Shown here piece after piece: positions 1-64,000 of a stretch of DNA of 64,000 nucleotides. This stretch comes from an uncultured Hyphomicrobiales bacterium (GTDB lineage Bacteria > Bacteroidota > Ignavibacteria > Kapaibacteriales > UBA2268): positions 102,702-166,701 of the forward strand of contig CAYPRT010000001.1 of the NCBI GenBank assembly GCA_964413155.1, written 5' to 3'. Made by a program: the position numbers and the translations under genes. The first letter of the stretch is position 1. The number at the start of each line of letters is the position of its first letter. The notes beneath the pieces were generated by a model that made no database searches, was not told the origin of the DNA, and worked only from the letters and a program-made list of their open reading frames with translations.

Positions 1-133
<133 letters not shown>

Positions 134-136
134 ACT

Positions 137-3100
137 ATGAGTAAATTTTCTGTCTTAAAACAATTGCTCGAGCAAAGAATTCTGCTTTTAGACGGTGCAA
201 TGGGTACTATGATTCAAAAGTACCGTCTTGACGAAAATGATTTCCGAGGTAAAAGGTTTACAAATCATCCAAAAAATTTAAAAGGGAACAACGATATTCT
301 TGTTTTAACAAGACCGGATATTATCGAAGAAATTCATTTAAAATATCTGGATGCTGGGGCTGATATTATCGAAACAAATACATTCAACGCTAATAAAATT
401 TCACAAAAAGACTATTCCACCGAAGATTTTGTATATGAAATAAATTTCAAAGCGGCTCAAATTGCTCGAAAAGTAGCGGACAAAAAAACACGCGAAAACC
501 CTAATAAACCCCGATTTGTTGCACTTTCGATTGGTCCGACAAACAAAACTTTATCTATTTCCCCTGATGTAACAAATCCAGCCTTTCGCTCAATTACCTT
601 CGATGAGCTTGTGGAAGCTTATTACGAACAAATTAGCGGTGGAGTTGATGGCGGAGCCGATATTCTATTGATAGAAACAGTATTCGATACTTTGAATGCA
701 AAGGCTGCTATTTTTGCAATTGAAGAATATTTTGAAAGAACTGGAAAGGACCCACTACCAGTTATTATTTCTGGTACTATCGTCGACCAAAGTGGAAGAA
801 CTCTTTCAGGACAAACCGTCGAGGCTTTTTACATTTCGATTGCACACACAAAAAACCTGCTTGCCGTAGGTTTGAATTGTGCTCTTGGGGCTCGGCAAAT
901 TCATCCCCATTTAAAGGCTCTTTCGCAAATTGCTGAAGTCTATGTTTCTGTTTATCCAAATGCTGGGTTGCCCAATGAATTTGGTGAATACGACGACAGC
1001 CCAATTTCGATGACCGAAGCAATTGAAAATTTCGCAAAAGAAAACCTTGTAAATATTGTCGGTGGCTGTTGTGGAACTACACCAGACCATATTAAAGAAT
1101 TTGCCAAAGTCGTTCCAAAATACAAACCTCGGAAAATTCCAGAACGTAAGCACTTTCTACAACTTTCTGGATTAGAGCCTTTAATAATAACTCCAGAAAC
1201 TAACTTCGTAAATATCGGAGAAAGAACAAACGTAGCGGGCTCGCGTAAGTTTGCAAATTATATTTTAACTGGCGATTTCGCAAAAGCACTTGAAATTGCT
1301 CGCGAACAAGTTGAAAGTGGGGCACAGATAATCGATATTAATATGGACGAGGGAATGCTCGATAGTGAAAAAGCAATGACAAAATTTTTGCAATTAATTG
1401 CAAGCGAGCCAGAAATTGCAAAAATTCCAATTATGATTGACTCGTCCAAATGGAGTGTTATCGAAGCCGGATTAAAATGCTTACAAGGAAAAGGAATAGT
1501 CAACTCCATTTCTTTGAAAGACGGCGAAGAAGAATTTATACGAAGAGCAAAACAAATTCTAAAATATGGTGCTGCTGTTATAGTAATGGCATTCGACGAA
1601 CGAGGTCAAGCTGTAACTTTTGAACATAAAATAGATGTTTGCCGCCGTGCATACAATATCCTTGTAAACCAAGTTGGATTTCCTCCGCAGGATATTATTT
1701 TCGACCCAAATATTCTTACAATTGGGACTGGAATTGAAGAACACAACAATTACGCAGTTGCATACATCGAAGCAACAAAATGGATAAAAGCCAATCTTCC
1801 CTATGCAAAAGTCAGTGGTGGAGTAAGCAATCTTTCTTTTTCATTTCGGGGGAACGAGGTTGTTCGCCGTGCAATACATTCTGTTTTCCTCTACCACGCA
1901 ATCAAAGCTGGAATGGATATGGGTATTGTTAATCCAGGGCAGTTGGATGTTTACGAGGACATTGAACCTAAACTTCGCGAATTGGTTGAAGATTTAATTT
2001 TAAATCGAAGACCTGATTCAACCGAGAAATTATTGGAATTTGCAAACTCATTAAAAGAATCGAGGTTCGAAAAGAAGGACAAAATAGATGAATGGAGAAA
2101 TCTCCCCGTCGAACAAAGGCTGAAATATTCGTTGATTAAAGGAATAAATACTTTCCTTGAAGTTGATTTGCAAGAAGCTTTGAGCAAATATCCTAATCCT
2201 TTGGATATTATCGAAGGTCCATTGATGGATGGAATGAATGAAGTTGGGAATCTTTTTGGTTCAGGCAAAATGTTTCTCCCACAGGTCGTCAAAACAGCAA
2301 GAGTAATGAAAGAAGCCGTTGCATATCTCGAACCCTACATACAAAAGACATTGAAAAAGCAGACGAGCGAGCCAAAGAAAAATGGAAAAATTCTACTCGC
2401 AACAGTCAAAGGGGATGTTCATGATATTGGGAAGAACATCGTCGGAGTCGTTCTTACCTGTAATAATTTCGATGTAATTGACCTTGGAGTAATGGTTCCA
2501 GCCGAAAAAATACTCGAGGAAGCTAAGAAACACAAAGTCGATATTATTGGGTTAAGTGGTTTAATTACTCCTTCACTCGACGAAATGGTAAATGTTGCAA
2601 AAGAACTCGAACGAGCAAAAATGAGCATTCCGCTTTTGATTGGTGGGGCCACGACCTCCCGAGTACATACTGCTGTTAAAATTGCTCCTTGTTATTCCCA
2701 ACCCGTTATATATGTTCAAGACGCTTCGAAAAGTGTTCCAGTAGCAAACCACCTTGTTAACAAACAGGTTAGCAATGAATTCATTAACAAAATCCGTAGC
2801 GAATACGAAGAAATTCGTGATAATTTCGAAAAGAAACGTGAACAAAACATCATTCCATTTGAAAAAGCAAAGGAAAATAAATTCAAGTTCCGATACGAAG
2901 AAGCAAAAATTATTGAACCAAAATTTATTGGTGTAAAATACTTGCTCGATTACGACCTTGAAGAACTGCGAAGATACATTAATTGGACAGAGTTTTTCCT
3001 TGCGTGGGAAATGAAAGCCCGTTTTCCAAAGATTTTTGAACATCCAGAATTTGGCGAAGAAGCAAAAAAACTTTACAACGAAGCCAATAACTTACTCGAC

Positions 3101-3820
3101 GAAATCATTAAAAATAAATGGTTACAAGCTAATGGGGTTTTTTGTATACTTCCAGCAAATTCAATTGGCGAAGATGTCGAAATTTTCGAGCAAAACTTTA
3201 AAACATATAAAACTACCTTCCATTTTCTCCGTCAACAAACCCGAAAAAATGGAAATAAGCCTAATCTTTCATTAGCTGATTTTATTGCTCCAAAAGGCAA
3301 TGGACATATTGATTTTCTTGGTGCTTTTATTGTTACAGCTGGGATAGGCGAAATAGAACTTGCAGAGAATTTCAAACAAGAACGGGACGACTTTCGTGCA
3401 ATACTAGCCAAAATTCTTGCCGACAGACTTACCGAGGCTTTTGCAGAAAGACTTCACGAGCGAGTTAGAAATGAATTTTGGGGTTATGAAAATTCGAATT
3501 CAAATGTTGATGATTTGTTGAAAGAAAAATATCGTGGGATTCGACCAGCACCAGGCTATCCAGCTTATCCAGACCATACAGAAAAAAAAGTAATTTTTGA
3601 ACTTCTCGATAGAGAACAGAAGCTTGGTGTCGGCCTTACTGAAACCTATTTAATGAACCCTCCTGCCTCGGTTTGTGGTTTGTATTTTGCTCATCCCGAA
3701 GCACGATATTTCCCCGTAGGGAAAATCGACCGAGACCAAGTCCTCGATTATAAGCAAAGAAAAGGAATGAGTCTGGAAGAAGTTGAAAAATGGCTCTCCC
3801 CAATTTTAGCTTATAAGTAA
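137..3820 (+). CDS. metH: Cobalamin-dependent methionine synthase (5-methyltetrahydrofolate-homocysteine methyltransferase), 1227 aa
   Basis: Full four-module architecture: Hcy-binding (GGCCGTTP), pterin-binding, B12-binding DxHxxG ([11 protein letters not shown]), C-terminal AdoMet reactivation domain. ATG start at 137. Confidence 0.95.
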
Positions 3821-3871
3821 AATATGAAACAATATTGCTCGTTATTCATATTTCAAAATTGAGGACTAAAA

Positions 3872-4120
3872 ATGAATGGAATGCCAAAAGTAGTAATTTT
3901 CACAACGCCAACTTGTTCCTTTTGCAATGCAGCAAAAAGATATTTACGCGAAAAGAAAATACCCTTCAAGGAAGTTGATGTTTCGCGCGATATGGCTGCT
4001 TTCAAAGATATGCAAAGAAGAACTGGCGGAAATACTGGAGTTCCAGTAATTCTTATGAACAATCGTCCAATTATTGGGTTCGATAAAGCCCAAATAGACA
4101 AATTATTAAATATTAAGTAG
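3872..4120 (+). CDS. Glutaredoxin-like small redox protein (NrdH/YruB-like), 82 aa
   Basis: CxxC active site TPTCSFCNAAKRYL near N-terminus, thioredoxin-fold size, GAGGA SD upstream. Confidence 0.7.
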   Translation: MNGMPKVVIFTTPTCSFCNAAKRYLREKKIPFKEVDVSRDMAAFKDMQRRTGGNTGVPVILMNNRPIIGFDKAQIDKLLNIK

Positions 4121-4128
4121 GAGGAATT

Positions 4129-4401
4129 ATGAAAGTAAAACCACTTGATGACCGTTTACTAATCAAACCATTAGAACCAGAAAGCAAGACCGCTGGGGGT
4201 ATAATCATTCCCGACACTGCAAAGGAAAAACCTATTATTGGTGAAGTTGTTGCTGTTGGCACCGATGTCGATTTACAAAGTGTTATCCAAGTTGGCGACA
4301 GAGTAATATTCGCCAAATATGGAGGGGAAGAAATAACAATCGATGGGCAAGAGTATCGCATAGTTCAACGCTCCGATATTCTGGCAATAATCGAGCACTG
4401 A
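4129..4401 (+). CDS. groES: Co-chaperonin GroES (Cpn10) paralog with no cognate groEL, 90 aa
   Basis: MKVKPLDDRLLIKP...[20 protein letters not shown] is typical Cpn10. Strong SD AGGAGG 6 nt upstream. A second groES sits upstream of groEL at 58805. Confidence 0.8.
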   Translation: MKVKPLDDRLLIKPLEPESKTAGGIIIPDTAKEKPIIGEVVAVGTDVDLQSVIQVGDRVIFAKYGGEEITIDGQEYRIVQRSDILAIIEH

Positions 4402-4422
4402 AAATAATAGGGAAAAATTACT

Positions 4423-4452
4423 GGGGATGGGTAATCCCATCCCCAATTTTTG
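4423..4452. terminator. Bidirectional rho-independent terminator hairpin between convergent genes
   Basis: GGGGATGGG-TAAT-CCCATCCCC followed by a T-run on the plus strand, and an A-run upstream that gives a T-run on the minus strand. Confidence 0.5.
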
Positions 4453-4474
4453 TTTATTCAAACAAAACGAAAAG

Positions 4475-5908
4475 TTAAAATCTATATGTAAATTGCAAGC
4501 CGATTTTAATCTGCGAAAGATTCAGTTTATAATTTTTGGCTGGGTCATCGTCGTCGGTTGGATAATTTGTTCGTAAAATTGAATTTGTAGTCAATTGAAA
4601 AGTAGGCTCCAATCGAACATTTGGGGCAACATAAATCGACATACCAAGAGAATAAATATATGTTGTTGCATTAGGTATATCAGCAGTATAAGGTGAAGTA
4701 ATTGAAGAAAAGCTTCCACGAAATTCGAATGGTAAAATTGGCGGGGAATATTGCACCCCGAAGCCCCATTGAACTTGACCAACCAATTCGCGAACAATGC
4801 GAGAATTTAACCTCTCTACTTCTGGTGGTGCATCCGTGAATCGGAGTTGAGTTACGTCAAAATACTCCACACCTGCGGCGAAAATGAAATCGATTACTTT
4901 TATTGAAACTCCTGCAGCGTAGACAAACGGCGTTGTAATTTTGTATGAGTTATATGAATTTTCAACAGGTTCATATGGATTGGGCTTCCAACCATCATCA
5001 AATTGTGCATATGCATCGCGGCGAAACTCCTCTTCTATCTGGTAGAACGTTGGGAATTTCACTGTTGCACCAAATCGAAAGAACTTCTCCAATGTTGCAA
5101 AAACTCCTACCGACCCAGAAATTCCCGATACCTTTTGAGAAAGATTTTCTTTCAAAGTGAAATTGTTAAAATCAATATTATTGTAATTGGCCGAATCGAA
5201 GTAATTGTATTTGTTTAATACATCTACTTCTTTGAACTCTCTATAATAAGTATACTTCCCAAACTTGCCCGATATGGATGCTCCAACTGAAACATTTTCT
5301 GCCACAGAAACTGCAAATCCACCAGTGACATTATGTAAGCCGCCATCTTCATTCACAAATACATTCTGTTGGACAGAATCCTTAATTGGAGTATAAAATT
5401 TGTCGTTTGCAAGCCATAAAAAGTATGGAATATTTGTATTTGTATCTTTTGGTCCAAATTTAGTAAGTGAATTAATAATGGAGCTTTTCGGATTAAAAGC
5501 GCTATAATCAAAGTAGTTCAGAAAGTTGTTTTCGTGGAAATAGCTAATACCCGCAACAACTTTGTTTTGAAACTCACTTACTGGAACTGCAAAACCAAAA
5601 TGGGTTACATAGCTTGAATTCGACCTTCTTTCCAAATTATTAAATAGATACTCTGTTTCGGCAATATTTCTTGTGAAACCCAAACCAATGGAAAGCTCAG
5701 ATTTCCCGATATATAAAATTCCTGCGGGATTGTAAATCAAACCTGAAATATCATCGGAAAGCCCATAGAACGCAACGCCAAAACTCGCAGAACGCGGAGT
5801 AATCATCGAATTCGGCATTGTATAGCGAAGAGCATCTTCAATAAATTGGGCTTTAATTGAAATAGTTGTAATTAACAAAGCTAAAGCAATTTTGAAAGGA
5901 AGTTTCAT
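4475..5908 (-). CDS. Outer-membrane beta-barrel transport protein, FadL/OmpP1/TodX-like (PorV superfamily)
   Basis: Signal peptide MKLPFKIALALLITTISIKAQ. N-terminal motif RSASFGVAFYGLSDDISGLIYNPAGIL resembles the FadL family. Beta-rich with C-terminal aromatic (..TYRF). Start moved to the internal ATG at 5908; the track's 5989 start is an in-frame upstream extension. Confidence 0.55.
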   Translation of the reverse strand: MKLPFKIALALLITTISIKAQFIEDALRYTMPNSMITPRSASFGVAFYGLSDDISGLIYNPAGILYIGKSELSIGLGFTRNIAETEYLFNNLERRSNSSYVTHFGFAVPVSEFQNKVVAGISYFHENNFLNYFDYSAFNPKSSIINSLTKFGPKDTNTNIPYFLWLANDKFYTPIKDSVQQNVFVNEDGGLHNVTGGFAVSVAENVSVGASISGKFGKYTYYREFKEVDVLNKYNYFDSANYNNIDFNNFTLKENLSQKVSGISGSVGVFATLEKFFRFGATVKFPTFYQIEEEFRRDAYAQFDDGWKPNPYEPVENSYNSYKITTPFVYAAGVSIKVIDFIFAAGVEYFDVTQLRFTDAPPEVERLNSRIVRELVGQVQWGFGVQYSPPILPFEFRGSFSSITSPYTADIPNATTYIYSLGMSIYVAPNVRLEPTFQLTTNSILRTNYPTDDDDPAKNYKLNLSQIKIGLQFTYRF

Positions 5909-5912
5909 AATA

Positions 5913-6647
5913 TTACCTTGGTCTTGTTGAACTTCTTTCTTGTTTTGTTGCTGGTTCAGCTTTTGGTGATTCCTTAATTTTTGGAGCATCCGACTTTGGT
6001 GAACTAACTTTTTGGGGTGACTTTTCCCTCAAAGGCTCATCACTTTCATTTGGTCTTACACTTTGCTTTTTCTGTTGTTCAGAACTGCGAGAAGAACTTC
6101 GCGACTCTTTTGTGGGCGATGTTCTATCATCGTATTCGTACCTACCGCGTGAGGGACCAAAATCTCGGACGGTTCGAACTTTGGGCTCGCGAGGTTCTTC
6201 AATTGGAACGTAAATTATATGATTTCTTCGATTCCACCAGTAATAATCCCAATAGGGATAGTGATAAACAACATAGTATTTTGAACGAGAATATTGCATA
6301 CAAACATACCTAAAATCCCAGAATGGGTCGTAATATGGACTCCCCATATACAAGAAAATATCAAAAGTATATGGGTCGTAAAAATCTACAAAACGTGGGT
6401 CATAAGGATAGGGATAATAGTTGTTATATATATAAATGTTTTGTTGCTCAATTTGTTTTTTTCTTTCGTAATCTACCTCATTGGGGGAAGCATAAATATA
6501 AGGTTTATCGTATTTCGATTTTTCTTTCTTTTTAACTTCGGGTACATTATTATAACCGAAGTAATCTTGTCGCGAGTTATTTGTTGAAACACAAGCAGAG
6601 AAAACCAAACTTAAAATGAAAGCCATTAAAAAAAGATTCCTTTTCAT
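5913..6647 (-). CDS. Lipoprotein with extreme Tyr/Pro/Asp/Trp-rich core and Ser/Lys/Glu/Pro-rich disordered tail; function unknown
   Basis: ATG at 6647 preceded by GGAGGG SD. Signal peptide plus lipobox (LVFSAC). Core contains YPYPYDPRFVDFYDPY...HYPYWDYYWW repeats. C-terminal ~80 aa is low-complexity S/K/E/P. A 4-bp gap to the downstream FadL-like gene implies co-transcription. Confidence 0.5.
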   Translation of the reverse strand: MKRNLFLMAFILSLVFSACVSTNNSRQDYFGYNNVPEVKKKEKSKYDKPYIYASPNEVDYERKKQIEQQNIYIYNNYYPYPYDPRFVDFYDPYTFDIFLYMGSPYYDPFWDFRYVCMQYSRSKYYVVYHYPYWDYYWWNRRNHIIYVPIEEPREPKVRTVRDFGPSRGRYEYDDRTSPTKESRSSSRSSEQQKKQSVRPNESDEPLREKSPQKVSSPKSDAPKIKESPKAEPATKQERSSTRPR

Positions 6648-6759
6648 TTTAACCCTCCCAAATGTTTTCAAGCTAATAAACGATATTAAATGGAAATTGT
6701 TTCAACAAATTTTCGAAAATTAAAATCGTCTTTTTCAATTTAGAAAATTGAAATTCTAA

Positions 6760-7863
6760 ATGGCTAAAATAAATAAAAAACGAATACTTGTTGGAATGTC
6801 GGGTGGAGTTGACTCGTCCACGGCCGCTGCAATTTTAAAATCACAAGGATATGAAGTCGTTGGAATTACTGTAACTTCAATAAAGATAACCGACGAGTGC
6901 AAAGTTCAAAACAGCACTTCTGGTTGTTGTAATTATCAATCTATAATTGACGCAAGCGATGTATGTGAATATCTTGGAATTGAGCACCATATTGTCGACC
7001 TTTCCGAAATTTTTCGAGAGAAAATAATCAGCAATTTTATTGACGAATATTTGAAAGGAAGAACGCCGAATCCTTGTTCCCTGTGTAATCCATTAATCAA
7101 ATGGGGCGAAATTTTAAAAAAAGCCGATGAATACGATTGTTATTATTATGCAACAGGACATTACGCCAAAATCGCCCAAGATAACTCTTCTGGAAGATTT
7201 TACATCAAAATGGCTAAAGATAGAACAAAGGACCAATCCTACTTCCTTTGGGGATTAACCCAAGAGCAGCTGAAACGAACCATATTCCCCCTTGGAAACT
7301 ACCTAAAAACTGAAGTCCGAAAACTTGCAAAGGAATTTGGCTTAAAAATTTACAATAAGTTTGAAAGTCAAGAAATTTGTTTTGTTCCTTCGAACAATTA
7401 CCGAGATGTATTAGAAAAATATTCCCACGAAAAGCAAGTATTTTCCGAAGGCGATATTGTTTTTCGCGGAGTTGTTGTCGGGAAACATCGTGGTTATGTA
7501 AACTACACTATTGGTCAACGAAAAGGTTTAGGAATAAGCTACCATCAGCCTTTATACGTTAAAAGAATTATTCCAGATACAAACACAATTGAAGTGGACA
7601 TTGACGAAGGTTTGAAATCTTTTAAGTTACTTGCTGATAATGTCAATTTTATTAAGTATGATTATTTTGATGAAAATAAAGAATACTTAGTTAAAATTCG
7701 ATACAAAGACAACGGAGAGAAAGCTCACTGCCGTATTCTTGACAATGAGAACCTGGAAGTAATTTTCCTAAACCCGCGAAGGGCAATTACGCCAGGACAA
7801 TCCGTAGTAATTTACGAAAATGAAGACCTTGTGGCAGGAGGTATAATATATGCAAGCGAGTAG
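6760..7863 (+). CDS. mnmA: tRNA-specific 2-thiouridylase MnmA
   Basis: PP-loop SGGVDSS, conserved MnmA core, typical length of 367 aa. Confidence 0.9.
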   Translation: MAKINKKRILVGMSGGVDSSTAAAILKSQGYEVVGITVTSIKITDECKVQNSTSGCCNYQSIIDASDVCEYLGIEHHIVDLSEIFREKIISNFIDEYLKGRTPNPCSLCNPLIKWGEILKKADEYDCYYYATGHYAKIAQDNSSGRFYIKMAKDRTKDQSYFLWGLTQEQLKRTIFPLGNYLKTEVRKLAKEFGLKIYNKFESQEICFVPSNNYRDVLEKYSHEKQVFSEGDIVFRGVVVGKHRGYVNYTIGQRKGLGISYHQPLYVKRIIPDTNTIEVDIDEGLKSFKLLADNVNFIKYDYFDENKEYLVKIRYKDNGEKAHCRILDNENLEVIFLNPRRAITPGQSVVIYENEDLVAGGIIYASE

Positions 7864-8755
7864 AAAACCCATCCTTTTCTTTTTGTTATTCATTTTGTTT
7901 TCTTCTGGACAAAATATTCTGGCAGACCAAAAACAAGAAAGCGTAAGTCAACCCGATACCTCTATCTATTGTTTCAAATATTCTTTCGATGCTGGCGATA
8001 CTCTTTTGTATTTGGTGCATTCATATGATAGTATCATTATCGATTATGGTTTACCTTTGCTTAAAATAAGGAACGAAATTTATAGAATTATTTGCGAAAA
8101 AGTAACTAAATACAATTCTTTCATTCTATCAATTGAATTAATTGAGTTTCAAGGAAGAGATTTTCAGGATACAAATTTTGTTGAATACAATGAATCTAAT
8201 TGGAAAAACCGAAAAATCAAGATAGAAATTGATTCTTTGGGAAATAGGTTTAATTTTTGGGTGGACGACTCGACGAAAAGCGGTAGAACACCCGGTGGAC
8301 CATTTCAACCTCATCTTTTCTTTTCCATCAATGAAACCTGTAAAAAAAAGAACGAAACTTGGTTAGTCCGAACCACAGAAGACCTTGTCGAAAATGGAAT
8401 ACCAATTCCACGACTTATCCACTCGATGCTTTTTAAAATGAATGGAGAAGTCGACACACTTGGCGAAAAAGTTGTACGATGCGAATTCGTTCGCACAGGG
8501 CAAGGTTCTCTTCAGCTTCAACAAATGCAAAACAATATGAAGGTAACTACAATCATCAATGCTTATGGTTTTCTTGACATTTCGAAAGAAAAAGGAATAC
8601 CTTTGCACCTATTTACAACCGAGGAACAAAAACTAAGCTTTAAAACAGAAAATACTCAAAGCACCGGAAGACATTATATCCATACAAACTATACTTTGAT
8701 TGAATATCGCAAAGCGCAAAGTTTGATTAAAAAACCAAAAGAAAAAAAGAAGTAA
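7850..8755 (+). CDS. Hypothetical secreted protein (signal peptide), 301 aa
   Basis: N-terminal signal MQASRKPILFFLLFILFSSGQNILA. ATG overlaps the mnmA stop by 14 nt. No recognisable motif. Confidence 0.4.
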   Translation: MQASRKPILFFLLFILFSSGQNILADQKQESVSQPDTSIYCFKYSFDAGDTLLYLVHSYDSIIIDYGLPLLKIRNEIYRIICEKVTKYNSFILSIELIEFQGRDFQDTNFVEYNESNWKNRKIKIEIDSLGNRFNFWVDDSTKSGRTPGGPFQPHLFFSINETCKKKNETWLVRTTEDLVENGIPIPRLIHSMLFKMNGEVDTLGEKVVRCEFVRTGQGSLQLQQMQNNMKVTTIINAYGFLDISKEKGIPLHLFTTEEQKLSFKTENTQSTGRHYIHTNYTLIEYRKAQSLIKKPKEKKK

Positions 8756-8758
8756 TTG

Positions 8759-9682
8759 CTACAATAATTTTTGTTTAAAATAATTGACAGTTTCTTTTAA
8801 TCCTTCTTCGAAGGTGAGAGTTGGAGCCCATCCAGTGAGCCGATGAAACTTCTCGAAAGTAAGACAATTTCGTTGCAACTCCCCAAGTTTTGGTGGACCA
8901 TGGAATTCCTCGACATTTGAACCGGTAATTGCCTTTAATGCATGGAAAACATAGTTAACATCATACTCTTTTCCAGTCCCAATATTAAAAATTCCTATTA
9001 CATTTTCTTGAAGTGCTATCAAATTTGCTCTGACAACATCGCCAATATAGACATAATCACGCGTAGCAGTACCATCGCCATTTATTACAGGTTGCTCGCC
9101 TTTTAGCATTTTACTCGTGAAAATTGCCACAACCCCAGCTTCCCCAAAAGGATTTTGCCGCGGCCCATAAACATTACTATAACGCAAAGCAACAAAATCC
9201 AAATTATAAACTTGCTTGTAGTAATGAAGATAATATTCATTGGTTAGTTTAGAAATCCCGTAAGGAGAAATAGGATTTAAAGGGTGATTTTCATCGGCAG
9301 GGAAATACTTCAACTCCCCATACACAGTTCCGCCAGAAGAAGCGAAAATAATCTTTTTAACATTGCTATGAATAGCTGCTTCGTAGATTCTAAGGCCACC
9401 GATGATATTTGTTTGGGCATCGAAAACAGGGTCATCGACAGAAATTCTGACATTCATTTGAGCAGCGTGGTGATTAATCACATCGAACTTTCGTTCGCAA
9501 ATAATATCGACAACCTTGGGCTCGGTAATATCAAATTCTATAAACTCTGCATTCGGATTTATGTTTTCCCTTAAACCAGTTGAAAGATTATCAATAACAG
9601 TAACCTTATGCCCAGCTTCGATATATGCATCGACAATATGTGAACCAATAAAGCCTGCGCCCCCTGTAACAAGGATTTTCAT
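8759..9682 (-). CDS. NAD-dependent sugar epimerase/dehydratase (UDP-glucose 4-epimerase-like, SDR family)
   Basis: Rossmann motif MKILVTGGAGFIGSH, YxxxK (YGISK). Start set to the ATG at 9682, which has a GGAGGGGAG SD; the track start at 9751 is an upstream extension. ATGA-type overlap with wecB. Confidence 0.8.
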   Translation of the reverse strand: MKILVTGGAGFIGSHIVDAYIEAGHKVTVIDNLSTGLRENINPNAEFIEFDITEPKVVDIICERKFDVINHHAAQMNVRISVDDPVFDAQTNIIGGLRIYEAAIHSNVKKIIFASSGGTVYGELKYFPADENHPLNPISPYGISKLTNEYYLHYYKQVYNLDFVALRYSNVYGPRQNPFGEAGVVAIFTSKMLKGEQPVINGDGTATRDYVYIGDVVRANLIALQENVIGIFNIGTGKEYDVNYVFHALKAITGSNVEEFHGPPKLGELQRNCLTFEKFHRLTGWAPTLTFEEGLKETVNYFKQKLL

Positions 9683-10800
9683 ATTCTCCCCTCCTTCTCG
9701 AAGATTCGTAAAATAATTTCCACAATTCTTTCCGAGGCTTTCCCATCCCAATACTTCGGAATTTGTGCATCTGTTTCAGGGTTGGACAAAACCTCTTGCA
9801 CTGCATCGATTAATTTTGATTTTTCTGGATAAACTAAACGATTAGTTCCAATTAGACACGTCACGGGTCGTTCTGTTGTTGTTCGCATTGTTATACAAGG
9901 AATCTTCAAAAATGTTGTTTCTTCTTGAATTCCACCGGAATCCGTAATAACAAACCGAGAGTTTTTCATCAGCTTAACAAAATCTATATAACCAAGTGGC
10001 TCGGTGGTAATTAGATTTTTAATATTGTCAATCCTTCTTTCGAAACCAAACTCCTCAATATTTTTTCGTGTTCTTGGATGAATTGGAAAAACAAGTTTTA
10101 GCCGGCTACAAATAAATTCGATAACATCAATCAAATTCGAAAGTTGCGTTCTATCGTCAACGTTGCTCGGGCGGTGTAATGTCATCAAAGCAAAATCTTG
10201 ATTTTCGAGTCCGAGTTGGTTCAATATCTTACTTTTTTCAATTTTTGGTAAAATGTAAACCAATGAATCAATCATTGTGTTCCCAACAAAGAAAATCGAT
10301 TCTAATTTATGTCCTTCGCGCAAAAGGTTATCTACCCCGCTTTGTTCTGTTACAAAATGGAAGTCACAAATCGAATCGGTTGCAATTCTGTTGATTTCCT
10401 CTGGCATTTTCCTATCGAAACTACGTAAGCCCGCTTCGATATGAGCAGTAAGTATGCCCATTTTCACAGCAGTTAAACTTGCTGCAATTGTAGAATTTAC
10501 ATCGCCAACAACAATTACTAAATCTGGTTCTGCTCGAAGGCATACCTTCTCGAATTCAATCATAATTTTTGCGGTTTGTTCGGAATGTGAACCAGAACCT
10601 ACGCCAAGATAAAAATTAGGTTCAGGAAGGTTTAAATCCTTGAAAAAAGCTTGGGACATTTCGTAATCATAATGTTGTCCAGTATGACAAATTAAATGTT
10701 CAAATAAATTACTATGCTTTTCCAAAGAACGATGTAATGGTGCTACTTTCATAAAATTTGGGCGGGCTCCGACAACCGAGATTATTTTAATTCTTTTCAT
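9679..10800 (-). CDS. wecB: UDP-N-acetylglucosamine 2-epimerase (non-hydrolysing)
   Basis: MKRIKIISVVGARPNFMKVAPL... with a conserved WecB/MnaA core and HVEAGLRS-like motif (HIEAGLRS). Confidence 0.85.
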   Translation of the reverse strand: MKRIKIISVVGARPNFMKVAPLHRSLEKHSNLFEHLICHTGQHYDYEMSQAFFKDLNLPEPNFYLGVGSGSHSEQTAKIMIEFEKVCLRAEPDLVIVVGDVNSTIAASLTAVKMGILTAHIEAGLRSFDRKMPEEINRIATDSICDFHFVTEQSGVDNLLREGHKLESIFFVGNTMIDSLVYILPKIEKSKILNQLGLENQDFALMTLHRPSNVDDRTQLSNLIDVIEFICSRLKLVFPIHPRTRKNIEEFGFERRIDNIKNLITTEPLGYIDFVKLMKNSRFVITDSGGIQEETTFLKIPCITMRTTTERPVTCLIGTNRLVYPEKSKLIDAVQEVLSNPETDAQIPKYWDGKASERIVEIILRIFEKEGRI

Positions 10801-10904
10801 TTACTTTGCTTGTAATAAATTTACAAAATTAAGAAAATAATTTGCGGGTATTGTTTGTCTTTTTTCTTGTAACATTTTTTATTTAATTGTGTTATTAAAA
10901 ATGA

Positions 10905-11474
10905 ATGAATAATGAGATAGAGAAATTAAGTGACAACGAACTATTTAAATTGCTTTCGAAAAAAGGAACTGAAAGCGAGCTTGCTTTTTTGGAAATTTAC
11001 CGTCGATACTCTGGTCGTATATTTGCTTATTGTAAAAGATTTTTAGGAAACAAAGAAGACGCTATGGATATATTTCAGGACACATTTGTTAATTTTTATC
11101 AAGCTGCCGATAATAAAGGAAGGGAGATGACTAATCTTCCAGCTTTTTTATTGCGAATTGCCCGGAACTTATGTTTAAATTTTGTTAGACAAAATAAAAA
11201 GACCTCTCATTTAGAAGATTATATGCGATACGAAAACAACTCGGACTTTGCAGAAAACGATGAACTACTTGGTATGATAAAAATAGCAGTACAACAATTA
11301 CCCGAGGACTACCGAGAAGCCTTCATCTTGCGAGAATATGAAGGTATGAGCTACCAAGAAATTGCCGAGTTTTTAAATATTTCACTACCGTTGGTTAAAA
11401 TCAGAATTTTCCGTGCAAAAGAAAAACTTCGCGAAATCCTTGCTCCTTATATTTCTGAATTGTCAAAATTGTAG
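10905..11474 (+). CDS. RNA polymerase sigma-70 factor, ECF subfamily
   Basis: Region 2 (DIFQDTFVNFYQ) and region 4 HTH (EGMSYQEIAEFLNISLPLVKIRIFRAKEKLR). 189 aa. Confidence 0.8.
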   Translation: MNNEIEKLSDNELFKLLSKKGTESELAFLEIYRRYSGRIFAYCKRFLGNKEDAMDIFQDTFVNFYQAADNKGREMTNLPAFLLRIARNLCLNFVRQNKKTSHLEDYMRYENNSDFAENDELLGMIKIAVQQLPEDYREAFILREYEGMSYQEIAEFLNISLPLVKIRIFRAKEKLREILAPYISELSKL

Positions 11475-11485
11475 AAGGTGAAACG

Positions 11486-12664
11486 ATGGATACAGAAAAC
11501 ATTTCGAAAAAAATCATTGAATTTCTCGATGGTGAACTTCCCCAAGCAGAAGAACATAGCCTTTTCTTTGCTCTTTCGGAAAGCGATGAACTACGAAACA
11601 TCTTGAAAGAACATCTTGCAATTTCTCGCTCTGTCCGAAATGATTTTTCTGCTTTTGTACCCCCAAGTTCCGCTATTTTTAATATTGCCAATACATTGAA
11701 TTTAAAAACAATTGGGAATGCAGTTGCCAATAAACCTTCCTTTTTCGCAAAATATGGCAAGAAAGCAGTTCTTATGCTGTCGACTTCAATTTTAACTTTT
11801 CTTTTGACTTTCCTTTTGATAAATTCACATGGCAGAAACAACTCCGAACCTGTTAAAGCAATTGTTCAAACTCCACCAATTATTATCGCTGAACACGAGA
11901 ACAATACTTCTGATGATAAGTATTTAACAAAACAAAAACTTAACAATGTTTCGAACATAAATCCAAATAGTTACTTTTTGGGCAAAGTTTCTAAATCATC
12001 GGCAGCAGTATCCGAACAAAGGCAACAATCCACATCAAACATCGCCTGCATTGAACCTATTACAAATAATCCGAACAACTTTAATGAAATTGACAGAAAT
12101 GTTTCATCACAGTATATTAAACCCACAAAACTTTTTTATTGTAGCTACCCGACAGTAAACACTTTGCTCCAAGATAAATCATTTGTAATAACTTTAAGAG
12201 GACTTACTGGTAAATCCTTTCCCAATCCCGACGTAGCAACAAACGAATTCCCATCTCTGTCGAACTTGAGCTGTGGCTTTTACTTTACCCAATGGAACAA
12301 CATCAAATTTGGAATTGAATTTGGAAGGGAAACCTTTGGACTTTCTTACGAAAACATTGAAAATGGAATTTTATTCAACTATGAACAAAAGCCATCAATT
12401 CTTTGGGGGGCTGTTGGAATTGACTATTCAATTCCTATTTCATTCTACAGCCCATTCCAACCATTTGTAACGGTATTGGCTGGTGGAACACAAATCGGTG
12501 GACCTTTAGTAAAAGGAATTGGTGGAATTCGTTATCGACCAGCAAATTCTAATTTCGAAGCTTACCTTGGCGCCGAAGGAACTTTGCTATTTTACCAAAA
12601 TCAAAAAATATTTTATTTAACAAGGAAAATTGGATTGACATATGGAATCTCGATTATTTTTTAA
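11486..12664 (+). CDS. Putative membrane anti-sigma factor (N-terminal anti-sigma domain, one TM helix, beta-rich C-terminal domain)
   Basis: 11 nt downstream of the ECF sigma gene. N-terminus EFLDGELPQAEEHSLFFALSESDELRNILKEHLAISRSV resembles an anti-sigma N-terminal domain. Single TM (AVLMLSTSILTFLLTFLLI). C-terminal ~130 aa is Gly/aromatic-rich and beta-strand-like, ending in F. Confidence 0.5.
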   Translation: MDTENISKKIIEFLDGELPQAEEHSLFFALSESDELRNILKEHLAISRSVRNDFSAFVPPSSAIFNIANTLNLKTIGNAVANKPSFFAKYGKKAVLMLSTSILTFLLTFLLINSHGRNNSEPVKAIVQTPPIIIAEHENNTSDDKYLTKQKLNNVSNINPNSYFLGKVSKSSAAVSEQRQQSTSNIACIEPITNNPNNFNEIDRNVSSQYIKPTKLFYCSYPTVNTLLQDKSFVITLRGLTGKSFPNPDVATNEFPSLSNLSCGFYFTQWNNIKFGIEFGRETFGLSYENIENGILFNYEQKPSILWGAVGIDYSIPISFYSPFQPFVTVLAGGTQIGGPLVKGIGGIRYRPANSNFEAYLGAEGTLLFYQNQKIFYLTRKIGLTYGISIIF

Positions 12665-13433
12665 ACTCAAGGTGTTGAAAAAGAAACTTACCATATTAAT
12701 TTTGGTCAGTTTTGTATTATCTTTTCAGTATTGTTCCCCTCCAACTGGACTCGATACTCCAATTAAGATTACTCCAAAAGAAAGGGAAAAAACATTCATT
12801 CGACCCCAGGTTTCTTTCTTTTCTTTCGAAGAAAATGGCGTCGAACAAAATTATTACAACTTTAATCCCAATCATTTTAAAATTGAAAAGGTCGAAATAT
12901 TTGTCGACACACTAATCCAACCACCAAGGATTTGGTTCCGTTTGATGACAGAAAAAGAAAATAAAGGAAAGATGGGCGACCACTGGCGAATTTTTATTAA
13001 ATCATTTAACTTCAATATAGATTCATTCCCTGTGCTTGGAATTCCTTTGAATATTAAAACTGGTGAATATCTAAATACTTGGATAAAATTTTTACTTCGT
13101 CGAGGCGCAAAAGAAAGTTATGATACTTTAATAGATCCTTGCAAATTGCCAAATTCCTTTGAAATCAATTTTTCGTTGAACAAACCATATCGGGAAATAT
13201 GGGCAACTGGGTATAGCAAACTGTACAACACTCGCTTCGAAACAATCCTGCGCGATACAACCATTATTGATTCTGTGAAAAAATATCGTTGGGATACTAC
13301 TTGGATCGATAACCAACCCGTCATCAAAAAAGAAGAATACTGGGAGAAAAAAGAAATTAAAATGAAAATCGAAGAAATAACTCCTTTCCCTGATTCTTTG
13401 ATATTAAATTTTAAATTCCGAATGAAATATTAA
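12642..13433 (+). CDS. Hypothetical lipoprotein/secreted protein, 263 aa
   Basis: Hydrophobic signal region KLTILILVSFVLSFQYC. Overlaps the anti-sigma 3' end; the true start may be the internal GTG/TTG at ~12672. No known motif. Confidence 0.4.
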   Translation: MESRLFFKLKVLKKKLTILILVSFVLSFQYCSPPTGLDTPIKITPKEREKTFIRPQVSFFSFEENGVEQNYYNFNPNHFKIEKVEIFVDTLIQPPRIWFRLMTEKENKGKMGDHWRIFIKSFNFNIDSFPVLGIPLNIKTGEYLNTWIKFLLRRGAKESYDTLIDPCKLPNSFEINFSLNKPYREIWATGYSKLYNTRFETILRDTTIIDSVKKYRWDTTWIDNQPVIKKEEYWEKKEIKMKIEEITPFPDSLILNFKFRMKY

Positions 13434-13482
13434 AAAATAAATTTTGTATGTATAAAATTTGTTTCTTCAAAATGGAGGTTTT

Positions 13483-16020
13483 ATGAAAATCAGAAACTTC
13501 TTGTGGGGAGCGCTCATTTTGGTTCTTTCATTATCTCCACTTTTCGCGCAAAACCAAGCACCAAATCCACCGCGACAACTCATTGGTACCTCCTCTCCAA
13601 ATCCCGATGGAACTTACAATGTAAAGCTTAGTTGGTTCATCGACAAAGCAAATTATTCAAATTATGTATTCCCCGATGGATTTAATATCTACCAAACAAT
13701 TCTCCAAGGTGGCGTTGTCAAAAATACCCTCGTTGGTTCTATTAATTCTAATCCAAATCAATTTAGCTACGAATATATAATTACCAATCTTGCTCAAGGA
13801 ACCTATCAGTTTTATGTGACTTCCTTCAAAGGGAATGTACAAAGTCAACCGAGCAACAAAATTACTCTACAACTTTATAACGAGAATAAGTACTATATCA
13901 AAATTATTTCGCAACCTCCACTATATGCTTATGTTGGGAAAAAATATGTTTATCAAATCAAAGTCACAACAAATTTAGATTGCCCGATCGATGTTTTTGA
14001 ATTCGAAGGGGATGTTCCAGAAGGAATGACAATTTCTCCCACTGGCTTAATTGAATGGACACCCCAACAAACCGGTATTTACAAAATCGAAGTAAAAGCA
14101 GGGACTTCGTGCAAAGTAAATGTTGAAGCCGCAAGGCAAACTTTCAAAATACAAGTTCTTGATAGCGTACCACCTAACGAAAAACCTTATGTAAGAATCA
14201 TTAGTCAGCCACAAAATTTTGCAACTATTGGAATTCCTTGGGTATACAAAGTTATTACAGAAACAAATGTTTATTGTGTTGTTCGATACAAAATCTTAGA
14301 AACAGATATCCAAGATTTAGAAATTAATGAAGAAACAGGTTTAATCTCGTGGACACCCCAAAAACCTGGTGTTTACAATTTCACGGTTATGGCATATCTC
14401 CTTTGCGATGACAATGTTTATGATAAACAAAAAGTTACAATCAATGTTGAAGAAAACAATGCAAACAATAATTGTGTACATTTAGTTGGATACGCTTCGT
14501 TCGAGGATGGAACTCTTGTGCCCAACGGAGTTGCAATTGCTTGGAAATTAGATTCGGACAATAATCAAACAAACTCTAATTTTAAAACAACAATTCAGCA
14601 AGGATTCTTCCAATTCTTCTTGCCACCTGGGGTTTATGTTTTTGAGTTCAACGGGGAATTATTTGACCACCAATTTTATGATAAAGCAACTCGATTGTTG
14701 GACGCAACCAAAATTTCCCTTGATTGCGAAAAAACCCCAGAATTCACGTTAAAAGTAGTTTTAACAAAGAAAAATCCACCAGAACTTTACAAAGTTTCTG
14801 GCTATGTCTTGGATGCTAACGATAATTCGCCTGTGCCAGCAATGGTTGAATTTATCCCCGTTGAAATGCTATTCAAGCCCGGTAAATTGAATAACTACGG
14901 AGTTGTTCCTCGTTTTGTAACAAAGACCGATAATGAAGGGAAATATGAAATTGAATTACCTAACAACTTTGCATACATTGCCCATGCAATTCCACTTGAC
15001 AAAACTGCCTATGCCGACCAGTATTACCAACTTTCCTCTTCACCATATAATGCAGATATTATAGTGCTTGTAGAAGATTTAGAAGGTATCGACTTCCTGT
15101 TGAAACCACAAGAAAAATTCAATAATGGATTCGCTGGTATTGTTATCGATAAAGACAGAAATCCAATCGAATCGCGAGTAATCGCAATACTGGTAAAACC
15201 AAATGAGCCGGCAAATTACGCTCCAAATTCAACCATTAGAGTTGTTGAAACAGACCAACAAGGACATTTCTTATTCCAAAATTTGCCACCGGGAGAATAT
15301 GTGCTGCTTTCTATTCCAAAAGATCCCAAGTATGTTCCGGGGTATTATAAAATGAATGACTTTGCAACATTAAAATGGCGCGAAGCTACGCGAGTTGCTG
15401 TCGATAAAGTTATGATTCAAATAATTTATGAAATCAAACACAAAGAACTAAGTTCTTTGAAAGGCTTGGTTACATTCTGTGGCTATGTTGGCGAAGCTTC
15501 GGGAATTATGAAATCATTCGATAAACCACAAAGTTATCCGCCAATAGGAGAGTCACTGGTTTTGGCTTTGGATATTCAAGGAAATGTCATAAATTATACG
15601 TTGGCGGACAAAGATGGCTATTTCATTCTAGAAGAACTTCCTGCTGGTATGTTGAAACTATTGGTTTCGAAAGTAGGCTACAAAGACCTTGAAACCACAG
15701 TCGATGCTAATTTTGAAAATAACTCTTATTTATACTTTGAGTTTAATTTGGAAAAGGAAGTTTCTTCGGTCGAAATCGATAATAATTTGAACCTAATCGT
15801 ATCGCAAACAGAAGATTTCTTGCTACTCGAAACCACATCCGAAACAGAAATTCAAGCAGTTAAATTATTTGACCTTTATGGAAAATTAGTCGTATCTAAC
15901 GAAAACATTCAAGCTACATCAACTCGAATTCCAATTAATTCTATTTCGAGCGGCATTTACTTCATCAGTGTCGCAACAAACAAAGGCTTGTATTCTGGAA
16001 AAGTTTCAATCGTTCGTTGA
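13483..16020 (+). CDS. Large cell-surface protein: signal peptide, two tandem He_PIG-type putative Ig domains, CarboxypepD_reg-like repeats, T9SS C-terminal sorting domain
   Basis: ATG at 13483 with GGAGG SD 5 nt upstream; the track start at 13459 is an extension. Two ~90-aa repeats (IISQPPLYAYVGKKYVYQIKV...GLIEWTPQQTGIYKIEV and IISQPQNFATIGIPWVYKVI...GLISWTPQKPGVYNFTV). C-terminus ...SGIYFISVATNKGLYSGKVSIVR is typical of a T9SS CTD. Confidence 0.6.
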   Translation: MKIRNFLWGALILVLSLSPLFAQNQAPNPPRQLIGTSSPNPDGTYNVKLSWFIDKANYSNYVFPDGFNIYQTILQGGVVKNTLVGSINSNPNQFSYEYIITNLAQGTYQFYVTSFKGNVQSQPSNKITLQLYNENKYYIKIISQPPLYAYVGKKYVYQIKVTTNLDCPIDVFEFEGDVPEGMTISPTGLIEWTPQQTGIYKIEVKAGTSCKVNVEAARQTFKIQVLDSVPPNEKPYVRIISQPQNFATIGIPWVYKVITETNVYCVVRYKILETDIQDLEINEETGLISWTPQKPGVYNFTVMAYLLCDDNVYDKQKVTINVEENNANNNCVHLVGYASFEDGTLVPNGVAIAWKLDSDNNQTNSNFKTTIQQGFFQFFLPPGVYVFEFNGELFDHQFYDKATRLLDATKISLDCEKTPEFTLKVVLTKKNPPELYKVSGYVLDANDNSPVPAMVEFIPVEMLFKPGKLNNYGVVPRFVTKTDNEGKYEIELPNNFAYIAHAIPLDKTAYADQYYQLSSSPYNADIIVLVEDLEGIDFLLKPQEKFNNGFAGIVIDKDRNPIESRVIAILVKPNEPANYAPNSTIRVVETDQQGHFLFQNLPPGEYVLLSIPKDPKYVPGYYKMNDFATLKWREATRVAVDKVMIQIIYEIKHKELSSLKGLVTFCGYVGEASGIMKSFDKPQSYPPIGESLVLALDIQGNVINYTLADKDGYFILEELPAGMLKLLVSKVGYKDLETTVDANFENNSYLYFEFNLEKEVSSVEIDNNLNLIVSQTEDFLLLETTSETEIQAVKLFDLYGKLVVSNENIQATSTRIPINSISSGIYFISVATNKGLYSGKVSIVR

Positions 16021-16042
16021 TAAACTAATAGAAGTGTGATTC

Positions 16043-16076
16043 AGAGGCTATCCAATTTGGATAGCCTCTTTTTTTA
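16043..16076 (+). terminator. Rho-independent terminator
   Basis: AGAGGCTATCC-AATT-GGATAGCCTCT hairpin followed by TTTTTTT. Confidence 0.6.
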
Positions 16077-16177
16077 ATAAACCAAAATTGCAGATGTAAA
16101 GCCAAATTTCGCAGAATTGAAGTACAAAATCTAAAAAGAAAAATTAAGAATTTATCCAACAAGCAGAAAAATCAGTA

Positions 16178-16963
16178 TTATTTTTTATCCAAATCCAGTT
16201 TCAAAGCCTTATCCACTAGAATTTCAAGATTTTGCAAAGGAGCATTTTTGGGGGATTGTTGTTTTTTGGCTTTTTTAGATTGAGTTGTTTTATCTATGGA
16301 AGAGTAAAATTCAAAACTAAAGGAATAGTTTCTTCGAGGGACTTTCAGTTCGGTTAAAAGATTTTGGATTGTTTCAGCTCTTTTTTCAGAAATAGCCTTT
16401 GCTTGATCTTCGGGGGTCACTAAAACTTTTGTTTTCTTTTTTCCCTTAACAATAGTGTGAGTTGTTTTTTTAAATAAGCTTTGATTAGTTCGAATGACAA
16501 TTATAAAAGATAATTTTGGATTGTTTTTCGAAAGAGTAGCTAAAAAATTCAATGCATTTTTCCCATCGTTGGTCAAATCGTATGAAGATTCTTCGAAGGC
16601 AACCGCTTTTCGAATTGAAACACCCGGTTCAAGTGGCACTAGAAAAAGATTCGCTTCTTTTTCGTAATAGCTTTGTTGCGATTGTATCTCGAGAGCAACA
16701 GGGTCAATACACAGCCAATTTTCAGCGAAAACAACATAATTACCAAATTTATTTAAAGGAATATGAAAGGAACCATCATTGCTGGACTTTACTGGAATCT
16801 TTTTCCCGTTTTCGTCGATTAAAAAGAATTTAATCTCCAATGGACTCCGAGTTTGGTAATTATATATTTTACCTTTCAATAAAACAGTAGAATTTATACC
16901 ACCACCTTGCCCAAGCAAGGTAAGTGGTATAAGAATAAACAAAAATAATACTCTAAACTTCAT
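16178..16963 (-). CDS. Hypothetical secreted protein with Lys-rich C-terminal tail
   Basis: Signal peptide MKFRVLFLFILIPLTLLGQ. N-terminal region looks like a CarboxypepD_reg-like beta-sandwich. No catalytic motif. Confidence 0.4.
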   Translation of the reverse strand: MKFRVLFLFILIPLTLLGQGGGINSTVLLKGKIYNYQTRSPLEIKFFLIDENGKKIPVKSSNDGSFHIPLNKFGNYVVFAENWLCIDPVALEIQSQQSYYEKEANLFLVPLEPGVSIRKAVAFEESSYDLTNDGKNALNFLATLSKNNPKLSFIIVIRTNQSLFKKTTHTIVKGKKKTKVLVTPEDQAKAISEKRAETIQNLLTELKVPRRNYSFSFEFYSSIDKTTQSKKAKKQQSPKNAPLQNLEILVDKALKLDLDKK

Positions 16964-17007
16964 TGTAAATTAGTAAAAAAGAAAAAACCCGAATTGGGGA
17001 ATAGAAA

Positions 17008-17103
17008 CTAACGATTTTTCTTTTTATGTCTATTCTTGCGAAGTCTTTTTTTTCGCTTATGGGTATTCATTTTATGGCGTTTTCTCTTTCTACCACACGG
17101 CAT
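17008..17103 (-). CDS. Unannotated 31-aa highly basic peptide, possible ribosomal protein bS22-like (below the ORF-track length cut-off)
   Basis: ATG at 17103 with AGAGGT SD; TAG stop at 17008-17010. Product MPCGRKRKRHKMNTHKRKKRLRKNRHKKKNR is about 65% Lys/Arg/His. Composition and spacing resemble the ~33-aa bS22 family (K/R-rich with a central H). Confidence 0.35.
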   Translation of the reverse strand: MPCGRKRKRHKMNTHKRKKRLRKNRHKKKNR

Positions 17104-17121
17104 AATTACCTCTGCAATTAG

Positions 17122-17433
17122 TTATTTATCATTTTGATTGTTTAAATTATCGTTTACTTTCTTCAAGAATTCAGGTGATGGCTTGAAAACGGGAACAACT
17201 CTTTTTTCCAGAGGAACTTCTTCGCCAGTTTTGGGATTTCTGGCAATTCTTGGCTTCCGCTCTTTCGATTTGAAAACACCAAAACCACGAAGTTCAATTC
17301 TTTTACCACTGGAAATTGCATCCATTATTGTTGTAAAAACTCCTTCGACTACGGCTTTCGTTTCGATTTTTGTTAATCCTGTTCGCTTTGCAATTTCATC
17401 AACAATATCCGCTTTTGTTACATTAATTCCCAT
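17122..17433 (-). CDS. hup: DNA-binding protein HU/IHF family
   Basis: MGINVTKADIVDEIAKRTGLTK...RIELRGFGVFKSKERKPRIARNPKTGEEV with the conserved arm RNPKTGE; short C-terminal extension. Confidence 0.85.
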   Translation of the reverse strand: MGINVTKADIVDEIAKRTGLTKIETKAVVEGVFTTIMDAISSGKRIELRGFGVFKSKERKPRIARNPKTGEEVPLEKRVVPVFKPSPEFLKKVNDNLNNQNDK

Positions 17434-17636
17434 AGTAACTCAAATATTTGTTATTAAACATTTTAGAAAAGCAAAATTAAAAAACTTGAACTAAATAAAA
17501 AAATCAAATTTATTAAATGTTCTTCGAAACTGATAAAATTATAATACTTACAAAGGTTTCGAGATTCTCAATTAAAATTCAATCTCATTATAAAAACAAT
17601 TTAATATATGCAGTAGATTTTTAAAAAACCAAAATC

Positions 17637-18740
17637 TTATTTCTTTTCCAAAACCAATTCATCTATTATTTTGCCACGCAAATCATATACCGTTAGCTTT
17701 ATTGAATCGGCGGTAACATCCATAATCCCGTAGTGATAGTCCTTAACCGATTTTTGCACAAATTCGGAGCTTTTCGGTTCATACAATGGAGCGCCTCCTC
17801 CAGCGAAAACTATATGATAAATTCCATTTACAAAACTTCTTTGATAGAAATGGTTATGACCGTTCAAAACTAAATCGACGTGATATTTTTCTAAAATTTT
17901 CGATGTTAGTTCTTGCATATTTTTGTTACCATTGTGTCCGCCCCAAGAATAAGCAGGAATATGAAATACAACAATTTTCCATTTTTTATTTGTATTTTCT
18001 AAATCTCTTTCGGCGAAATTCCATTGCGGAGAATTTGGTTTAACATCTGTTTCTGTATTCAAAATCAAAAAGTGTGCATCTCCATAGTCAAAAGAATAGT
18101 AATATTCATCATTTGATGAGGAAAACGGTGCCTGAAGAAATACTTTAGTTAATCCAGTTTTAGCTTCATGATTTCCTAATGAATTGAAGAAAGGTACACT
18201 GGAAATCAAGTCCTGTTCCTCTGGAGTGAAAAACTCTTTCTTCCATTCGAAATATTTCCCCGAATAGCACAGGTCGCCAGTATAAATTGAAAAGTTGGGT
18301 TTATGTTGAGCAATTTTTTTTGATTTTTTTGAATGAATTTCAGGATTGGAACGATTATCCCCTGTTATTGCTACTCGAAAAGAATTTCCAGCCGGAACTG
18401 CTGTTCTGAATTCAAAGATCAAAGAAGTATCGCCAGAATGAATAGCACGATATTTGTAAGTTTTGTTTGGCAAAAGGTTTGTCAGTTCAATTCTATGTAC
18501 AAAGGTTTTCGAGCGTCTGTCTTCGGCTATCCGAATAAACTTTGTCGAAGACAAATTTTCTAAATCTTGCTCGCCAAATTGAACAAAGACAGGCTCGCGA
18601 GTATCTGTTTCAGCCATTACAATGATTGAATTCTCCGTAACAGCTTGAAGATATGGTTTCATTAATAATTTGGCTCGAAGAGGAATAAAAGAAATAGTAA
18701 AAGCATGAAGGATTAGTATAAAAATTGCAACTTTCTTCAT
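17637..18740 (-). CDS. Calcineurin-like metallophosphoesterase (purple acid phosphatase-like) with N-terminal FN3-like domain
   Basis: Motifs GDLCY, GNHE, NGHNH (GD/GNH(E/D)/GH signature). Signal peptide from MKKVAIFILILHAF; start set at 18740, though the upstream ATG at 18785 is possible. Confidence 0.7.
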   Translation of the reverse strand: MKKVAIFILILHAFTISFIPLRAKLLMKPYLQAVTENSIIVMAETDTREPVFVQFGEQDLENLSSTKFIRIAEDRRSKTFVHRIELTNLLPNKTYKYRAIHSGDTSLIFEFRTAVPAGNSFRVAITGDNRSNPEIHSKKSKKIAQHKPNFSIYTGDLCYSGKYFEWKKEFFTPEEQDLISSVPFFNSLGNHEAKTGLTKVFLQAPFSSSNDEYYYSFDYGDAHFLILNTETDVKPNSPQWNFAERDLENTNKKWKIVVFHIPAYSWGGHNGNKNMQELTSKILEKYHVDLVLNGHNHFYQRSFVNGIYHIVFAGGGAPLYEPKSSEFVQKSVKDYHYGIMDVTADSIKLTVYDLRGKIIDELVLEKK

Positions 18741-18802
18741 AGTTTTGCTTTTGGAAAAAAAAGTATAATCGAAATTGATGTTCATATATTTTTGGAGTCG
18801 AA

Positions 18803-20458
18803 ATGAAAAAAATTATTGTTGGAATGCTAATTCTTTCGTTTTTCCTTTCCTTCTGCACAAATCAGAAAAAAGAGATGAATCCAACAACCGATATCAGTAA
18901 AATTAGAAAGAGGATTAAAGAATTTGCACCAATTGAAATTAAACCAGATTTAAGCAATCTGACAGAAAGTGAAAAAAAAGTTGTCCAATTATTAATCGAA
19001 GCTGGAAAAATCGCAGATGAAATTTTTTGGAAACAAACTTCTCCCGATGCTATATCTTTCCGCGACTCTCTAATGAAGCTAAACACACCAGAAGCAAAAG
19101 ACATTTTAACCTTGGTGAATATTTTTTACGGACCATACGATTTAATCGAAAATGGAAAACGATTCGTTGGCAAAGGTTTCGATAAAAAACCTGAAGGTGC
19201 AAATTTCTATCCAATTGATTTAACTAAAGAAGAATTCGAGAAGTATATCCAACAACATCCAGAACAAAAGGAAGAACTTGAAAGCCAATACACTATCGTT
19301 GTACGCGATGGAAATAAGCTTAAAGCAATACCATATCATCAAGCATATCCCGAAACGGAAAAATTAGCGAATTTACTTGAAGAGGCAGCACGTTATTGCC
19401 AAAATGAAAGTTTCAAAAAGTATTTACTTTTGCGAGCAAGAGCAATTCGCACAGACGACTACTTTGAAAGCGATTTAGCTTGGATGGACATTAAAGATTC
19501 CAAAATCGATGTTGTAATCGGTCCAATTGAGAACTACGAAGACGAGCTATTTAATTACAAAACTGCTTACGAAGCAATTGTTATGATAAAGGACGAGGAA
19601 GGAACTCGCGAGCTTCAAATGTTTCAAAATAACTTGGATTATTTTGAGCAGAATTTACCATACGACAAAAAATACATTCGAAAAACTGCTGGAAGTGGAA
19701 ACATTTTGCAAATTATGAATGTTGCTTATTTCGGTGGAGATTGCCAAGCAGGAACTAAAACTATTGCTAATTCTTTACCGAACGACCCACGTGTCCACGA
19801 AATAAAAGGTGGGAAAAAGTCAATGTTTAAAAACATTATGGAAGCAAAGTTCGACAAAATCCTTGTCCCAATTGCAGAAAAGATTCTTGAACCTAACTTA
19901 ATGAAATTAGTTGATAAAAAAGCCTTTACAAGTTTTGTTACTCTCCACGAAGTATCCCATACTTTGGGAAGAGGGTTTGTTTATGGAAACGACTCATTAC
20001 CTGTTCGCAAAGCATTGAAGGAACGATATTCAGCCATCGAAGAATGCAAAGCCGATGTTTTAGGGATTTATAACTTTAAACATTTGTTTAAAAAAGGGTT
20101 GGTGGATTCTCTGCAGATTGAAAAAGCAAAAGTGACATATATTGCTGGTTTGTTCCGCTCCATCCGTTTCGGAGCCAGTGAAGCCCACGGAAAGGCAAAC
20201 TTAATTCAATTGAATTTCCTTGAAGAAAATGGAATTATTAAATACGAAAAAAATAAGATAAAAATCGATACCGAAAGATTCTTCGACGTAATTCAGAATT
20301 TAGCCAATATGATTTTAACAATACAAGCAGAAGGAAATTATTCGAAAGCAGGCGAAGTATTAGAAAAATATGGAAAAATGAAACCCGAAACACAAACAAT
20401 TCTTTCCAATTTGAAAGACATCCCAAGAGATTTAAATATTTATTGGCTAAGCCCTTAA
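18803..20458 (+). CDS. Lipoprotein with HExxH zinc-metallopeptidase motif (possibly M49/DPP III-like hydrolase)
   Basis: Signal plus lipobox MKKIIVGMLILSFFLSFC. HEVSHTLG followed downstream by a conserved E (EECKADVLG). 551 aa. Confidence 0.45.
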   Translation: MKKIIVGMLILSFFLSFCTNQKKEMNPTTDISKIRKRIKEFAPIEIKPDLSNLTESEKKVVQLLIEAGKIADEIFWKQTSPDAISFRDSLMKLNTPEAKDILTLVNIFYGPYDLIENGKRFVGKGFDKKPEGANFYPIDLTKEEFEKYIQQHPEQKEELESQYTIVVRDGNKLKAIPYHQAYPETEKLANLLEEAARYCQNESFKKYLLLRARAIRTDDYFESDLAWMDIKDSKIDVVIGPIENYEDELFNYKTAYEAIVMIKDEEGTRELQMFQNNLDYFEQNLPYDKKYIRKTAGSGNILQIMNVAYFGGDCQAGTKTIANSLPNDPRVHEIKGGKKSMFKNIMEAKFDKILVPIAEKILEPNLMKLVDKKAFTSFVTLHEVSHTLGRGFVYGNDSLPVRKALKERYSAIEECKADVLGIYNFKHLFKKGLVDSLQIEKAKVTYIAGLFRSIRFGASEAHGKANLIQLNFLEENGIIKYEKNKIKIDTERFFDVIQNLANMILTIQAEGNYSKAGEVLEKYGKMKPETQTILSNLKDIPRDLNIYWLSP

Positions 20459-20585
20459 AACACCGATTTGCTGAAAATGGTTATTGGTAATTGGTTTTAA
20501 CTTATTTAAAACTTTCAAATTAATGAGAAAAAAAATTAACTGAAATTTTTATCGTTTATTGAAATTCATGATTTAGGGAAAACAA

Positions 20586-20885
20586 ATGGTTCGAGTTGAA
20601 GTACAATATTTTCGTGGGTGTCCAAATTCCGATGAAATGATTCGTCGAGTTAAGGAAGCAATTAAAGATTTACAAGATATAGAATATCAAGAAGTACTTA
20701 TCGAAACACCCGAACTTGCAAAGCAATATGGTTTTCGTGGTTCGCCAACTTTGTTAATAAATGGCAAAGATTACGAAGAAATGCCAATTCCACCTATTCC
20801 GTCTCTTTCTTGCCGAGTTTATTTGAAAGGATTACCTACGATAGAACAAATCAGGGACAAAATAAAACAGTTTTTGGATAACTAA
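20586..20885 (+). CDS. Small thioredoxin-fold-like protein (CxxS motif), first gene of the znu operon
   Basis: 99 aa with GCPNS and a C-terminal SLSC. Stop overlaps the znuA ATG (TAATG). Family assignment uncertain. Confidence 0.35.
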   Translation: MVRVEVQYFRGCPNSDEMIRRVKEAIKDLQDIEYQEVLIETPELAKQYGFRGSPTLLINGKDYEEMPIPPIPSLSCRVYLKGLPTIEQIRDKIKQFLDN

Positions 20886-21736
20886 TGAAAAAATTAGCTG
20901 TCTTTTCCTTATTGGTTCTACTTGCATTTGCTTGCAAAAACCAACAAAAAAGACAACAAGCTGAAATTATTTTTACAAGTACTTACCCTTTAAAATTAAT
21001 TGTTCAGGAGATTGCCGGAAAGAGTATCACTGTTGAATGTCTAATATCACCGGGAATTTCTCCACATCTTTTCGAGCCCAAAGTTTCCGATATTCAAAAA
21101 TTGGAACAAGCCAAAATTTTTTTCTACACTTCAGATTTACTTGAAAACTGGATTACCCAAAACATCCAAAATAAGGTAGCTTTAATTGATCTGTTGCCAA
21201 AAGATAAGCTCCTTTATTTTGCTGATAACAAAACAATTGATCCACATTTCTGGACAGACCCTTTCTTGGTAAGTTCCATTGTTGATACTTTAGCTAAAAT
21301 AATTGTAAATAATTATCCAAACCAAAAGGAAAATATCATACAGTATGCTTCGAATTTCAAGAATAATCTACTTGAACTGGATAAACTTGTTGATAGTATC
21401 TTAACACCAGTCAAAGGACAATATGTTATTCTCTTCCATGCTTCTTTCAATTACTTCATTAAAAGGTATGGTTTGCTCTATGGTGGAAGTATAGAAGAAA
21501 TTCCGGGGAGTGAACCAACACCGACACATATTAATACTATAATCCAAAAAATTCGTGAAACCAAAACTAAATCAATATTCACCGAGCCGCAATTGAATGA
21601 ACATTCCGCTAAAGTAATTGCAGAAATGGCTGGAACGAAACTATTTGAACTTGACCCAATTGGTTCACAACAAATCCATTCCTATTCGGAATTAATAATT
21701 AACAACGCTAAAACATTACTTAAAGCATTAAAATGA
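20885..21736 (+). CDS. znuA: Metal (Zn/Mn) ABC transporter substrate-binding lipoprotein, ZnuA/TroA family
   Basis: Signal plus lipobox LLAFAC. TroA-like fold motifs (SPGISPHLFEP, DPHFW). Confidence 0.75.
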   Translation: MKKLAVFSLLVLLAFACKNQQKRQQAEIIFTSTYPLKLIVQEIAGKSITVECLISPGISPHLFEPKVSDIQKLEQAKIFFYTSDLLENWITQNIQNKVALIDLLPKDKLLYFADNKTIDPHFWTDPFLVSSIVDTLAKIIVNNYPNQKENIIQYASNFKNNLLELDKLVDSILTPVKGQYVILFHASFNYFIKRYGLLYGGSIEEIPGSEPTPTHINTIIQKIRETKTKSIFTEPQLNEHSAKVIAEMAGTKLFELDPIGSQQIHSYSELIINNAKTLLKALK

Positions 21737-22488
21737 ACAATTTTGCGATTGAACTAGAATCTGTATCGGTATTTTTTGGAAAATACTGTGTTATCCGAGA
21801 TATTAACCTATCGATTAATGAAGCAGAATTTGTTACAATAATTGGGCCAAACGGTGGCGGAAAAACTACCTTACTCAAAACAATTCTTGGGCTTATCGAA
21901 CCAACAAATGGAGAAGTAAAAGTTTTTTCGAAAAAACCCAACGAAATTAATTATTTTGAAATTGGATATGTTCCACAAATTAAAACACTCGATAGAACAT
22001 TCCCAGCCAGGGTAATCGATTTGGTTGCAACTGGATTGACCGGAAGTTGGAATTTCAGAATTAATAAAGAAGCAAAGAAAAAGATTCACGAAGTTCTTGA
22101 AAAAACTGGAATAGAGAACATTGCAAATCGACCATTAAAGAAGCTTTCTGGTGGTGAACTACAAAGAGTTTATCTTTCGCGAAGTATAATTAGAAATCCA
22201 AAACTACTAATTTTGGACGAACCAGCAACTGGAATCGACACTATTGCTGAAGTTGATTTTAGCAAAATCATTGAGGAACTACAAAAAAACTTTCGGACAA
22301 CAATACTTATGGTAACACACGATTGGGAATACGCATTCCACCATTCAGATAGGGTTGCTCTTTTGAATAAAAAACTAATTTGCTTCGACACCCCCAAAAA
22401 TGTTTTTAAAGAAGAAAACTTAAAACAAACATTTGGACATATTGGGCATGAACATAAAATGCAGTTTACAATAGGTAAAAATGATTGA
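21733..22488 (+). CDS. znuC: Metal ABC transporter ATP-binding protein
   Basis: Walker A GPNGGGKTT, signature LSGGELQRV, Walker B LILDEP. Overlaps znuA by 4 nt. Confidence 0.8.
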   Translation: MNNFAIELESVSVFFGKYCVIRDINLSINEAEFVTIIGPNGGGKTTLLKTILGLIEPTNGEVKVFSKKPNEINYFEIGYVPQIKTLDRTFPARVIDLVATGLTGSWNFRINKEAKKKIHEVLEKTGIENIANRPLKKLSGGELQRVYLSRSIIRNPKLLILDEPATGIDTIAEVDFSKIIEELQKNFRTTILMVTHDWEYAFHHSDRVALLNKKLICFDTPKNVFKEENLKQTFGHIGHEHKMQFTIGKND

Positions 22489-23293
22489 AATATTTTCGCA
22501 TAGTTTCACAATCAAAGCAATACTTGCAGGGATAATTGTTGGATTTTTGGGTGGCTTCTATGGCAACTTCGTTGTCCAAAGAAAAATGAGTTTTCTTGGC
22601 GATGGACTTGCCCACGTAACCTTTGGAGGGGTTGCGCTTGGATTATTGCTTGAATTTGAACCTTTTTCTATTGCAATTCCATTTACAATCATCGTAGCAA
22701 TCGCATTAACTTATTTGAAAGAAAAAACCAGTTTGGAAATAGATACTGCAATTGGGATTTTCTTTGCTGTAAGTGTGGCATTAGGTGTTTTGTTTATTAA
22801 ATTAAACAAACATTACATTTCAGATGCATTTTCTTTCCTTTTTGGTTCTATCTTGCTTGTTTCGAAACTCGATTTATTCATCTCTTATGCTTTTGGTTTC
22901 GTAACAGTTACTTTTGCTCTACTCTTTTGGAGAAGATGGACATATGCAACATTCGACTCCGAACTTGCTATGGTCGACAGAATAAATGTTCGACTCGACG
23001 ATTACATCCTTTCCGTTGTTATTGCTTTAGCAATAGTAATTTCTGTTAAACTTGTTGGAATATTTTTGGTTGCTTCGTTCCTTGTAATTCCATCGGCAAC
23101 TGCAAAACTTATTTCATCAACTTTTTCGCAAATGACAATTTTAAGTATAATCTTGGGTATCGTTAGTTCAATTTTGGGAATAATCATTTCGATTTATTTA
23201 GACATTCCAACAGGTTCTACAATTATCCTTATACAATCGGTAATATTTCTATTTGCAGCAATATTTGCAAGATTAATAACTTCCAACAGATAA
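22481..23293 (+). CDS. znuB: Metal ABC transporter permease
   Basis: 8-TM ABC-3 family permease pattern. Overlaps znuC. Confidence 0.8.
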   Translation: MIEIFSHSFTIKAILAGIIVGFLGGFYGNFVVQRKMSFLGDGLAHVTFGGVALGLLLEFEPFSIAIPFTIIVAIALTYLKEKTSLEIDTAIGIFFAVSVALGVLFIKLNKHYISDAFSFLFGSILLVSKLDLFISYAFGFVTVTFALLFWRRWTYATFDSELAMVDRINVRLDDYILSVVIALAIVISVKLVGIFLVASFLVIPSATAKLISSTFSQMTILSIILGIVSSILGIIISIYLDIPTGSTIILIQSVIFLFAAIFARLITSNR

Positions 23294-23302
23294 AATTTTC
23301 TA

Positions 23303-24622
23303 TTAGTATTCTGGGATATAACCCATATTTCTAATCCAAGTTCGAACTTTTTCGGTCAACCTATCTTCCTTTCCATAAAGGTGAAGGAATTCGTTGAAAT
23401 CTGCAACGGCATAGGAAAAAAGATTATCGCTACGATAAGCAATTGCTCTGTTCAGATAGGGAATAGGATTAGCCGGGTCTATTTCAATAGCAATTGTAAA
23501 ATCTTCTAGTGCTTTCCGAAGGTTTTTCATTTTAATATAAATGTTCCCACGGGCAATGTATGCATTGACGAATTTAGGATTTAACGAAATTGCTTTCGAA
23601 AAATCGCGAAGTGCATCTCGCCATTGCTCAAGAGAATAATATGCATTACCTCTTCCGTAATATGCAAAAACATAATTTGGGTCGATTGTCAAGGCTTTAT
23701 CGTAGTCAACAATTGCCTCAACATAGTTTTTAAGTTGAAGATTGGCATTGCCTCGATTAAAATAAATAGAAGCATTACCAGGATTTAATTCAATTGCTTT
23801 ATCGAAATATTCGATTGCTTTCTCAAATTGCCGCATTCCTACATATGCAATTCCAATGTTGTTGTATGCATCTACGAAATCTTTTTTTATTGCGATCACT
23901 TTCTCGAAATCTTCAATCGATAGTTCATATTGGCGGAGTTGGTTCAAACAATATCCACGATAATTATATGCTAAATAATTTTTGTCATCGATAGAAATTG
24001 CAAGGGTAAAATCTGCAATAGCTTCTTTATATTGCTTAAGATGAATATTGACAACCCCCCGAGAAATAAAAACTTTGGGTTCTGTAGGGTCTAATTCAAT
24101 TGCTCGGTCGTAGTCCGATAATGCGTCTTCCAACTTTTGAAGATGGAAATAGCAATTCCCTCGATACATATACGCTGGCGCATAAGTCGCATCCAGTTCT
24201 ATAGATTTGGTGAAATCCTCTACTGCTTCGGCAAATTTACGGACCAAATACAAGCAATACCCACGACGGAAGTATGCAAGTGCAAAATTTGTATTTAGTT
24301 GTATTGCTATTGTAAATTCTTTCAGTGCATCCTTAATATTTCGAAGTTCTAAGTAACACATCCCTTTTTTGTAATAGGCAAAAGAGAAGTTTGGGTCAAG
24401 TGTTGTGGTTCCAATGTAATATTTGATAGCTTCTTCCCACCTTTTCAGCATCGAAAGTGAATTACCAGCTTTGAAATAAGCAAAAGGAGAATGAGCATTT
24501 TCCTGAATAGCATTCTTATAATACTGAAAGGCTTTTTCGTAATCGCCATTATTGAAAGCCTCGTCTCCAAATTCAATCCATTCTTCTGCTGTTCTTTTTA
24601 TTAACGAAGATTTTTGTTCCAT
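23303..24622 (-). CDS. Tetratricopeptide (TPR) repeat protein
   Basis: At least 10 tandem 34-aa TPR units (AYxxxGxxyxxLxxyxEAIxxyxKAIELxP). Confidence 0.7.
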   Translation of the reverse strand: MEQKSSLIKRTAEEWIEFGDEAFNNGDYEKAFQYYKNAIQENAHSPFAYFKAGNSLSMLKRWEEAIKYYIGTTTLDPNFSFAYYKKGMCYLELRNIKDALKEFTIAIQLNTNFALAYFRRGYCLYLVRKFAEAVEDFTKSIELDATYAPAYMYRGNCYFHLQKLEDALSDYDRAIELDPTEPKVFISRGVVNIHLKQYKEAIADFTLAISIDDKNYLAYNYRGYCLNQLRQYELSIEDFEKVIAIKKDFVDAYNNIGIAYVGMRQFEKAIEYFDKAIELNPGNASIYFNRGNANLQLKNYVEAIVDYDKALTIDPNYVFAYYGRGNAYYSLEQWRDALRDFSKAISLNPKFVNAYIARGNIYIKMKNLRKALEDFTIAIEIDPANPIPYLNRAIAYRSDNLFSYAVADFNEFLHLYGKEDRLTEKVRTWIRNMGYIPEY

Positions 24623-24703
24623 AATCAAACAAAATAATCTCTTACAGAGTTCGTTAAATTTTCTTCTAAAAAACTAAAAAACAAATTTAACAAAATAAAA
24701 AAT

Positions 24704-25048
24704 ATGCTAAAATTTTTTCGATTATCATTACTTACAGACGATTTATTCAAAAAATTTGTCGAAAAGGAACTAAACTTAAATGACCAGCTTGCAGCAATCC
24801 GTTCGATTCTTGCAAGCGAAAGGACATTTCTTGCCTACCAGCGAACGGCTCTTGCAACTTTGGCCGCTGGGCTAACCCTTGTTCAATTTTTTCAGAATTT
24901 CATCTTCCAATTAATTGGCTGGCTTTTGGTACCAGTTGCAGTAATAACAGTATCCATTGGCTTTGTGCGATATCGTAAAACTCGCCGATACATATTCAAA
25001 CTGGAAAAGGACTTCGTTAAAGAGCATAGAGAAAATCACCATTCCTGA
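24704..25048 (+). CDS. DUF202/YidH-like small membrane protein
   Basis: ERTFLAYQRTALA motif followed by 2 TM helices. 114 aa. Confidence 0.55.
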   Translation: MLKFFRLSLLTDDLFKKFVEKELNLNDQLAAIRSILASERTFLAYQRTALATLAAGLTLVQFFQNFIFQLIGWLLVPVAVITVSIGFVRYRKTRRYIFKLEKDFVKEHRENHHS

Positions 25049-25049
25049 A

Positions 25050-26660
25050 TTATTCAAGACTTTCCTCTGGAATCTTTGGGGTAACAAAAACAACTTGTTC
25101 ACGCTCGAGCAGAACTGTTCCAGGGGCTGCACCTTTGGTTTTTCGAACATATTTCTTTTGAGTATATGAAACTGGAACGAATTTGGAATTTCTGGCTTTG
25201 GAATAATAAGCTGCTATTTGCCCACACTTCTCTATTAATTCCTTGCTGGGATTTTTTCCCTTCAAATATTTCAAAACGCAGTGGCTTCCTCCAACGCCTC
25301 GAGCATGGAACCAAAAATCATTCGGCTTTGCAAAACCAAATGTCAATTCGTCGTTGTTTTCTGCATTTTTTCCAACATAAAGAACTGCATCTTCCGACAA
25401 GACAAATTTCCGAAAGCGACTTTCAAATGCACCGCCCTGCTTTTCAATTTCCATTTCTTTGATTAACTCTTTGTATTTCATCTTAAATTCCTTTAGTTCA
25501 TCGAAGTTTTTAACATTTTGTAAATCCACGAATGCAGTATCAACCTCTTCAATTTTGTTTAAAATATTATCTTTTTGTAAGTCGAAAAATTCCAGCCTTC
25601 CTCGCAATTTTTTACTCTTTTCATAATAGATGGTTGCATTTTCTGCTAAATTGAGTTCAGGTTTCAAAGGAATAATAATTGGTTTACCATCGAAGTCGGT
25701 CAAAGCAATTTCATTTTTCCCTTTAACTTTTAAATCAGGTTGCGAAAGTAATAAATCTCCATAATTTCTATATAATTCTGCTCTTTTTCTAATTTCTTCG
25801 TTGAAAATAGTTTCATCAATTTTTGCTTTGTAGAATTTTCTTTTATTTTCAAAAAATACTTTTAATTTCTTTGCTTCATCGAAAAATTCCTTTAACTTTA
25901 AAGAATTGATAAACCTATAAAATACTGCATCGGAAATAGAATCAAAAGTTTTTTGTAGTTCCATATTTGGCAAAGGAATCAGTGAAAGTAAATATTGCCC
26001 TGAAGTTGAATATACATAGTATTCATTTGATGAAAGCAGTTTCTGAATAAAATTTTCAACAAATAATTCAAATTCTTCAAAAAAAACCTTCTCGAGTTCA
26101 GATAACATTTTGTTGCCATCCAAATTAAGTTCTTTAAGTATTAGTTCTGTGTATATCTTGCCAAGATATTTTTGTTTAGAAAGGTAATCGAAAATCCGCG
26201 AAAAATTCATCTTTTCAACCAAAGGTAAAATTTCATTTATTGACTTGCCCGAATATTTTTTGGAAATTAGAAAACTTTGAACAATGGAACCATTTGGGGA
26301 AACCAAGAAAGCATTGTTCCTACTTCCCCCAAAAAGGGAAAAATAGAGTTCACTTCGATTAAGTTTCAATTTAATAATTCTGTTCCCATCAATAATCTCA
26401 ATCCCCAAGATCCTATCGCCAACAATATCAGGAAAAATATCAGTGGAATTTGAACGTTTTCGTTCAAAATTTTTTCTAAGAAATATTGTTTCGAAATTTG
26501 CTAAACAAGAAAATTGCAAGGTTTTGAAAGTATTCTTTCCATCATAAATTTGAATATAAAGAATATCTTTGGATTGGGTAAAAGAATCGACAATCACAAA
26601 TCCTTTGATGTTTTGAATCTCATTTACAATATGAACCAAAGTATAAAAATTCTTTATCAT
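25050..26660 (-). CDS. rqcH: NFACT-family ribosome quality-control protein RqcH (FbpA/Rqc2 homolog)
   Basis: C-terminal NFACT-R/DUF814 motif FWFHARGVGGSHCVL. NFACT-N-like N-terminus, central coiled coil. 536 aa. Confidence 0.7.
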   Translation of the reverse strand: MIKNFYTLVHIVNEIQNIKGFVIVDSFTQSKDILYIQIYDGKNTFKTLQFSCLANFETIFLRKNFERKRSNSTDIFPDIVGDRILGIEIIDGNRIIKLKLNRSELYFSLFGGSRNNAFLVSPNGSIVQSFLISKKYSGKSINEILPLVEKMNFSRIFDYLSKQKYLGKIYTELILKELNLDGNKMLSELEKVFFEEFELFVENFIQKLLSSNEYYVYSTSGQYLLSLIPLPNMELQKTFDSISDAVFYRFINSLKLKEFFDEAKKLKVFFENKRKFYKAKIDETIFNEEIRKRAELYRNYGDLLLSQPDLKVKGKNEIALTDFDGKPIIIPLKPELNLAENATIYYEKSKKLRGRLEFFDLQKDNILNKIEEVDTAFVDLQNVKNFDELKEFKMKYKELIKEMEIEKQGGAFESRFRKFVLSEDAVLYVGKNAENNDELTFGFAKPNDFWFHARGVGGSHCVLKYLKGKNPSKELIEKCGQIAAYYSKARNSKFVPVSYTQKKYVRKTKGAAPGTVLLEREQVVFVTPKIPEESLE

Positions 26661-26869
26661 AGTAAAGTTCTAATTTCTAACAAAGCTCTAATTTTAAATC
26701 AAAAGTAACAAATAAATAAAGCAAATATTTCGAAAAACAAAAACATTAATGATTACAGAGAATTAAAAATTCAAATAAAATACCTTTTATTTTGCAAAAA
26801 AATTAAATTATAACTAATTTTGAATTTTTATATTTAGCAAAATATTACATTAATAGAATTTTATGGTGA

Positions 26870-28282
<1,413 letters not shown>

Positions 28283-28296
28283 TTTCGGGTTGAATT

Positions 28297-28698
28297 ATGG
28301 AAAAACTGCTGGAATTAGAAATAGTAACACCTCAGAAACCTTTGTATAAAGGCAAAATTTCTTCGGTAACTGTTCCAGGTGAACTTTCACCTTTTCAGAT
28401 TTTGTCCAACCATGCCCCAATTGTTTCGACCTTGACACCTGGGGTGGTTTCGGCAACGGACCAAAATGGAAATAAATTACATTTTGCTACTGGAACTGGT
28501 TTTGTAATGGTTCAGGAAAACAAAGTCTGGGTCTGTGTCGAAAAAGCTTTTACCCGAGAAGACATCGATAAAGCAAAAGCAGAAAAATTATATTTTGAAT
28601 TAAAAGATAAACTTCTGCATACAAAATCCGAAAAAGAGAAAAAAGAAATATCGACGCAAATCGCAGAATTGAAGGCACAATTGGATATATCTGTTTAA
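28297..28698 (+). CDS. atpC: F0F1 ATP synthase subunit epsilon
   Basis: Immediately downstream of atpD. N-terminal beta-sandwich pattern (LELEIVTPQKPLYKG...) with a C-terminal helical hairpin. Confidence 0.85.
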   Translation: MEKLLELEIVTPQKPLYKGKISSVTVPGELSPFQILSNHAPIVSTLTPGVVSATDQNGNKLHFATGTGFVMVQENKVWVCVEKAFTREDIDKAKAEKLYFELKDKLLHTKSEKEKKEISTQIAELKAQLDISV

Positions 28699-28711
28699 TT
28701 TTAAGATTGCA

Positions 28712-29819
28712 ATGATAACTGAACCATTTCACAATAAATTAGAAGAGCTTAGTAAACGCTACAAAGAACTTTGGAGGTACCTTTGACGTTTCTTCGAAAG
28801 AGCAACAAATAACTGAATTAACAGAGCAAACTAACTCGCCTAGATTTTGGGAGGACCCTGCCACAGCCCAAAAGGTAATGCAAAACATTGCAAATCTAAA
28901 AGAAATTGTTGATGAATGGAAAAGTTTGGATAAAGAAATTCAAGACGCCATTGAACTACTTAACTTAATCGAAGAAAATGAAGATGAAAGTTTACTTCCC
29001 GAAATTCAAAACGAAATAGGAAATATAGAGAAAAAAATTTCTGAACTTGAATTACAAAAACTCCTTTCTGGGAAAGATGACCACCGCGACGCTTTGTTGA
29101 CAATCCATCCTGGTGCAGGGGGCACAGAGGCACAAGATTGGGCAGAAATGTTGTTAAGAATGTACATACGTTGGGCTGAACGCCACGGCTACGAAATCAA
29201 CCTGGTCGACAGATTGGAAGGCGATGGCGCAGGAATAAAATCTGCAACGATTGAAATCAAGGGGAAATATGCCTATGGCTACCTAAAATCCGAGAATGGG
29301 GTTCACCGCTTAGTTCGAATTTCACCTTTCGACGCAAATGCGCGAAGACATACATCCTTTGCTTCTGTGTTTGTTTACCCTATTGTCGAAGACGATGTTC
29401 AAATCGAAATCGACCCCGAGGACATCGAAATAGAAACCTTTCGCTCTGGAGGTAAAGGCGGCCAAAATGTAAACAAAGTTGAAACGGCAGTCCGACTGCG
29501 ACATAAACCTACTGGAATTGTAGTGTCGTGCCAGCAGGAACGTTCACAATTCCAAAATCGCGAACGAGCAATGAAAATGCTGAAAGCAAAACTTTATCAA
29601 ATGAAATTAGAAGAAGAAGAGAAAGCGCGAGCCGAAATCGAAAGCAAAAAGAAAAAAATAGAATGGGGAAGCCAAATTCGTTCGTACATTTTCCAACCTT
29701 ATACACTTGTAAATGACCATCGAACCGAAGTAAAAAAAGGCGACATTCAAGCAGTTATGGATGGCGATATCGACGATTTTATTAAAGCATATCTTTTGTT
29801 GAATCAGGAAAGCAATTAA
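28712..29819 (+). CDS. prfB: Peptide chain release factor 2, expressed via programmed +1 ribosomal frameshift at codon 26
   Basis: Frame 0: ATG 28712 ... [24 protein letters not shown] then in-frame TGA (28784-28786). The +1 frame from GAC 28785 continues [39 protein letters not shown]... into the 313-aa ORF. GGQ motif ([11 protein letters not shown]) and SPF motif present. Confidence 0.85.
28773..28787 (+). promoter_or_regulatory. prfB autoregulatory frameshift site: internal SD-like GGAGGT, 2-nt spacer, then slippery CTT TGA C
   Basis: ggaggtacCTTTGAc matches the canonical RF2 recoding signal (AGGGGG..CUU UGA C in E. coli) at the equivalent codon. Confidence 0.8.
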
Positions 29820-29860
29820 GTGATTATTTTTTAAAATAAACAAGCTATTTAAAAATCATA

Positions 29861-30544
29861 ATGCAAATTGAAATAAAAAAGTTGGTATATACATCTCGAA
29901 AAGGCTTTTGTTTAAGAATTGATGACAACGGGGATCTGATTGTCTTTGCTCCACGTAATGCAACCGAAAGAGATATTTATCAAATCGTACAAAATAAATC
30001 TCAATGGATAATTAAAACACGTGAGCGAATTCTTCAAAACCAAAAAAAAATCAAGACAATCAATTTCGAGCAAGGTGACGAACTTCTTTTTCTTGGTAAA
30101 GCCTATACGGTTGTTTTTACAACAAACAATAATGAAGTTTATTTAGATGAAGTTAACCAAAGAATTGTTGTTCCTTTTGCTGAAAAATCGACTATTAGGA
30201 ATAAAATTCTGAGATTTTACCGAAAAATGGCAGAAAACATTTTCCGCAAATTATTGGACAAGTGGGCAGAACGTATGAATGTTCGTTATTCTTTGCTTAG
30301 AATTAAAGACTCTAAAACCATCTGGGGTTCTTGTGGTAAAAATGGAAGTATTAACCTGAACTGGCGGTTAATACTATTGCCCGAAGATTTAATAGAACAT
30401 ATTATCATTCATGAACTTGCTCATATTGCTTATCGGAACCATTCGAAACAGTTTTATAATTTTGTTTCTTTATTTTCCAAAAATTACAAAGAAAAAGACC
30501 GCTGGCTTCGGGAAAATTCATACATTCTACAACTTTTTCGATAA
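29861..30544 (+). CDS. YgjP-like metal-dependent hydrolase (DUF45/WLM-type HExxH; UTP pyrophosphatase family)
   Basis: HELAHIAYRNHS motif near the C-terminus. 227 aa. Confidence 0.7.
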   Translation: MQIEIKKLVYTSRKGFCLRIDDNGDLIVFAPRNATERDIYQIVQNKSQWIIKTRERILQNQKKIKTINFEQGDELLFLGKAYTVVFTTNNNEVYLDEVNQRIVVPFAEKSTIRNKILRFYRKMAENIFRKLLDKWAERMNVRYSLLRIKDSKTIWGSCGKNGSINLNWRLILLPEDLIEHIIIHELAHIAYRNHSKQFYNFVSLFSKNYKEKDRWLRENSYILQLFR

Positions 30545-30545
30545 A

Positions 30546-31088
30546 CTAAAATAATTTCCTACGAAAGTGGCAGTAGGGAACTTTTCCTGTTTTAGTATAA
30601 TAGTCCTGATGGTATTCTTCAGCCTTCCAGAAACTTTGGAAGGGTACAATTTCTGTTACTACATTTATTCCTTTAGACTTAAGGATTCGAACAAGATTTT
30701 CAGCAATTTTTTTCTGATTTTCATCTGTGTAAAAAATTGCTGAACGATATTGAGTGCCAATATCAGGGCCCTGTCGGTTTAACTGGGTTGGGTCATGTAT
30801 CTCGAAAAAAAAACGAGCAAGTTCCTCGAAAGAGATTATTTGGGGGTCGAATACAACTTCAACAGTTTCGGCATGGCCAGTGGTATCGGAACAAACTTCC
30901 TCGTAAGTTGGATTTTGGGATTTCCCGCCAGAATACCCAACGGTTGTTTTAACCACTCCATTAAGTTCCTTAAGAAGATGTTCTACTCCCCAAAAACATC
31001 CCCCAGCGAAATATGCTTTAGAATAACGATTTTCCATAGAACCACCACAACTTATTAGGATAATCAAAAAAATAAGCAATTTATTCAT
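30546..31088 (-). CDS. msrA: Peptide-methionine (S)-S-oxide reductase MsrA with signal peptide
   Basis: Active site GCFWGVE. Signal peptide [14 protein letters not shown]. Confidence 0.85.
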
Positions 31089-31260
31089 TGTATTTCTAAA
31101 TTTAGCTTTACAAAAACAAAAAGTTTTATCGAAAATTTAACAAAACAAAGTTGATAATAACTATTAAATCGAAATATCCAAAATAATATTATATAAAATC
31201 AACTTCAATCAAACTATTCAAATAAATTTTCTATTTTTGTAGTTTTAAAAGAATTTAACA

Positions 31261-32532
31261 ATGAAAGTTGCAATACTCGGTCTTGGTTATGTAGGTTTGC
31301 CTTTAGCACTTGCAATAAAAAAGAAAACTAATCACGAAGTTGTTGGTTACGACCCCAAGAAGGAAAAAGTCGAAAAGATTGAGAAAGGAATTTGCCCCAT
31401 TGACGATTGTCAGGCAGAAAAAGATTTAAAGGAATACAGAATTCCTGTTTCCGTAGATGAAAAGATTATCGAAGGTTCAAATATTTACTTTGTTTGTGTT
31501 CCAACTCCAGTCCTCGACGATTACACCCCTGATTTAAGGCCCTTAACAAAAGCAATTGGAACAATCGCCAATTACCTTAAACCATCGCAATACATTGTTA
31601 TTGAATCGACAATAAATCCCGGCGTTTGCGATGAGATTGTAATCCCAATGCTCGAACAATTAACAAAATTGAAAGTAAACAAGGATTTCTTCGTAGCCCA
31701 CTGCCCTGAAAGAATTAATCCAGGGGATCCTAAATGGAATGTTTACAATATTCCAAGAAATGTTGGTGCATCCACTCCCGAAGCAACACGCTTTATTGCT
31801 GATTTCTATCGTCAATTCCTTGAAGCAGAAGTCCATGAAATGCCTGATATCAAAACAACAGAAGCGACTAAGATAATTGAAAACACTTTCCGAGACATAA
31901 ACATTGCTTTTGTAAATGAATTGGCAAAAAGTTTCGAAATTTTGGGAATCGACATTCTAAAGGTAATTGAGGGTGCATCGAACAAGCCATTTGCTTTTCT
32001 ACCACACTATCCCGGATGTGGTGTCGGGGGGCATTGTATTCCAGTTGATCCATATTACCTTATCACCCGTGCTTCTAAAAGTGGTTTCGACCATAAATTT
32101 TTGAAATTGGCTCGTGAAATAAATAATTCAATGCCTGCCTACACTGTGAACCATCTTATAAATGCCCTAAATAAATACGAAAAACCTGTTAAAAACACTC
32201 GTATTGCCTTACTTGGGCTTTCTTACAAAGCAAACCTCGGAGATTTACGAGAAAGCCCAGCCTTGAAGATGAAACAATTGCTCGAGGATAAAGAAGCAAA
32301 TCTAGTTTGCTACGACCCATACCTGCCTGAGCTTTCAAACGCAAGCTCGCTTGAAGAAGCTTTGACTGGTACATTTGCAATTATTTTGGCAACAGCACAT
32401 AAGGAATTTTCCATTTTATCTGGTGTTCATCTTTCAAAATTTGGGATTAAAATTGTAATAGATGGAAGAAATTACCTTAACAAAGAAGATATTATTAATC
32501 ACGGAATTTATTATAAAGGAATTGGCAGATGA
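31261..32532 (+). CDS. Nucleotide-sugar dehydrogenase (UDP-glucose/GDP-mannose dehydrogenase family; WbpA/WecC-like)
   Basis: N-terminal Rossmann fold VAILGLGYVGLPLA. Catalytic Cys region GCGVGGHCIPVDP. Confidence 0.8.
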   Translation: MKVAILGLGYVGLPLALAIKKKTNHEVVGYDPKKEKVEKIEKGICPIDDCQAEKDLKEYRIPVSVDEKIIEGSNIYFVCVPTPVLDDYTPDLRPLTKAIGTIANYLKPSQYIVIESTINPGVCDEIVIPMLEQLTKLKVNKDFFVAHCPERINPGDPKWNVYNIPRNVGASTPEATRFIADFYRQFLEAEVHEMPDIKTTEATKIIENTFRDINIAFVNELAKSFEILGIDILKVIEGASNKPFAFLPHYPGCGVGGHCIPVDPYYLITRASKSGFDHKFLKLAREINNSMPAYTVNHLINALNKYEKPVKNTRIALLGLSYKANLGDLRESPALKMKQLLEDKEANLVCYDPYLPELSNASSLEEALTGTFAIILATAHKEFSILSGVHLSKFGIKIVIDGRNYLNKEDIINHGIYYKGIGR

Positions 32533-33659
32533 CTATTCAATTTATTGATTTACAAAGGCAATACCAAAAAATTGAAGCAAAACTAAATGAAAGATTATCG
32601 AAAGTATTAAAAAGTTGCAAATTTATCCTTGGACAAGAAATTATTGAACTGGAAAAAAAATTAGCCGAATTTGTTGGTAGAAAATATTGTGTGACTTGTT
32701 CATCTGGGACCGATGCTTTGTTAATGCCCCTTATGGCTTGGGGTATTGGTCCTGGCGACGCCGTTTTTACAACACCATTTACTTTTATTGCTACTTCCGA
32801 AGTTATTCGATTAGTAGGAGCAACACCTGTTTTTGTTGATGTTGATGAAAAAACTTTTAATATTGACCCAAAACAATTAGAACAAATAATTGACCAAGTT
32901 GAAAAAGAAGGTAAACTTCAACCAAAAGCAATCATTCCAGTTGACCTTTTTGGATTACCAGTTGATTATGATTCTATTTTGGAAATTGCCAAGAAACACG
33001 ACCTTCTTGTTCTCGAAGATGCAGCACAAGGCTTCGGGGGAAGTTACAATGGACGCTACGCTTGTTCTTGGGGGAATGCTTCCGCAACTTCCTTCTTCCC
33101 CGCAAAACCACTTGGGTGCTACGGCGACGGAGGAGCTGTTTTTACCGACGATCCTGAACTTTACGAACTACTCATTTCCATTCGTGTTCATGGACAAGGA
33201 GAGAACAAATACGAAAATGTCCGTAATGGAATCAATGGAAGACTTGATACATTACAAGCAGCAGTTCTGATTGAAAAGCTCGAAATCTTCCTAGATGAGT
33301 TAAACTTAAGAAATGAAATTGCAGAAAAATATTGCAAAATTCTTCATGGCAAAGTCACTACTCCATTCATTCCCGATGGATACAAATCCTCTTGGGCACA
33401 ATTCTCTATTTTAGCTAAAAATGAATTGGAACGACAAAAAATAATTGACAAGCTTTCCAAAAAAGGAATTCCAACTGCTATTTACTATCCTAAGCCATTA
33501 CATTTGCAAAAAGTAAATATCGACCTTGGATACAAGGAAGGAAACTTTCCCGTTGCAGAGGCAATTTCCAAAAGAATTTTCTCAATACCTATGCATCCAT
33601 ACCTTACTGATTCAGAAATCGAACTTATTGCAACAACAATATTAGAAGCCTTAAAATAA
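32529..33659 (+). CDS. DegT/DnrJ/EryC1/StrS-family PLP-dependent sugar aminotransferase
   Basis: Conserved DegT fold with a PLP-lysine region (SFFPAKPLG). ATGA overlap with the upstream dehydrogenase. Confidence 0.85.
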   Translation: MTIQFIDLQRQYQKIEAKLNERLSKVLKSCKFILGQEIIELEKKLAEFVGRKYCVTCSSGTDALLMPLMAWGIGPGDAVFTTPFTFIATSEVIRLVGATPVFVDVDEKTFNIDPKQLEQIIDQVEKEGKLQPKAIIPVDLFGLPVDYDSILEIAKKHDLLVLEDAAQGFGGSYNGRYACSWGNASATSFFPAKPLGCYGDGGAVFTDDPELYELLISIRVHGQGENKYENVRNGINGRLDTLQAAVLIEKLEIFLDELNLRNEIAEKYCKILHGKVTTPFIPDGYKSSWAQFSILAKNELERQKIIDKLSKKGIPTAIYYPKPLHLQKVNIDLGYKEGNFPVAEAISKRIFSIPMHPYLTDSEIELIATTILEALK

Positions 33660-33672
33660 CCATTAGCAAATT

Positions 33673-35148
33673 GTGGATAATTCGACAAATAATAAAGAAG
33701 AGTTAATACGAGGATTAGGTTTAATAACAACTGTTGCAATTGTAGTTGGTGCTGTAATAGGTTCAGGAATCTTTAAAAAACCCACTGTAATGGCACAATC
33801 GCTTGGCTCCCCCGAGTTAATCTTGGTCGTTTGGGTAATAGCTGGAATAATTACATTAATTGGTGCATTGACCAACGCCGAAATAGCAAGTTTTATTTCC
33901 GAAACTGGTGGGCAATATAAATTTTTCGAAGCAATGTACGGAAATTTTTTTGCTTGGCTCTATGGTTGGTCGATGTTTATTGTTGTCCAATGTGGCTCCA
34001 TTGCTTCCATCTCTTACATTTTTTCCGACTATTTTCAATATTTTATTAAGCTTCCCCACTTTTCCCAAGAAATTGAACGAAGCTTTTACATTGCATTTCC
34101 ATTCATCGGTAATATTTATCCACTTGCTGATTTCGGAACAAAATTGTTGACAATTTTATTAATTTTTTTTCTAACATTCATTAACATTAGGGGAGTTGTG
34201 CTCGGAGGAAACGTTTCTGCAATTTTTACTTTTATGAAAGTAGCGACAATCCTCTTTCTAGTTCTCATCGCCTTTGCTTTTACTAATGGAAGCATTGAAA
34301 ATTTCACCAAAGATAGTGCTGATTTTATTTCTGGAAAAATAAACATATTTTCTGGAATAATGGTATCGCTTTCTGCTGCATTTTGGGCTTTCGATGGTTG
34401 GAATAACATTACATATATAGCTGGGGAAGTCAAAAATCCGCGAAAGAATATCCCAATTGGCTTGTCGATTGGAACACTGATTGTTTTAATAATTTATTTA
34501 AACATAAATCTTGCTTACATCTACGTTCTACCCATTGACAAAATTGCAAAATCACAATTAGTTGCAGCCGATACCGCCAGCCAAGCACTTGGAATGTTCG
34601 GAGGAGCATTTGTTGCCTTTGCTGTAATGGTTTCAACATTTGGGACATCGAACGGAACAATTATGGTAAGTTCGCGCCTATACTACTCGATGGCTCGGGA
34701 GCAACTTTTTTTTGAGTCAATCTCAAAAATTCACAAAAAATATAAAACCCCTGCAAATTCTTTGCTCTTGCAAGCAATCTGGACAAGTATTTTAGTTATT
34801 AGTGGTACATTCGACATCCTAACCGATATGCTAATTTTTGTCAGTTGGTTTTTTTATGGGATGGGAGCTCTTGGAGTATTTATTTTAAGAAAGAAAATGC
34901 CCGATGCTCAAAGACTTTATAAAGTAATAGGTTATCCTTTTGTACCGGCGATTTTTGTCCTTTTTGCCTTTTCATTTGTAATCTTTACAATTTTTAGCGA
35001 TATTCAAATGTTCAGAGAAGGCAAAACACAACTTATCAATTCAATTTTTGGCACAGCTCTTGTTTTAATTGGAATTCCTTTTTATTTTTACTTTATGAAA
35101 AAAAAGCAAAAAACGAAAAGTAAATATAACCAAACAACCAAGGAGTAA
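33673..35148 (+). CDS. Amino acid permease (APC superfamily)
   Basis: 12-TM APC pattern GSGIF. GTG start at 33673 (no upstream ATG). Confidence 0.75.
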
Positions 35149-35150
35149 AA

Positions 35151-35789
35151 ATGTCAGCTTTAGTTTACACAATTCATTCCAAAAATCCTGAAAGAAGAAA
35201 GCTCCAAAAAGTTTGCGAAGCATTATACGAAGGCGGCGTTATTATTTATCCAACCGACACAGGTTTTACTTTGGGTTGTGCTCTTGCAAATAAAGACGCA
35301 ATTCAAAAGATTCGCCAAATTCGAAACATACCCGAAGACAAAGCTCTTACTTTCCTTTGCCGGGATTTATCGAATATTTCTGAGTTTGCCAAAGTAAGTA
35401 ATTTAGCATACAAAACCATCAAAAAGCTAATACCCGGGCCATATACTTTTATCCTTCCTGCATCGAAAGAAGTACCACGCTATGCCCAAGACCCGAAAAG
35501 GAAAACAGCGGGGATTCGTGTTCCCGACCACATACTTTCCCAAGCTTTGCTCGAAGAACTTGGCTCCCCAATTATTTCAATTAGCGCAAAAATCGAAGGT
35601 TTCGAGTATACCCACCCAGAAGAGTTACTCGAAAAATTCCTTAACTTGGTGGACGTTGCTGTAAAGACCGATGAATATAATTTTGTTGGTGAATCTACTG
35701 TAATTGATATGACAACCGATGAATTTAAAATCATACGACACGGTGCAGGAATTGCAAAAGTTCTGGAATATGTGGACTTAAATGAGTAA
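35151..35789 (+). CDS. tsaC: L-threonylcarbamoyladenylate synthase, YrdC/TsaC type
   Basis: YrdC fold motifs (IYPTDTGFTLGC, SISAK). AGGAG SD. 212 aa. Confidence 0.8.
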   Translation: MSALVYTIHSKNPERRKLQKVCEALYEGGVIIYPTDTGFTLGCALANKDAIQKIRQIRNIPEDKALTFLCRDLSNISEFAKVSNLAYKTIKKLIPGPYTFILPASKEVPRYAQDPKRKTAGIRVPDHILSQALLEELGSPIISISAKIEGFEYTHPEELLEKFLNLVDVAVKTDEYNFVGESTVIDMTTDEFKIIRHGAGIAKVLEYVDLNE

Positions 35790-35828
35790 TAAATCTGACA
35801 TATTGTAAGAAAACTTGACAAAATGACA

Positions 35829-35856
35829 AAGGCAGTCCGAAGACTGCCTTTTTGTC
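35829..35856. terminator. Hairpin terminator between convergent tsaC and ECF sigma genes
   Basis: AAGGCAGTC-CGAA-GACTGCCTT followed by TTTTGTC. Confidence 0.5.
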
Positions 35857-35875
35857 AGAGCACAGAAGCAAAGCA

Positions 35876-36433
35876 CTAATTTTCGTTCAAAGAATCGTAA
35901 AGTTCTTTGAGCTTTTTCCTGAGGTGAAGCACGGCGTAGCGTTTCCTTGCAAGAAGAGTATTTATGTTAACACCTGTTTGTTCCGACATTTCGCGGAAAG
36001 AGACGCCCTGAAATTCGTTTTTAATAAATACATCACGCTGTTCAGGAGGTAATTCAGCAAGGCCTTCCTGAACTCTTTCCCAAATAGTTTGGCGAAGCAA
36101 TTCCGTATCTGGGTCGGAAGTTTTGTCCGAAATGAAGCTTTCGAAAGTGTCCGATGGGTCATCCGAAGCGCTTGGTAATTGCATATCGGAAAATGTTTCG
36201 GCTCGTTTTTTGCGATATGAATCAATAATACGATTGCGTATAGCAGTAAAAACCCACGACGCAACGTTTTCAATTGGTTTTTGCATCTGCTGCGAAGCAG
36301 CAAGCACATTGGCAAAGACATCTTGTAAGATATCTTCTGCTTCTTCCTGGCTTCGCACCCTTTGCCTGATGAACCCAAGAAACTTCTTACGGTCGGTTCT
36401 AAATAACTGTTCGATTTGAGATGTAAAATCCAT
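35876..36433 (-). CDS. RNA polymerase sigma-70 factor, ECF subfamily (no adjacent anti-sigma gene)
   Basis: Region 2 (DILQDVFANVL) and region 4 (QGVSFREMSEQTGVNINTLLARKRYAVLHLRKKL). ATG 36433 with AAAGGAGGTAAG SD. Visibly higher GC than neighbouring genes. Confidence 0.8.
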   Translation of the reverse strand: MDFTSQIEQLFRTDRKKFLGFIRQRVRSQEEAEDILQDVFANVLAASQQMQKPIENVASWVFTAIRNRIIDSYRKKRAETFSDMQLPSASDDPSDTFESFISDKTSDPDTELLRQTIWERVQEGLAELPPEQRDVFIKNEFQGVSFREMSEQTGVNINTLLARKRYAVLHLRKKLKELYDSLNEN

Positions 36434-36696
36434 CTTACCTCCTTTATTTTTAATTACACCATTTTACAAGAGGGCTTTTTACAATTCCTGTCAAAATGAC
36501 AGAAAGCTTCAGTTCATTTTTTCCCCATTCAGCCAAAATTTTATGCATTTTCACTTCCACAAAAAAATGAAACAGAGTATCAATTTTTCATAAACCCTCG
36601 TAAAATGGTATAATTAAAAACATTTATTCTTTTCAAATTTTTGTCACATTCCATAAGTAATAGACACATAAATTTCAAAAAAGTTTCACTAACTTA

Positions 36697-38349
36697 TCAA
36701 TTTTTTAACATAGGAATTTTTATGCCAAACTTTTTAGCATTTTCTATTGCTCTTTCATAACCTGCATCGGCATGCCTGATGATTCCAGTCATTGGGTCGA
36801 AAGTCAAAACTCGTTTCAAGCGGATTTCTGCTTCTTCGGTTCCATCGGCAACAACGACCATACCTGCGTGCAAAGCCAAACCCATTCCCACACCACCTCC
36901 ATGATGGAACGAAACCCAACTTGCACCCCCAATTGCATTCAAAGCAAAATTAAAGTAAACCCAGTCGGCAATAGCATCCGAACCATCTTTCATATTTTCA
37001 GTCTCGCGATAGGGGGAAGCAACCGAGCCACAATCCAAATGATCTCGTCCTATTACAATTGGCGCAGAAACCTCGCCGGAACGAACCAATTCATTGAATA
37101 ACAATCCTGCTTTTAATCTATCCCCATAACCCAACCAGCAAATTCGTGCTGGCAACGCTTGGAATCGAACATGCTTCTGGGCATTTTTTATCCATCGATG
37201 CAAGGCATTATCATTTGGGAAAATATCCATAATTGCTTCATCAGTTTTGTAAATATCCTTAGGGTCGCCGGACAAAGCCACCCATCGAAAAGGTCCTTTT
37301 CCATCGCAAAACAGAGGTCGAATATATTCAGGAACAAAACCAGGAAAAGCAAAGGCATTTTCGACCCCTCCGTATTCCTTCGCTATCCCACGAATATTAT
37401 TGCCATAATCGAAAACAACTGCACCACGATTTTTAAACTCTATCATTGTTCGAACATGGGTTGCAATGGATTTATAAGCTTCCTCAAGATACTTATCAGG
37501 GTTTTCAACACGAAGTCTATCCGCTTCTTCTTTTGTATAACCCGCAGGATAATACCCATTCAAAGGATCGTGGGCAGCTGTTTGGTCGGTCACAACATCT
37601 GGAATAATGCCACGACGAAGTATTTCAGGATGAATTTCAGCAGCATTACCAACCAAGCCAACAGAGACAGCACGCTTTTCTTCTTTTGCCTTCAGAACGA
37701 TAGAAAGTGCTTCGTCAAGGTTGTAAACTTTTTGTTGACAATAACCATCGTGGATGCGTTTGTCGATTCTCTTTTCGTCAATTTCAACCGTTAAAGAAGC
37801 AGCACCAGCGAAATAAGCAGCCAGAGGTTGGGCTCCACCCATTCCGCCCATACCAGCAGTAAGTAAAAATCGACCGTACAAATCGCCGCCAAAGTGCTGA
37901 CGAGCTACGGCTGCAAAGGTTTCGTAAGTTCCCTGCAAAATTCCTTGGGTACCAATATAAATCCAACTTCCTGCCGTCATCTGACCAAACATAATCAATC
38001 CAAGTTTATCCAGGCGACGAAACTCTTCCCAGGTAGCCCATTTTGGAACAAGATTCGAGTTGGCAATGATAACTCGGGGAGCAAGAGTAAATGTTGGAAC
38101 AATTCCAACTGGCTTTCCCGATTGAACAAGCAAAGTTTCGTCGGGTTCTAAGTTCTTCAATGCATCAAGTATTGCATCGAAACATTCCCAATTGCGTGCA
38201 GCTTTACCATAACCACCATAAACAATTAGTTGGTCTGGTTTCTCGGCGTTCTCTGGGTCTACATTATGCTGAATCATTCGATAGGCAGCTTCGATCTGCC
38301 AATTTTTACAAGTTAATTGTGTACCACGGGGTACTTTTACAGTTCTCAT
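36697..38349 (-). CDS. hutU: Urocanate hydratase (urocanase), found without other hut genes
   Basis: N-terminus [53 protein letters not shown]...[14 protein letters not shown] matches the urocanase family throughout. Start set to the ATG at 38349. Confidence 0.9.
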
Positions 38350-38517
38350 TTTTGTCCAAAGAAAAAACACAAAAATAAATTAAAAAATTTTAATGAATTC
38401 GGTAAGAAATGACAATATTTTTTTTCCTTAATTGAAGAATGCAAATTAATAAAAATATTTTAGAAAAAATCAATTTGCTATTATTATTGTAAATTTGTTA
38501 ATTAATTGGAGGGAAAA

Positions 38518-41064
38518 ATGAAAAATATTTGTGTGATTTTCATTGTGGTAATTTTCATTGTTCACAACCTTTATTCAAAAGATGGAGATACAGTTAGGAT
38601 TAATACCATTCAATTTGGAAGCCCGAAATATGGTTGGTTCGAATTCCCAGACTCATCAAAAAAATTTCAAAAAATTTTGATGAACTATACTATTAAATGC
38701 CCTTGCGGGGAGTGGGACTATCTTGCTATGGTTTTTGTTAAACAATTTTTTGCTCCCAGCTTCCGAGTAGATAGCACAGTTTTGCCCGAATTTGCTTGTA
38801 TGTTCGACACATCATGGAATTACTCTGCCAAAGTTGAAAATGGGAAATTAGTAGTAGATTCCACACCAAAAAAGCCTCGCCTTTTAGAATTTTATTCCGA
38901 TAGCACCAATCCAACAATTCGAACATCTTATCGATATGTTTGGGATACCTACTACCGCTACGAATTCGACAAAAATGGTAATCCAATTGATTCATTTTTA
39001 GTCCAGCCCGACACTATTTTGTATTTAACAAAACGAAGAATTTATTTCGACGACCCAGTTGCAATTGCCGATAGGTATGAAATTATGCGATTTGTCACTC
39101 CATATGGGATTGGTTTAGATGTTGGTGATGGTTTCACATGGACAATGGACGTTACAGATTTTTGGCCATTACTTCAAGGAAAAGTATTCATTGACGCACC
39201 CAACCAGCAGGAAGCAATTCAAATCACATTTGATTTCATCGAAGGTGAACCAGAACGCGATATCATTCGATTTGAAAGAATTTATGATTTTATTGATGTT
39301 GTCTACGACAAAAATTTCGAAAAGAAAGTAGGCAAAATCCAAGTTCAAACCTCGCCTTCTACAGCAAAAATGTATAAATTAAAAGTAATTCAAACAGGTC
39401 ATGGATTCGGTGGCAATGATGATAATTGCTGCGAATTTTGTAAAAAAAATGCATATGTTAAAGTTAACGATACAATTCGCTACACACGTGAAGTATGGCG
39501 AATCTGCTCCGAAAATCCTCTCTACCCGCAAGGCGGAACCTGGTTGCTCAACCGAACCAACTGGTGTCCAGGCGCCGAAGTTCAACCCTTTGATTTCGAA
39601 CTTACTCCTTTCATTGGGAACTACCGCTCTTTTACTTTTGATTACGATATGGATTATTATGATAAACCATATTCATCGGGTAGCAATACAATTGGTCGTT
39701 GGATAATTACCGCTTATCTAATCGCTTACACCAACCTTAAGTTTAATTTAGATGCAGAAATTTATGATATTATTGCTCCAAGCAAAAAAGATGTTTATAA
39801 AAGAGTGAACCCAACTTCTACCCATCCAATTATAGTCATCAGAAATCGTGGTTCAGAAACTATTACAAAACTTAAACTAAAATATGGCATAGTTAATGCA
39901 AAAGAATATGTATACGAATGGTCTGGTGAAATTAAATCATTAGCTTCACAACAAATTACTCTTCCAAGTTTAGATTGTAGCGATTGGAAAAGCAATAGCA
40001 ACAAATTCAAAGTTGAAATTTTGGAAGTCAATGAGAAAAATGATGAATACACATCGAATAACATTGGTTATTCCGAATTTGTACCCCCAGCTTCGTTTTA
40101 TAACAATTTAATTATTAAAGTAAAAACTAACAATTTCAACGTTCTTTCCAACGACCCATTGGCTCAACCATATTCATACAAAATCCAGGATTCTAAGGAT
40201 AATGTAATACTTTCAAAGATAGGTTTGCTTCCTTCTACAACTTATAGCGATACTATAAATCTTGATGATGGATGTTACGAATTTTACTTCGAAAATCAAT
40301 TGGAGTGTGGGCTGGGTTTTTGGTTCTATAAACAATATTTAGGACTTAACGATGGACTATTGCAAATTTCCAGCGATAATTTGATTTTATTCCAACCTAA
40401 TATTGATTTTGGTCGTTCTCTCCACCAATTTTTTATCGCAGAAGACCAACCAACCATCAAGTTTTCTCCCGATACAATTAATTTCGGAGATGTTTCAATA
40501 ACTCAAACAACAACACAGAAAGCAATTATCAAACCTGCAAATCAGAAAGGTATTTCCCTGTGGAACTTCGATTTAGTTTTAGGTTCAACCAAAGGTTTTT
40601 CCATTGCAAAAATCGAACCTGACCCCGACCAGAGTGGCGTTTGGAACTTGTCCTATGGTGATTCAATCGTTGTTCATATTTCGTTCTCCCCAAAAAAAGT
40701 TGGTAAAACATCAACAAGTTTAACTTTTTTCACAAATGATAAGAAAAATGCTTCGGTTTCAATACCTATTAGAGCAAATGTTGTTTCGGAAAGTTATGTT
40801 GAAGATAATCCTGTTGCTCCATATATTGAACTGATAAACAATAAGAAAAACTTATATGTTTTTAATATTGATATACCAGAAAGTGAAATTCTAACTTGCA
40901 CTATTTATAATATCTTAGGAAAGTCAATTTCATCGGATGAAGTAAATCCTAGTTTACACAAATATTATGTAGATATGACAAGATTTGGTTCTGGCTGCTA
41001 TTGGATTACATTTCAAACCAATAGAAGAATTTTCGCTTTCCCTGTAGTTGTAATTAACGATTAA
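38518..41064 (+). CDS. Secreted multidomain protein: PNGase F-like N-terminal region, choice-of-anchor-D (ASH/Ig-like) domain, T9SS C-terminal sorting domain
   Basis: ATG 38518 with GGAGGG SD. Blocks recalled from Elizabethkingia PNGase F: CGEWDYLAMVFV (vs CDEWDRYANVYV), YEIMRFVTPYGIG (vs YEIGRFITPYWVG), MDVTDFWPLLQG (vs IDVTDFKSLLSG), NWCPGAEV (vs GWCPGMAV). ASH-like stretch FGDVSITQTTTQKAIIKPANQKGISLWNFDL...LTFFTND. C-terminal CTD ...CYWITFQTNRRIFAFPVVVIND. Confidence 0.55.
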   Translation: MKNICVIFIVVIFIVHNLYSKDGDTVRINTIQFGSPKYGWFEFPDSSKKFQKILMNYTIKCPCGEWDYLAMVFVKQFFAPSFRVDSTVLPEFACMFDTSWNYSAKVENGKLVVDSTPKKPRLLEFYSDSTNPTIRTSYRYVWDTYYRYEFDKNGNPIDSFLVQPDTILYLTKRRIYFDDPVAIADRYEIMRFVTPYGIGLDVGDGFTWTMDVTDFWPLLQGKVFIDAPNQQEAIQITFDFIEGEPERDIIRFERIYDFIDVVYDKNFEKKVGKIQVQTSPSTAKMYKLKVIQTGHGFGGNDDNCCEFCKKNAYVKVNDTIRYTREVWRICSENPLYPQGGTWLLNRTNWCPGAEVQPFDFELTPFIGNYRSFTFDYDMDYYDKPYSSGSNTIGRWIITAYLIAYTNLKFNLDAEIYDIIAPSKKDVYKRVNPTSTHPIIVIRNRGSETITKLKLKYGIVNAKEYVYEWSGEIKSLASQQITLPSLDCSDWKSNSNKFKVEILEVNEKNDEYTSNNIGYSEFVPPASFYNNLIIKVKTNNFNVLSNDPLAQPYSYKIQDSKDNVILSKIGLLPSTTYSDTINLDDGCYEFYFENQLECGLGFWFYKQYLGLNDGLLQISSDNLILFQPNIDFGRSLHQFFIAEDQPTIKFSPDTINFGDVSITQTTTQKAIIKPANQKGISLWNFDLVLGSTKGFSIAKIEPDPDQSGVWNLSYGDSIVVHISFSPKKVGKTSTSLTFFTNDKKNASVSIPIRANVVSESYVEDNPVAPYIELINNKKNLYVFNIDIPESEILTCTIYNILGKSISSDEVNPSLHKYYVDMTRFGSGCYWITFQTNRRIFAFPVVVIND

Positions 41065-41112
41065 GTTTAAACAAAAACTTATTTTTGCAAATTTATTATT
41101 CATCAAGGGAAA

Positions 41113-42390
41113 ATGAAATTATTACTAATTGGTGGCGGAGGCAGAGAACATACGCTTGCTTGGAAAATCAAACAATCTAATCCGCAAGCAAAAATTTACT
41201 CACCATCAACAAACGCAGGTATTTTGTCAATAGCCGAATATATCGAAGTTAACGAAAATAATTTCGAGGAAGTTTCTCGATTTTGCAAAGAAAACAAAAT
41301 TGATTTCGCCATTGTTGGTCCCGAGGCCCCTCTTGCAAAAGGAATAACAGACGCTTTGCAAGAGCAAAAAATTCCTGTTTTCGGACCAACCAAAAATGCT
41401 GCGCGAATTGAATCCTCGAAGTCGTTTGCAAAAGAATTTATGGTTCGCCATAATATTCCAACGGCTAATTTTGCAACCTTCGATTATACAGAAGAAAATA
41501 AAGCAATCGAGTACATTCAATCGCTCGTTCCACCCATAGTAGTTAAGGCTGATGGATTGGCAGCAGGCAAAGGTGTTGTTGTTTGTCAATCGAATGACGA
41601 AGCTAAAGCCACGGTCCATTCTATGTTCTCTGGTCAATTTAAAGAAGCAGGGAAAAAAATCGTTATCGAAGAATATCTTGAAGGCGACGAAGCTTCTATC
41701 CTTGCTTTGACGGATGGGGAAGATTACATCATTTTACCATCTGCTCAAGACCACAAGAGGATTTTCGATGAAGACAAAGGTAAAAACACAGGCGGAATGG
41801 GCTCATATTCCCCTACTCCACTAATCTCAAATTCCTTGATTGATGAAATCGAACGAACTATCCTCCGACCGGCAATTTTAGGAATGGCAAAGGAAGGATA
41901 CCCATTCAAAGGTTGTCTATATGCAGGATTAATGATACACAATAACAAGCCCAAAGTTGTTGAATTCAACTGCCGTTTTGGCGACCCCGAAACTCAATCT
42001 GTCCTACCTTTAATTGAAGGTGATTTTTGTTCACTACTTTATTCAATCGCCGAAGGTAAAATAACGAAATCTTATTATGGTGGATACAAACAAAAATACG
42101 CATGCTGTGTAGTTATTGCTTCAAAAGGATATCCCGACCACTACGAAAAAGGTTTTATTATCGAAGGAATCGAGGATGCAGAAAAAATTGGCTGTCTTGT
42201 ATTTCACTCCGGCACTAAACTCCTCGGCGACAAAATTGTAACAGATGGTGGTCGTGTTCTTGGGGTTGTTGGTATGGGAGATTCTTTACAGGATTCGATA
42301 AACAAAGCTTACGAAGGAGTAGGATTAATCAATTTTGAAAATAAATATTATCGTACAGATATTGGCAAGAAAGGGTTGAAGTATAAATAA
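41113..42390 (+). CDS. purD: Phosphoribosylamine--glycine ligase
   Basis: MKLLLIGGGGREH...ATP-grasp motifs. 425 aa. Confidence 0.9.
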   Translation: MKLLLIGGGGREHTLAWKIKQSNPQAKIYSPSTNAGILSIAEYIEVNENNFEEVSRFCKENKIDFAIVGPEAPLAKGITDALQEQKIPVFGPTKNAARIESSKSFAKEFMVRHNIPTANFATFDYTEENKAIEYIQSLVPPIVVKADGLAAGKGVVVCQSNDEAKATVHSMFSGQFKEAGKKIVIEEYLEGDEASILALTDGEDYIILPSAQDHKRIFDEDKGKNTGGMGSYSPTPLISNSLIDEIERTILRPAILGMAKEGYPFKGCLYAGLMIHNNKPKVVEFNCRFGDPETQSVLPLIEGDFCSLLYSIAEGKITKSYYGGYKQKYACCVVIASKGYPDHYEKGFIIEGIEDAEKIGCLVFHSGTKLLGDKIVTDGGRVLGVVGMGDSLQDSINKAYEGVGLINFENKYYRTDIGKKGLKYK

Positions 42391-42392
42391 AA

Positions 42393-42416
42393 AAGGGGCT
42401 TGGTTTCAAGCCCCTG
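42393..42416. terminator. Hairpin terminator (T-run on minus strand; may act bidirectionally)
   Basis: AGGGGCTTG-GTTT-CAAGCCCCT preceded by an A-run, which gives a U-run for the minus-strand DUF2721 transcript. Confidence 0.5.
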
Positions 42417-42431
42417 CGTTAATTAAGCTTG

Positions 42432-42896
42432 CTAACTTTTGATTTCCACAAGAGCAATTTTATAACCCCAGATAATTTCTCGTGCAAGGAAAATACTTCC
42501 AACAACAACCGATATCATTCCTGCAAGAAATAGTGCAAATATTAATATTCTTAAATCAATTAGAAATGCATAACTTACTCCGATTAACAAAGAAGTCAAC
42601 ACAAATAGAGCAACAGCAATAGTATACGACAAAACAGCTTGAACAATAAAAGGGATTCGGTGTTCGAAAAGCTCAAGCTGATGCTTAACCGAGTTCAGCC
42701 GAGATTGAATTTGCCCACTTGAAAGCTCTTCCTTTTCGCCTTCGAGCAATCTTCGTTTTTCATCGTTTAAATCACGGATTCTATCGACTACTGCTGAATA
42801 CTTATTGTTTGTGACAAGAAGCATTAATGAACACGCAGAAACCATAACACCCGGAGCTAGCATTGTTTGAATCAATTCTGCAATTGAAGGACTCAT
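42432..42896 (-). CDS. DUF2721-like two-TM membrane protein
   Basis: N-terminal motif LAPGVMVSACSLMLLVTNNKYSAVVDRIRDL, central coiled region, and a second TM pair resemble DUF2721. Confidence 0.45.
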   Translation of the reverse strand: MSPSIAELIQTMLAPGVMVSACSLMLLVTNNKYSAVVDRIRDLNDEKRRLLEGEKEELSSGQIQSRLNSVKHQLELFEHRIPFIVQAVLSYTIAVALFVLTSLLIGVSYAFLIDLRILIFALFLAGMISVVVGSIFLAREIIWGYKIALVEIKS

Positions 42897-42954
42897 TTTT
42901 TGTCACCAAAGTTGTAATCAAAATGTTGTTTGTCGATTTATTTTGTAATTTATT

Positions 42955-44280
42955 TTATCTTCGGAATGAAAAATAAGAACCAATTCCTAAACCAACAATT
43001 TCATCGAAACCACCAAATCCGGGATTGCGGTAATAAACAAAAGAAAGAAAAGTTTGCGAACTTGTGACAGTGTTACCTTCGAACTCGTCGTAGGAGATTT
43101 TGACAACATTTCCCTGGTCGTCCAATTTGCCGGTAGCATACAGGTAATTATGTCGGGCCCTTCGAATCCACTGTCGTAATTTATAAAGTCGTTCATTTTC
43201 ATCATAAAACATTTTCCAATCTTTGGAAGGTTGCCAATTATTAAATGAACCAACAAGAAATACTTCTTCGGATGTCTCCCAGCCTTCGGGGTCGAGAACA
43301 AATTCAAGATAAATGTAGTCATCGTAGCTCGGGGGAATAAAAGTTGTCACCAAAGCCCCATCGTCGTGCTGTTCGAAATAGCTTCCACGGCGACGAATAT
43401 CCGACATTGGGAGCCGAATTGGTGCGTTAATCGCAGGATACAATGCCAAATTCGATAAATCAAGGACTCGATATCCATTTTCGGCTGGGACTTCCCCGAT
43501 TCGAAAAACCTTTCCACTCGACAGAAACCCATATATTGAAGTCGAAAAATTATATTTATAGTATTCACTATTAAAAGAATACATTGAAACAACCAAAGGC
43601 TCGTACCAACGATGATTACGATAAAAAACCACCGAATGTAAGAAATTCTCAATCAGCTTTGCCCTTTGTGGGGCAGTTACAAGAGCTTCGATATCAAATG
43701 CAGAAGCTGTGACGTTGCGTCCGGGTTTGTAAAAATCCGAGTAAAACCTTAATTCCACATTTACAATTGGTTTTACAACAAAGAATCTGGCTTCAGCAAG
43801 AACTTGCTCTGGTTTTGAATAATCATACAATTTTATTTTCCAATTTCCAGAATATTTAAATTTTACCTGTTCGTTTGGAATTATTATTTTGCCACGAAAA
43901 TTATAGTACTTTGAACTAATTGGGGCAGATTCCCAAAAAATATTGCTCGTCCGATATGCTGTTGCTTCGTTTATAAAAATATTCTCGTCTTCTTTCCAAT
44001 CATATGAACAATGTACAAATCGAGCAAACATATTTGGAGGTACTCTACTTGCTACATCGAATTCGACAACGAGTTTTTCGCTTTGCAACCCAACAGAGTA
44101 TGCAGTTGTTTCATCATTAATTACAATAACTGGAGGGTCGAGCTCGCTTCTTTCACCATAAATTCTAATGAAACGAACAATAGGTTCCGAAAAGTTTGAA
44201 ATTATGTTAAGACTCTGACTTTCTTGGGAAAAAGCAAATGTAAAATTAAATAAAAGAATTAATGGAAAGTGAATTTTCAT
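42955..44280 (-). CDS. Secreted protein with DUF5103/T9SS-plug-like N-terminal region and C-terminal CBM48/AMPK-beta glycogen-binding-like (E-set) domain
   Basis: Signal peptide MKIHFPLILLFNFTFAFSQ (ATG 44280). C-terminal EVFLVGSFNNWQPSKDWKMFYDENERLYKL is an AMPK1_CBM-like motif. Start overlaps the stop of the upstream barrel gene (TAATG). Confidence 0.4.
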   Translation of the reverse strand: MKIHFPLILLFNFTFAFSQESQSLNIISNFSEPIVRFIRIYGERSELDPPVIVINDETTAYSVGLQSEKLVVEFDVASRVPPNMFARFVHCSYDWKEDENIFINEATAYRTSNIFWESAPISSKYYNFRGKIIIPNEQVKFKYSGNWKIKLYDYSKPEQVLAEARFFVVKPIVNVELRFYSDFYKPGRNVTASAFDIEALVTAPQRAKLIENFLHSVVFYRNHRWYEPLVVSMYSFNSEYYKYNFSTSIYGFLSSGKVFRIGEVPAENGYRVLDLSNLALYPAINAPIRLPMSDIRRRGSYFEQHDDGALVTTFIPPSYDDYIYLEFVLDPEGWETSEEVFLVGSFNNWQPSKDWKMFYDENERLYKLRQWIRRARHNYLYATGKLDDQGNVVKISYDEFEGNTVTSSQTFLSFVYYRNPGFGGFDEIVGLGIGSYFSFRR

Positions 44281-44951
44281 TACCAAGAAAACCTATAAAG
44301 TAATCCCAAGCCTAACCAAAAAATCGACGGATTATGTTTGCTCGAAATGCTTTGTTTTTGCAAACTAGTTTCAAAACCAACCAATGGGTCGCTGGCAGGA
44401 TATTCTGAATAAATACTCTTCAAGGGATATCTAATTTGTGCGCCTAAAAAAATTGTATTTACTGAATCAGCATAAACAGAAATTGTATAACCTAAATGAA
44501 CATCGAAAACCCACGACAAATTATCTTTGGGTAATTTCTCTTGAAATTTTCCAGAAATAGGATATAGAAATCCAAAGCCAAAGGTGAAATTGTTAAAAGT
44601 TGAAACCAAATCGAAAGGAATGTAATTAATTGTAAAATCAAATGAGTTTCCATTAGGAATGAACTCAGGTGATAAATTATCCAATTCGATAGAATAACTT
44701 TTCGAAACAAACCCAGTTTGAATTCCTAAAAAAACAGAAGAATCAATTGCTTTATTGAAAGATATGAAGAAACTAGGGATTTTCCCTAAAGCAGGCAAAT
44801 TTTTTCTTCCAGGGGTAGAAACAAAATTAATTCCTAAACTTCCAAAAGTTGAAAACGAAAGAGAATAAGAAGGTGGGGAAGAAATTAACGACATTTCTTC
44901 CCCAAAAAGAAAACTGAATAGAAACAAAGTAACAATACAAAACTTTTTCAT
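44280..44951 (-). CDS. Small outer-membrane beta-barrel protein (PorT/OMP_b-brl_2-like)
   Basis: Signal peptide MKKFCIVTLFLFSFLFG. Alternating amphipathic beta-strands, 223 aa, C-terminal aromatic (RFSW). Confidence 0.45.
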   Translation of the reverse strand: MKKFCIVTLFLFSFLFGEEMSLISSPPSYSLSFSTFGSLGINFVSTPGRKNLPALGKIPSFFISFNKAIDSSVFLGIQTGFVSKSYSIELDNLSPEFIPNGNSFDFTINYIPFDLVSTFNNFTFGFGFLYPISGKFQEKLPKDNLSWVFDVHLGYTISVYADSVNTIFLGAQIRYPLKSIYSEYPASDPLVGFETSLQKQSISSKHNPSIFWLGLGLLYRFSW

Positions 44952-44958
44952 TTTTGTA

Positions 44959-46998
44959 TTAATTAATATATTTCAAAGCTTCCTCGGCAGCATCAATCAA
45001 TGGTTTAGGAGAAATATCTGAACCAACCGCATTTTTCATCCAAAAGCTGGGAGTTAATCTTCCTTGTGTAAGAATACGATATATTTCATTTGCAAAATCT
45101 TTACCTTCAAGATACTTTTCGATTTGAAATTCAATCAAATGGCCCAGCGGGTAGGCTGGCAAATACAAAGGATAGTCAATCATATGGGAATAAATAGCCA
45201 ATATTGGTTCGTCCTTTTTACCAAAAACCGGAGCATAATATTTGTTCCATACTTCTTTTGCAATGCGGACCACAGCATTTTTAAGTTCTTCGGCATTAGC
45301 ATTTGGATTCTTGTACATCCAATTCCAAACATACATATCAACAAGAGCAACACCCATAATCTCGTAGGAAGCCCAGAAATTATCCAGTGCAGTTAAATAC
45401 TTGCTCATTGGGTCAGGATTTTTAATTCCAAGTAAATCAAGATCTCTTTTTTGGAAAATAAACGCCATTGCTTCGGTAAAAGCTGTATTTGGAACCCCAG
45501 AAAGCATATAATAATCAACTTTTTGCAATGTCAACGTTTGCTCCACGTTGTGACCAAATTCGTGAATAGCAATGTTATAACCTTTGTAATCCATACCATC
45601 CTTACCAATTCGAGTACGAAGGTGTGCTTTTTCGCTACGCATTTGAGCTCCCCAAGCGTGACCAGCACCACGAGCTGGGTCGACTTCAACTTTGGAGGCA
45701 ATGAAATTTGCAAGTTCATTCGAGAATCCAAGTTTCATCAAAATATTTGGTAAGTCGGCAGCAAATGCCTCGTTATTGGGATATTTTTGTCGAGTGATTT
45801 CACTCAATTTACCTTCGTCCATAGTGCTTCGTGCTTTAAACCCATCGTACCAAATATCGAAAGGCTCAAGAGGTCGATTTAATCGTTTCTGTATCAAATC
45901 CGCAACTTTTTTCACTGTTTCGGATGAAAGCAATTCCACAAATAGACGTTCAATTTCGCCTTCAGAAATTTCAAATTCTAAATCGAATTTTCTGCTTATG
46001 TATGTTGGATATTCAGGATAAAACTTATCCACTGCTTTACGCACGAGAAAATTATCCAATAGATACTGATAGCGAGTATTTGGTTCTGATTTAAATGGAA
46101 CTTCCTTGTTTTCTTTGTATACTTTATTCTTGAAAGGATTCCACTGGTACTCGGGATTATTTATAACTTGCTGGGGAATAGTTTGAAAAATTATATGCTT
46201 CATCACTTCGTAAATCATCTTTTGTTTGAATAATCCATCGTCCTTGCCATATTGCGATTTAATTTCATCGCGCAAGTTCCAATGTGAAATCAGCTTTTTC
46301 TCTTTAGGAAAGTATGTTCTAAAAGCATCGTCGACAAGGTTGCCAACATATATGTTATATTGCGAGATGTACGAATCTGCTTTAGTTGTAACTTCAGAAA
46401 TCTTTTGCAAATATTCGCTTGGGACACGCGAAGTAAAAATGTCACCCATACGAGCATAAGCCCATTGTTTGCGTGTCCATTTACTTCCTTGCTCGTTCTT
46501 TTCTTTCAAGGAGAAGTTTGGAAAATTCAAATTCACATAGAAAGCAATCTTATTTTTAAAGAAATCATTAATCAGATTCGCAGAAGGATCGTAACCGGCA
46601 AACATCAAGTCGATTGGATAAATTTCGCCAAGGTCCAGATGAAGCTGGCGATTTAATTCAAGTGTAATCTTATTGAAATGCCCACCAATTACTTCGAAAT
46701 AATTAGAAAGGCGGTTAAAAATTACATCCAAAGTATCACCTTGGGGAACAAAGTTATTAAAGCAGAAGTCAAAAAAGTCTTTCTTGCTTCCATCTTCTTC
46801 TGTCCAAAAATTTGCCATTTGGTTGATACTTTTTTCGATGCGAAAACGCTCGGTTTCGCCATACTTTTGAACTAACGCTTTGATAGTCTTTTGAATAGTT
46901 GCTTTGTCGATAAATTTCTTCATTTCCTGTTCTTTGTTAGTTGTGCAAAAAGTAAAAAGAAAAATAGAAAAAACCAGAAACACAAAAGTGTTTTTCAT
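44959..46998 (-). CDS. Lipoprotein HExxH zinc metallopeptidase (M3-like oligopeptidase candidate)
   Basis: ATG at 46998; the track extension to 47052 was rejected. Signal plus lipobox FLFTFC. HEFGHNVEQ motif. ~680 aa, typical of M3 oligopeptidases. Confidence 0.5.
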   Translation of the reverse strand: MKNTFVFLVFSIFLFTFCTTNKEQEMKKFIDKATIQKTIKALVQKYGETERFRIEKSINQMANFWTEEDGSKKDFFDFCFNNFVPQGDTLDVIFNRLSNYFEVIGGHFNKITLELNRQLHLDLGEIYPIDLMFAGYDPSANLINDFFKNKIAFYVNLNFPNFSLKEKNEQGSKWTRKQWAYARMGDIFTSRVPSEYLQKISEVTTKADSYISQYNIYVGNLVDDAFRTYFPKEKKLISHWNLRDEIKSQYGKDDGLFKQKMIYEVMKHIIFQTIPQQVINNPEYQWNPFKNKVYKENKEVPFKSEPNTRYQYLLDNFLVRKAVDKFYPEYPTYISRKFDLEFEISEGEIERLFVELLSSETVKKVADLIQKRLNRPLEPFDIWYDGFKARSTMDEGKLSEITRQKYPNNEAFAADLPNILMKLGFSNELANFIASKVEVDPARGAGHAWGAQMRSEKAHLRTRIGKDGMDYKGYNIAIHEFGHNVEQTLTLQKVDYYMLSGVPNTAFTEAMAFIFQKRDLDLLGIKNPDPMSKYLTALDNFWASYEIMGVALVDMYVWNWMYKNPNANAEELKNAVVRIAKEVWNKYYAPVFGKKDEPILAIYSHMIDYPLYLPAYPLGHLIEFQIEKYLEGKDFANEIYRILTQGRLTPSFWMKNAVGSDISPKPLIDAAEEALKYIN

Positions 46999-47065
46999 AT
47001 TTCCACCAAAGATTTTAAAATAAATACAAAAATAAAAAATGTTGAGGTTCAAACGAAATATATTT

Positions 47066-47141
47066 TGGGCGAGCTACGGGATTCGAACCCGTGACCCTCA
47101 GAGCCACAATCTGATGCTCTGCCAGCTGAGCTAAGCTCGCC
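47066..47141 (-). tRNA. tRNA-His (anticodon GTG) with genomically encoded G-1 and CCA
   Basis: Minus-strand reading G-GCGAGCT..TCAGA-TTGTGGC-TCTGA..GGGTTCGAATCCCGT-AGCTCGC-C-CA. Cloverleaf stems all pair, anticodon loop TTGTGGC, and the extra 5' G pairs with discriminator C73. Confidence 0.9.
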
Positions 47142-47329
47142 ATATATTCAGATACAAAATTAACAAAATTTAACTAATTCGGAAAATATTAATTAGGATT
47201 TTGTTGGAAGGAAGTTAAACCAGTATATTACAACTCAAAGTTTCAAGTCTTTCTAATCAATGTTAATCCGATAAAATTTTTTAATTTTGTAACTTATTTT
47301 TTTGAAAGCAATAAATTTTGGAGTCGAAA

Positions 47330-47485
47330 ATGAAGAGAACATATCAACCAAGTAGACGACACCGACTTAATACACACGGGTTTCGCGCTCGAATGGCAAC
47401 CAAAGATGGCAGGAAAGTCTTAGCTCGGCGGCGAGCAAAAGGTCGCTATAAGCTAACAGTTTCCGACGAAAAGAAAAAATATTAA
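47330..47485 (+). CDS. rpmH: 50S ribosomal protein L34
   Basis: [57 protein letters not shown]. Too short for the ORF track. Confidence 0.9.
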
Positions 47486-47496
47486 TCTAAATTTTT

Positions 47497-47910
47497 GTGA
47501 AATACAAACTTGAAACAATTAAACGGCAAAAAGAATTTGAGTTCTTATTTGAAAATGGAAGAAGGTTTTCTTCTGGTAGCCTTCGAGCAGTTGTTTTGCC
47601 TAAAGCAGAAACTGAACTTGAAAACGAAAAATACACTATTCGCTATGCTGTTCAAGTTAGCAGAAAGGTAACTAAAAAAAGTGTTGTTAGAAATAGAATC
47701 AAAAGATTGCTACGTGAATCACTCAGAAAACTCGCAAAAGAAGAGATGAAGGACAAAATTTTCATTTTTAAATATATTTTTCTTAACTGGCTTACTGCCC
47801 CAAAACGTCCGTGCGAGATTCATCTTTCCGATGTTTATCCATTCACATACTCTGTTCTATACGAAGCCTACCTTTATTTCGCAAAAAATGATAAAGGTGA
47901 GCAAAAATGA
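47497..47910 (+). CDS. rnpA: Ribonuclease P protein component
   Basis: Immediately downstream of rpmH. RnpA-like basic motif ([15 protein letters not shown]). GTG start, no ATG available. Confidence 0.8.
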
Positions 47911-48116
47911 AGCATATTTTGATTTTTTTCGTTCAATTATACCGCCGGTTGATTTCGCCTCTTCTTCCACCCAGTTGTCGATTCTATCCAACTTGTTCAG
48001 AGTATACTATCGAAGCTTTATCTAAATATGGTGCTCTCAAAGGTAGTCTGCTTAGTATTCGAAGAATATCACGGTGCCATCCTTTCCACCCAGGTGGTTA
48101 CGACCCTGTTCCTTAA
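47907..48116 (+). CDS. yidD: Membrane protein insertion efficiency factor YidD
   Basis: [22 protein letters not shown]...[13 protein letters not shown] is the canonical YidD sequence. Overlaps the rnpA stop. Confidence 0.85.
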
Positions 48117-48135
48117 CTAACATTGTAGGTTTGAT

Positions 48136-49986
48136 ATGGATAAAAAATCAATTCTGGGCTTAATTTTAATTGCAATAATCTTGACAATTTGGACTTTTTA
48201 CATTTCAATTAAGCAAGTTCCGCCCACCAAGCCTGCCCCAAAACAGGATACAACTGAAATTGCAAAAACAACCCCACCAAAATCCGATACCATTCAAACT
48301 ACTGTTCCAGATTCAATAAAAGTTGTTAATCAATTTGGAGTTGCATTTGCTCCTCTCGTTGGTGGAATTGAAAGAGTAATCACAATTGAAAACGACCTTG
48401 TAAAAGCACAAATTTCCTCCAAAGGAGCAACCCTTTTAAAATGGACATTGAAAAAATTCAAATCGTGGAATGGCTATCCAACACAATTAATTTGGACCCA
48501 AGGAGGGACACCTACCCTTTCTATTAATACACGAGATAACCTTAAAATCGATGATAGGAATTTAAATTTCGAAGTTTCGGCATCTTCGGATTACATAAAA
48601 ATTACCGGCAATGATTCAATTGAAATAATTGCAAAACTTGATTTTGGAAACAATCGGTTTATTGCAAAGAAGCTTATCTTTTATGGCAATAAATATCATT
48701 TCCATCAAGAAATCATCTTCAATAATGTAGATGAATATATTACAACTCGCGGATACAATCTGCAATGGCAAAATGGATTGCGATATCAAGAGTTAAACTC
48801 CGTCGACGAATCGAACGAAGCAAAAGCAATCGTATCATTGAACGGAGAAATCGAGGAAGCCGATGCAACAAGCGATGAACCAGTTTCAATTGCACCCTCG
48901 GGGAAATTGGATTTTGCTGCTGTTAAAATAAAATACTTCACCGCAGCAATTATTCCTTCGCCCAAAGGTTCAATAGATGGAACAGTGTATGTTTCGGGTT
49001 ACCGACAACACATCGAAAACAATGGCATTATCGAAAAATACAATCTTTCTTTGAATATTCCCTACCGTGGCGGTGTTCAGCAAAGAGCCTTCGATATTTA
49101 CATTGGTCCAATAGATTATTCTATCGTAAATAGTTACGGAATATCTGCTGTAGTTAACTTCGGATGGAGATTTCTTGTTCGTCCCATTGGCGAGTTCTTT
49201 ATGTTGCCAATTTTCAAATTAATCTACCACCTAATTGGCAATTACGGAATTAGCATTATAATCTTTGCATTATTAATGAAGTTTTTGCTCTATCCACTTA
49301 CAATCTCGCAAATGCGCGCTTCGCAACGGATGCAATTAATTTCACCAGAATTGCAAAAAATACGCGATAAATACAAAGACGACCCCCAGAAAATGAACCA
49401 AGAAATAATGAAATTATACTCTGAATATGGAATTAACCCAATGGGGGGTTGCCTTCCTCTACTTTTGCAATTACCAATTTTGTATGCACTTTGGGCGGTA
49501 CTGCGAACTGCAATTGAACTTCGTCAGTCTCCATTTGTTTTGTGGATTACAGACCTTTCGCTGCCTGATTACATTTTAAATCTGCCAATTTCCTTCTTTG
49601 GAATTAAGCATATTTCTGGGCTCGCTATCTTGATGGGATTGACGCTATTCTTCCAGCAGAAATTAACAATAACCGACCCACGACAAAAATCTATGATTTA
49701 CATAATGCCTATTCTTTTTGTCTTTTTATTCTCTTATTTCCCTTCGGGTTTAAACTTGTACTATTTCGCATTTAATTTATTTAGCATTGTACACCAAATT
49801 TATTTAAATAAATTTTCAAAGAAGAAAATCACTCTTGAAGATTTAAAGAGACAACCAAAGAAAGAAGGTTGGTTCCAACGAAAACTTCGAGAAGCTCAAG
49901 AAATAGCTGAATCGCAAGGTAAGCGAATACCAGGTCGAACCCAACAAAACATCCAAAGACAACGAACTCAGAAAAAGAAAAAATAA
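48136..49986 (+). CDS. yidC: Membrane protein insertase YidC
   Basis: N-terminal TM plus large periplasmic domain. Conserved C-terminal 5-TM core (GGCLPLLLQLPILYALW). Lys-rich tail. Confidence 0.9.
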   Translation: MDKKSILGLILIAIILTIWTFYISIKQVPPTKPAPKQDTTEIAKTTPPKSDTIQTTVPDSIKVVNQFGVAFAPLVGGIERVITIENDLVKAQISSKGATLLKWTLKKFKSWNGYPTQLIWTQGGTPTLSINTRDNLKIDDRNLNFEVSASSDYIKITGNDSIEIIAKLDFGNNRFIAKKLIFYGNKYHFHQEIIFNNVDEYITTRGYNLQWQNGLRYQELNSVDESNEAKAIVSLNGEIEEADATSDEPVSIAPSGKLDFAAVKIKYFTAAIIPSPKGSIDGTVYVSGYRQHIENNGIIEKYNLSLNIPYRGGVQQRAFDIYIGPIDYSIVNSYGISAVVNFGWRFLVRPIGEFFMLPIFKLIYHLIGNYGISIIIFALLMKFLLYPLTISQMRASQRMQLISPELQKIRDKYKDDPQKMNQEIMKLYSEYGINPMGGCLPLLLQLPILYALWAVLRTAIELRQSPFVLWITDLSLPDYILNLPISFFGIKHISGLAILMGLTLFFQQKLTITDPRQKSMIYIMPILFVFLFSYFPSGLNLYYFAFNLFSIVHQIYLNKFSKKKITLEDLKRQPKKEGWFQRKLREAQEIAESQGKRIPGRTQQNIQRQRTQKKKK

Positions 49987-50011
49987 ACAAAAATATTTTC
50001 AAAATTCTTTA

Positions 50012-50656
50012 TTAATCTGGCAAATCAATTTCGGATTTCAATTGCTCTAAAATTCTGCTTATTGTGTCCCAATCGAAACCCTTGCGGAAAAGAAATTGTC
50101 CAATATTTTGAAGTATATTCTTCTTTTTATTTGATTGAGAAAGAATTTTCATTCTTTTCTTGGCAAGTATTAAAGCATTTTCAAATTCAGATTCATCTGT
50201 ATCTACTTCCTTCAAAACTTGTTCAATAATATCTTTGCCGATACCTTTAGAAAACAAATCATTTTGAATTTTCCTTTTACTTTGTTTTTTTGAATGAATT
50301 GCATAATTCACATAATCTTTCGCATATTTAAAATCATCGAGATAACCAAAGTCTTCGAGGAAAGAAATGACATTATCAATAATTTTCTGGCTAAATTTTT
50401 CCTTTTCGAGTTTTTGAATAATCTGCGATTTAGTTCGTGGCTTAAAAGAGATAAAGTTTAGAGCTATATTTTTAGCATCAATTATTTTTTGTTCTTCAAG
50501 AATAATTTCGAGTTCCTGTTTTGATAATCTTTTTGCTTTCGAAAGCTTAAATTTTGCAACTAAGTCGATAGATAAAGGAATTATCTCCCCATTACTTAAC
50601 TCCAAAAAGTACTTCTTACCATCCTTCGAAGCTTTGATAGAATTGATTTGAAACAA
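50012..50656 (-). CDS. recX: Recombination regulator RecX
   Basis: 2 nt downstream of recA. Three-helix repeat pattern typical of RecX. Apparent TTG start. Confidence 0.7.
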   Translation of the reverse strand: MFQINSIKASKDGKKYFLELSNGEIIPLSIDLVAKFKLSKAKRLSKQELEIILEEQKIIDAKNIALNFISFKPRTKSQIIQKLEKEKFSQKIIDNVISFLEDFGYLDDFKYAKDYVNYAIHSKKQSKRKIQNDLFSKGIGKDIIEQVLKEVDTDESEFENALILAKKRMKILSQSNKKKNILQNIGQFLFRKGFDWDTISRILEQLKSEIDLPD

Positions 50657-50658
50657 AA

Positions 50659-51690
50659 CTACAACCGAGGCAAGTTCAACAATTCTCGGATTTTAAGTTC
50701 AAGATTTTTCAAAAGTTCAGGATTGTCGAGCAAATATTTCCTCAGGCCTTCTCGGCCTTGAATTCTTTCGTTGTTGAAAGTAAACCAGGAACCCGCCTTC
50801 GAAATCAATTCAAAATTAATTGCCACTTCAATTAAATCATTTATTTTAGAAATTCCTTCGTTGTAAAGGATATCGAATTCAACTTCCTTGAAAGGTGGAG
50901 CAACTTTGTTTTTAACAATTTTAGCTCGAACCCGATTACCGATGATTTCCTGACCATCCTTGATGATATCCTTTCTTCGAATATCAATACGAACAGAGGC
51001 ATAAAATTTCAAAGCATTACCGCCAGTGGTAGTTTCTGGATTACCAAACATAACCCCGAGTTTGCTTCGCAATTGATTGGTGAAAACAACGCAAGTGTTC
51101 GATTTTGCTATAACAGCATTCAATTTTCTCATCGCTTGCGACATAAGACGAGCTTGGACTCCCATTTGCGGGTCGCCCATTTCCCCTTCGATTTCAACCC
51201 GTGGGGTCAAAGCCGCAACTGAATCTATAACAATAACATCAATAGCATTGCTACGAGCCAAAGTTTCGACAATTTCAAGTGCTTGCTCGCCAAATTCTGG
51301 TTGCGATAGTAAAAGCGAACTTAAATCGACGCCCAACTTTTGTGCATAATTAACATCGAGAGCGTGTTCAGTATCTATAAAAGCCGCCAAACCTCCGTTC
51401 TTTTGTGCTTCTGCAATGATATGTAAACAAACCGTAGTTTTACCCGAAGATTCAGGACCAAAAATTTCAGTAATTCTTCCTCGGGGCACTCCCCCAATTC
51501 CAATTGCTGCATCGAGCGAAAGACAACCGGTCGAAATAGCATCAACTTGAACAATATTTTTATCGCTAAGTCGCATTATTGAACCTTTTCCGAACTGTTT
51601 TTCAATTTGGTCAATAGCCAAAGAAACTGCTCGAAGTTTTTCTTCGGCTATTTTACTAGTTTCTGTTTTTTGTTCCTTTGTAGTTGCCAT
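50659..51690 (-). CDS. recA: Recombinase RecA
   Basis: Walker [11 protein letters not shown]1/L2 loops, conserved throughout. 343 aa. Confidence 0.95.
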
Positions 51691-51808
51691 TTATACTCCA
51701 AATATGACACAAATTGAAGAATTCACTTAATTAAATCTTTAAAATATCAAAATTTTTGCAATTTTTAGGGTTAGATTTTCTCTTTTTAATTTTTTATTTT
51801 TGAATGGT

Positions 51809-52377
51809 ATGGATGTAGAATATTTAATTATTTTTTCGTTTTTTATTGCTATTTCTTTAGCAATCGATGCTTTTTCGGTTGCGGTTTCTGCTGGCGTTTA
51901 TTTTGGTAAAACCAACCATCGACAAAGATTTCGACTTTCATTCCATTTTGGACTTTTCCAGTTCATTATGCCTTTAATTGGTTGGCTCGTGGGTGAACAA
52001 GCTTCGCACTTTCTTCAAAAATTTGACCATTGGTTTGTTTTGCTATCCTTGTTGTTTTGGGAATTAAAATGATTAACGAAAGCAAAAAATCAAAAAAAAT
52101 AAAAGAAGATATAACTCGTGGATGGAAACTCATTGCTTTGTCCATTTCAACCAGTTTAGATGCTTTCGCTGTGGGATTTGGACTTGCTTTGCTTGATGGT
52201 CAAATTATTATTATGTCGATAATTATTGGAATTGTCGCTTCTACTGCAACTTATATCGGAATTCTTATTGGCGAAAGCGTTCCATTGTATTTCGAACGTA
52301 GGGCAACAATTGTTGCTGGTAGTGTTCTGATATTAATCGGAACTCAAATTGTTTTAAACCATTTGGGGGTAATATAA
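51809..52377 (+). pseudogene. mntP: Manganese efflux pump MntP (DUF204) interrupted by a 1-nt frameshift at ~52031-52036
   Basis: ORF 51800..52072 (...SLAIDAFSVAVSAG...FQFIMPLIGWLVGEQ...DHW) and ORF 52030..52377 (..FAILVVLGIKMINE...SLDAFAVGFGLALL...) together make one full-length MntP. Frames switch after CAT TGG in a tGGt context. ATG at 51809. Confidence 0.65.
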
Positions 52378-53646
52378 ATGAAAAGGCTTATTTTGTTATT
52401 AACTATAGCCTTCTCTATAACTTTTTGCTCAACATTGCTTGCTATTGAAGACAATAAAAATGAAGATATCTATCGTAAGGTAATCTTAGCAACTGGTATG
52501 AACGATATTGCAAATATTGCAAAACTCGATATAATCCCTAAACTTCGCTTTCTACTCTTTACACTACCCGACAGCGTTTGGGGAAAATACGAAATTGAAT
52601 ATGATTCAGCTAAACTCTATATGGAAATTAGTAAAAATCTGCAAAGTCACTTTTCCCCTCAAGAAGCACAAAAATACTATCATATGGCTCAAATTCTTTT
52701 AGAAGATTTTACAGATACTTCTTATTCTAAATTCGAGTACTTTCTTTCAAAGATGGATTCATTGGATTTGGTCAAGGCCGAAACGGATTCTTTGATTGAT
52801 AAACCAAGAAAAGAAATTTTGGAACTCGAAAGAAATTTCTTTAATAAACTTATCGATTCATTAAAAATCAAACTATTTTTCAAAATTGATACAATTAGGA
52901 TTCGACCACTTACAGAAGACAAAATCCTAAAAAATGATTTTTGTGACTCTCTTCGAACAGTCTTTCATAATTTGGATTCTCTTCTTTTAAAGTACTTTGG
53001 AATAAGTTTAAAATGGGATTCCTTGCGGAAAGAATTCTATCTTTTTCCACCATATCAAAGCGATACATTTAACTTTGAATTAAAGTTACCCGATACTTTA
53101 ATCTTCCGAGAAAGGAAAATTTTCCCCGACAGTGCAACAAAATTCTTATTCTTAGATACTTCCAATTTTATATTCAACCTAAAGGAATTAGAGAATTATT
53201 CCAAAAAACTTAAAGAATATTCAAATTTATTAAATGAATATTTCAAACTTTGGGAATTGTATATTGACTCGCTATCAAGTTACTATCGAAATTCATTTGA
53301 ATTGTTGAGGAAGTTTTCTTCCAATGAGTCGAAAAATAAAGAGACAGAAAAAGAACTTGAAAAATTAACCAAAGAATTCGAACAATTTTACAAAAGTCTT
53401 TTAGAAGAGTATAAGAATCTATTGAAAAAATACAAGTATGAATTAGAAATCAATAAAGAATTGCTGAATAAAGAGATTGAAAAATGGAATTTTGACCTTG
53501 GTTCACAACTTGGTTTACAAATCGACGAGTTAAAGAGATTAATGCAAAAACACAAAGAATTCATTGAAGATTTAAGCAAAATGAAAAAGCAAATAGAGAT
53601 TGAAATCTTAAACGACCTCAAAAACCGAGGTTATATCAATGAATAA
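52378..53646 (+). CDS. Hypothetical secreted coiled-coil protein, 422 aa
   Basis: Signal peptide MKRLILLLTIAFSITFCSTLLA. C-terminal third is K/E-rich heptad-like (ELEKLTKEFEQFYKSLLEEYKNLLKKYKYELEINKELL...). ATG directly abuts the mntP stop. Confidence 0.4.
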   Translation: MKRLILLLTIAFSITFCSTLLAIEDNKNEDIYRKVILATGMNDIANIAKLDIIPKLRFLLFTLPDSVWGKYEIEYDSAKLYMEISKNLQSHFSPQEAQKYYHMAQILLEDFTDTSYSKFEYFLSKMDSLDLVKAETDSLIDKPRKEILELERNFFNKLIDSLKIKLFFKIDTIRIRPLTEDKILKNDFCDSLRTVFHNLDSLLLKYFGISLKWDSLRKEFYLFPPYQSDTFNFELKLPDTLIFRERKIFPDSATKFLFLDTSNFIFNLKELENYSKKLKEYSNLLNEYFKLWELYIDSLSSYYRNSFELLRKFSSNESKNKETEKELEKLTKEFEQFYKSLLEEYKNLLKKYKYELEINKELLNKEIEKWNFDLGSQLGLQIDELKRLMQKHKEFIEDLSKMKKQIEIEILNDLKNRGYINE

Positions 53647-53669
53647 GTACAATAATGAAAGGAGAGAAA

Positions 53670-54869
53670 ATGAAAGACGACCCTGCGATGCAAATCCAGG
53701 ATTACTGGGTATTTGGTGAATACGGAGGCGTAAATCCATCTATTGAAGACGCCTCTACATTTACTTTTTTATCTGCAGAAAAAATGCAAGAACTCTTCGA
53801 ACATGAAGTCGAAGGTTGTTTCTTGTATTCTCGTCATTTGAACCCAACAGTTCATTATCTTGCTCAATCGATTGCATTGCTCGAAGGTACTGAATATGCT
53901 CAAATTACTGCTTCGGGAATGGCAGCTATCAGTTGTGCAATCTTGCAAATATGCTCCTATGGCGATGAAATCATTTCCAGCAGAACAATTTACGGCGGAA
54001 CATATGCCCTACTGAAAAACTTTCTTCCCAAATTTGGCATCAAGACTACATTTGTGAACATTCTTGACCTTGATGCAATTAAATCTAAAATCACTCCACA
54101 AACTAAAATTATCTATACAGAATCAATCAGCAATCCATTGCTCGAAGTCGCAAACGTTCCAGAATTAAGTAAACTTGCTAAAGAGTATAATTTAACTCTC
54201 ATTGTCGACAATACCTTCAGCCCGATGATTATGCAACCCCACAAACTTGGTGCAGATATTGTAGTGCATAGCCTTACCAAATTTATCAATGGAGCTAGCG
54301 ACTGCGTCGGCGGTGCCATTTGTGGAAAGCACGATTTTATTACCTCGTTGAAAGATGTTCACAACGGCTCTGCAATGCTTTTAGGTCCAACAATGGATTC
54401 CATTCGTGCTGCAGGTATCTTAAAAAATCTACGAACTTTACATATAAGAATAAAACAACACAGCAAGAATGCACATTTTATAGCAAAAAAGTTATCTGAG
54501 CTTGGATTTAGAGTTTTCTACCCTGGGCTGGAAACCCATCCTCAACACAACTTGATGAAAAGTTTGATGAATCAGGAGTATGGATTTGGTGGAATGGTAA
54601 CATTCGATTGCAAAACACCCGAAAAGGCAAATGAATTGATGTTGAAAATGCAAGAAAATAAAGTGGGATATTTTGCAGTTAGTCTCGGTTTCTTTAAAAC
54701 ATTATTTAGTGCACCGGGATTGAGTACCTCGAGTGAAATTCCACCAGAAGAACAAATCCAAATGGGTCTTTCCCCAGGTTTAGTTAGGATGTCCATTGGA
54801 ATTGACAATGATATTGAATTAACTTGGGAAAGGATTCAAAAGTCGATAAAAGAAGTGGGTTTAGTATAG
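53670..54869 (+). CDS. Cys/Met-metabolism PLP-dependent enzyme (methionine gamma-lyase / cystathionine gamma-synthase / O-acetylhomoserine sulfhydrylase family)
   Basis: PLP-lysine motif SLTKFINGASD, fold-type I pattern. ATG 53670 with GGAGAG SD. Confidence 0.8.
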   Translation: MKDDPAMQIQDYWVFGEYGGVNPSIEDASTFTFLSAEKMQELFEHEVEGCFLYSRHLNPTVHYLAQSIALLEGTEYAQITASGMAAISCAILQICSYGDEIISSRTIYGGTYALLKNFLPKFGIKTTFVNILDLDAIKSKITPQTKIIYTESISNPLLEVANVPELSKLAKEYNLTLIVDNTFSPMIMQPHKLGADIVVHSLTKFINGASDCVGGAICGKHDFITSLKDVHNGSAMLLGPTMDSIRAAGILKNLRTLHIRIKQHSKNAHFIAKKLSELGFRVFYPGLETHPQHNLMKSLMNQEYGFGGMVTFDCKTPEKANELMLKMQENKVGYFAVSLGFFKTLFSAPGLSTSSEIPPEEQIQMGLSPGLVRMSIGIDNDIELTWERIQKSIKEVGLV

Positions 54870-54872
54870 TAT

Positions 54873-55577
54873 ATGGAAAAAATTCTCGAAGCAAGAGGTA
54901 TTTTTAAAACGTACTGGAAAGATAACAGCAATAAAATCGAGGTACTTAAAGGAATTAACCTTGACATTTATCGGGGTGAATTCCTTTGTTTAATGGGACC
55001 ATCGGGAGTTGGCAAAACTACTTTGCTACACATACTTGGTACACTAGACAAACCTGATTCTGGAAAAGTTGTATATTTTATTGATGGTCAAGCACTCGAA
55101 ACACATAGTAAAACCAACGACGAACTTGCAAAATTAAGAAATCGTAAAATTGGGTTCGTTTTTCAATTCCATCATCTTTTGCCCGAGTTTACCGCATTGG
55201 AAAATGTTGCTCTTCCACTATTAATTGCTGGAGAAAAGCAAAAAACAGCATTCGAGAAAGCCCGGGAACTTCTCCGTTTAGTTGGAATTAGCGAAAGATT
55301 TGAAAATAAACCTTTGGAACTTTCTGGTGGTGAACAGCAAAGAGTTGCAATTGCCCGGGCTTTGATTAACCAACCCGAAATAGTATTCGCAGATGAACCA
55401 ACCGGCAATCTTGATTCTGCAAATACTGAACAAATACTGCAATTAATTGCAAAAATGAGAAACAAGTTTAAGATTTCGTTTGTTGTTGCAACACATAGTT
55501 CCAAAGTTGCTTCAACTGCCGATAGAATTGCAAAAATGAAAGATGGTGTAATCGTTGAGTTCCTCAACTCTGTATAG
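54873..55577 (+). CDS. ABC transporter ATP-binding protein, LolD/MacB-ATPase-like (no adjacent permease)
   Basis: Walker A GPSGVGKTT, signature LSGGEQQRVAIARAL, Walker B VFADEPTGNLD. Confidence 0.8.
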   Translation: MEKILEARGIFKTYWKDNSNKIEVLKGINLDIYRGEFLCLMGPSGVGKTTLLHILGTLDKPDSGKVVYFIDGQALETHSKTNDELAKLRNRKIGFVFQFHHLLPEFTALENVALPLLIAGEKQKTAFEKARELLRLVGISERFENKPLELSGGEQQRVAIARALINQPEIVFADEPTGNLDSANTEQILQLIAKMRNKFKISFVVATHSSKVASTADRIAKMKDGVIVEFLNSV

Positions 55578-55649
55578 TTAAAATTTCAAAAACAAAAAGG
55601 TTTTGTTAATTTTGCGTTTATTATTTGTTAACCTTAATTCTTTTACGTA

Positions 55650-56858
55650 ATGAAAATAAAGGTAATGCTTTTAATTCAACGTTTGCCCTACCCATTAATT
55701 GGTGGAGATAGAATTAAAAATCACTATTTAATTAAAATATTAAAAAAGCATTTCGACCTCGATTTAGTTGTAATTGCCGAAGGAGAAAGGAACAAAGAAA
55801 TTGAAGAGAAACTTGCCGAAAATACCCGTTCCATCAAAATTTTCAATTCCCCTAAATGGCGATATTACCTTAATACACTTCGCACAATCTTCAACCTTAA
55901 ACCTCTTCAAGTAAATTACTTTTACTTTAAAAAGGCTCAAAAGTATATCAATCAAAAGTCAAGCGAAGTTGATTTGATCATTGCAAGCTTTGTTCGAACA
56001 ACTGAATATGTTCGAAATTTTAATGTTCCCAAAATTTTCGATATGGCAGATAGCATTGCCTTTCGATATAAATTCTCCCATAAAAAAACAACATCTTTTT
56101 TTTGGAAATTAATATACTTTTTTGAATATCACTTACTTTTACGATATGAAAAGAAAATGGTAGAAATTTTCGATAAAACACTTTTATTCAACAAAAGGGA
56201 AATTGAGTTTCTAAATTCTCCAAAGGCTGTATGGATTCCTCATGGAGTGAATCCAGAACTTTTTGAGTATGAACAATACGACCCACAATATTCCAATTTT
56301 ATTACTTTTTTTGGGAAAATGGATTACCGTTCGAATATCGAAGCAGTACTTTGGTTTGCCAAAAATGTTTTCTTTCACTTGCCAGAAAATATTATGTTCC
56401 AAATTATTGGTGGCCGACCAACTAAAGAAATATTGGCGCTTGAGAAAATGTCTCCAAGGATTATCGTTCGGGGATGGGTCGATGACCCATACGTAATGTT
56501 AAGGTCAAGCCTTTGCAATGTAGCTCCAATGCAAATTGGTGGCGGAATTCAGAACAAAATACTTGAAGCAATGGCAATTGGCTCGCTTGTGGTAACAAAT
56601 TCCTATTCATCTTTCCCAATTGCTAAACCCGAAGATAATGTATTGCTAATTGCAGACAAACCAGAGGAATGGATTGAAACAATAAATGAGATTTACAAAA
56701 ACCCTGAGAAATATAAACCTATTCGCAAAAATGCTCGAACATACATAAAAAGAAATTTCACTTGGGACTTATATGAAAAATATCTACTTAACTACATTGA
56801 AGAAGTACTTTCCAGGCAGGAAAAAACATCTGAAGGCTTGGAGTTAAAATCCATTTAA
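55650..56858 (+). CDS. Glycosyltransferase family 4 (GT-B, group 1)
   Basis: C-terminal GT1 motif (VAPMQIGGGIQNKILEAMAIGSLVV; EX7E-like). Confidence 0.75.
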   Translation: MKIKVMLLIQRLPYPLIGGDRIKNHYLIKILKKHFDLDLVVIAEGERNKEIEEKLAENTRSIKIFNSPKWRYYLNTLRTIFNLKPLQVNYFYFKKAQKYINQKSSEVDLIIASFVRTTEYVRNFNVPKIFDMADSIAFRYKFSHKKTTSFFWKLIYFFEYHLLLRYEKKMVEIFDKTLLFNKREIEFLNSPKAVWIPHGVNPELFEYEQYDPQYSNFITFFGKMDYRSNIEAVLWFAKNVFFHLPENIMFQIIGGRPTKEILALEKMSPRIIVRGWVDDPYVMLRSSLCNVAPMQIGGGIQNKILEAMAIGSLVVTNSYSSFPIAKPEDNVLLIADKPEEWIETINEIYKNPEKYKPIRKNARTYIKRNFTWDLYEKYLLNYIEEVLSRQEKTSEGLELKSI

Positions 56859-56952
56859 AACCGAATTCCCCTATTATTGTTTTGACTTATTAAAACAAAA
56901 TAAAACCATAGATTTTTCGCCTATTAAAATTATATTTTGTTAAGATTAAGAA

Positions 56953-58218
56953 ATGTTTGGCTTTCTCATTCAAGTTTGGTTTGTTTTTGTCGAGATGTCG
57001 CCATACCTTTTGCTGGGAATATCGTTTGTTGCAATCCTGGATTTCTTCGTAAAAAAAGACTTCATTTCTCGACATGCAAAAACAAATAATGTTGCATCGA
57101 TAATCAAAACTGCTATTTTTGGTATTCCTTTACCATTGTGTTCCTGCGGTGTTATACCAACAAGTGTATATTTGAAAAAAAGTGGAGCATCGAAACCTTC
57201 TGTTGTTTCCTTTCTCATTTCAACCCCACAAACCGGGATAGATAGTATAATTGCAACCTATGGTTTGCTGGGTCCTATTTTTGCAATCTTTCGCCCAATA
57301 GCAGCTTTTTTAATGGGTATCCTTGGTGGTATAGTTTCAATGTGGTTTTCTAAAAGCTTCCCCGAAGAAATGAACAATTCCAAGAACGAATTTAATTTCG
57401 AAAGCATTGAAATAAACAATCCTGTAAATAATTCCATTTGGATTAGATTAAAGAAATCCCTACGCTATGCTTTTATTGAATTTATCGACGACATTTCTAT
57501 GCAATTCCTATTTGGATTGTTAATTGCTGGAGCGATCGCATATCTTGTTCCCGACGACTTCTTCTCCTCTTTATTTAAAGGGAACGAACTTCTAGCAATG
57601 CTATCTGTTATTGTATTTGCAATTCCAATGTATGTTTGCGCCACGGGGTCTATCCCAATCGCAATGAGCTTAATGATGAAGGGATTTTCCCCTGGAGTTG
57701 CCTATGTCTTCTTGGTTGCAGGACCAGTAACAAACGCTGCCTCTTTAAATATTTTACGCAAAGTTCTGGGGAACAAACTCCTTACATTGTATGTTCTAAT
57801 TATAGCATTCACTTCGATTATTTTTGGTTATTTACTTAATTGGATTTTTGAATTGACAGGTGTTAACCCTCACACTCAAATGTCACATTCTCATATTCAT
57901 AACAATAATTTTACAACACTGGACTACATCTTTGCAACTATTTTTTTAATTTTGATTTTAAGTTCAATTTATAGAAAATATTTTAAAAAACACAAGGAGG
58001 AAACAATGGATACCACAGCAAAAACATACAAAATCGAAGGAATGACCTGCAATCATTGCGTAATGAATGTCGAAGGAGCAATTAAAGGAGTTAAAGGAGT
58101 TAGCGAAGTAAAAGTTATTCTTAACGATGGAATCGCAATTGTCAAAGGAGAATATAACCCCGAAGAAATTAAACTCGCAGTAGAAAATATTGGTTATAAA
58201 TTTGTTGGGGAAAAATAG
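56953..58218 (+). CDS. Permease (DUF318/ArsP-like, SO_0444-type putative metal efflux) fused to a C-terminal heavy-metal-associated (CopZ-like) domain
   Basis: Polytopic membrane domain with CSCG motif in a TM region. C-terminal 70 aa carry the GMTCNHC HMA motif. Confidence 0.65.
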   Translation: MFGFLIQVWFVFVEMSPYLLLGISFVAILDFFVKKDFISRHAKTNNVASIIKTAIFGIPLPLCSCGVIPTSVYLKKSGASKPSVVSFLISTPQTGIDSIIATYGLLGPIFAIFRPIAAFLMGILGGIVSMWFSKSFPEEMNNSKNEFNFESIEINNPVNNSIWIRLKKSLRYAFIEFIDDISMQFLFGLLIAGAIAYLVPDDFFSSLFKGNELLAMLSVIVFAIPMYVCATGSIPIAMSLMMKGFSPGVAYVFLVAGPVTNAASLNILRKVLGNKLLTLYVLIIAFTSIIFGYLLNWIFELTGVNPHTQMSHSHIHNNNFTTLDYIFATIFLILILSSIYRKYFKKHKEETMDTTAKTYKIEGMTCNHCVMNVEGAIKGVKGVSEVKVILNDGIAIVKGEYNPEEIKLAVENIGYKFVGEK

Positions 58219-58697
58219 TGGAGAAAATTGCGATATACCCCGGAACCTTCGACCCAATCACGAACGGACATATTGATGTTATTGAACGAGGCTTAAAAAT
58301 TTTTGACCGAATTATTGTGGTAATTGCAAGACATCCAATAAAGCAAACATTATTTACAGAAGAGGAGCGCTTAGAATTAATTAAAGAATCGCTTAAACAT
58401 TTGCAAAATGTGGATGTAATGGTAACCGAAAAGCTCACAGTTGAATTTGCTCGAAATGTTTCTGCAAATGCAATAATAAGAGGAATAAGAGCTGTCTCGG
58501 ACTTTGAATATGAATTCCAAATTGCTTTGATGAATAGAAAATTATGTCCAGAAATAACAACTATTTTTTTAATGCCAAACGAAAAATATACTTACCTTAA
58601 TTCATCTATTATTCGAGAATTAGCACAATACAGTGCTGATATTAGCGATTTCGTTCCCCCCTTAGTCGAAAAAAAATTAAAAGAAAAATTTTCTTAA
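58218..58697 (+). CDS. coaD: Phosphopantetheine adenylyltransferase
   Basis: IAIYPGTFDPITNGHIDVI (HxGH-type nucleotidyltransferase). GTG start overlapping the upstream TAG (TAGTG). Confidence 0.9.
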   Translation: MEKIAIYPGTFDPITNGHIDVIERGLKIFDRIIVVIARHPIKQTLFTEEERLELIKESLKHLQNVDVMVTEKLTVEFARNVSANAIIRGIRAVSDFEYEFQIALMNRKLCPEITTIFLMPNEKYTYLNSSIIRELAQYSADISDFVPPLVEKKLKEKFS

Positions 58698-58737
58698 AAT
58701 TAAAATACAATATTTATAAAATTTTCTCGTTATACTA

Positions 58738-58764
58738 TTAGCACTCGGTTCAAGCGAGTGCTAA
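58738..58764 (+). promoter_or_regulatory. CIRCE heat-shock operator (HrcA binding site) upstream of groES-groEL
   Basis: TTAGCACTC-N9-GAGTGCTAA is a perfect match to the CIRCE consensus. A TATACT -10-like hexamer lies directly upstream. 40 nt upstream of groES. Confidence 0.8.
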
Positions 58765-58804
58765 TATTTAATGTTGAAATGTTGAACAAATAAGGAGGTA
58801 CAAG

Positions 58805-59092
58805 ATGAACCTATCACCATTGCACGACAGAGTGATAATCAAACCATCCCAGCCAGAAGAAGTAACCAAAGGCGGGATAATTATCCCGGACACTGCAAAA
58901 GAAAAGCCAATGCAAGGCGAAGTCGTCGCTGTTGGTCCTGGCAAAATGACCGATGATGGCAAAGTTATCCCATTAACAGTTAAAGTTGGCGACAAAGTTC
59001 TCTACGGAAAATATTCTGGAACCGAAGTCGAAATCAACGGCGAACAATACCTAATTATGAGAGAAACCGACATTTTTGCTATCATTAAATAA
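58805..59092 (+). CDS. groES: Co-chaperonin GroES
   Basis: Canonical Cpn10 with mobile loop, 95 aa. AGGAGG SD. Confidence 0.95.
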
Positions 59093-59125
59093 TTATTATG
59101 TTAAACAAAACAAAGGAGGTATAGT

Positions 59126-60748
59126 ATGGGAGCAAAAATAATCACATTCGATTTTGAAGCAAGAAATGCTTTAAAGCGAGGAGTCGATCAATTAACAAAT
59201 GCCGTAAAAGTTACCCTTGGTCCTAAAGGTCGTAATGTTATTATCGATAAAAAATTTGGAGCTCCAACAGTTACAAAGGATGGAGTAACTGTTGCCAAAG
59301 AAATCGAACTTGAAGACCCAGTCGAAAATATGGGTGCCCAGATGGTTCGAGAAGTTGCATCCAAGACAAGTGATGTAGCTGGCGATGGGACAACTACAGC
59401 AACGGTCCTTGCCCAAGCAATCTTTTCCGAAGGGTTGAAGAATGTTACTGCAGGGGCAAACCCAATGGATTTGAAGCGCGGAATTGATATGGCTGTTGAA
59501 GCTGTAACAAAAGAATTGAAAAATATCAGCAAGGAAGTCGAAGGGAAAAAACAAATTGCAAACGTTGGAGCAATTTCCGCAAACAACGACAAAGCAATCG
59601 GAGAACTTATTGCCGATGCTATGGAAAAAGTTGGTAAAGACGGTGTTATCACCGTTGAAGAAGCCAAAGGAACCGAAACTTCAATGGAAGTTGTCGAAGG
59701 TATGCAGTTCGACCGCGGTTATCTTTCTCCATATTTTGTTACTGATGCCGAAACTATGGAGGCTGTGCTCGAAAATCCATACATTTTAATCCACGACAAA
59801 AAGATTTCTGCTGTTAAAGACATACTTCCTATTCTTGAGAAAATTTCACAATCAGGTCGTTCCTTGTTGATAATTGCCGAAGACGTCGAAGGCGAAGCAC
59901 TTGCAACCTTGGTTGTCAACAAATTGCGTGGAACACTGAAAGTCTGCGCCGTTAAAGCCCCGGGATTTGGCGACCGACGAAAAGCAATGCTCGAAGACAT
60001 TGCAATTCTAACTAATGGTACTGTTATTAGCGAAGAAAAAGGTTTTAAGCTCGAAAATGCAACTCTCGCATACCTTGGTACCGCAAAGAAAGTTGTCGTC
60101 GATAAGGACAACACAACCATAGTCGAAGGAAGCGGAAAACCCGAAGAAATCAAAAAGCGAATTAATGAAATCAAAATCCAAATTGAAAAGACAACAAGCG
60201 AATACGACCGCGAAAAACTTCAAGAACGACTTGCAAAACTCAGCGGTGGTGTTGCAGTTTTGAAAATCGGCGCTGCAACCGAAGTCGAAATGAAAGAAAA
60301 GAAAGCTCGTGTTGAAGATGCTTTGCACGCTACCCGAGCTGCAGTCGAAGAAGGTATCGTTCCCGGCGGTGGCGTAGCCTATTTGCGATGCCTCCATGCG
60401 CTCGACAGTTTGAAGCCGGAAAATGAAGACCAAAAAATTGGGATCGAAATTGTCCGCCGTGCCCTTGAAGAACCCGCACGACAAATTGTCGCAAATGCTG
60501 GACTTGAACCATCCGTAATCGTAAATAAGATAAAAGAAGGCAATGGTTCGTTCGGTTTCAATGCTCAAACCGAACAATTCGAAGACTTGTTCGAAAGTGG
60601 AGTTATCGACCCAACCAAAGTTGCTCGCGTTGCACTCGAAAATGCAGCTTCGGTTGCTGGATTGTTGCTAACAACAGAGTGCACAATCGTTGAAAAACCC
60701 GAAAAGAAGGAAACTCCACCAATGCCTCGTGGATACGACGAATATTAA
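59126..60748 (+). CDS. groEL: Chaperonin GroEL
   Basis: [31 protein letters not shown]-terminal GGM-like tail. 540 aa. Confidence 0.97.
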
Positions 60749-60767
60749 TATTAACTTCCCGAAACTC

Positions 60768-60800
60768 AAGGCTGTCCAATTTTGGACAGCCTTTTTTGTT
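60768..60800 (+). terminator. Rho-independent terminator after groEL
   Basis: AAGGCTGTCCA-ATTTT-GGACAGCCTT followed by TTTTTTG. Confidence 0.6.
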
Positions 60801-60850
60801 TTATATTGATTATTTGATTAATTTTGTCGTTGTCATTAAAGCCATTGAAA

Positions 60851-61669
60851 ATGAAAATAATAACTTGGAACATCAACGGCTATCGTTCAATTGTTGGGCA
60901 AAATCCATCCCGACGTTTCGACAAAGTTACCCGGCAAAACAAACTTTTCAATTTCATCTTCAGAACCAACCCGGATATCATCTGTTTGCAAGAAATCAAA
61001 GCAGATATTGAACAAATTTCCGAAGAACTTCGAGCTCCCGAAGGCTACATTCCTTTTTACAACACCTGCAAAGTAAAAAAGGGATATAGCGGTGTTGCAG
61101 TGTTTACCAAAGTTCAGCCAAAAGATGTATCTTTCGAGCTCGGAATTGATGAGTTCGACCAAGAGGGGCGCTTCATACAATTAGATTTCGATAGATTCAT
61201 TCTGCTCAACATTTATTTCCCAAAAGGATATACCGACCACGAACGCCTTGACTTCAAAATGAGGTTTTATGATGCAGTATTTGACCATCTAAAAGAATTA
61301 AAAAAGAAAACAGAAAATATCGTCGTTTCTGGTGATTACAATACTGCCCACACCGAAATTGATTTAGCAAGACCAAAGGAAAACGAAAACGTCTCGGGAT
61401 TTTTGCCAATCGAACGAGCAAAACTCGACGAACTAATCGAAATGGGGTTCGTCGACTGTTTTCGGCTTTTCACAAAAGAAGGAGGCCATTACTCATGGTG
61501 GAGTCAGCGAGGAAGAGCTCGCGAAAACAACGTTGGCTGGCGAGTTGACTACCATTTTGTTACCAAAGAACTTGTTCCGTTTGTTGAAAAATGTTACATG
61601 CTACCGATGGAATTTGGTTCTGACCACTGTCCAGTTGTCTTGGAACTTTCTAATGATTTGTTTAAATAA
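60851..61669 (+). CDS. xth: Exodeoxyribonuclease III (AP endonuclease, ExoIII/Xth family)
   Basis: MKIITWNINGYR...EEP-fold motifs (QEIK, SGDYNTAH, SDHCPV). ATG 60851; the upstream track extension was rejected. Confidence 0.85.
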   Translation: MKIITWNINGYRSIVGQNPSRRFDKVTRQNKLFNFIFRTNPDIICLQEIKADIEQISEELRAPEGYIPFYNTCKVKKGYSGVAVFTKVQPKDVSFELGIDEFDQEGRFIQLDFDRFILLNIYFPKGYTDHERLDFKMRFYDAVFDHLKELKKKTENIVVSGDYNTAHTEIDLARPKENENVSGFLPIERAKLDELIEMGFVDCFRLFTKEGGHYSWWSQRGRARENNVGWRVDYHFVTKELVPFVEKCYMLPMEFGSDHCPVVLELSNDLFK

Positions 61670-61679
61670 ACGAACACCA

Positions 61680-61946
61680 ATGGGAAAATCAATTCTTGTA
61701 ATTTTGGTTGGTAAAAGAAACGAAGCAGCAGTAAATGTACAAAAATTGCTGACAGGCTGGGGGTGTATGATTAAAACTCGTTTGGGCATTCACGACGGAG
61801 TTCTTGAAAATTGTTCGGAGGAGGGTTTAATAATTTGCGAAATGGTTGGCGAAAAAGAAAAACACGAGGAATTAGCGAGGAAACTTAACCTTTTGAAAAG
61901 CGTAAAAGCAAAATTAATTCATCTTGAGCTCGACAAAGAAGATTAA
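61680..61946 (+). CDS. Small NikR-C-terminal-like / TM1266-like ACT-fold protein (putative small-molecule-binding regulator), 88 aa
   Basis: MGKSILVILVGKRNEAAVNVQKLLTGWGCMIKTRLGIHDGV...GLIICEMVGEKEKHEELARKLNLLKSVKAKLIHL follows the beta-alpha-beta-beta-alpha-beta pattern of that family. The track ORF 61533.. was trimmed to the ATG past the xth stop. Confidence 0.35.
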   Translation: MGKSILVILVGKRNEAAVNVQKLLTGWGCMIKTRLGIHDGVLENCSEEGLIICEMVGEKEKHEELARKLNLLKSVKAKLIHLELDKED

Positions 61947-62009
61947 AATTAATTTAGAAATTTTAAAAAAAATAATTTCCAAGCTTCCAAAATTAATTTT
62001 AGGAATAGA

Positions 62010-62031
62010 TCACACCCTCTTGAAAACTTTG
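62010..62031 (+). repeat. Perfect 10-bp inverted repeat (TTGAAAACTT-TG-AAGTTTTCAA) ~115 bp upstream of guaB; possible operator
   Basis: Seen directly in the sequence. No flanking T-run on either strand, so it is unlikely to be a terminator. Confidence 0.3.
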
Positions 62032-62131
62032 AAGTTTTCAAAATAACTCAATCAAGAACTTGATGGTAAAAACAAAATGAATGCCATCTTTCTACAGGTT
62101 TTTTCTTAATTTTGCAGAAAATTTTTTGTAA

Positions 62132-63616
<1,485 letters not shown>

Positions 63617-63633
63617 TTTTAAAAGGATAAAAT

Positions 63634-64000
63634 ATGGCAAAAACTTCTACTACTGTTTCGAAAGATTCAACAAGATTTGTCCCCGAAAAAGTCATTCAAA
63701 GATTGACACAAATTCGCTTTCGAATCGAGGAATTAAAAGCCGACGGATTATTTGTTAATTATCTTCCAAATATTCGTTACCTAACTAACTTTTCTGGTTC
63801 CTCTGCCGCAATTATTATTTTTCAAGATGAAATATGGTTTTTTACCGACGACCGTTACGAGGAACAAGTTCAAACAGAACTCTACCCTCTTCCAAATCTT
63901 AAAATTCATATTACCCGCGATGTTTGGGAATATTTAATCCAGAAGAAACTTTTAAAGAACATTTCATCGCTTGCATTTGAAGCTGATAAATTATATTACC
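63634..64000 (+). CDS. Xaa-Pro aminopeptidase (M24B) N-terminal (creatinase_N) domain; 3' end outside window
   Basis: ATG 63634. ...LFVNYLPNIRYLTNFSGSSAAIIIFQDEIWFFTDDRYEEQ matches the M24B N-terminal domain. Confidence 0.55.
   Translation, partial: MAKTSTTVSKDSTRFVPEKVIQRLTQIRFRIEELKADGLFVNYLPNIRYLTNFSGSSAAIIIFQDEIWFFTDDRYEEQVQTELYPLPNLKIHITRDVWEYLIQKKLLKNISSLAFEADKLYY

What the first reader, a model, noticed from the sequence alone, without database searches (positions are those of the whole stretch)
4475..6647. Two-gene envelope module: aromatic/Pro-rich low-complexity lipoprotein plus FadL/PorV-like outer-membrane barrel
The lipoprotein (5913..6647) has a bona fide signal peptide and lipobox, a strong SD, and an extraordinary core: YIYNNYYPYPYDPRFVDFYDPYTFDIF...YYVVYHYPYWDYYWWNRRNH. 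That core runs about 45% Tyr/Pro/Trp/Asp/Phe. It is followed by an ~80-aa Ser/Lys/Glu/Pro-rich disordered tail. Four bp downstream, and apparently co-transcribed, is a 477-aa FadL-type barrel. No characterised family has this composition. It could be a surface-adhesive or phase-separating cell-envelope protein delivered or anchored through the barrel.
Basis: seen in the sequence. Interest (0 to 1): 0.55.

Follow-up and report, generated by a model that had tools for sequence, protein, structure and literature searches.

The report
BamG-like barrel with aromatic disordered lipoprotein
This is a real, conserved two-gene operon in Kapaibacteria/Ignavibacteria: a FadL-fold outer-membrane barrel closest to BamG (a subunit of the Bacteroidota barrel-assembly machine) plus an undescribed lipoprotein that is 38% aromatic and mostly disordered, sitting where the BamG partner gene bamH lies in related phyla.

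Summary
On the minus strand, a 244-aa lipoprotein (6647..5913) and a 477-aa barrel (5908..4475) are 4 nt apart. There is no terminator between them and one hairpin terminator after the pair.

- **Both genes are real.** dN/dS against a close relative is 0.19 (lipoprotein) and 0.09 (barrel).
- **The pair is the only conserved block.** A lipoprotein of the same build lies directly upstream in 71 of 83 related loci, with barrel identity down to about 28%. Flanking genes vary.
- **The lipoprotein matches no curated family.** It has a lipobox Cys, a YFGYNN motif, a Tyr/Trp/Pro core, an RDFGPSRG motif and a basic Ser/Arg tail ending R-x-R. AlphaFold2 does not fold it.

Best reading (about 0.4): a BamG/BamH-type barrel-lipoprotein module with a non-BamH partner. 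I could not test BAM association, surface exposure or the presence of a second BamG in the genome.

The parts
6648..6759 (-). 5' intergenic region shared with the divergent mnmA gene. It holds the Shine-Dalgarno GGGAGGG (6654-6660) and a weak sigma-70-like match (6738..6709).
   Evidence: The promoter match is consensus-level only.
5913..6647 (-). Lipoprotein gene (244 aa plus stop).
   Evidence: 16 homologous clusters; dN/dS 0.19; the family lies upstream of the barrel in 71 of 83 loci.
6591..6647 (-). Signal peptide and lipobox (aa 1-19, ..LVFSAC). Cys19 is invariant.
   Evidence: A profile of this region hits the signal peptides of solved lipoproteins such as PqiC.
6537..6590 (-). Conserved N-terminal tail of the mature lipoprotein (aa 20-37, VSTNNSRQDYFGYNNVPE). 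The motif is [YFW][YFW]G[YFW][NST], about 10 aa after the Cys.
   Evidence: F30, G31, N33, N34 and P36 are invariant in A1. The motif is present in 52 of 56 family members.
6198..6437 (-). Aromatic/Pro-rich core (aa 71-150): 38.8% Y/W/F and 10% Pro.
   Evidence: Family-wide, the core is Y 25.6%, P 10.6%, W 8.5%, G 6.8%, N 6.2%. AlphaFold2 pLDDT is about 40, with no secondary structure.
6144..6167 (-). Conserved RDFGPSRG motif (aa 161-168) at the boundary between core and tail.
   Evidence: R161, F163, G164, P165, S166 and R167 are invariant in A1. G164 is invariant and R161 and R167 are at least 90% conserved across the 39 diverse members of A4.
5916..6197 (-). Basic Ser/Arg/Lys/Pro/Glu-rich tail (aa 151-244) with conserved PTKExRSSSR and C-terminal TKQERSSTRPR.
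   Evidence: dN/dS is 0.14. Across the family the tail is 75-389 aa with net charge +4 to +54, and 45 of 56 members end [RK]-x-[RK].
4475..5908 (-). FadL-fold, BamG-like outer-membrane barrel gene (477 aa plus stop).
5783..5848 (-). Mature N-terminus of the barrel (aa 21-42, QFIEDALRYTMPNSMITPRSAS). It is extended by about 11-13 aa relative to E. coli FadL and is the most conserved stretch of the protein.
   Evidence: Q21 and D25 are invariant, and E24, A26, L27 and R28 are at least 90% conserved in 41 sequences. Register against FadL comes, and against BtBamG.
5330..5344 (-). GGLHN motif (aa 189-193), the start of the strand pair shared specifically with Bacteroides BamG.
   Evidence: G189 and G190 are invariant. 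HMMER and hhalign alignments to BtBamG are centred here.
4420..4447 (.). Bidirectional intrinsic-terminator hairpin (12-bp stem, 7 G-C pairs, T-runs on both sides) that ends the operon and the convergent groES.

Best explanation
The two genes encode a dedicated barrel-lipoprotein complex of the outer membrane. It is the Kapaibacteria/Ignavibacteria counterpart of the BamG-BamH module that extends the BAM complex in the Bacteroidota and other FCB phyla.

**Shown**
- The pair forms an operon and is conserved as a self-contained unit.
- The barrel has a FadL fold with an extended, highly conserved N-terminus.
- BamG is its closest curated family.
- The partner is a lipoprotein whose roughly 17 residues after the lipidated Cys are its most conserved part.

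**Inferred**
- The barrel packs against BamA.
- The lipid anchor and the YFGYNN tail of the lipoprotein dock on the barrel, as the conserved N-terminal tail of BamH does on BamG.
- The Tyr/Trp/Pro-rich, non-globular core then sits beside the BamA folding site. It would do there whatever the Tyr/Gly/Asn-rich, disordered loop EL3 of Bacteroidota BamA does, for example transient aromatic contacts with nascent strands or the membrane interface.
- The variable basic Ser/Arg tail acts as a flexible, charged tether or spacer.
- The folded BamH canopy has been replaced here by an unrelated, disordered protein.
For: **Operon and conservation**
- The gap is 4 nt, with no internal terminator and one terminator after the pair.
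- A family lipoprotein lies directly upstream on the same strand in 71 of 83 loci, down to about 28% barrel identity. No other neighbour is conserved.
- Both genes are under purifying selection.

**Barrel**
- AlphaFold2 pLDDT is 90.3.
- The Foldseek top hit is B. thetaiotaomicron BamG 9hiv_F (E 1.3e-19). F. johnsoniae and P. gingivalis BamG are also among the top hits.
- BamG (NF053685) is the best NCBIfam family for 30 of 41 and 10 of 11 members, up to 93 bits and E 1.7e-26. FadL PRK10716 matches 1 of 11 at E 0.0017.
- hhalign against Bacteroides BamG gives 75% probability and E 2.5e-5 over the GGLH..NLSVG..WG motif. Against E. coli FadL it gives 9% and E 3.4e-3.
- The mature N-terminus is about 11-13 aa longer than FadL's and is the most conserved segment. 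This matches the BamG hallmark described in PMC12578637.

**Gene order in other FCB phyla**
- bamG and bamH are adjacent in Ignavibacterium (IALB_1455/1454), Salinibacter, Fibrobacter, Gemmatimonas, Caldithrix and Chitinophaga, and in the BamG2H2 pairs (PMC12611786, Suppl. Table 1).

**Parallels with BAM components**
- BamH residues 18-34, just after the lipid anchor, are its conserved BamG-binding part. That is the same position as the YFGYNN motif here.
- Bacteroidota BamA carries a disordered Tyr/Gly/Asn-rich loop of unknown function at the folding site. Its composition resembles the lipoprotein core.

**Context**
- The genome encodes T9SS-CTD proteins. That fits the correlation Liu et al. 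drew between BamGH and the T9SS translocon SprA; the translocon itself was not looked for here.
Against: - BamG HMM scores (34 bits for the window protein, at most 93 in the family) are far below the 250-bit equivalog cut-off.
- The N-terminal extension has a different sequence from Bacteroides BamG. The BamG C-terminal extension, which contacts BamD, is absent.
- The lipoprotein shows no sequence similarity to anything, BamH chains in the PDB included.
- The lipoprotein is not predicted to fold (pLDDT 46.9).
- The lipoprotein lacks the acidic surface-export signal that BamH-K carry (0 of 56 members).
- I could not see whether the same genome holds another, better BamG/BamH pair.
- I could not see whether IALB_1454/1455 belong to these families.
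- Eight loci have the barrel without an adjacent lipoprotein.
Confidence: 0.4

Rival explanations
1. The pair is a stand-alone FadL-type channel with a dedicated partner lipoprotein and is not part of BAM. One version is uptake of hydrophobic or aromatic compounds, with the aromatic lipoprotein as a capture or accessory factor. Another is a barrel that exports or anchors only its own lipoprotein, like the unexplained BamG2-BamH2 paralogue pairs.
For: - A PDB profile search with the distant barrels puts TbuX first (E 4.7e-7).
- Many relatives carry PF03349 and are annotated as FadL-type transporters.
- The NPA hatch motif is invariant.
- The BamG score is below its cut-off.
- BamG2H2 pairs of unknown role exist in Bacteroides and Flavobacterium.
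Against: - The pair is never embedded in a catabolic operon, and its flanks are unrelated housekeeping genes.
- One locus per genome was recovered among 79 species genomes. The search was motif-limited, so this is weak evidence.
- The extended, highly conserved N-terminus is the BamG feature said to block the FadL transport path.
- Sequence profiles favour BamG over FadL.
Confidence: 0.3
2. The lipoprotein is a periplasm-facing envelope tether or spacer. Its lipid anchor and aromatic core sit at the inner face of the outer membrane, bound to the barrel, and the long basic Ser/Arg tail binds peptidoglycan or another anionic periplasmic polymer.
For: - No acidic surface-export signal is present in any of 56 members.
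- Tails always carry net positive charge (+4 to +54), vary in length (75-389 aa) and end R-x-R or R-x-K in 45 of 56 members.
- The tail is under purifying selection (dN/dS 0.14).
Against: - There is no recognisable peptidoglycan-binding domain.
- The terminal residue is mostly Arg, not the Lys used for Lpp-type covalent attachment.
- This reading does not explain why a FadL-fold barrel is co-inherited.
- It is compatible with, rather than exclusive of, the two readings above.
Confidence: 0.15
3. [quoted passage not shown]
For: - PorV_fam matches 19 of 41 and 7 of 11 family members (best E 9.8e-14).
- The genome encodes T9SS C-terminal-domain proteins.
Against: - PorV_fam scores stay below its cut-off (51.6 against 90) and cover only the shared N-terminal hatch region.
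- PorV is absent from the top Foldseek hits.
- The lipoprotein has no T9SS C-terminal domain.
Confidence: 0.05
4. The adjacency is chance, or the low-complexity lipoprotein ORF is not a real gene.
For: - The sequence is low-complexity.
- AlphaFold2 gives no fold.
Against: - Synteny holds in 71 of 83 loci across deep divergence.
- dN/dS is 0.19.
- The Cys and the motifs are invariant.
- The ORF has a Shine-Dalgarno sequence and a 4-nt coupling to the barrel gene.
Confidence: 0.01

Closest known systems
BamG (NCBIfam NF053685): the FadL-fold subunit of the Bacteroidota BAM complex (PDB 9HIV/9HJ3 chain F, 9N2D chain B, 9HJM chain F)
   Same: - It is a 14-stranded FadL-fold barrel.
- It is the best-scoring curated family for the barrel family here.
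- Both share the GGLH..NLSVG..WG strand motif.
- Both have an N-terminus extended relative to FadL and highly conserved.
- Both have Gln as the first mature residue.
- In both, the gene often lies next to a lipoprotein gene in FCB phyla.
   Different: - Identity is only 11-15%, and HMM scores are 34-93 bits against a 250-bit cut-off.
- The N-terminal extension has a different sequence (QFIEDALRY against QNNTNSPYTRYGYGD).
- There is no C-terminal extension; the protein ends ..TYRF.
- It is about 50-85 aa longer than the solved BamG chains.
- Association with BamA is untested.
BamH: the surface lipoprotein docked on BamG (B. thetaiotaomicron BT_4306, F. johnsoniae Fjoh_0823)
   Same: - It is a lipoprotein.
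- Its gene lies immediately beside the barrel gene in many FCB phyla.
- The roughly 17 residues after the lipidated Cys are the conserved part.
   Different: - There is no detectable sequence similarity.
- It is 244 aa and not predicted to fold, whereas BamH is a folded, elongated two-domain protein.
- It has no acidic surface-export signal.
- It has an aromatic low-complexity core and a basic disordered tail.
FadL/TodX/TbuX hydrophobic-compound channels (Pfam PF03349)
- The NPA hatch motif is invariant.
- Many relatives carry PF03349.
   Different: - The N-terminus here is extended and conserved.
- The gene is not in a catabolic context.
- It is obligately paired with a lipoprotein gene.
- Profile comparison with E. 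coli FadL is weaker than with BamG.
Tyr/Gly/Asn-rich extracellular loop 3 of Bacteroidota BamA
   Same: - It is strongly Tyr-rich, with Gly and Asn.
- It is disordered (no cryo-EM density).
- Its function is unknown.
- It is located at the BAM folding site.
   Different: - It is a 38-residue loop of BamA itself, not a separate lipoprotein.
- Any functional link is my inference from composition only.
Plug-and-barrel or threaded lipoprotein-barrel pairs (LptE-LptD, RcsF-OmpA/C/F), recalled from general knowledge
   Same: A lipoprotein with a disordered, positively charged segment is stably paired with an outer-membrane barrel.
   Different: - They are unrelated in sequence and fold.
- No evidence here for threading.

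Membership tests
FadL/OmpP1/TodX superfamily (PF03349) | 14-stranded barrel with an N-terminal hatch domain | tested here: met
   - AlphaFold2 pLDDT 90.3, pTM 0.83.
- Foldseek E about 1e-16 to 1e-17 to FadL.
FadL/OmpP1/TodX superfamily (PF03349) | Conserved NPA motif in the hatch | tested here: met
   N60, A62 and G63 are invariant and P61 is at least 90% conserved in 41 sequences. The motif aligns to FadL's NPA.
FadL/OmpP1/TodX superfamily (PF03349) | Match to the Pfam model | tested here: inconclusive
   The window protein gives no Pfam hit at E up to 1. Many relatives carry a precomputed PF03349 hit.
BamG (NF053685) | Score at or above the curated equivalog cut-off (250 bits) | tested here: not met
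   34.2 bits for the window protein. The best in the family is 93.2 bits.
BamG (NF053685) | Closer to BamG than to other FadL-fold families | tested here: met
   - BamG is the top NCBIfam family in 30 of 41 and 10 of 11 members.
- hhalign gives 75% probability against BamG and 9% against FadL.
- The Foldseek top hit is 9hiv_F.
BamG (NF053685) | Extended, highly conserved N-terminus relative to FadL | tested here: met
   There are 22 mature residues before the xGxAxxG hatch motif, against 11 in FadL and 26 in BtBamG. QFIEDALR is the most conserved stretch. Its sequence differs from the Bacteroides motif.
BamG (NF053685) | N-terminus threads through the lateral opening and touches BamA | not testable with these tools
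BamG (NF053685) | Conserved C-terminal extension (contacts BamD) | tested here: not met
   The family ends ..TYR[FY] at the last strand. BtBamG ends ..GLTFNERWFFKRRVE.
BamG (NF053685) | Stable subunit of the BamA complex; essential | not testable with these tools
   This needs pull-down and genetics.
BamH | Sequence or fold homology to BamH (folded, elongated two-domain surface lipoprotein) | tested here: not met
   - There is no recurrent Pfam or NCBIfam hit in 39 members.
- An N-terminal profile finds no BamH chain in the PDB.
- AlphaFold2 pLDDT is 46.9 with no secondary structure in the core. The alignment had only 16 sequences.
BamH | Lipoprotein whose residues just after the lipid anchor are conserved (the BamG-docking tail) | tested here: met
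   The Cys is invariant. The YFGYNNxP motif lies about 10 aa after the Cys in 52 of 56 members. Compare BtBamH residues 18-34. Docking itself is untested.
BamH | Acidic lipoprotein export signal (at least 2 D/E within six residues after the Cys) | tested here: not met
   0 of 56 members have two or more acidic residues there. The rule was defined in Bacteroidota and may not transfer to this lineage.
BamH | Gene adjacent to the bamG-type barrel gene (as in most non-Bacteroidia FCB genomes listed by Liu et al.) | tested here: met
   71 of 83 loci.
PorV/PorQ (NF033709, NF033710) | HMM score above the cut-off and a PorV-like structure | tested here: not met
Bacterial lipoprotein (signal peptidase II substrate) | Signal peptide with a lipobox and an invariant Cys | tested here: met
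   The sequence reads ..LVFSAC. The Cys is invariant in A1 and A4. The profile matches the signal peptides of solved lipoproteins. Lipidation itself is not testable here.

The most novel reading that the evidence does not exclude
In Kapaibacteria/Ignavibacteria, the folded extracellular BamH canopy of the FCB-type BAM complex has been replaced by an intrinsically disordered lipoprotein that is about 38% aromatic. Its Tyr/Trp/Pro core would act directly on nascent outer-membrane proteins or on the membrane interface at the BamA seam. It could work as a disordered 'aromatic holdase', possibly threaded through or wedged into the BamG-like barrel. Its basic tail would reach the other side of the membrane or the peptidoglycan.
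Probability: 0.15. Interest if true: 0.8.

Novelty: new variant of a known kind. Interest (0 to 1): 0.5.

Why it matters
BamG and BamH were described only in 2025. Their mechanism, and the role of the Tyr-rich loop of BamA, are still open questions.

If this pair is BAM-associated, it would show two things. The barrel subunit is the conserved core of the module, while its lipoprotein partner is interchangeable. A non-globular aromatic sequence can also stand in for a folded canopy. That would give a natural experiment on what the extracellular or accessory part of this BAM type actually has to do.

Whatever its role, the lipoprotein is an unannotated, lineage-wide family. Only 42 clusters at 50% identity among 1.84 billion proteins match the narrow profile of its closest subfamily, and all are labelled 'hypothetical'. 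Its build is unusual and sharply defined, and it could be given a family model.

Tried and rejected
- **Curated family searches on the lipoprotein.** Pfam, NCBIfam and PDB sequence searches with the window protein, with 39 diverse members and with an N-terminal profile found nothing recurrent. Only generic lipoprotein signal peptides matched.
- **Structure of the lipoprotein.** AlphaFold2 with the 16-sequence alignment gave pLDDT 46.9. I did not run a fold search on it, because the matches would be meaningless.
- **Finding Ignavibacterium album IALB_1454/1455.** These are listed as BamH/BamG by Liu et al. They were not identifiable among the 120 listed hits of the profile search or among the 79 genome loci. 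The papers give no method or sequences. Whether that published pair belongs to these families remains open.
- **AFDB fold library.** It was unavailable.
- **Fold comparison.** It could not separate BamG from FadL.
- **Other conserved neighbours.** A search for BamA, BamD, Lol or others found none. A LolD-like ABC gene follows the barrel only in the lipoprotein-less L073, L076 and L165 clade.
- **Paralogues in the window.** There are none.
- **Rfam.** Nothing in the region.
- **PorV-like reading.** Rejected on score and structure.
- **Chance adjacency.** Rejected on synteny and selection.
Full report
**What is there**

On the minus strand, an ATG at 6647 follows a GGGAGGG Shine-Dalgarno and opens a 244-aa ORF ending at 5913. 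Four nucleotides later, an ATG at 5908 opens a 477-aa ORF ending at 4475.

The first protein starts MKRNLFLMAFILSLVFSAC, which is a signal peptide plus lipobox. The second has a signal-peptidase-I signal ending IKA|QFIEDALRY.

No terminator separates the genes. A 12-bp G+C-rich hairpin with T-runs at 4420-4447 follows the barrel gene and also serves the convergent groES. Rfam finds nothing in the region.

The lipoprotein core (aa 71-150) is 38.8% Tyr/Trp/Phe and 57.5% Tyr/Trp/Phe/Pro/Asp. The last 94 residues are Ser/Arg/Pro/Glu/Lys-rich with net charge +8.

**Both genes are real and selected**

The lipoprotein has 16 homologous clusters at 40-100% identity, from Kapaibacteria and Ignavibacteria metagenome-assembled genomes. 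All are unnamed.

Their alignment shows these conserved features:
- an invariant Cys19;
- an FGYNNxP motif about 10 residues after the Cys;
- NNYYPYPYDPR, YDPFWD and YPYWDYYWWxRR blocks;
- TVRDFGPSRG;
- PTKExRSSSR;
- a C-terminal TKQERSSTRPR.

Against the closest relative (L004), dN/dS is 0.19 for the lipoprotein: 0.26 for the N-terminal part, 0.21 for the core and 0.14 for the tail. It is 0.09 for the barrel. So the 'disordered' tail is also constrained.

**The pair is the conserved unit**

A scan of one genome per species returned 79 loci, with barrel identity from 92% down to 28%. With four more loci from contig look-ups this makes 83, a few of them duplicate copies of the same contig.

An HMM of the lipoprotein family finds a member directly upstream, on the same strand, in 71 of these 83 loci. 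Two more loci are cut by contig ends. Two of the ten 'misses' (L028, L051) are visibly truncated members.

Real absences are:
- a small high-GC clade (L036, L044, L049);
- L038;
- an Ignavibacteria clade (L073, L076, L080, L081). In L073, L076 and the related L165, the barrel is instead followed by a LolD-like ABC ATPase.

Clustering all neighbouring ORFs shows that nothing else is conserved beyond the closest relatives.

**The lipoprotein family**

All members, from low-GC Kapaibacteria to high-GC lineages (L082, L083, L167), share one plan:
- a lipobox Cys;
- an aromatic-aromatic-Gly-aromatic motif within 20 residues of the Cys (52 of 56 members);
- a polar, mostly acidic linker;
- a core with a median of 38% Tyr/Trp/Phe (family-wide: Y 25.6%, P 10.6%, W 8.5%, G 6.8%, N 6.2%);
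- an RxFGxSR motif;
- a tail of 75-389 residues that is 63% Ser/Thr/Gly/Asn/Gln/Pro, always net positive (+4 to +54), and ends [RK]-x-[RK] in 45 of 56 members.

None of the 56 has two acidic residues within six positions of the Cys. That is the surface-export rule cited for BamH-K.

No Pfam or NCBIfam family recurs among 39 members. A profile of the close subfamily finds only 42 clusters at 50% identity in 1.84 billion proteins. Those with a name are called 'hypothetical protein'.

AlphaFold2 gives pLDDT 46.9 and no secondary structure in the core. The alignment was shallow.

**The barrel**

AlphaFold2 gives pLDDT 90.3 and pTM 0.83.

| Comparison | Result |
|---|---|
| Foldseek, B. thetaiotaomicron BamG (9hiv_F) | top hit, E 1.3e-19 |
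| Foldseek, E. coli FadL | E 2.4e-17 |
| Foldseek, F. johnsoniae BamG | E 7.5e-17 |
| Foldseek, P. gingivalis BamG | E 8.7e-15 |

So the fold is FadL-type and not PorV-like, but fold alone cannot choose between FadL and BamG.

Sequence does lean one way:
- The only meaningful NCBIfam hit for the window protein is BamG (NF053685): E 1.4e-8, 34 bits, cut-off 250.
- BamG is the top family for 30 of 41 close members and 10 of 11 distant members, rising to 93 bits and E 1.7e-26. FadL's model matches one member at E 0.0017.
- I recovered full-length Bacteroides BamG from gut-metagenome contigs. hhalign against it gives 75% probability and E 2.5e-5 on a shared GGLH..NLSVG..WG motif. Against E. coli FadL it gives 9% and E 3.4e-3.
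- In the other direction, a PDB profile search with the distant barrels ranks TbuX first (E 4.7e-7), ahead of FadL and BamG (E about 0.005-0.007 each).
- The mature N-terminus (QFIEDALRY...) has 22 residues before the hatch motif, against 11 in FadL and 26 in BtBamG. It is the most conserved stretch of the family. An extended, conserved N-terminus is the feature that Silale et al. say distinguishes BamG from transporting FadL channels.

Against membership:
- Scores are far below the cut-off.
- The N-terminal sequence differs from Bacteroides BamG.
- The conserved BamG C-terminal extension (..NERWFFKRRVE in BtBamG) is absent; the family ends ..TYRF.

**Comparison with what is known**

Two 2025 papers show that the Bacteroidota BAM complex contains an essential FadL-fold barrel, BamG, packed against BamA. 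BamG holds the lipidated, conserved N-terminal tail of the surface lipoprotein BamH, which forms an extracellular canopy (PMC12611786; PMC12578637).

Liu et al. report BamG and BamH in six further FCB phyla. Their accession table shows the two genes adjacent in Ignavibacterium album (IALB_1455/1454), Salinibacter, Fibrobacter, Gemmatimonas, Caldithrix, Gracilimonas and Chitinophaga, and in the BamG2H2 paralogue pairs.

The pair studied here has the same gene arrangement, a barrel closest to BamG, and a lipoprotein whose conserved part is the segment just after the lipid anchor. But the lipoprotein is not BamH by any test I could run.

Silale et al. also describe a 38-residue Tyr/Gly/Asn-rich, disordered loop (EL3) of BamA that projects over the folding site and has no known function. 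The lipoprotein core has a similar composition. This is a resemblance, not a tested link.

**Most likely mechanism (about 0.4) and its rivals**

Best reading: the operon encodes a BamG/BamH-type barrel-lipoprotein module.
- The barrel docks on BamA.
- The lipoprotein's anchor and YFGYNN tail dock on the barrel.
- The aromatic core acts at the folding site or membrane interface.
- The basic tail serves as a charged tether or spacer.

The operon, the synteny, the fold, the family leaning and the motif positions are shown. Every physical contact, and the side of the membrane on which the lipoprotein lies, is inferred.

Rivals:
- A BAM-independent FadL-type channel with its own accessory or cargo lipoprotein (0.3).
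- A periplasmic tether role for the lipoprotein (0.15, compatible with either of the above).
- A PorV-like T9SS role (0.05).
- Chance adjacency (0.01).

**Limits**

- I could not inspect the rest of the genome for a better BamG/BamH pair.
- I could not retrieve IALB_1454/1455.
- I could not run a multimer prediction or read model coordinates.

These are the decisive missing tests.

**Verdict**

- The barrel is a distant new member of a known kind.
- The lipoprotein is an undescribed family.
- Together they are best filed as a new variant of the BamG-lipoprotein module, with moderate interest.

Noticed in passing
L077:3249-4298 and 4326-4928; L168:3354-3995: In one Ignavibacteria lineage, two lipoprotein genes lie in tandem upstream of the barrel. 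The shorter one (about 200-213 aa, starting CYTVL[RK]HPE) carries a CxxCH motif (CYSCH or CTKCH), which is the c-type haem attachment pattern. It keeps the basic ..STRGK end.
   Followed up: partly
L073:6413-7120; L076:6409-7125; L165:5496-8769: In the Ignavibacteria clade whose barrel has no adjacent lipoprotein, the barrel gene is followed by, and slightly overlaps, a LolD-like ABC ATPase. In L076 and L165 an 821-aa CarboxypepD_reg/OMP_b-brl_3 outer-membrane protein comes next.
   Followed up: partly
L036, L044, L049 (barrel at about 4920-6365, 4953-6365 and 1303-2772): A high-GC (56-60%) clade keeps the barrel, with its QFVEDALR N-terminus, but has an alanine-dehydrogenase-like gene upstream. 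No family lipoprotein lies within 5 kb.
   Followed up: partly
window 5846-5848 (barrel Gln21): The first mature residue of the barrel is an invariant Gln, as in Bacteroides BamG (AIA|QNN). From memory, this fits the 'Q-rule' of Bacteroidota, in which Gln after signal peptidase I cleavage is cyclised to pyroglutamate. I did not check it in the literature here.
   Followed up: no
window 13459-16017 and 38506-41061: Two large secreted proteins carry a T9SS C-terminal sorting domain (Por_Secre_tail). One also has He_PIG, Y_Y_Y and CarboxypepD_reg domains. The other has PNGase F-like domains. So the organism has a type IX secretion system.
   Followed up: partly
window 7850-8755: A 301-aa secreted protein has no Pfam hit, and its start overlaps the end of mnmA. 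A homologue recurs next to the pair in 9 closely related loci only.
   Followed up: partly
window 10905-13433: An ECF-type sigma factor gene is followed by a 392-aa and a 263-aa ORF with no Pfam hits. The 392-aa protein could be an anti-sigma factor, judging from its position next to the sigma gene and a central hydrophobic stretch; neither the sigma assignment nor this was tested. They lie just upstream of the T9SS-CTD protein.
   Followed up: no
window 4420-4447: A single hairpin with T-runs on both strands serves as the terminator for both the barrel operon and the convergent groES gene.
   Followed up: yes
L004 versus window: In the closest relative, the barrel is 92% identical but the lipoprotein only about 76% identical. 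The partner lipoprotein evolves about three times faster at non-synonymous sites (dN 0.11 against 0.04).
   Followed up: yes

What the first reader, a model, noticed from the sequence alone, without database searches (positions are those of the whole stretch)
10905..16020. ECF sigma / membrane anti-sigma / lipoprotein / He_PIG-domain T9SS cargo cassette
An ECF sigma factor is followed 11 nt later by a single-TM anti-sigma-like protein. The anti-sigma's C-terminal 130 aa are beta-rich and end in Phe, which is unusual for a periplasmic sensor domain. Next come an overlapping lipoprotein gene and an 845-aa surface protein with tandem He_PIG Ig-like domains, CarboxypepD_reg-like repeats and a T9SS CTD. 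The cassette ends in a strong terminator. The arrangement suggests a cell-surface signalling unit in which the sigma factor controls, or responds to, its neighbouring adhesin-like cargo.
Basis: inference. Interest (0 to 1): 0.5.

Follow-up and report, generated by a model that had tools for sequence, protein, structure and literature searches.

The report
Two-membrane anti-sigma signalling operon
This is a four-gene operon whose "anti-sigma factor" is predicted to be one protein stretched across the whole cell envelope, with a sigma-binding head in the cytoplasm, a floppy tether and a barrel in the outer membrane; that design was first described in gut Bacteroides in 2024, and it appears here as a large unannotated family tied to a partner lipoprotein and a secreted surface protein.

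The parts
10868..10895 (+). ECF-type promoter-like motif TGTAAC-N16-TGTTAT. The -10-like element ends 9 nt before the sigma ATG.
   Evidence: GTAAC-N17-GTTA is present at the same place in 12 of 12 orthologous loci with an invariant spacer. The exact motif is unique in the 64-kb window and unique in each of the 11 fetched loci. It forms the only invariant islands in an alignment with 56% mean column identity that includes 3 distant family members. It also occurs in L012/L013, L016 and L018. Promoter function is inferred.
10905..11474 (+). ECF sigma factor, 189 aa.
   Evidence: Sigma70_r2 58.9 bits and Sigma70_r4_2 67.9 bits. TIGR02937 scores 95.2, above its cut-off. TIGR02985 (121.7 against 126.4) and NF058625 (103.5 against 130) fall below theirs. 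The best solved relatives are SigE, AlgU, SigW and RpoE. Identity across the orthologous loci is 67-93%.
11486..11695 (+). Cytoplasmic anti-sigma domain of the 392-aa protein (residues 1-70, four helices, no Zn ligands).
11765..11821 (+). Single inner-membrane helix (residues 94-112), with KYGKK on its N-terminal side.
   Evidence: It has the highest Kyte-Doolittle 19-mer score, 2.39, and is the only such segment. The AF2 helix spans 86-112.
11822..12181 (+). Periplasmic tether (residues 113-232). It is N/S-rich and predicted disordered, and it starts with the conserved juxtamembrane motif AIVQTPP (residues 125-131).
   Evidence: pLDDT is below 50 for residues 113-229. Its sequence and length vary across the family. 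Q128, P130 and P131 are invariant in the clade. P131 is kept in at least 90% of 150 family members.
12182..12664 (+). C-terminal outer-membrane beta-barrel domain (residues 233-392) with a terminal Phe beta-signal, plus the stop codon.
12642..13433 (+). Partner lipoprotein, 263 aa. The lipobox Cys31 is encoded at 12732-12734. The fold is unknown and it is not NigD-like.
   Evidence: Cys31 is invariant. There is no Pfam, NCBIfam or PDB match. A homologous lipoprotein directly follows the anti-sigma gene in the nine distant contexts with DNA (three strongly, six weakly) and an unannotated 221-aa gene follows in a tenth. The AF2 model is unusable, with pLDDT 50.
13483..16020 (+). T9SS-secreted surface protein, 845 aa. 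It has a signal peptide, 2 He_PIG/Y_Y_Y Ig-like domains, CarboxypepD_reg-like domains and a type-A CTD encoded at about 15820-16011.
   Evidence: Orthologues at 40-88% identity follow the lipoprotein in 10 of 10 loci. The same architecture recurs in the distant loci L019 and L016.
16043..16076 (+). Intrinsic terminator that closes the operon.
   Evidence: It has a 12-bp stem with 6 G-C pairs, a 3-nt loop and T7. A hairpin plus T-run with an unrelated stem sequence lies 7-30 nt after the cargo stop in 9 of 13 loci.

Best explanation
[quoted passage not shown] The anti-sigma is one polypeptide. Its cytoplasmic RsiW/RseA-like four-helix domain holds the sigma at the inner membrane. One helix crosses the inner membrane. 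A disordered tether of about 120 aa crosses the periplasm. A Phe-terminated beta-barrel of the 8-stranded type sits in the outer membrane. Inferred mechanism: a disturbance at the outer membrane affects barrel assembly or occupancy, possibly through the partner lipoprotein or the state of T9SS cargo. This exposes the tether or the juxtamembrane segment (the conserved AIVQTPP motif) to regulated proteolysis. Sigma is then released and transcribes from the TGTAAC-N16-TGTTA promoter just upstream of its own gene, which raises all four products together. Shown here, all by prediction or comparison: the gene order and its conservation, the domain architecture, the promoter-like motif, its uniqueness, and the terminator. 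Inferred: sigma binding, insertion into both membranes, the signal, the proteolysis, and co-transcription.
Against: No curated HMM for an anti-sigma domain or an outer-membrane barrel passes threshold on this protein. All structural evidence rests on one AF2 model with overall pLDDT 63.9 and pTM 0.42. DSSP shows 10 strand segments, so the count of 8 strands is inferred from the best matches. Sequence homology to Dma1 could not be tested. The cargo is absent from 5 of 8 informative distant contexts, so it is not intrinsic to the module. It has its own strong SD, and AT-rich 'AAATTTTG'-like strings in the lipoprotein-cargo gap could act as an internal housekeeping promoter. GTAAC...GTTA is also a near-palindrome, so it could be an operator. 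The -10-like element ends only 9 nt before the ATG, which implies an almost leaderless mRNA or a mis-called start.
Confidence: 0.65

Rival explanations
1. The protein is a conventional single-pass anti-sigma factor. Its C-terminal beta domain is a soluble periplasmic sensor, such as a lipocalin- or avidin-like barrel, and is not inserted in the outer membrane.
Confidence: 0.1
2. Sigma, anti-sigma and lipoprotein form the real module. The He_PIG/T9SS cargo is only a syntenic neighbour with its own promoter and is not under this sigma's control.
For: The cargo is missing after the lipoprotein in L014, L015, L017, L018 and L021. It has its own GGAGG and a 20-50-nt AT-rich gap with sigma-70-like and TTTG-containing strings. 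The whole clade also keeps wecB and the epimerase upstream, so part of the synteny is simply shared ancestry.
Against: Synteny beyond the cargo is lost in every locus except the closest one, L002, while the cargo stays directly attached in 10 of 10 loci, down to 40% identity. No terminator lies between the lipoprotein and the cargo, and a terminator follows the cargo. A cargo of the same architecture recurs after the module in L019 and L016, whose anti-sigma proteins are about 30% identical to the window's. In L012/L013 a 1423-aa Ig-rich protein follows the lipoprotein, and the next gene has a weak T9SS-CTD match. A CTD protein also follows in L022.
Confidence: 0.2
3. The 392-aa protein is not an anti-sigma factor. 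It is an envelope tether or structural protein that links the two membranes, and it merely happens to be encoded next to a sigma factor.
Confidence: 0.05

Closest known systems
[quoted passage not shown] 2024, PMC10927553; bioRxiv 10.1101/2025.09.27.678952)
   Same: Both have the same four-part architecture: an N-terminal sigma-binding domain, a TM helix, a long disordered tether and a C-terminal 8-stranded beta-barrel. In both, the gene sits directly after an ECF sigma. A lipoprotein gene lies next to the pair (NigD2/BT_4719 next to das1-dma1), and dma2 lies in a five-gene operon with additional genes.
   Different: The barrel here is not recognised by Pfam OMP_b-brl_2, which is how Dma1 is annotated (0 of 113 members). 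The protein is shorter, 392 aa against about 55 kDa. The partner lipoprotein is not NigD-like. A T9SS cargo is co-encoded. The hosts are Kapaibacteria and Ignavibacteria, not Bacteroidia. Direct sequence homology to Dma1 and ECF21 membership of the sigma could not be tested. The known output of Dma1, vesiculation, is not implied here.
Reo/EcfO of Bacteroides fragilis (Ndamukong 2013, as cited in PMC10927553)
   Same: Both are an ECF sigma plus a membrane anti-sigma whose N-terminal cytoplasmic region sequesters the sigma. Reo is reported to be a Dma1 orthologue.
   Different: Its role is in oxidative stress. The paper is not held in the library, so no comparison of promoter or regulon was possible.
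RseA/sigmaE, MucA/AlgU and RsiW/SigW (class I anti-sigma domains removed by regulated intramembrane proteolysis)
   Same: The N-domain fold matches MucA-cyto and RsiW. There are sub-threshold RseA_N and zf-HC2 hits. Topology is single-pass with the N-terminus inside. The sigma's nearest solved relatives are SigE, AlgU, SigW and RpoE. The promoter has an 'AAC' -35 element with a 16-17-nt spacer (ECF consensus from my own knowledge).
   Different: In those systems the periplasmic domain is a small soluble domain that senses through DegS, RseB or PrsW. Here it is replaced by a tether plus an outer-membrane barrel. The sequence has no Zn-binding H-x3-C-x2-C motif.
FecA-FecR-FecI-type cell-surface signalling, including the SusC-linked ECF/anti-sigma pairs of Bacteroides
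   Same: Both pass information from the outer membrane to a cytoplasmic ECF sigma through an inner-membrane anti-sigma.
   Different: That system uses two proteins, a TonB-dependent transducer plus FecR. Here there is no FecR domain and no TonB-dependent receptor in the cassette. A single polypeptide would bridge both membranes.
SigX-CfrX-CmpX-OprF locus of Pseudomonas aeruginosa (ECF102; described in PMC7826278)
   Same: In both, an ECF sigma is co-encoded with a putative anti-sigma and an 8-stranded-barrel outer-membrane protein. OprF-N is among the best structural matches to the barrel here.
   Different: There the barrel protein is a separate gene product with an OmpA-like C-domain. Here the barrel is fused to the anti-sigma.

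Membership tests
[quoted passage not shown] | N-terminal cytoplasmic anti-sigma (sigma-binding) domain | tested here: met
[quoted passage not shown] | Single alpha-helical transmembrane segment after the N-domain | tested here: met
   There is one hydrophobic helix at residues 94-112 (KD 2.39) with KYGKK before it. The AF2 helix spans 86-112.
[quoted passage not shown] | Long intrinsically disordered tether | tested here: met
   Residues 113-229 have pLDDT below 50 and no secondary structure. The segment is N/S-rich and varies in length and sequence across the family.
[quoted passage not shown] | C-terminal 8-stranded beta-barrel of the outer-membrane type | tested here: met
[quoted passage not shown] | Annotation as Pfam OMP_b-brl_2, or sequence homology to Dma1, Dma2 or Dma3 | tested here: not met
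   PF13568 matches 0 of 113 family members at E<=0.01. One member matches PF13505. Neither the isolated C-domain nor the family consensus gives any Pfam hit at E<=10. Direct comparison with Dma1 was not possible because no sequence could be reached.
[quoted passage not shown] | Encoded next to an ECF21-family sigma factor | tested here: inconclusive
   Adjacency is met in every context that shows the upstream gene. The ECF group cannot be assigned without the ECF-group HMMs. Only the generic TIGR02937 passes its cut-off. TIGR02985 and NF058625 fall just below theirs.
[quoted passage not shown] | One polypeptide physically located in both the inner and the outer membrane | not testable with these tools
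   This needs fractionation or dual-epitope tagging, as was done for Dma1.
[quoted passage not shown] | Occurrence restricted to Bacteroidota | tested here: inconclusive
   The 11 genome loci come from MAGs labelled Kapaibacteria, Ignavibacteria or Bacteroidetes/Chlorobi group; two carry an implausible 'uncultured Hyphomicrobiales' label. NCBI places Kapaibacteriota inside Bacteroidota and Ignavibacteria in the sister phylum Ignavibacteriota. The hosts of the wider family are unknown.
NigD-like lipoproteins (Dma1 regulon members) | NigD_N / NigD_C domains | tested here: not met
   The window lipoprotein has no such Pfam hit at E<=1, and none of 10 distant homologues has one at E<=0.1. The lipobox Cys is present.
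Zinc-binding anti-sigma factors (ZAS, zf-HC2) | H-x3-C-x2-C zinc ligands and a PF13490 match above threshold | tested here: not met
   The conserved N-domain has no Cys. PF13490 scores 15.3 bits against a cut-off of 22.2.
T9SS type-A cargo | N-terminal signal peptide plus a C-terminal sorting domain (TIGR04183/PF18962) in a genome with T9SS machinery | tested here: met
   TIGR04183 scores 33.3 against 23 and PF18962 scores 31.6 against 27. The signal-peptide-like N-terminus MKIRNFLWGALILVLSLSPLFAQ is visible in the sequence. A T9SS plug-protein homologue (PF17116, 55.4 bits) is encoded at 42955-44286.
FecR/FecI cell-surface signalling | FecR domain in the anti-sigma and an adjacent TonB-dependent transducer | tested here: not met
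   There is no FecR or TonB-receptor hit in the cassette. A TonB-dependent receptor appears only in the very distant L022 context.

The most novel reading that the evidence does not exclude
The fused outer-membrane barrel, together with its dedicated partner lipoprotein, monitors the outer-membrane or surface state of the co-encoded T9SS cargo, for example CTD cargo that is stalled, unattached or missing. It feeds that back through the tether to the ECF sigma. This would be a self-contained trans-envelope feedback circuit for a T9SS adhesin, and a signalling logic not described for Dma factors or for T9SS regulation. The 1,800-member family would then be a widespread, unannotated envelope-spanning sensor class in deep-branching Bacteroidota and their relatives.
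Probability: 0.15. Interest if true: 0.75.

Novelty: new variant of a known kind. Interest (0 to 1): 0.55.

Why it matters
[quoted passage not shown] This locus shows the same predicted architecture in a separate, large family of at least 1,811 50%-identity cluster representatives. Neither Pfam nor NCBIfam recognises that family, so standard annotation misses it completely. It comes with two leads that the Bacteroides systems lack. One is an invariably linked partner lipoprotein with a conserved C-x-[SN]-P-x-[DE] N-terminus. The other is a T9SS surface protein that is co-encoded again and again. Both give concrete candidates for the input or output of the sensor. The compact 392-aa version, with a clear promoter motif, would also make a convenient model system. 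The finding extends a known mechanism and does not establish a new one, and every functional step is still inferred.

Tried and rejected
(1) Curated HMMs on the 392-aa protein and the lipoprotein gave nothing above threshold.
(2) A profile of the N-domain searched against PDB sequences returned only chance hits such as PPAR-gamma and cytochrome c555.
(3) AF2 on the lipoprotein with 14 homologues gave pLDDT 50, which is unusable, so no fold search was run on it. Its profile matched nothing in PDB sequences, and its distant homologues have no Pfam hits.
(4) The afdb50 fold library, which might have returned Dma1 itself, was unavailable.
(5) The third protein-database search, with the broad profile, was swamped by the close clade and gave no taxonomic or Pfam information.
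(6) tblastn of the family consensus against plasmids found no match.
(8) The Dma paper has no supplementary text held here, and the EcfO/Reo paper is not held. The ECF reclassification paper says nothing usable on ECF21, and BtModulome reports no Das1 motif. The PG0214 literature was uninformative.
(9) I considered an internal ECF promoter. The 1-mismatch site at 12509-12534 is within chance expectation (12 found against 10.4 expected) and is not conserved in any orthologue, so I rejected it.
(10) The second ECF sigma at 35876-36433 has no adjacent partner and is unrelated to the cassette.
(11) The second hmmsearch iteration on the lipoproteins is circular and was not used as evidence.
(12) The last contig look-up, for P0024, returned the already known L009 locus.


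Full report
OBSERVATION. The four plus-strand ORFs exist as described. They are the ECF sigma at 10905-11474, a 392-aa protein at 11486-12664 (11-nt gap), a 263-aa lipoprotein-like ORF at 12642-13433, and a large ORF whose likely start is the ATG at 13483 behind a GGAGG, giving 845 aa. The lipoprotein overlaps the preceding gene by 23 nt if its ATG is used; a GTG at 12672 would remove the overlap. Pfam and NCBIfam confirm the sigma (Sigma70_r2, r4_2; TIGR02937). They also confirm the cargo domains: He_PIG x2, Y_Y_Y, CarboxypepD_reg x2, and Por_Secre_tail/TIGR04183, all above their cut-offs. A 12-bp G+C-rich hairpin followed by T7 lies at 16043-16076. The 392-aa protein and the lipoprotein match no curated family model at all.

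WHAT THE 'ANTI-SIGMA' IS. A first homology search found only 23 clusters, all full length and unannotated, with the named ones from Ignavibacteria and Kapaibacteriota MAGs. The alignment shows four parts:
- a conserved 60-residue N-terminus (IIEYLDGELP..EE..LF.AL....LR);
- one hydrophobic helix;
- an invariant juxtamembrane motif, IVQTPP, followed by a variable linker of about 100 residues;
- a conserved C-terminal domain of about 160 residues that ends in an invariant Phe.

Sequence features fit this reading. There is a single strong hydrophobic helix at 94-112, preceded by KYGKK, which indicates N-in topology. The tether is rich in N and S. Most strands alternate hydrophobic and polar residues. 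The last residue is F, Y or L in 109 of 113 family members, as expected for an outer-membrane beta-signal.

The protein is therefore predicted to reach from the cytoplasm to the outer membrane. This is the architecture defined for the Dma family in Bacteroides thetaiotaomicron: an N-terminal sigma-binding domain, a TM helix, a long disordered tether and a C-terminal 8-stranded barrel, encoded next to an ECF sigma (PMC10927553; bioRxiv 10.1101/2025.09.27.678952).

FAMILY SIZE AND HMM-LEVEL EVIDENCE. A profile of the 23 sequences, searched against 1.84 billion representatives, finds 1,811 proteins at E<=1e-3 and 303 at E<=1e-30. Almost all of the 150 listed align end to end, at 372-544 aa. This rules out a local fusion or an assembly artefact. 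It also shows a large family that annotation pipelines do not see.

Among 113 members scanned against Pfam, 12 hit RseA_N (best E 4.8e-5), 3 hit zf-HC2, 1 hits OMP_b-brl and none hits OMP_b-brl_2. The window's N-domain alone gives zf-HC2 at E 0.022. The family consensus gives zf-HC2 at 0.011 and RseA_N at 0.031. The C-domain gives nothing. NCBIfam's 'antisigma' model NF052375 weakly hits the N-terminus of 3 of 10 members.

All of these scores are below the curated cut-offs. Even so, the only families that ever touch the N-domain are anti-sigma families. The conserved N-domain has no cysteines, so it is not a zinc-binding anti-sigma domain.

LINKAGE. Eleven genome loci were retrieved. Most come from MAGs labelled Kapaibacteria, Ignavibacteria or Bacteroidetes/Chlorobi group, and two carry an implausible 'uncultured Hyphomicrobiales' label. 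All 10 loci long enough to judge keep the same arrangement: epimerase and wecB on the minus strand, then sigma, anti-sigma, lipoprotein and cargo on the plus strand. Identities are 67-93% for sigma, 39-79% for the anti-sigma, 45-84% for the lipoprotein and 40-88% for the cargo. Synteny beyond the cargo survives only in the closest relative, L002.

Ten further contexts come from family members at about 25-30% identity. In every one an unannotated gene of 203-243 aa follows the anti-sigma directly. An ECF sigma precedes the anti-sigma in nine, and in the tenth (L017) the upstream gene is cut off by the contig end. The nine downstream proteins with DNA in hand all have a signal helix and a lipobox Cys followed by [SN]-P-x-[DE]-[LVI]. 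Against the profile of the window's lipoprotein family, three score strongly (E 1e-30 to 1e-45). Six score weakly (9-17 bits), but all nine are above every control.

A large T9SS-type surface protein follows in 3 of the 8 contexts where the downstream gene can be read:
- L019 has an 843-aa protein with the same He_PIG/Y_Y_Y/CarboxypepD_reg/CTD architecture.
- L016 has an 854-aa CarboxypepD_reg/CTD protein.
- L012/L013 have two Ig-rich proteins of about 1,400 aa; the second, cut off by the locus end, has a weak T9SS-CTD match.

It is absent from L014, L015, L017, L018 and L021. A very distant member, P0187, has sigma, anti-sigma, a 659-aa CTD protein and a TonB-dependent receptor, with no small lipoprotein. 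The conserved core is therefore sigma / dual-membrane anti-sigma / lipoprotein. The T9SS cargo is a recurrent but optional fourth gene.

PROMOTER AND OPERON STRUCTURE. The wecB-sigma intergenic region has diverged but contains invariant islands. GTAAC-N17-GTTA, or TGTAAC-N16-TGTTA(T) in full, is present in 12 of 12 loci with a fixed spacer, and it ends 10-14 nt before the sigma start. The exact motif is unique in the 64-kb window and unique in each fetched locus. It reappears upstream of sigma in the distant loci L012/L013, L016 and L018, but not in L014 or L015.

From general knowledge, an 'AAC' -35 element with a 16-17-nt spacer directly upstream of its own gene is the classical autoregulated ECF promoter layout. 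Function here is inferred. The element is also nearly palindromic, so an operator reading is not excluded.

No ECF-type motif with one mismatch or fewer lies in the 300 nt before the lipoprotein or the cargo in any of 11 loci. The single 1-mismatch site in the window, at 12509, is at chance level and is not conserved. Intergenic gaps are tiny, no terminator lies between the genes, and 9 of 13 loci have a strong hairpin plus T-run with an unrelated stem 7-30 nt after the cargo stop. This is the pattern of a single transcription unit. An additional housekeeping promoter in the AT-rich lipoprotein-cargo gap cannot be excluded.

MECHANISM (INFERRED). By analogy with Dma1/Das1, the N-domain sequesters the sigma at the inner membrane. 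In that system the N-terminus binds the sigma in vitro, the barrel is found in the outer membrane and in OMVs, and deletion de-represses a small regulon that includes the adjacent lipoprotein gene. An event at the outer membrane would then be transmitted through, or would expose, the tether. Regulated proteolysis would release the sigma, which would induce its own operon.

The invariant AIVQTPP segment just outside the inner membrane is a candidate cleavage or docking site. The always-linked lipoprotein and the co-encoded T9SS cargo are candidate ligands or outputs of the barrel. None of this has been tested. The window also encodes a T9SS plug-protein homologue (PF17116), so the secretion system is present in this organism.

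COMPARISON AND NOVELTY. All four architectural criteria of the Dma family are met by prediction. The annotation-level criterion, Pfam OMP_b-brl_2, is not met. Direct homology to Dma1 and ECF21 membership of the sigma could not be tested. The partner lipoprotein is not NigD-like.

In the literature held here, Dma factors are described only in Bacteroides, are stated to be restricted to Bacteroidota, and are not linked to T9SS. NCBI taxonomy now places Kapaibacteriota inside Bacteroidota and Ignavibacteria in the sister phylum. This is therefore a deep-branching extension and not a clear exception to that statement.

I file it as a new variant of a known kind. The predicted design is the same. 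The sequence family, the partner lipoprotein and the co-encoded output differ.

VERDICT. Interest is 0.55. It would interest people who work on ECF signalling, the Bacteroidota envelope and T9SS. It extends a very recent discovery and is not a new principle, and it rests on prediction and comparative genomics only.

Noticed in passing
window 10801-10904: The divergent wecB/sigma intergenic region has two further conserved blocks besides the ECF motif. The first, TACAAAATTA at 10822-10831, reads TAATTTTGTA on the minus strand. That is a Bacteroidetes-type -7 box (TAnnTTTG, from my own knowledge), 24-31 nt upstream of the wecB start. The second is an unexplained TTGTCTTT block at about 10853-10860, present in most of the 12 loci.
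   Followed up: partly
window 10890-10907: The -10-like TGTTAT ends only 9 nt before the sigma ATG, and 10-14 nt before it in the orthologues. In L018 it ends 2 nt before the called ATG. This implies a nearly leaderless sigma mRNA or mis-called starts. The cargo gene, by contrast, has a strong GGAGG.
   Followed up: no
window 11858-11878 (residues 125-131 of the 392-aa protein): The juxtamembrane periplasmic motif AIVQTPP is conserved. Q128, P130 and P131 are invariant in the clade, and P131 is kept in at least 90% of 150 distant family members. It could be a protease or docking site.
   Followed up: no
window 35876-36433 (-): A second ECF sigma factor (Sigma70_r2 plus r4_2) has no anti-sigma gene next to it. 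The downstream space is occupied by a plus-strand gene.
   Followed up: partly
window 42955-44286 (-) and 38506-41064 (+): The first is a T9SS plug-protein homologue (PF17116, 55.4 bits). The second is an 852-aa protein with a PNGase-F C-terminal domain and an Ig-like domain, and may be another secreted surface protein.
   Followed up: no
window 16178-16963 (-): An OmpA-family protein (PF00691, 28.9 bits) with a signal peptide is encoded convergently, directly after the operon terminator. It is conserved at this position only in the closest relative, L002.
   Followed up: no
window 4475-5989 (-), 7850-8755 (+), 44959-47052 (-): Three sizeable ORFs (504, 301 and 697 aa) have no Pfam match at E<=1e-4 or E<=1e-5.
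   Followed up: no
window 36001-38000: G+C rises locally to 0.41 against about 0.35 elsewhere, with a GC skew of -0.17. The rise coincides with a 557-aa minus-strand ORF at 36697-38370. The ORF was not annotated here.
   Followed up: no
L015 6001-7416 (P0060); L016 5868-6287: There is variation within the family. In P0060 the tether gives coiled-coil-type Pfam and NCBIfam hits (CCDC22, SMC-like) in place of N/S-rich disorder. L016 carries an extra 139-aa lipoprotein between the partner lipoprotein and the cargo.
   Followed up: no
L006, L007 (record titles): Two MAG records that carry this Kapaibacteria-type locus are titled 'uncultured Hyphomicrobiales bacterium'. Given the gene content and synteny, this is probably a mislabelled bin.
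   Followed up: no

What the first reader, a model, noticed from the sequence alone, without database searches (positions are those of the whole stretch)
17008..17103. Unannotated 31-codon ORF encoding an ultra-basic peptide (possible bS22-type ribosomal protein) next to hup
A clean ATG...TAG ORF with an SD-like AGAGGT lies on the minus strand between hup and the upstream secreted-protein gene. It is below the ORF-track length cut-off and is missed by default gene callers. The product MPCGRKRKRHKMNTHKRKKRLRKNRHKKKNR is two-thirds K/R/H. Its spacing (KR-KR-H/M-x-KKK/HKR-KK-RL-RK) recalls the ~33-aa bacterial ribosomal protein bS22 (DUF1713/COX24-like) reported for Actinobacteria and Bacteroidota ribosomes. 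If correct, it is a real, conserved micro-protein gene.
Basis: partly seen in the sequence, partly recalled or inferred. Interest (0 to 1): 0.5.

Follow-up and report, generated by a model that had tools for sequence, protein, structure and literature searches.

The report
Unannotated ribosomal micro-protein bS22 gene
The 31-codon reading frame after the hup gene is a real gene for the tiny, very basic ribosomal protein bS22, which is already known from solved ribosome structures but is routinely missed by gene finders and curated family models.

Summary

The peptide aligns end to end with three bS22 chains modelled in solved ribosomes. These are P. gingivalis 9I5V (E 2e-8), F. johnsoniae 7JIL (6.5e-8) and Borrelia burgdorferi 8FMW (2.8e-7).

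A degenerate DNA pattern covering only codons 1-20 found at least 120 genomes. They belong to Bacteroidota, Ignavibacteria, Rhodothermales, Chlorobiota, Latescibacterota and Cloacimonadota. In all 120 the frame continues LRKNRHKKK through the unconstrained codons 21-29 and stops after 29-35 codons. Across codons 21-29 there are 627 synonymous and 25 non-synonymous codon differences. Column entropy at codon positions 1/2/3 is 0.36/0.11/1.18 bits, against 1.7-1.9 bits in the flanks.

Its proposed test is not sound. Pfam PF08213 and NCBIfam NF047430 score mycobacterial bS22 well but fail on this peptide and on the structure-verified Flavobacterium and Borrelia proteins.

The function given here is inferred from homologues: a helix between 16S h44 and h45 at the subunit interface.

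This is a new, unannotated member of a known family. Interest is low to moderate.

The parts
17008..17103 (-). Coding sequence of bS22 (FCB/spirochaete type), 31 codons plus TAG.
   Evidence: ORF confirmed. Full-length matches to PDB chains 9i5v_10, 7jil_5 and 8fmw_V at E 2e-8 to 3e-7. The frame and the peptide are conserved in 120/120 loci found by the pattern. Codon-position entropy is 0.36/0.11/1.18 bits and synonymous to non-synonymous codon differences are 627:25 in the unconstrained codons 21-29. AlphaFold2 predicts a helix over residues 5-29 with pLDDT 84.6.
17108..17113 (-). Shine-Dalgarno-like AGAGGT, 4 nt upstream of the ATG.
   Evidence: Read directly from the sequence. GGAG/GAGG-type motifs sit at about -13..-7 in 23 of 24 Ignavibacteria-like and other non-Bacteroidota orthologous loci. 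In this window only 9 of 47 long ORFs carry such a 4-mer, against an 8% background. Its function is inferred, not shown.
17122..17433 (-). HU/IHF-family DNA-binding protein gene immediately upstream, probably co-transcribed with the micro-ORF.
   Evidence: Pfam PF00216 at 2.4e-29. NCBIfam IHF-alpha and IHF-beta scores fall below their cut-offs. The intergenic gap is 18 nt with no terminator-like site. An HU homologue lies upstream on the same strand in 84 of 92 related loci that have enough upstream DNA. Co-transcription is inferred.
16975..16999 (-). Weak CCC/GGG hairpin followed by a T-rich tract after the stop codon; a possible but unproven terminator.
   Evidence: Sequence. It does not meet the terminator scan criteria. 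The fold is only -4 kcal/mol with z = -0.3 against shuffles.

Best explanation
Window 17008..17103 (minus strand) is the gene for ribosomal protein bS22 of the type found in Bacteroidota and spirochaetes.

Shown here:
- The ORF is intact.
- It is about 80-90% identical over its full length to bS22 chains modelled in three solved bacterial ribosomes.
- It is under strong purifying selection as a protein across the Fibrobacteres-Chlorobi-Bacteroidetes (FCB) group.

Inferred from those homologues:
- The 31-aa peptide forms a single basic alpha-helix.
- The helix inserts between helices h44 and h45 of 16S rRNA next to the decoding centre. The Borrelia structure also shows contacts with h2 and h27.
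- Its lysine-rich C-terminus reaches 23S rRNA (H68/H70) and adds an intersubunit bridge.
- It probably tunes the conformation of h44. In mycobacteria, loss of the positional counterpart increases aminoglycoside sensitivity without a growth defect.

Inferred from local anatomy:
- The gene is most likely transcribed together with the upstream HU/IHF-family gene, 18 nt away in an arrangement conserved in relatives.
- It is most likely translated from its own Shine-Dalgarno-like AGAGGT.

The host is probably an Ignavibacteria-like member of the FCB group.
For: ORF and composition.

Matches to solved ribosome chains (phmmer against PDB): 9i5v_10 at 2.1e-8, 7jil_5 at 6.5e-8 and 8fmw_V at 2.8e-7, each covering residues 1-28/29. 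A family profile scores the same three chains at 4e-15 to 1.5e-13.

Conservation: a DNA pattern on codons 1-20 found at least 120 loci. All keep the frame, continue LRKNRHKKK and stop at codon 29-35. Entropy at codon positions 1/2/3 is 0.357/0.109/1.177 bits in codons 21-29, against 1.70 and 1.88 bits in the flanks. There are 627 synonymous and 25 non-synonymous codon differences in codons 21-29.

Translation signal: SD-like motifs occur in 23/24 non-Bacteroidota orthologous loci.

Gene linkage: HU lies upstream on the same strand in 84/92 loci.

Fold: predicted helix over residues 5-29, pLDDT 84.6.

Position and function of homologues: PMC7797042, PMC12123416, PMC10618245, PMC13000457 and bioRxiv 10.1101/2023.03.31.535098.

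Host: the closest HU homologues are in L104 (72%) and the Ignavibacteria loci L003 (64%) and L116 (61%). A T9SS sorting domain is present in a neighbouring gene.
Against: There is no expression, proteomic or structural evidence from this organism.

Curated models (Pfam PF08213, NCBIfam NF047430) give no hit, although controls show they also miss verified members.

No promoter or convincing terminator was identified, so the operon structure is only inferred.

The loci were selected by a pattern on codons 1-20, so only codons 21 onward give an unbiased conservation test.

The function is extrapolated. Even in F. johnsoniae and mycobacteria the physiological role of bS22 is unresolved. In F. johnsoniae it dissociates from isolated 30S subunits (PMC13000457).
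Confidence: 0.95

Rival explanations
1. A chance ORF in an A-rich intergenic spacer. AAA/AAG/AGA-rich DNA between hup and the next gene happens to read as a Lys/Arg-rich peptide.
For: Short ORFs are abundant here: 72 ORFs of at least 20 aa in 5 kb. The region is about 31-35% GC. The antisense frames over the same bases are also open.
Against: Database-wide matches to ribosome-structure chains at E 2e-8 to 3e-7. The frame, length and sequence are conserved in 120/120 loci from several phyla, while the flanking DNA is unconserved at 1.7-1.9 bits. Synonymous to non-synonymous codon differences are 627:25.
Confidence: 0.01
2. A conserved non-coding RNA or regulatory element, such as a hup 3' UTR or a leader for the downstream gene, whose conservation mimics a coding region.
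For: It sits in a short intergenic region. No curated protein model hits it.
Against: Variation is concentrated at third codon positions, with a 3-nt periodicity. No Rfam family matches there. There is no stable fold nearby. The downstream gene differs between loci: OmpA-like here, tRNA-Thr or other genes elsewhere. A leader role for one particular gene is therefore excluded.
Confidence: 0.01
3. A real, translated basic micro-protein that is not ribosomal in this lineage, for example a nucleoid-associated or nucleic-acid-binding peptide acting together with the neighbouring HU protein.
For: Linkage to an HU/IHF-family gene is conserved in 84/92 loci. The extreme basic charge would let it bind any nucleic acid. 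In F. johnsoniae, bS22 is lost from isolated 30S subunits (PMC13000457).
Against: About 80-90% identity to proteins seen directly in the h44/h45 pocket of ribosomes from two phyla (PMC7797042, PMC12123416, PMC10618245). Such near-invariance fits a conserved rRNA pocket better than general DNA binding. In several loci tRNA genes follow directly on the same strand, which is a translation-apparatus context.
Confidence: 0.03

Closest known systems
bS22 of Flavobacterium johnsoniae (Fjoh_1533; PDB 7JIL chain 5) and Porphyromonas gingivalis (AAQ66340.1; PDB 9I5V)
   Same: Same length class (30 against 31 aa). Same MPxG start and same THKRKKR...NRHKKK core. Roughly 80-85% identity over residues 1-29. 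Very basic. Predicted as a single helix, matching the described helix plus C-terminal lysines (PMC13000457). Originally annotated as hypothetical or not at all.
   Different: Cys3 instead of Ser/Asn, Asn13 instead of Ala, and a 2-residue C-terminal NR extension. The host is probably Ignavibacteria-like rather than Bacteroidia. An SD-like motif precedes the gene here, which is rare in the Bacteroidota loci.
bS22 of Borrelia burgdorferi (bb0822; PDB 8FMW chain V)
   Same: MPCGRKRK N-terminus. Full-length match at E 2.8e-7. Also unannotated in its genome and found only from the cryo-EM density (PMC10618245).
   Different: Borrelia uses a GUG start and has LKK instead of RHK at positions 9-11. It belongs to a different phylum (Spirochaetota).
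Actinobacterial bS22 (M. smegmatis MSMEG_0945, 33 aa; Pfam PF08213 COX24_C; NCBIfam NF047430) and mitochondrial mS38/Cox24
   Same: Reported to occupy the same h44/h45 pocket with the same helical shape (PMC7797042, PMC10618245). Similar length and charge. Hydrophobic residues M12 and L21 align in an ungapped register.
   Different: No detectable sequence homology with these tools. BLASTP finds nothing. The FCB profile does not hit it in PDB at E up to 10. Its HMMs do not score the window peptide. The shuffle test gives P of only 0.014-0.087. Whether the two types are homologous or convergent is open; PMC12123416 raises the possibility of convergence with mS38 and eL41.
Eukaryotic eL41
   Same: A tiny, very basic single helix in the equivalent small-subunit pocket, forming an intersubunit bridge. 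Described as a structural analogue in PMC10618245 and PMC12123416.
   Different: Shorter (24 aa helix, no bend) and eukaryotic. No sequence comparison was run here.
bTHX (Thermus 30S peptide; my own recollection is that NCBIfam carries a THX model)
   Same: A small basic bacterial 30S peptide that annotation often misses.
   Different: The NCBIfam scan of the window peptide returned no family at all, at E up to 10. By general knowledge it has a different sequence family and a different ribosomal location.

Membership tests
bS22, FCB/spirochaete type (Fjoh_1533 / PG AAQ66340.1 / bb0822) | Full-length sequence similarity to a chain modelled in the bS22 position of a solved ribosome. | tested here: met
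   phmmer against PDB: 9i5v_10 at 2.1e-8, 7jil_5 at 6.5e-8, 8fmw_V at 2.8e-7, residues 1-28/29 aligned without gaps. The family profile scores 4e-15 to 1.5e-13.
bS22, FCB/spirochaete type (Fjoh_1533 / PG AAQ66340.1 / bb0822) | Length of about 28-31 aa and extreme basicity (Borrelia has 61% K+R). | tested here: met
   31 aa; K+R 18/31 (58%); K+R+H 21/31 (68%).
bS22, FCB/spirochaete type (Fjoh_1533 / PG AAQ66340.1 / bb0822) | Reading frame conserved in relatives under purifying selection. | tested here: met
   120/120 loci keep the frame and the peptide. Codons 21-29 have entropy 0.36/0.11/1.18 bits at codon positions 1/2/3 and 627 synonymous against 25 non-synonymous codon differences.
bS22, FCB/spirochaete type (Fjoh_1533 / PG AAQ66340.1 / bb0822) | Single alpha-helix followed by a basic tail. 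| tested here: met
   AlphaFold2 from the single sequence predicts a helix over residues 5-29, mean pLDDT 84.6. This is a prediction for the free peptide only.
bS22, FCB/spirochaete type (Fjoh_1533 / PG AAQ66340.1 / bb0822) | Physical presence in the 30S subunit between h44 and h45, contacting 23S H68/H70. | not testable with these tools
   This needs cryo-EM or ribosome proteomics of this organism. It is known for homologues (PMC7797042, PMC12123416, PMC10618245).
Pfam PF08213 (COX24_C / DUF1713) and NCBIfam NF047430 (ribo_bS22) | HMM score at or above the curated cut-off (23 and 34 bits). | tested here: not met
   No hit even at E up to 10. In the controls, mycobacterial bS22 scores 46.2 and 62.6 bits. 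Verified F. johnsoniae and Borrelia bS22 score nothing, and P. gingivalis scores 11.7 bits. The models do not cover this subtype.
Pfam PF08213 (COX24_C / DUF1713) and NCBIfam NF047430 (ribo_bS22) | Pairwise sequence similarity to actinobacterial bS22. | tested here: inconclusive
   BLASTP gives no alignment. The ungapped alignment has 9/31 identities, with shuffle P 0.014 at offset 0 and 0.087 over offsets.
bTHX | Match to a curated NCBIfam model for THX. | tested here: not met
   The NCBIfam scan returned no family at all for the peptide. HMMER's composition filters may hide weak hits.

The most novel reading that the evidence does not exclude
The FCB/spirochaete-type bS22 may be a family separate from actinobacterial bS22 and mitochondrial mS38. 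It would be either very divergent or convergent on the same rRNA pocket. On this reading it is ancestral to the whole FCB group, because it is near-invariant in Bacteroidota, Ignavibacteria, Rhodothermales, Chlorobiota, Latescibacterota and Cloacimonadota. Its gene is persistently linked to an HU/IHF nucleoid-protein gene, usually through a membrane-anchored TPR protein gene, and in some lineages to tRNA genes. That linkage hints at co-regulation of nucleoid and ribosome components that nobody has described.
Probability: 0.2. Interest if true: 0.45.

Novelty: new member of a known kind. Interest (0 to 1): 0.25.

Why it matters
The main value is practical. A bona fide ribosomal protein gene is missing from the annotation of this genome. 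It is probably missing from many other FCB-group genomes as well, for three reasons.

- It is only 29-31 codons long.
- The two curated models that carry the bS22 name (Pfam PF08213, NCBIfam NF047430) do not recognise this subtype.
- In a library of 1.84 billion protein representatives, the family shows up only as mis-extended gene calls.

A dedicated model built from the peptides recovered here would fix this.

There is also a biological point. The search extends a protein so far shown in Bacteroidota and Borrelia ribosomes (its counterpart in actinobacterial ribosomes shows no detectable sequence similarity) to Ignavibacteria, Rhodothermales, Chlorobiota, Latescibacterota and Cloacimonadota. 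It also shows a conserved link to an HU/IHF gene. It does not change what is known about how bS22 works.

Tried and rejected
I replaced them with a degenerate DNA pattern scan.
The single-peptide run returned only mis-extended gene calls. That is informative about annotation but gives no taxonomy.
- Pfam and NCBIfam scans of the peptide gave nothing. Controls showed this to be a model-coverage problem, not evidence against the gene.
- I tried to connect the peptide to actinobacterial bS22 by BLASTP, by a profile search of PDB and by a composition-controlled shuffle test. None gave a significant link.
- The sigma-70 promoter and intrinsic terminator scans found nothing convincing for this gene. 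The post-stop hairpin is no better than shuffled sequence.
- A Bacteroidetes-type TAnnTTTG match (TAATTTTG, 17479..17472, minus strand) upstream of hup was seen by eye. In 30% GC DNA such a match is expected by chance, so I did not use it as evidence.
- A literature search for bS22 together with Ignavibacteria, Chlorobi and related names found no paper that mentions both.
- I looked for the TPR gene that separates HU from bS22 in most relatives. The window has only a generic multi-TPR ORF about 6 kb away (23.4-24.4 kb). I did not treat it as the orthologue.
- I did not use the metagenome scan, because the genome scan already gave enough.

Full report
**Observation.**
The minus strand of window 17008..17103 holds an ATG-to-TAG ORF of 31 codons. 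It encodes MPCGRKRKRHKMNTHKRKKRLRKNRHKKKNR. K+R+H make up 21 of 31 residues.

The ATG is the first start codon after the in-frame TAA of the preceding gene, 18 nt upstream. That gene (17122..17433, minus strand) is an HU/IHF-family DNA-binding protein. It scores 2.4e-29 against Pfam PF00216, and its NCBIfam IHF scores fall below their cut-offs.

AGAGGT lies at 17113..17108, 4 nt before the ATG. Forty-four nt after the stop begins an OmpA-like protein gene with a signal-peptide-like N-terminus (16178..16963, minus strand).

An ORF of this size means nothing on its own, because 72 ORFs of at least 20 aa overlap the surrounding 5 kb.

**Identity.**
A phmmer search of all PDB chains returned exactly three distinct sequences, each aligned end to end:
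- P. gingivalis 9I5V chain 10, E = 2.1e-8
- F. johnsoniae 7JIL chain 5, E = 6.5e-8
- B. burgdorferi 8FMW chain V, E = 2.8e-7

All three are the roughly 30-aa protein modelled as bS22 in cryo-EM maps:
- In F. johnsoniae, Fjoh_1533 lies between h44 and h45 and touches H70 (PMC7797042).
- In P. gingivalis, AAQ66340.1 had been annotated as hypothetical (PMC12123416).
- In Borrelia, bb0822 was unannotated, uses a GUG start, and is a candidate essential gene (PMC10618245).

**Conservation.**
The protein-based locus tools refuse peptides this short. I therefore scanned one genome per GTDB species with a degenerate DNA pattern that encodes only codons 1-20.

They come from Chitinophagales, Cytophagales, Saprospiraceae, some Flavobacteriales, Rhodothermales, Ignavibacteria, Chlorobiota, Latescibacterota and Cloacimonadota.

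In all 120 loci the frame stays open and continues L-R-K-N-R-H-K-K-K through codons 21-29, which the pattern did not constrain. It ends after 29-35 codons.

| Measure | Value |
|---|---|
| Column entropy in codons 21-29, codon positions 1 / 2 / 3 | 0.357 / 0.109 / 1.177 bits |
| Column entropy, 45 nt upstream / 45 nt downstream | 1.70 / 1.88 bits |
| Codon differences from the window in codons 21-29 | 627 synonymous, 25 non-synonymous |

It excludes both a chance ORF and a non-coding element. No Rfam family matches the region either.

**The proposed HMM test fails for an instructive reason.**
Pfam and NCBIfam give no hit for the peptide even at E up to 10.

Control scans explain why. I confirmed the mycobacterial sequence against PDB first.

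| Query | Pfam PF08213 (cut-off 23 bits) | NCBIfam NF047430 ribo_bS22 (cut-off 34 bits) |
|---|---|---|
| Mycobacterial bS22 | 46.2 bits | 62.6 bits |
| F. johnsoniae bS22 (structure-verified) | no hit | no hit |
| B. burgdorferi bS22 (structure-verified) | no hit | no hit |
| P. gingivalis bS22 | 11.7 bits | no hit |
| Window peptide | no hit | no hit |

No curated model covers this subtype, so 'no HMM hit' is not a valid refutation.

In the other direction, a profile of the FCB-type peptides does not reach actinobacterial bS22 in PDB, and BLASTP finds nothing. A composition-preserving shuffle test of the ungapped alignment (9/31 identities) gives P = 0.014 at offset 0 and 0.087 over offsets.

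The tie between the two bS22 types therefore rests on their shared ribosomal position as reported in the literature. It does not rest on any sequence similarity I could show.

**Annotation status.**
- The exact peptide is absent from a collection of 15 billion proteins.
- No gene call is on record for it.
- A Logan contig with identical DNA has hup called but not this ORF.
- phmmer against 1.84 billion cluster representatives found 222 proteins at E up to 1e-3, all 34-152 aa long.
- The ones I inspected are mis-extended calls. Some have spurious N-terminal extensions. Others read through the stop into downstream DNA, and one runs into what I recognise as a sequencing-adapter translation.

A length floor in those collections may partly explain why the peptide itself is absent.

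**Expression signals.**
An SD-like GGAG/GAGG sits at about -13..-7 in 23 of 24 Ignavibacteria-like and other non-Bacteroidota loci. Over all loci the figure is only 29 of 121. This fits the SD-poor translation reported for Bacteroidia (PMC7797042).

In this window only 9 of 47 long ORFs have such a motif, against an 8% background. The bS22 gene therefore belongs to an SD-bearing minority.

No promoter was found. The hairpin after the stop is weak (-4 kcal/mol, z = -0.3) and fails the terminator scan. Co-transcription with hup is inferred from the 18-nt spacing and from synteny.

**Synteny.**
An HU homologue lies upstream on the same strand in 84 of 92 loci that have at least 1.7 kb of upstream DNA. 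The exceptions are mainly Rhodothermales.

In 87 loci the two genes are separated by 0.5-1.6 kb. In the loci I inspected, that gap holds a membrane-anchored TPR protein gene. In the window and six other loci, bS22 follows HU directly.

The closest HU homologues are in L104 (72%), then the Ignavibacteria loci L003 (64%) and L116 (61%). L104 is labelled Hyphomicrobiales but shares the uppS-HU-bS22 arrangement with L003.

A neighbouring gene in the window carries a T9SS sorting domain. Together these point to an Ignavibacteria-like FCB-group host, which is an inference.

**Mechanism (inferred from homologues).**
AlphaFold2 predicts a single helix over residues 5-29 with pLDDT 84.6. [quoted passage not shown]

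In solved ribosomes the helix sits between h44 and h45 near the decoding centre. Its C-terminus contacts 23S H68/H70 and adds an intersubunit bridge (PMC7797042, PMC10618245, PMC12123416).

In M. smegmatis the positional counterpart is non-essential, and its loss raises aminoglycoside sensitivity through altered h44 geometry (bioRxiv 10.1101/2023.03.31.535098).

In F. johnsoniae, bS22 is absent from isolated 30S subunits but present in 70S initiation complexes. The authors suggest a possible interplay with IF3 (PMC13000457).

None of this was tested for the present organism.

**Verdict.**
This is a real, conserved micro-protein gene and a new, unannotated member of a known ribosomal protein family. 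I put confidence that it encodes bS22 at about 0.95.

Interest is low to moderate. The useful by-products are the demonstrated blind spot of the curated models, the wide FCB-group distribution and the HU linkage.

Noticed in passing
window 17008..17433 (-); loci L002-L121: The gene order HU/IHF-family gene, then membrane-anchored TPR protein gene (205-272 aa in the loci inspected), then bS22, all on one strand, is conserved. HU is upstream in 84 of 92 FCB-group loci that have enough upstream DNA. In the window and in L104, L079, L045, L059, L062 and L101 the TPR gene is absent and bS22 follows HU within 16-58 nt. The loci lacking HU are mainly Rhodothermales.
   Followed up: partly
L023 6338..6411, L092, L090, L057, L086, L070; L059 and L062: A tRNA gene lies a few tens of nt or fewer downstream of bS22 on the same strand. 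It is tRNA-Thr(CGU) in six Ignavibacteria/Melioribacter-type loci. In two Latescibacterota loci it is tRNA-Arg(CCG) followed by two tRNA-Pro. This is not the case in the window.
   Followed up: partly
curated libraries: Pfam PF08213 and NCBIfam NF047430 (ribo_bS22) recognise actinobacterial bS22. They miss the structure-verified bS22 of F. johnsoniae and B. burgdorferi, and P. gingivalis reaches only 11.7 bits. This is a systematic annotation gap for the FCB/spirochaete subtype.
   Followed up: yes
proteins P0002-P0151: In the 1.84-billion-protein representative library the family appears only as mis-called proteins of 34-152 aa. Some have spurious upstream extensions. Others read through the stop into downstream DNA, apparently including tRNA-gene DNA (P0011, P0082, judged by eye), and one (P0126) ends in ...CLLYTSDAADE, which I recognise as an adapter translation.
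   Followed up: partly
window, whole; e.g. 35876..36433 (-), 59126..60748 (+), 7850..8755 (+): Only about 19% of long ORFs have an SD-like 4-mer upstream, against an 8% background. A few genes carry very strong AAGGAGGT-type sites. This suggests partial use of Shine-Dalgarno sequences in this genome.
   Followed up: no
L104 (CAYXFU010000001.1): The closest relative of the window locus is deposited as 'uncultured Hyphomicrobiales bacterium'. It nevertheless shares the uppS-HU-bS22 arrangement and 72% HU identity with Ignavibacteria-type loci, so the MAG is probably mislabelled. The records labelled Streptomyces griseus (L024) and Citrobacter (L058, L119) also carry this FCB-type peptide, so those labels look doubtful as well.
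   Followed up: partly
window 13459..16020 (+), 16043..16069, 17637..18785 (-), 18803..20458 (+): Neighbouring features: an 853-aa surface protein with He_PIG, CarboxypepD_reg and a T9SS Por_Secre_tail sorting domain; a 12-bp GC-containing hairpin with T-runs on both sides between convergent genes, likely a bidirectional terminator; a secreted purple-acid-phosphatase-like metallophosphoesterase; and an M49-family peptidase.
   Followed up: no

What the first reader, a model, noticed from the sequence alone, without database searches (positions are those of the whole stretch)
42432..47141. Minus-strand operon next to tRNA-His: HExxH lipoprotein peptidase, PorT-like beta-barrel, plug-like protein with CBM48-like domain, DUF2721; candidate T9SS accessory locus
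Four co-oriented genes have tight junctions: 8-bp gap, 1-nt TAATG overlap, 58-bp gap. (1) A 680-aa lipoprotein with HEFGH. (2) A 223-aa outer-membrane beta-barrel of PorT/OMP_b-brl_2 size. (3) A 441-aa secreted protein whose N-terminal region resembles the DUF5103 'T9SS plug' first domain and whose C-terminus is an AMPK-beta/CBM48-like glycogen-binding module. (4) A DUF2721 membrane protein. T9SS cargo proteins occur elsewhere in the window, so this may be a secretion-associated or surface-processing module. Its position directly 3' of tRNA-His is a classic integration hotspot, although no integrase or direct repeat was found.
Basis: partly seen in the sequence, partly recalled or inferred. 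Interest (0 to 1): 0.5.

Follow-up and report, generated by a model that had tools for sequence, protein, structure and literature searches.

The report
T9SS Plug gene among envelope genes
This is an ordinary, vertically inherited string of cell-envelope genes in a Kapaibacteria-like genome: one is a genuine type IX secretion "Plug" gene, but the four genes are not a dedicated secretion module and not a mobile island.

Summary
The four co-oriented minus-strand genes and their tight junctions are real; the first gap is 7 nt, not 8, and gene 1 is 679 aa.

- **Gene 3** is a full-length homologue of the T9SS Plug. It passes PF17116, scores 97.8 against a cut-off of 100 on NCBIfam T9SS_plug, and matches PDB 6h3j_C "Plug" at 7.5e-13 with a profile. 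The "CBM48 module" is a faint local motif (VFxVGSFNNW) that belongs to the Plug family's own C-terminal domain.
- **Gene 4** is DUF2721.
- **Gene 2** is an 8-stranded outer-membrane barrel from a small, fast-evolving family. It has no PorT support.

Synteny argues against a T9SS accessory locus. The peptidase sits beside plug in only one narrow clade (3 of 55 species loci), and DUF2721 only in near relatives. The barrel recurs upstream of plug, but as part of a bamD-barrel-plug block. That block is one variant of a commoner arrangement in which bamD lies upstream of plug.

The tRNA-His is a conserved partner of the peptidase in six relatives. There is no tRNA repeat, integrase or composition anomaly, so the island idea is refuted.

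The parts
47067..47140 (-). tRNA-His (anticodon GTG), 68 nt upstream of the peptidase start and co-oriented with it
   Evidence: ARAGORN. The same tRNA-His sits directly upstream of the peptidase homologue in L001, L007, L008, L010, L012 and L078.
44959..46998 (-). 679-aa lipoprotein, a putative zinc oligopeptidase or carboxypeptidase. It has the ACE/M3/M32 (clan MA) fold, with HEFGH at 479-483 and Glu509.
44280..44951 (-). 223-aa secreted protein, an 8-stranded outer-membrane beta-barrel of a small unannotated family. Its stop overlaps the plug start (TAATG).
42955..44280 (-). 441-aa T9SS Plug homologue (DUF5103 / T9SS_plug), a secreted periplasmic protein
   Evidence: PF17116 scores 55.4 bits (cut-off 23.9). 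NF052315 T9SS_plug scores 97.8 bits (cut-off 100) over profile positions 20-384 of 385. PDB 4r7f_A matches at 9e-16 and 6h3j_C 'Plug' at 1.7e-6, both full length. With profile A1 these become 3e-20 and 7.5e-13.
42432..42896 (-). 154-aa DUF2721 membrane protein. It is an incidental neighbour that travels with purD, not with plug.
   Evidence: PF11026 scores 86.3 bits. In L010 it lies about 2 kb downstream of plug, with two unrelated ORFs in between, but still next to purD. It is replaced by a LigT-family gene in L001 (same contig as L011). L012 has a similar-sized 182-aa ORF in that position, not annotated here.
42394..42415 (-). GC-rich hairpin plus T-run, the likely terminator of the gene string. 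It lies between the convergent DUF2721 and purD genes.
   Evidence: Terminator scan: 9 pairs, 6 of them GC, then TTTTTATTT. Sequence read.

Best explanation
The region is a vertically inherited chromosomal string of envelope genes in a Kapaibacteria-like (FCB group) genome. It reads tRNA-His, then lipoprotein metallopeptidase, then small outer-membrane barrel, then T9SS Plug, then DUF2721. It is probably transcribed in one direction and ended by the hairpin at 42415-42394.

Only the Plug is a T9SS part. By homology to Fjoh_1759/PG2092, it is exported to the periplasm and seals the periplasmic mouth of the SprA/Sov translocon when the PorV carrier is not bound. This stops leakage through the idle pore.

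The barrel gene is translationally coupled to plug. It is a remnant of an older bamD-barrel-plug arrangement still found in other Kapabacteria. It is most likely a surface-exposed small outer-membrane protein whose link to plug comes from shared descent and co-expression, not from a shown partnership.

The peptidase has a closed-channel ACE/M3/M32-type fold. It therefore most likely trims or degrades short peptides in the periplasm or at the outer membrane, as a general housekeeping enzyme. It came to lie next to plug in one clade only.

DUF2721 is an unrelated inner-membrane neighbour.

Shown here: the gene identities, the folds and the synteny pattern. Inferred: co-transcription, Plug function, the peptidase substrate class and the barrel's role.
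For: **Plug identity.** establish it. The function comes from the literature: Plug seals the quiescent translocon (PMC10994853); Sov binds either Plug or PorV (PMC8754138); a plug mutant shows no secretion or gliding defect and the protein prevents leakage (PMC9127263).

**Housekeeping flanks.** purD, rpmH-rnpA-yidD-yidC and recA/recX flank the region, and the same order occurs in L007-L009.

**Uniform composition.** GC is uniform. GC3 and codon usage fall within the range of neighbouring genes.

**Conserved tRNA-His.** It sits upstream of the peptidase in six relatives.

**Synteny over 55 GTDB species plug loci with at least 2.5 kb upstream.**
- Peptidase upstream of plug: 3 loci.
- Barrel upstream of plug: 6 loci.
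- bamD upstream of plug: 24 loci.
- None of these: 27 loci.

**Peptidase without plug.** It stands alone in Bacteroidales and another lineage. It lies about 30 kb from plug on one contig at 77% identity.

**Barrel contexts.**
- bamD-barrel-plug in L015/L084, L016, L017 and L019.
- bamD-barrel-transaldolase in L080.
- bamD-barrel in L082.
- No plug nearby in L083/L085, L086 and L087.

**Folds.**
Against: - The barrel-to-plug junction is tight in every lineage that has both genes: a 1-nt overlap (window, L010), a 4-nt overlap (L017, L078), a 7-8 nt gap (L015, L016) and a 43-nt gap (L019). The pair also survived rearrangement of both flanks. That is more than expected for a purely incidental neighbour.
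- The peptidase-plug pair persists across the clade even where the barrel was lost (L001, L012).
- Co-transcription was not measured, and the promoter scan does not cover FCB-type promoters.
- Only loci were examined, not whole genomes, so co-occurrence of the peptidase family with T9SS could not be tested.
Confidence: 0.65

Rival explanations
1. The small barrel is a real, lineage-specific partner of the Plug or translocon. Translationally coupled synthesis would give matched amounts, and the barrel might dock or park Plug at the outer membrane, or help it engage SprA. In this reading bamD-barrel-plug is a functional envelope operon.
For: Barrel-to-plug junctions run from an overlap of 4 nt to a gap of 43 nt in all seven independent lineages that carry both. 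The pair is kept in two different flanking contexts, tRNA-His-peptidase and bamD. All 10 barrel-family ORFs found inside plug loci lie directly upstream of plug and are co-oriented with it.
Against: The sample is biased, because those loci were chosen for having plug. Sampling from the barrel side, only 3 of about 8 independent lineages have plug next door. Of 55 plug loci, 49 lack the barrel, including close relatives L001 and L012 that lost it cleanly. No small barrel is known in solved SprA or BAM complexes of Flavobacterium (PMC10994853, PMC12611786). Relaxed constraint, with dN/dS of 0.26, fits a surface protein better than a machine subunit.
Confidence: 0.15
2. One reading: a T9SS accessory or surface-processing module. 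The lipoprotein peptidase would process or clear T9SS cargo or cleaved C-terminal signal domains, and the barrel would act like PorT.
For: There is local co-orientation and tight spacing with a genuine Plug gene. The peptidase-plug pair is kept in the clade L001, L007-L010, L012 and L078. The named homologues in the list come from FCB-group bacteria, which carry T9SS. T9SS cargo genes occur in the window.
Against: Peptidase-plug adjacency is limited to 3 of 55 species loci and breaks already at 77% peptidase identity. The peptidase stands alone in Bacteroidales and other lineages. There is no PorT profile support. The ACE/M3/M32 fold restricts substrates to short unfolded peptides (established knowledge of these families), which suits general peptide turnover. 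DUF2721 follows purD, not plug.
Confidence: 0.1
3. The four genes are a genomic island integrated at tRNA-His.
For: The genes lie next to the 3' end of a tRNA gene. In L001 a restriction-modification system sits next to the same tRNA, so the neighbourhood can vary.
Against: There is no second copy of the tRNA 3' end within 3 mismatches anywhere in the window. No meaningful direct repeats were found. No integrase was found among the called ORFs. GC, GC3 and codon usage match the flanks. The tRNA-peptidase pair is conserved in six relatives. The variable DNA in L001 is on the other (5') side of the tRNA.
Confidence: 0.02

Closest known systems
T9SS Plug protein (Fjoh_1759 of Flavobacterium johnsoniae, PDB 6h3j chain C; PG2092/PGN_0144 of Porphyromonas gingivalis; Pfam PF17116, NCBIfam NF052315)
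   Same: Full-length sequence homology, similar size (441 against 419 aa) and a signal peptide. It shares the N-terminal T9SS_plug_1st domain and the C-terminal domain with the GSFNNW-type motif.
   Different: Only about 22-25% identical to Bacteroidia Plugs. It falls 2.2 bits short of the NCBIfam equivalog cut-off. It comes from the Kapaibacteria/Ignavibacteria branch, where no T9SS has been studied. Here it is translationally coupled to a small outer-membrane protein gene.
Clan MA oligopeptidases and carboxypeptidases with the ACE/neurolysin fold: M3 (PepF, Dcp, neurolysin), M32 (Taq-type carboxypeptidases), M2 (ACE/ACE2)
   Different: Sequence identity is 9-15%. No Pfam M2/M3/M32 profile is matched by any of the 38 members tested. 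It is a lipoprotein with a nearly invariant Cys18. It is about 100-180 residues longer than PepF or M32. The family is unnamed in the libraries searched.
Small 8-stranded outer-membrane barrels (OmpA N-domain, NspA, OmpW, PagL; NCBIfam TDE1717 family)
   Same: Fold and size, a signal peptide and a C-terminal aromatic beta-signal. Of 41 family members, 11 give weak TDE1717-family hits.
   Different: The window protein itself has no profile match, and the family has its own motifs (GRKN, DPL, NPR). It is not PorT/SprT by any test run. Its genomic habit of sitting after bamD and/or before plug is not described for the known families.
PorT/SprT (T9SS outer-membrane protein)
   Same: Similar length and a predicted outer-membrane barrel.
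   Different: No detectable sequence or profile relationship. No evidence of a T9SS role.

Membership tests
T9SS Plug (PF17116 / NF052315) | Pfam T9SS_plug_1st domain above the gathering score | tested here: met
   55.4 bits against 23.9; residues 65-171
T9SS Plug (PF17116 / NF052315) | NCBIfam equivalog model above its curated cut-off | tested here: inconclusive
   97.8 bits against a cut-off of 100, E 7e-28, covering profile positions 20-384 of 385. This is just below the line, as expected for a distant branch.
T9SS Plug (PF17116 / NF052315) | Full-length homology to the structurally defined Plug of the SprA complex | tested here: met
   6h3j_C matches at E 1.7e-6 (single sequence, residues 74-433 to 59-411) and at 7.5e-13 with profile A1. 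4r7f_A matches at 3e-20.
T9SS Plug (PF17116 / NF052315) | Binds SprA/Sov and closes its periplasmic opening | not testable with these tools
   Needs biochemistry or cryo-EM. No sprA gene lies in the 64-kb window.
T9SS Plug (PF17116 / NF052315) | The host organism has a T9SS | tested here: met
   The cargo protein at 13459-16020 carries Por_Secre_tail at 31.6 bits (cut-off 27). Core T9SS genes were not seen in the window.
PorT/SprT-like barrel (PF13568 OMP_b-brl_2) | Profile match to the family | tested here: not met
   No Pfam hit at E<=1 for the window protein. Only 1 of 41 family members hits PF13568, at E 0.002.
PorT/SprT-like barrel (PF13568 OMP_b-brl_2) | Small outer-membrane beta-barrel fold | tested here: met
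CBM48 / AMPK1_CBM glycogen-binding module | Pfam PF16561 or PF16760 above the gathering score | tested here: not met
   12.5 bits against 26.8, and 13.4 against 27.6, both over only 23-45 residues. The Plug profile gives local hits to an amylase N-domain (8e-5) and to the AMPK beta2 CBM (0.14) over about 15-30 residues. The same region aligns with the Plug C-terminal domain.
DUF2721 (PF11026) | Pfam model above the gathering score | tested here: met
   86.3 bits against 28.3; residues 12-143
Clan MA gluzincin with ACE/M3/M32 fold | HExxH plus a downstream Glu ligand, conserved across the family | tested here: met
   H479, E480, H483 and E509 are invariant in 38 sequences.
Clan MA gluzincin with ACE/M3/M32 fold | Two-lobed all-alpha fold shared by M2, M3 and M32 | tested here: met
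Clan MA gluzincin with ACE/M3/M32 fold | Membership of family M2, M3 or M32 by sequence profile | tested here: not met
   No hit to those Pfam models for any of 38 members. Only sub-threshold zinc-motif hits appear, with Reprolysin_3 in 18 of 38. PDB sequence and profile searches were empty.
Clan MA gluzincin with ACE/M3/M32 fold | Zinc-dependent peptidase activity | not testable with these tools
   Needs an enzyme assay.
tRNA-integrated genomic island | Direct repeat of the tRNA 3' end at the far boundary | tested here: not met
   The 23-nt 3' end occurs once in the window with up to 3 mismatches allowed. No relevant direct repeats were found.
tRNA-integrated genomic island | Integrase, atypical composition, or variable presence in relatives | tested here: not met
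   No integrase ORF. GC is 0.32-0.39 throughout. GC3 and codon usage are within the range of flanking genes. The block is conserved next to the tRNA in six relatives.
TDE1717-family outer-membrane barrel (NF049866) | NCBIfam profile match | tested here: inconclusive
   The window protein has no hit. Of 41 family members, 11 hit weakly, with a best E of 1.5e-6.

The most novel reading that the evidence does not exclude
bamD, then small barrel, then plug was an ancestral envelope operon of Kapabacteria. The small barrel would be an unrecognised outer-membrane partner that docks or delivers the Plug to the SprA translocon, or links translocon gating to the BAM machinery. The window would preserve the barrel-plug half of that operon with translational coupling.
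Probability: 0.12. Interest if true: 0.55.

Novelty: new member of a known kind. Interest (0 to 1): 0.25.

Why it matters
**Limited value for T9SS biology.** The Plug is a known, non-essential component, and the cluster does not define a new module.

**Two by-products worth recording**
- A very large family of about 680-aa lipoproteins has an ACE/M3/M32 fold and intact zinc-site residues. No model exists for it in the Pfam or NCBIfam copies searched. It is a candidate new peptidase family of the FCB group.
- In Kapabacteria the plug gene habitually follows bamD (24 of 55 species loci), sometimes with a small barrel gene in between. T9SS has never been studied outside Bacteroidia, so these neighbourhoods give cheap, testable candidates for lineage-specific translocon or outer-membrane-biogenesis partners.

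Tried and rejected
- **Genomic island at tRNA-His.** Rejected after the repeat search, the composition and codon analysis, and the tRNA check in relatives.
- **PorT identity for the barrel.** Rejected: no profile support. A PDB sequence search with the family profile found nothing.
- **An independent CBM48 module.** Rejected: the region is part of the Plug family's own C-terminal domain.
- **Peptidase as M2, M3 or M32 by sequence.** Not supported. Only the fold relationship holds.
- **"The barrel is always next to plug."** First suggested by 10 of 10 hits in plug-centred loci. Sampling from the barrel side corrected this.
- **Downstream genes of plug in other lineages.** By their sequences (my reading, not profile-scanned) they look like ruvB, a Gfo/Idh/MocA-type oxidoreductase, carbonic anhydrase and a Kdo-transferase-like gene. 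I judged them unrelated.
- **Searches that failed.**
  - Metagenome scans with alignments A2 and A4 failed because no stretch was conserved enough. A narrower alignment, A5, returned only 7 loci.
  - The afdb50 fold library was unavailable.
  - The sigma-70 promoter scan found no more sites than in shuffled sequence, and FCB promoters are not covered, so transcription units remain inferred.


Full report
**Observation**

ARAGORN places one tRNA-His (GTG) at 47067-47140 on the minus strand. Reading that strand gives four co-oriented genes:
- A 679-aa lipoprotein, with ATG at 46998 and stop at 44959. The signal peptide MKNTFVFLVFSIFLFTFC ends in a Cys that is nearly invariant in the family.
- A 7-nt gap.
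- A 223-aa ORF at 44951..44280.
- A TAATG stop/start overlap.
- A 441-aa ORF at 44280..42955.
- A 58-nt gap.
- A 154-aa ORF at 42896..42432.
- A strong hairpin plus T-run at 42415..42394, facing the convergent purD gene.

All four are real genes. Against the relative L007, dN/dS is 0.05, 0.26, 0.07 and 0.09, compared with 0.08-0.10 for purD and yidC.

**Gene identities**

*Gene 3 is a T9SS Plug homologue.*
- Pfam T9SS_plug_1st scores 55.4 bits against a cut-off of 23.9.
- The NCBIfam T9SS_plug equivalog scores 97.8 bits against 100, over the whole model.
- Full-length matches to PDB 4r7f_A (9e-16) and to 6h3j_C, the Plug of the F. johnsoniae SprA complex (1.7e-6).
- A profile of 26 homologues improves these to 3e-20 and 7.5e-13.

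The supposed CBM48 module gave only sub-threshold Pfam hits of 12.5 and 13.4 bits. The Plug profile does give faint local hits to an amylase N-domain (8e-5) and to the AMPK beta2 CBM (0.14), at the invariant VFxVGSFNNW motif. The same 120 residues, however, align end to end with the C-terminal domain of the solved Plug. The resemblance is therefore a property of the Plug family itself, not an added module.

*Gene 4 is DUF2721*, at 86.3 bits.

*Gene 1 has no Pfam, NCBIfam or PDB sequence match*.
Sources label the members "hypothetical". Members are about 60% identical even in Bacteroidales MAGs.
- H479, E480, H483 and E509 are invariant.
- The AF2 model is confident, with pLDDT 90.8.
- It matches ACE/ACE2 (M2), Pz-peptidase A/PepF (M3B) and M32 carboxypeptidases with Foldseek, at about E 1e-8 and TM 0.45-0.57.
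- It is therefore a distant, unclassified member of the clan MA group with the ACE/neurolysin fold. From established knowledge of those families, they act on short peptides inside a closed channel.

*Gene 2 had only two hits in the word-indexed search*. Exhaustive phmmer found 41 full-length representatives with shared motifs.
- No Pfam family covers them.
- Of the 41, 11 give weak hits to the NCBIfam TDE1717 outer-membrane barrel family.
- Nothing ties it to PorT.

**Organism and flanks**

The nearest homologues come from Candidatus Kapaibacterium/Kapaibacteriota and Ignavibacteria MAGs. The flanks are housekeeping genes: purD on one side; rpmH-rnpA-yidD-yidC and then recX/recA on the other. 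The rest of the window holds metH, atpD, groEL, guaB and similar genes.

GC is 0.32-0.39 throughout. GC3 and codon usage of the four genes fall within the range of their neighbours. The barrel is the lowest, at GC3 0.25, but this resembles recX and rnpA.

**Synteny**

Close relatives (L007, L008, L009) have the same four genes in the same place.

I scanned one genome per GTDB species with the Plug profile, which gave 68 loci. I then searched these with tblastn and HMMs. Among the 55 loci with at least 2.5 kb of upstream sequence:
- The peptidase lies upstream of plug in 3 (L010, L011, L012). All have plug identity of at least 69%.
- The barrel lies upstream in 6.
- bamD (PF13525) lies upstream in 24.
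- None of these is present in 27.

Other observations on the peptidase:
- In a genome with 77% peptidase identity, the two genes are about 30 kb apart on one contig.
- In Bacteroidales and another lineage the peptidase stands alone.
- L078 adds one more peptidase-barrel-plug lineage.

DUF2721 follows purD rather than plug. In L010 two other ORFs separate it from plug. In L001, which is the same contig as L011, a LigT-family gene takes its place. L012 has a similar-sized 182-aa ORF there that I did not annotate.

**The barrel and bamD**

In L015/L084, L016, L017 and L019 the order is bamD, barrel, plug. In most other Kapabacteria the order looks like bamD, a roughly 160-aa ORF, plug, then a ruvB-like gene. 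The 160-aa ORF looks like an acyl-CoA thioesterase from its sequence; neither it nor the ruvB-like gene was profile-scanned.

Sampling from the barrel side gives mixed contexts:
- bamD-barrel-transaldolase in L080.
- bamD-barrel in L082.
- Barrel-plug in L078 and L084.
- No plug nearby in L083/L085, L086 and L087. Tandem barrel pairs occur in L087-L089.

The barrel is therefore not an obligate plug neighbour. Where both occur, though, the junction is always tight: from a 4-nt overlap to a 43-nt gap. The pair has also survived a change of both flanks. A neighbour-joining tree shows plug-adjacent members scattered through the family. That pattern fits an old arrangement with repeated loss.

**tRNA-His**

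The same tRNA lies directly upstream of the peptidase, co-oriented, in L001, L007, L008, L010, L012 and L078. It is absent next to the peptidase or plug where the pair is broken.

The tRNA 3' end has no second copy in the window. No meaningful direct repeats flank the block. No integrase ORF is present. The island idea is refuted.

**Mechanism**

From the literature:
- Plug binds the SprA/Sov translocon in place of PorV and seals the idle pore (PMC10994853; PMC8754138).
- Its loss causes no secretion or gliding defect (PMC9127263).

I infer the same role here. The peptidase is most likely a general oligopeptidase or carboxypeptidase anchored to a membrane by its lipid. The barrel is most likely a surface-exposed small outer-membrane protein, a reading that fits its faster evolution. 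DUF2721 is an unrelated membrane protein.

Known Flavobacterium SprA and BAM complexes contain no small 8-stranded barrel. A partner role for the barrel therefore remains a minority hypothesis, at about 0.15.

**Verdict**

The locus is an ordinary conserved gene string that includes a known T9SS component. It also contains two unannotated protein families of known structural kinds. Interest is low to moderate.

Noticed in passing
L015-L017, L019, L021, L024-L026, L029-L035, L037, L038, L040, L042, L044, L048, L049, L051, L052, L054 (about 0.1-1.5 kb upstream of plug): In Kapabacteria/Ignavibacteria-type genomes the plug gene habitually follows bamD (PF13525), co-oriented. This holds in 24 of 55 species loci. 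A roughly 160-aa ORF (thioesterase-like by its sequence, not profile-scanned) or the small barrel usually lies in between, and a ruvB-like gene often lies downstream.
   Followed up: partly
It is very conserved, at about 60% identity between Kapaibacteria and Bacteroidales. It has no Pfam or NCBIfam model and is labelled hypothetical everywhere, which makes it a candidate new clan MA peptidase family.
   Followed up: partly
L008 12719-14180 (GCA_037440445.1): In this 95%-identical relative the plug gene carries a 127-bp tandem duplication that breaks the frame, giving ORFs of 317 and 150 aa. The duplication is absent from L009, which encodes the identical peptidase protein. It is either an assembly artefact or a recent inactivation of plug.
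   Followed up: partly
L001 2404-7604 (CP058732.1): A restriction-modification gene pair (N6_Mtase/Methylase_S and HSDR_N/ResIII helicase) lies on the 5' side of the same tRNA-His. In the window, rpmH-rnpA-yidC lies there instead. The variable DNA is therefore on the other side of the tRNA from the four genes.
   Followed up: no
L087 3619-5218; L088; L089: A divergent branch of the barrel family occurs as tandem pairs, one of about 265-295 aa followed by one of about 214 aa. No plug was found in the sequence held for these loci.
   Followed up: no
L055, L057, L060 (upstream of plug); L046, L053: Other putative outer-membrane barrel genes sit directly upstream of plug in further lineages. One is a DUF1207-family protein (23.6 bits against a cut-off of 22). 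Another is a protein of about 150-190 aa ending in ...GYGF with no Pfam match. Different outer-membrane protein families thus recur at this position.
   Followed up: partly
L085 1301-4702: A barrel-family gene lies near two large PPIC-type rotamase (SurA/PpiD-like) genes. Only the first was confirmed by Pfam; the second looks similar by eye. This is another context of outer-membrane-protein biogenesis for the family.
   Followed up: no
window 38506-41064 (+): An 852-aa protein has PNGase F-like domains (N-glycanase_C at 67 bits), an Ig-like domain and a weak T9SS C-terminal sorting domain (20.6 bits against a cut-off of 27). It is a probable T9SS-secreted glycanase two genes downstream of the locus, beyond purD.
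   Followed up: partly
window 4475-5989 (-) and 52378-53646 (+): Two sizeable ORFs, of 504 and 422 aa, have no Pfam match at E<=1e-5.
   Followed up: no
window 47141-47500: The rpmH-rnpA-yidD-yidC cluster (identified from the Pfam annotation of the syntenic loci L007/L008 and from reading the window sequence) diverges from the tRNA-His-peptidase string across an AT-rich spacer of about 200 nt. Cumulative GC skew shows no turn here, so there is no sign of a replication origin.
   Followed up: partly
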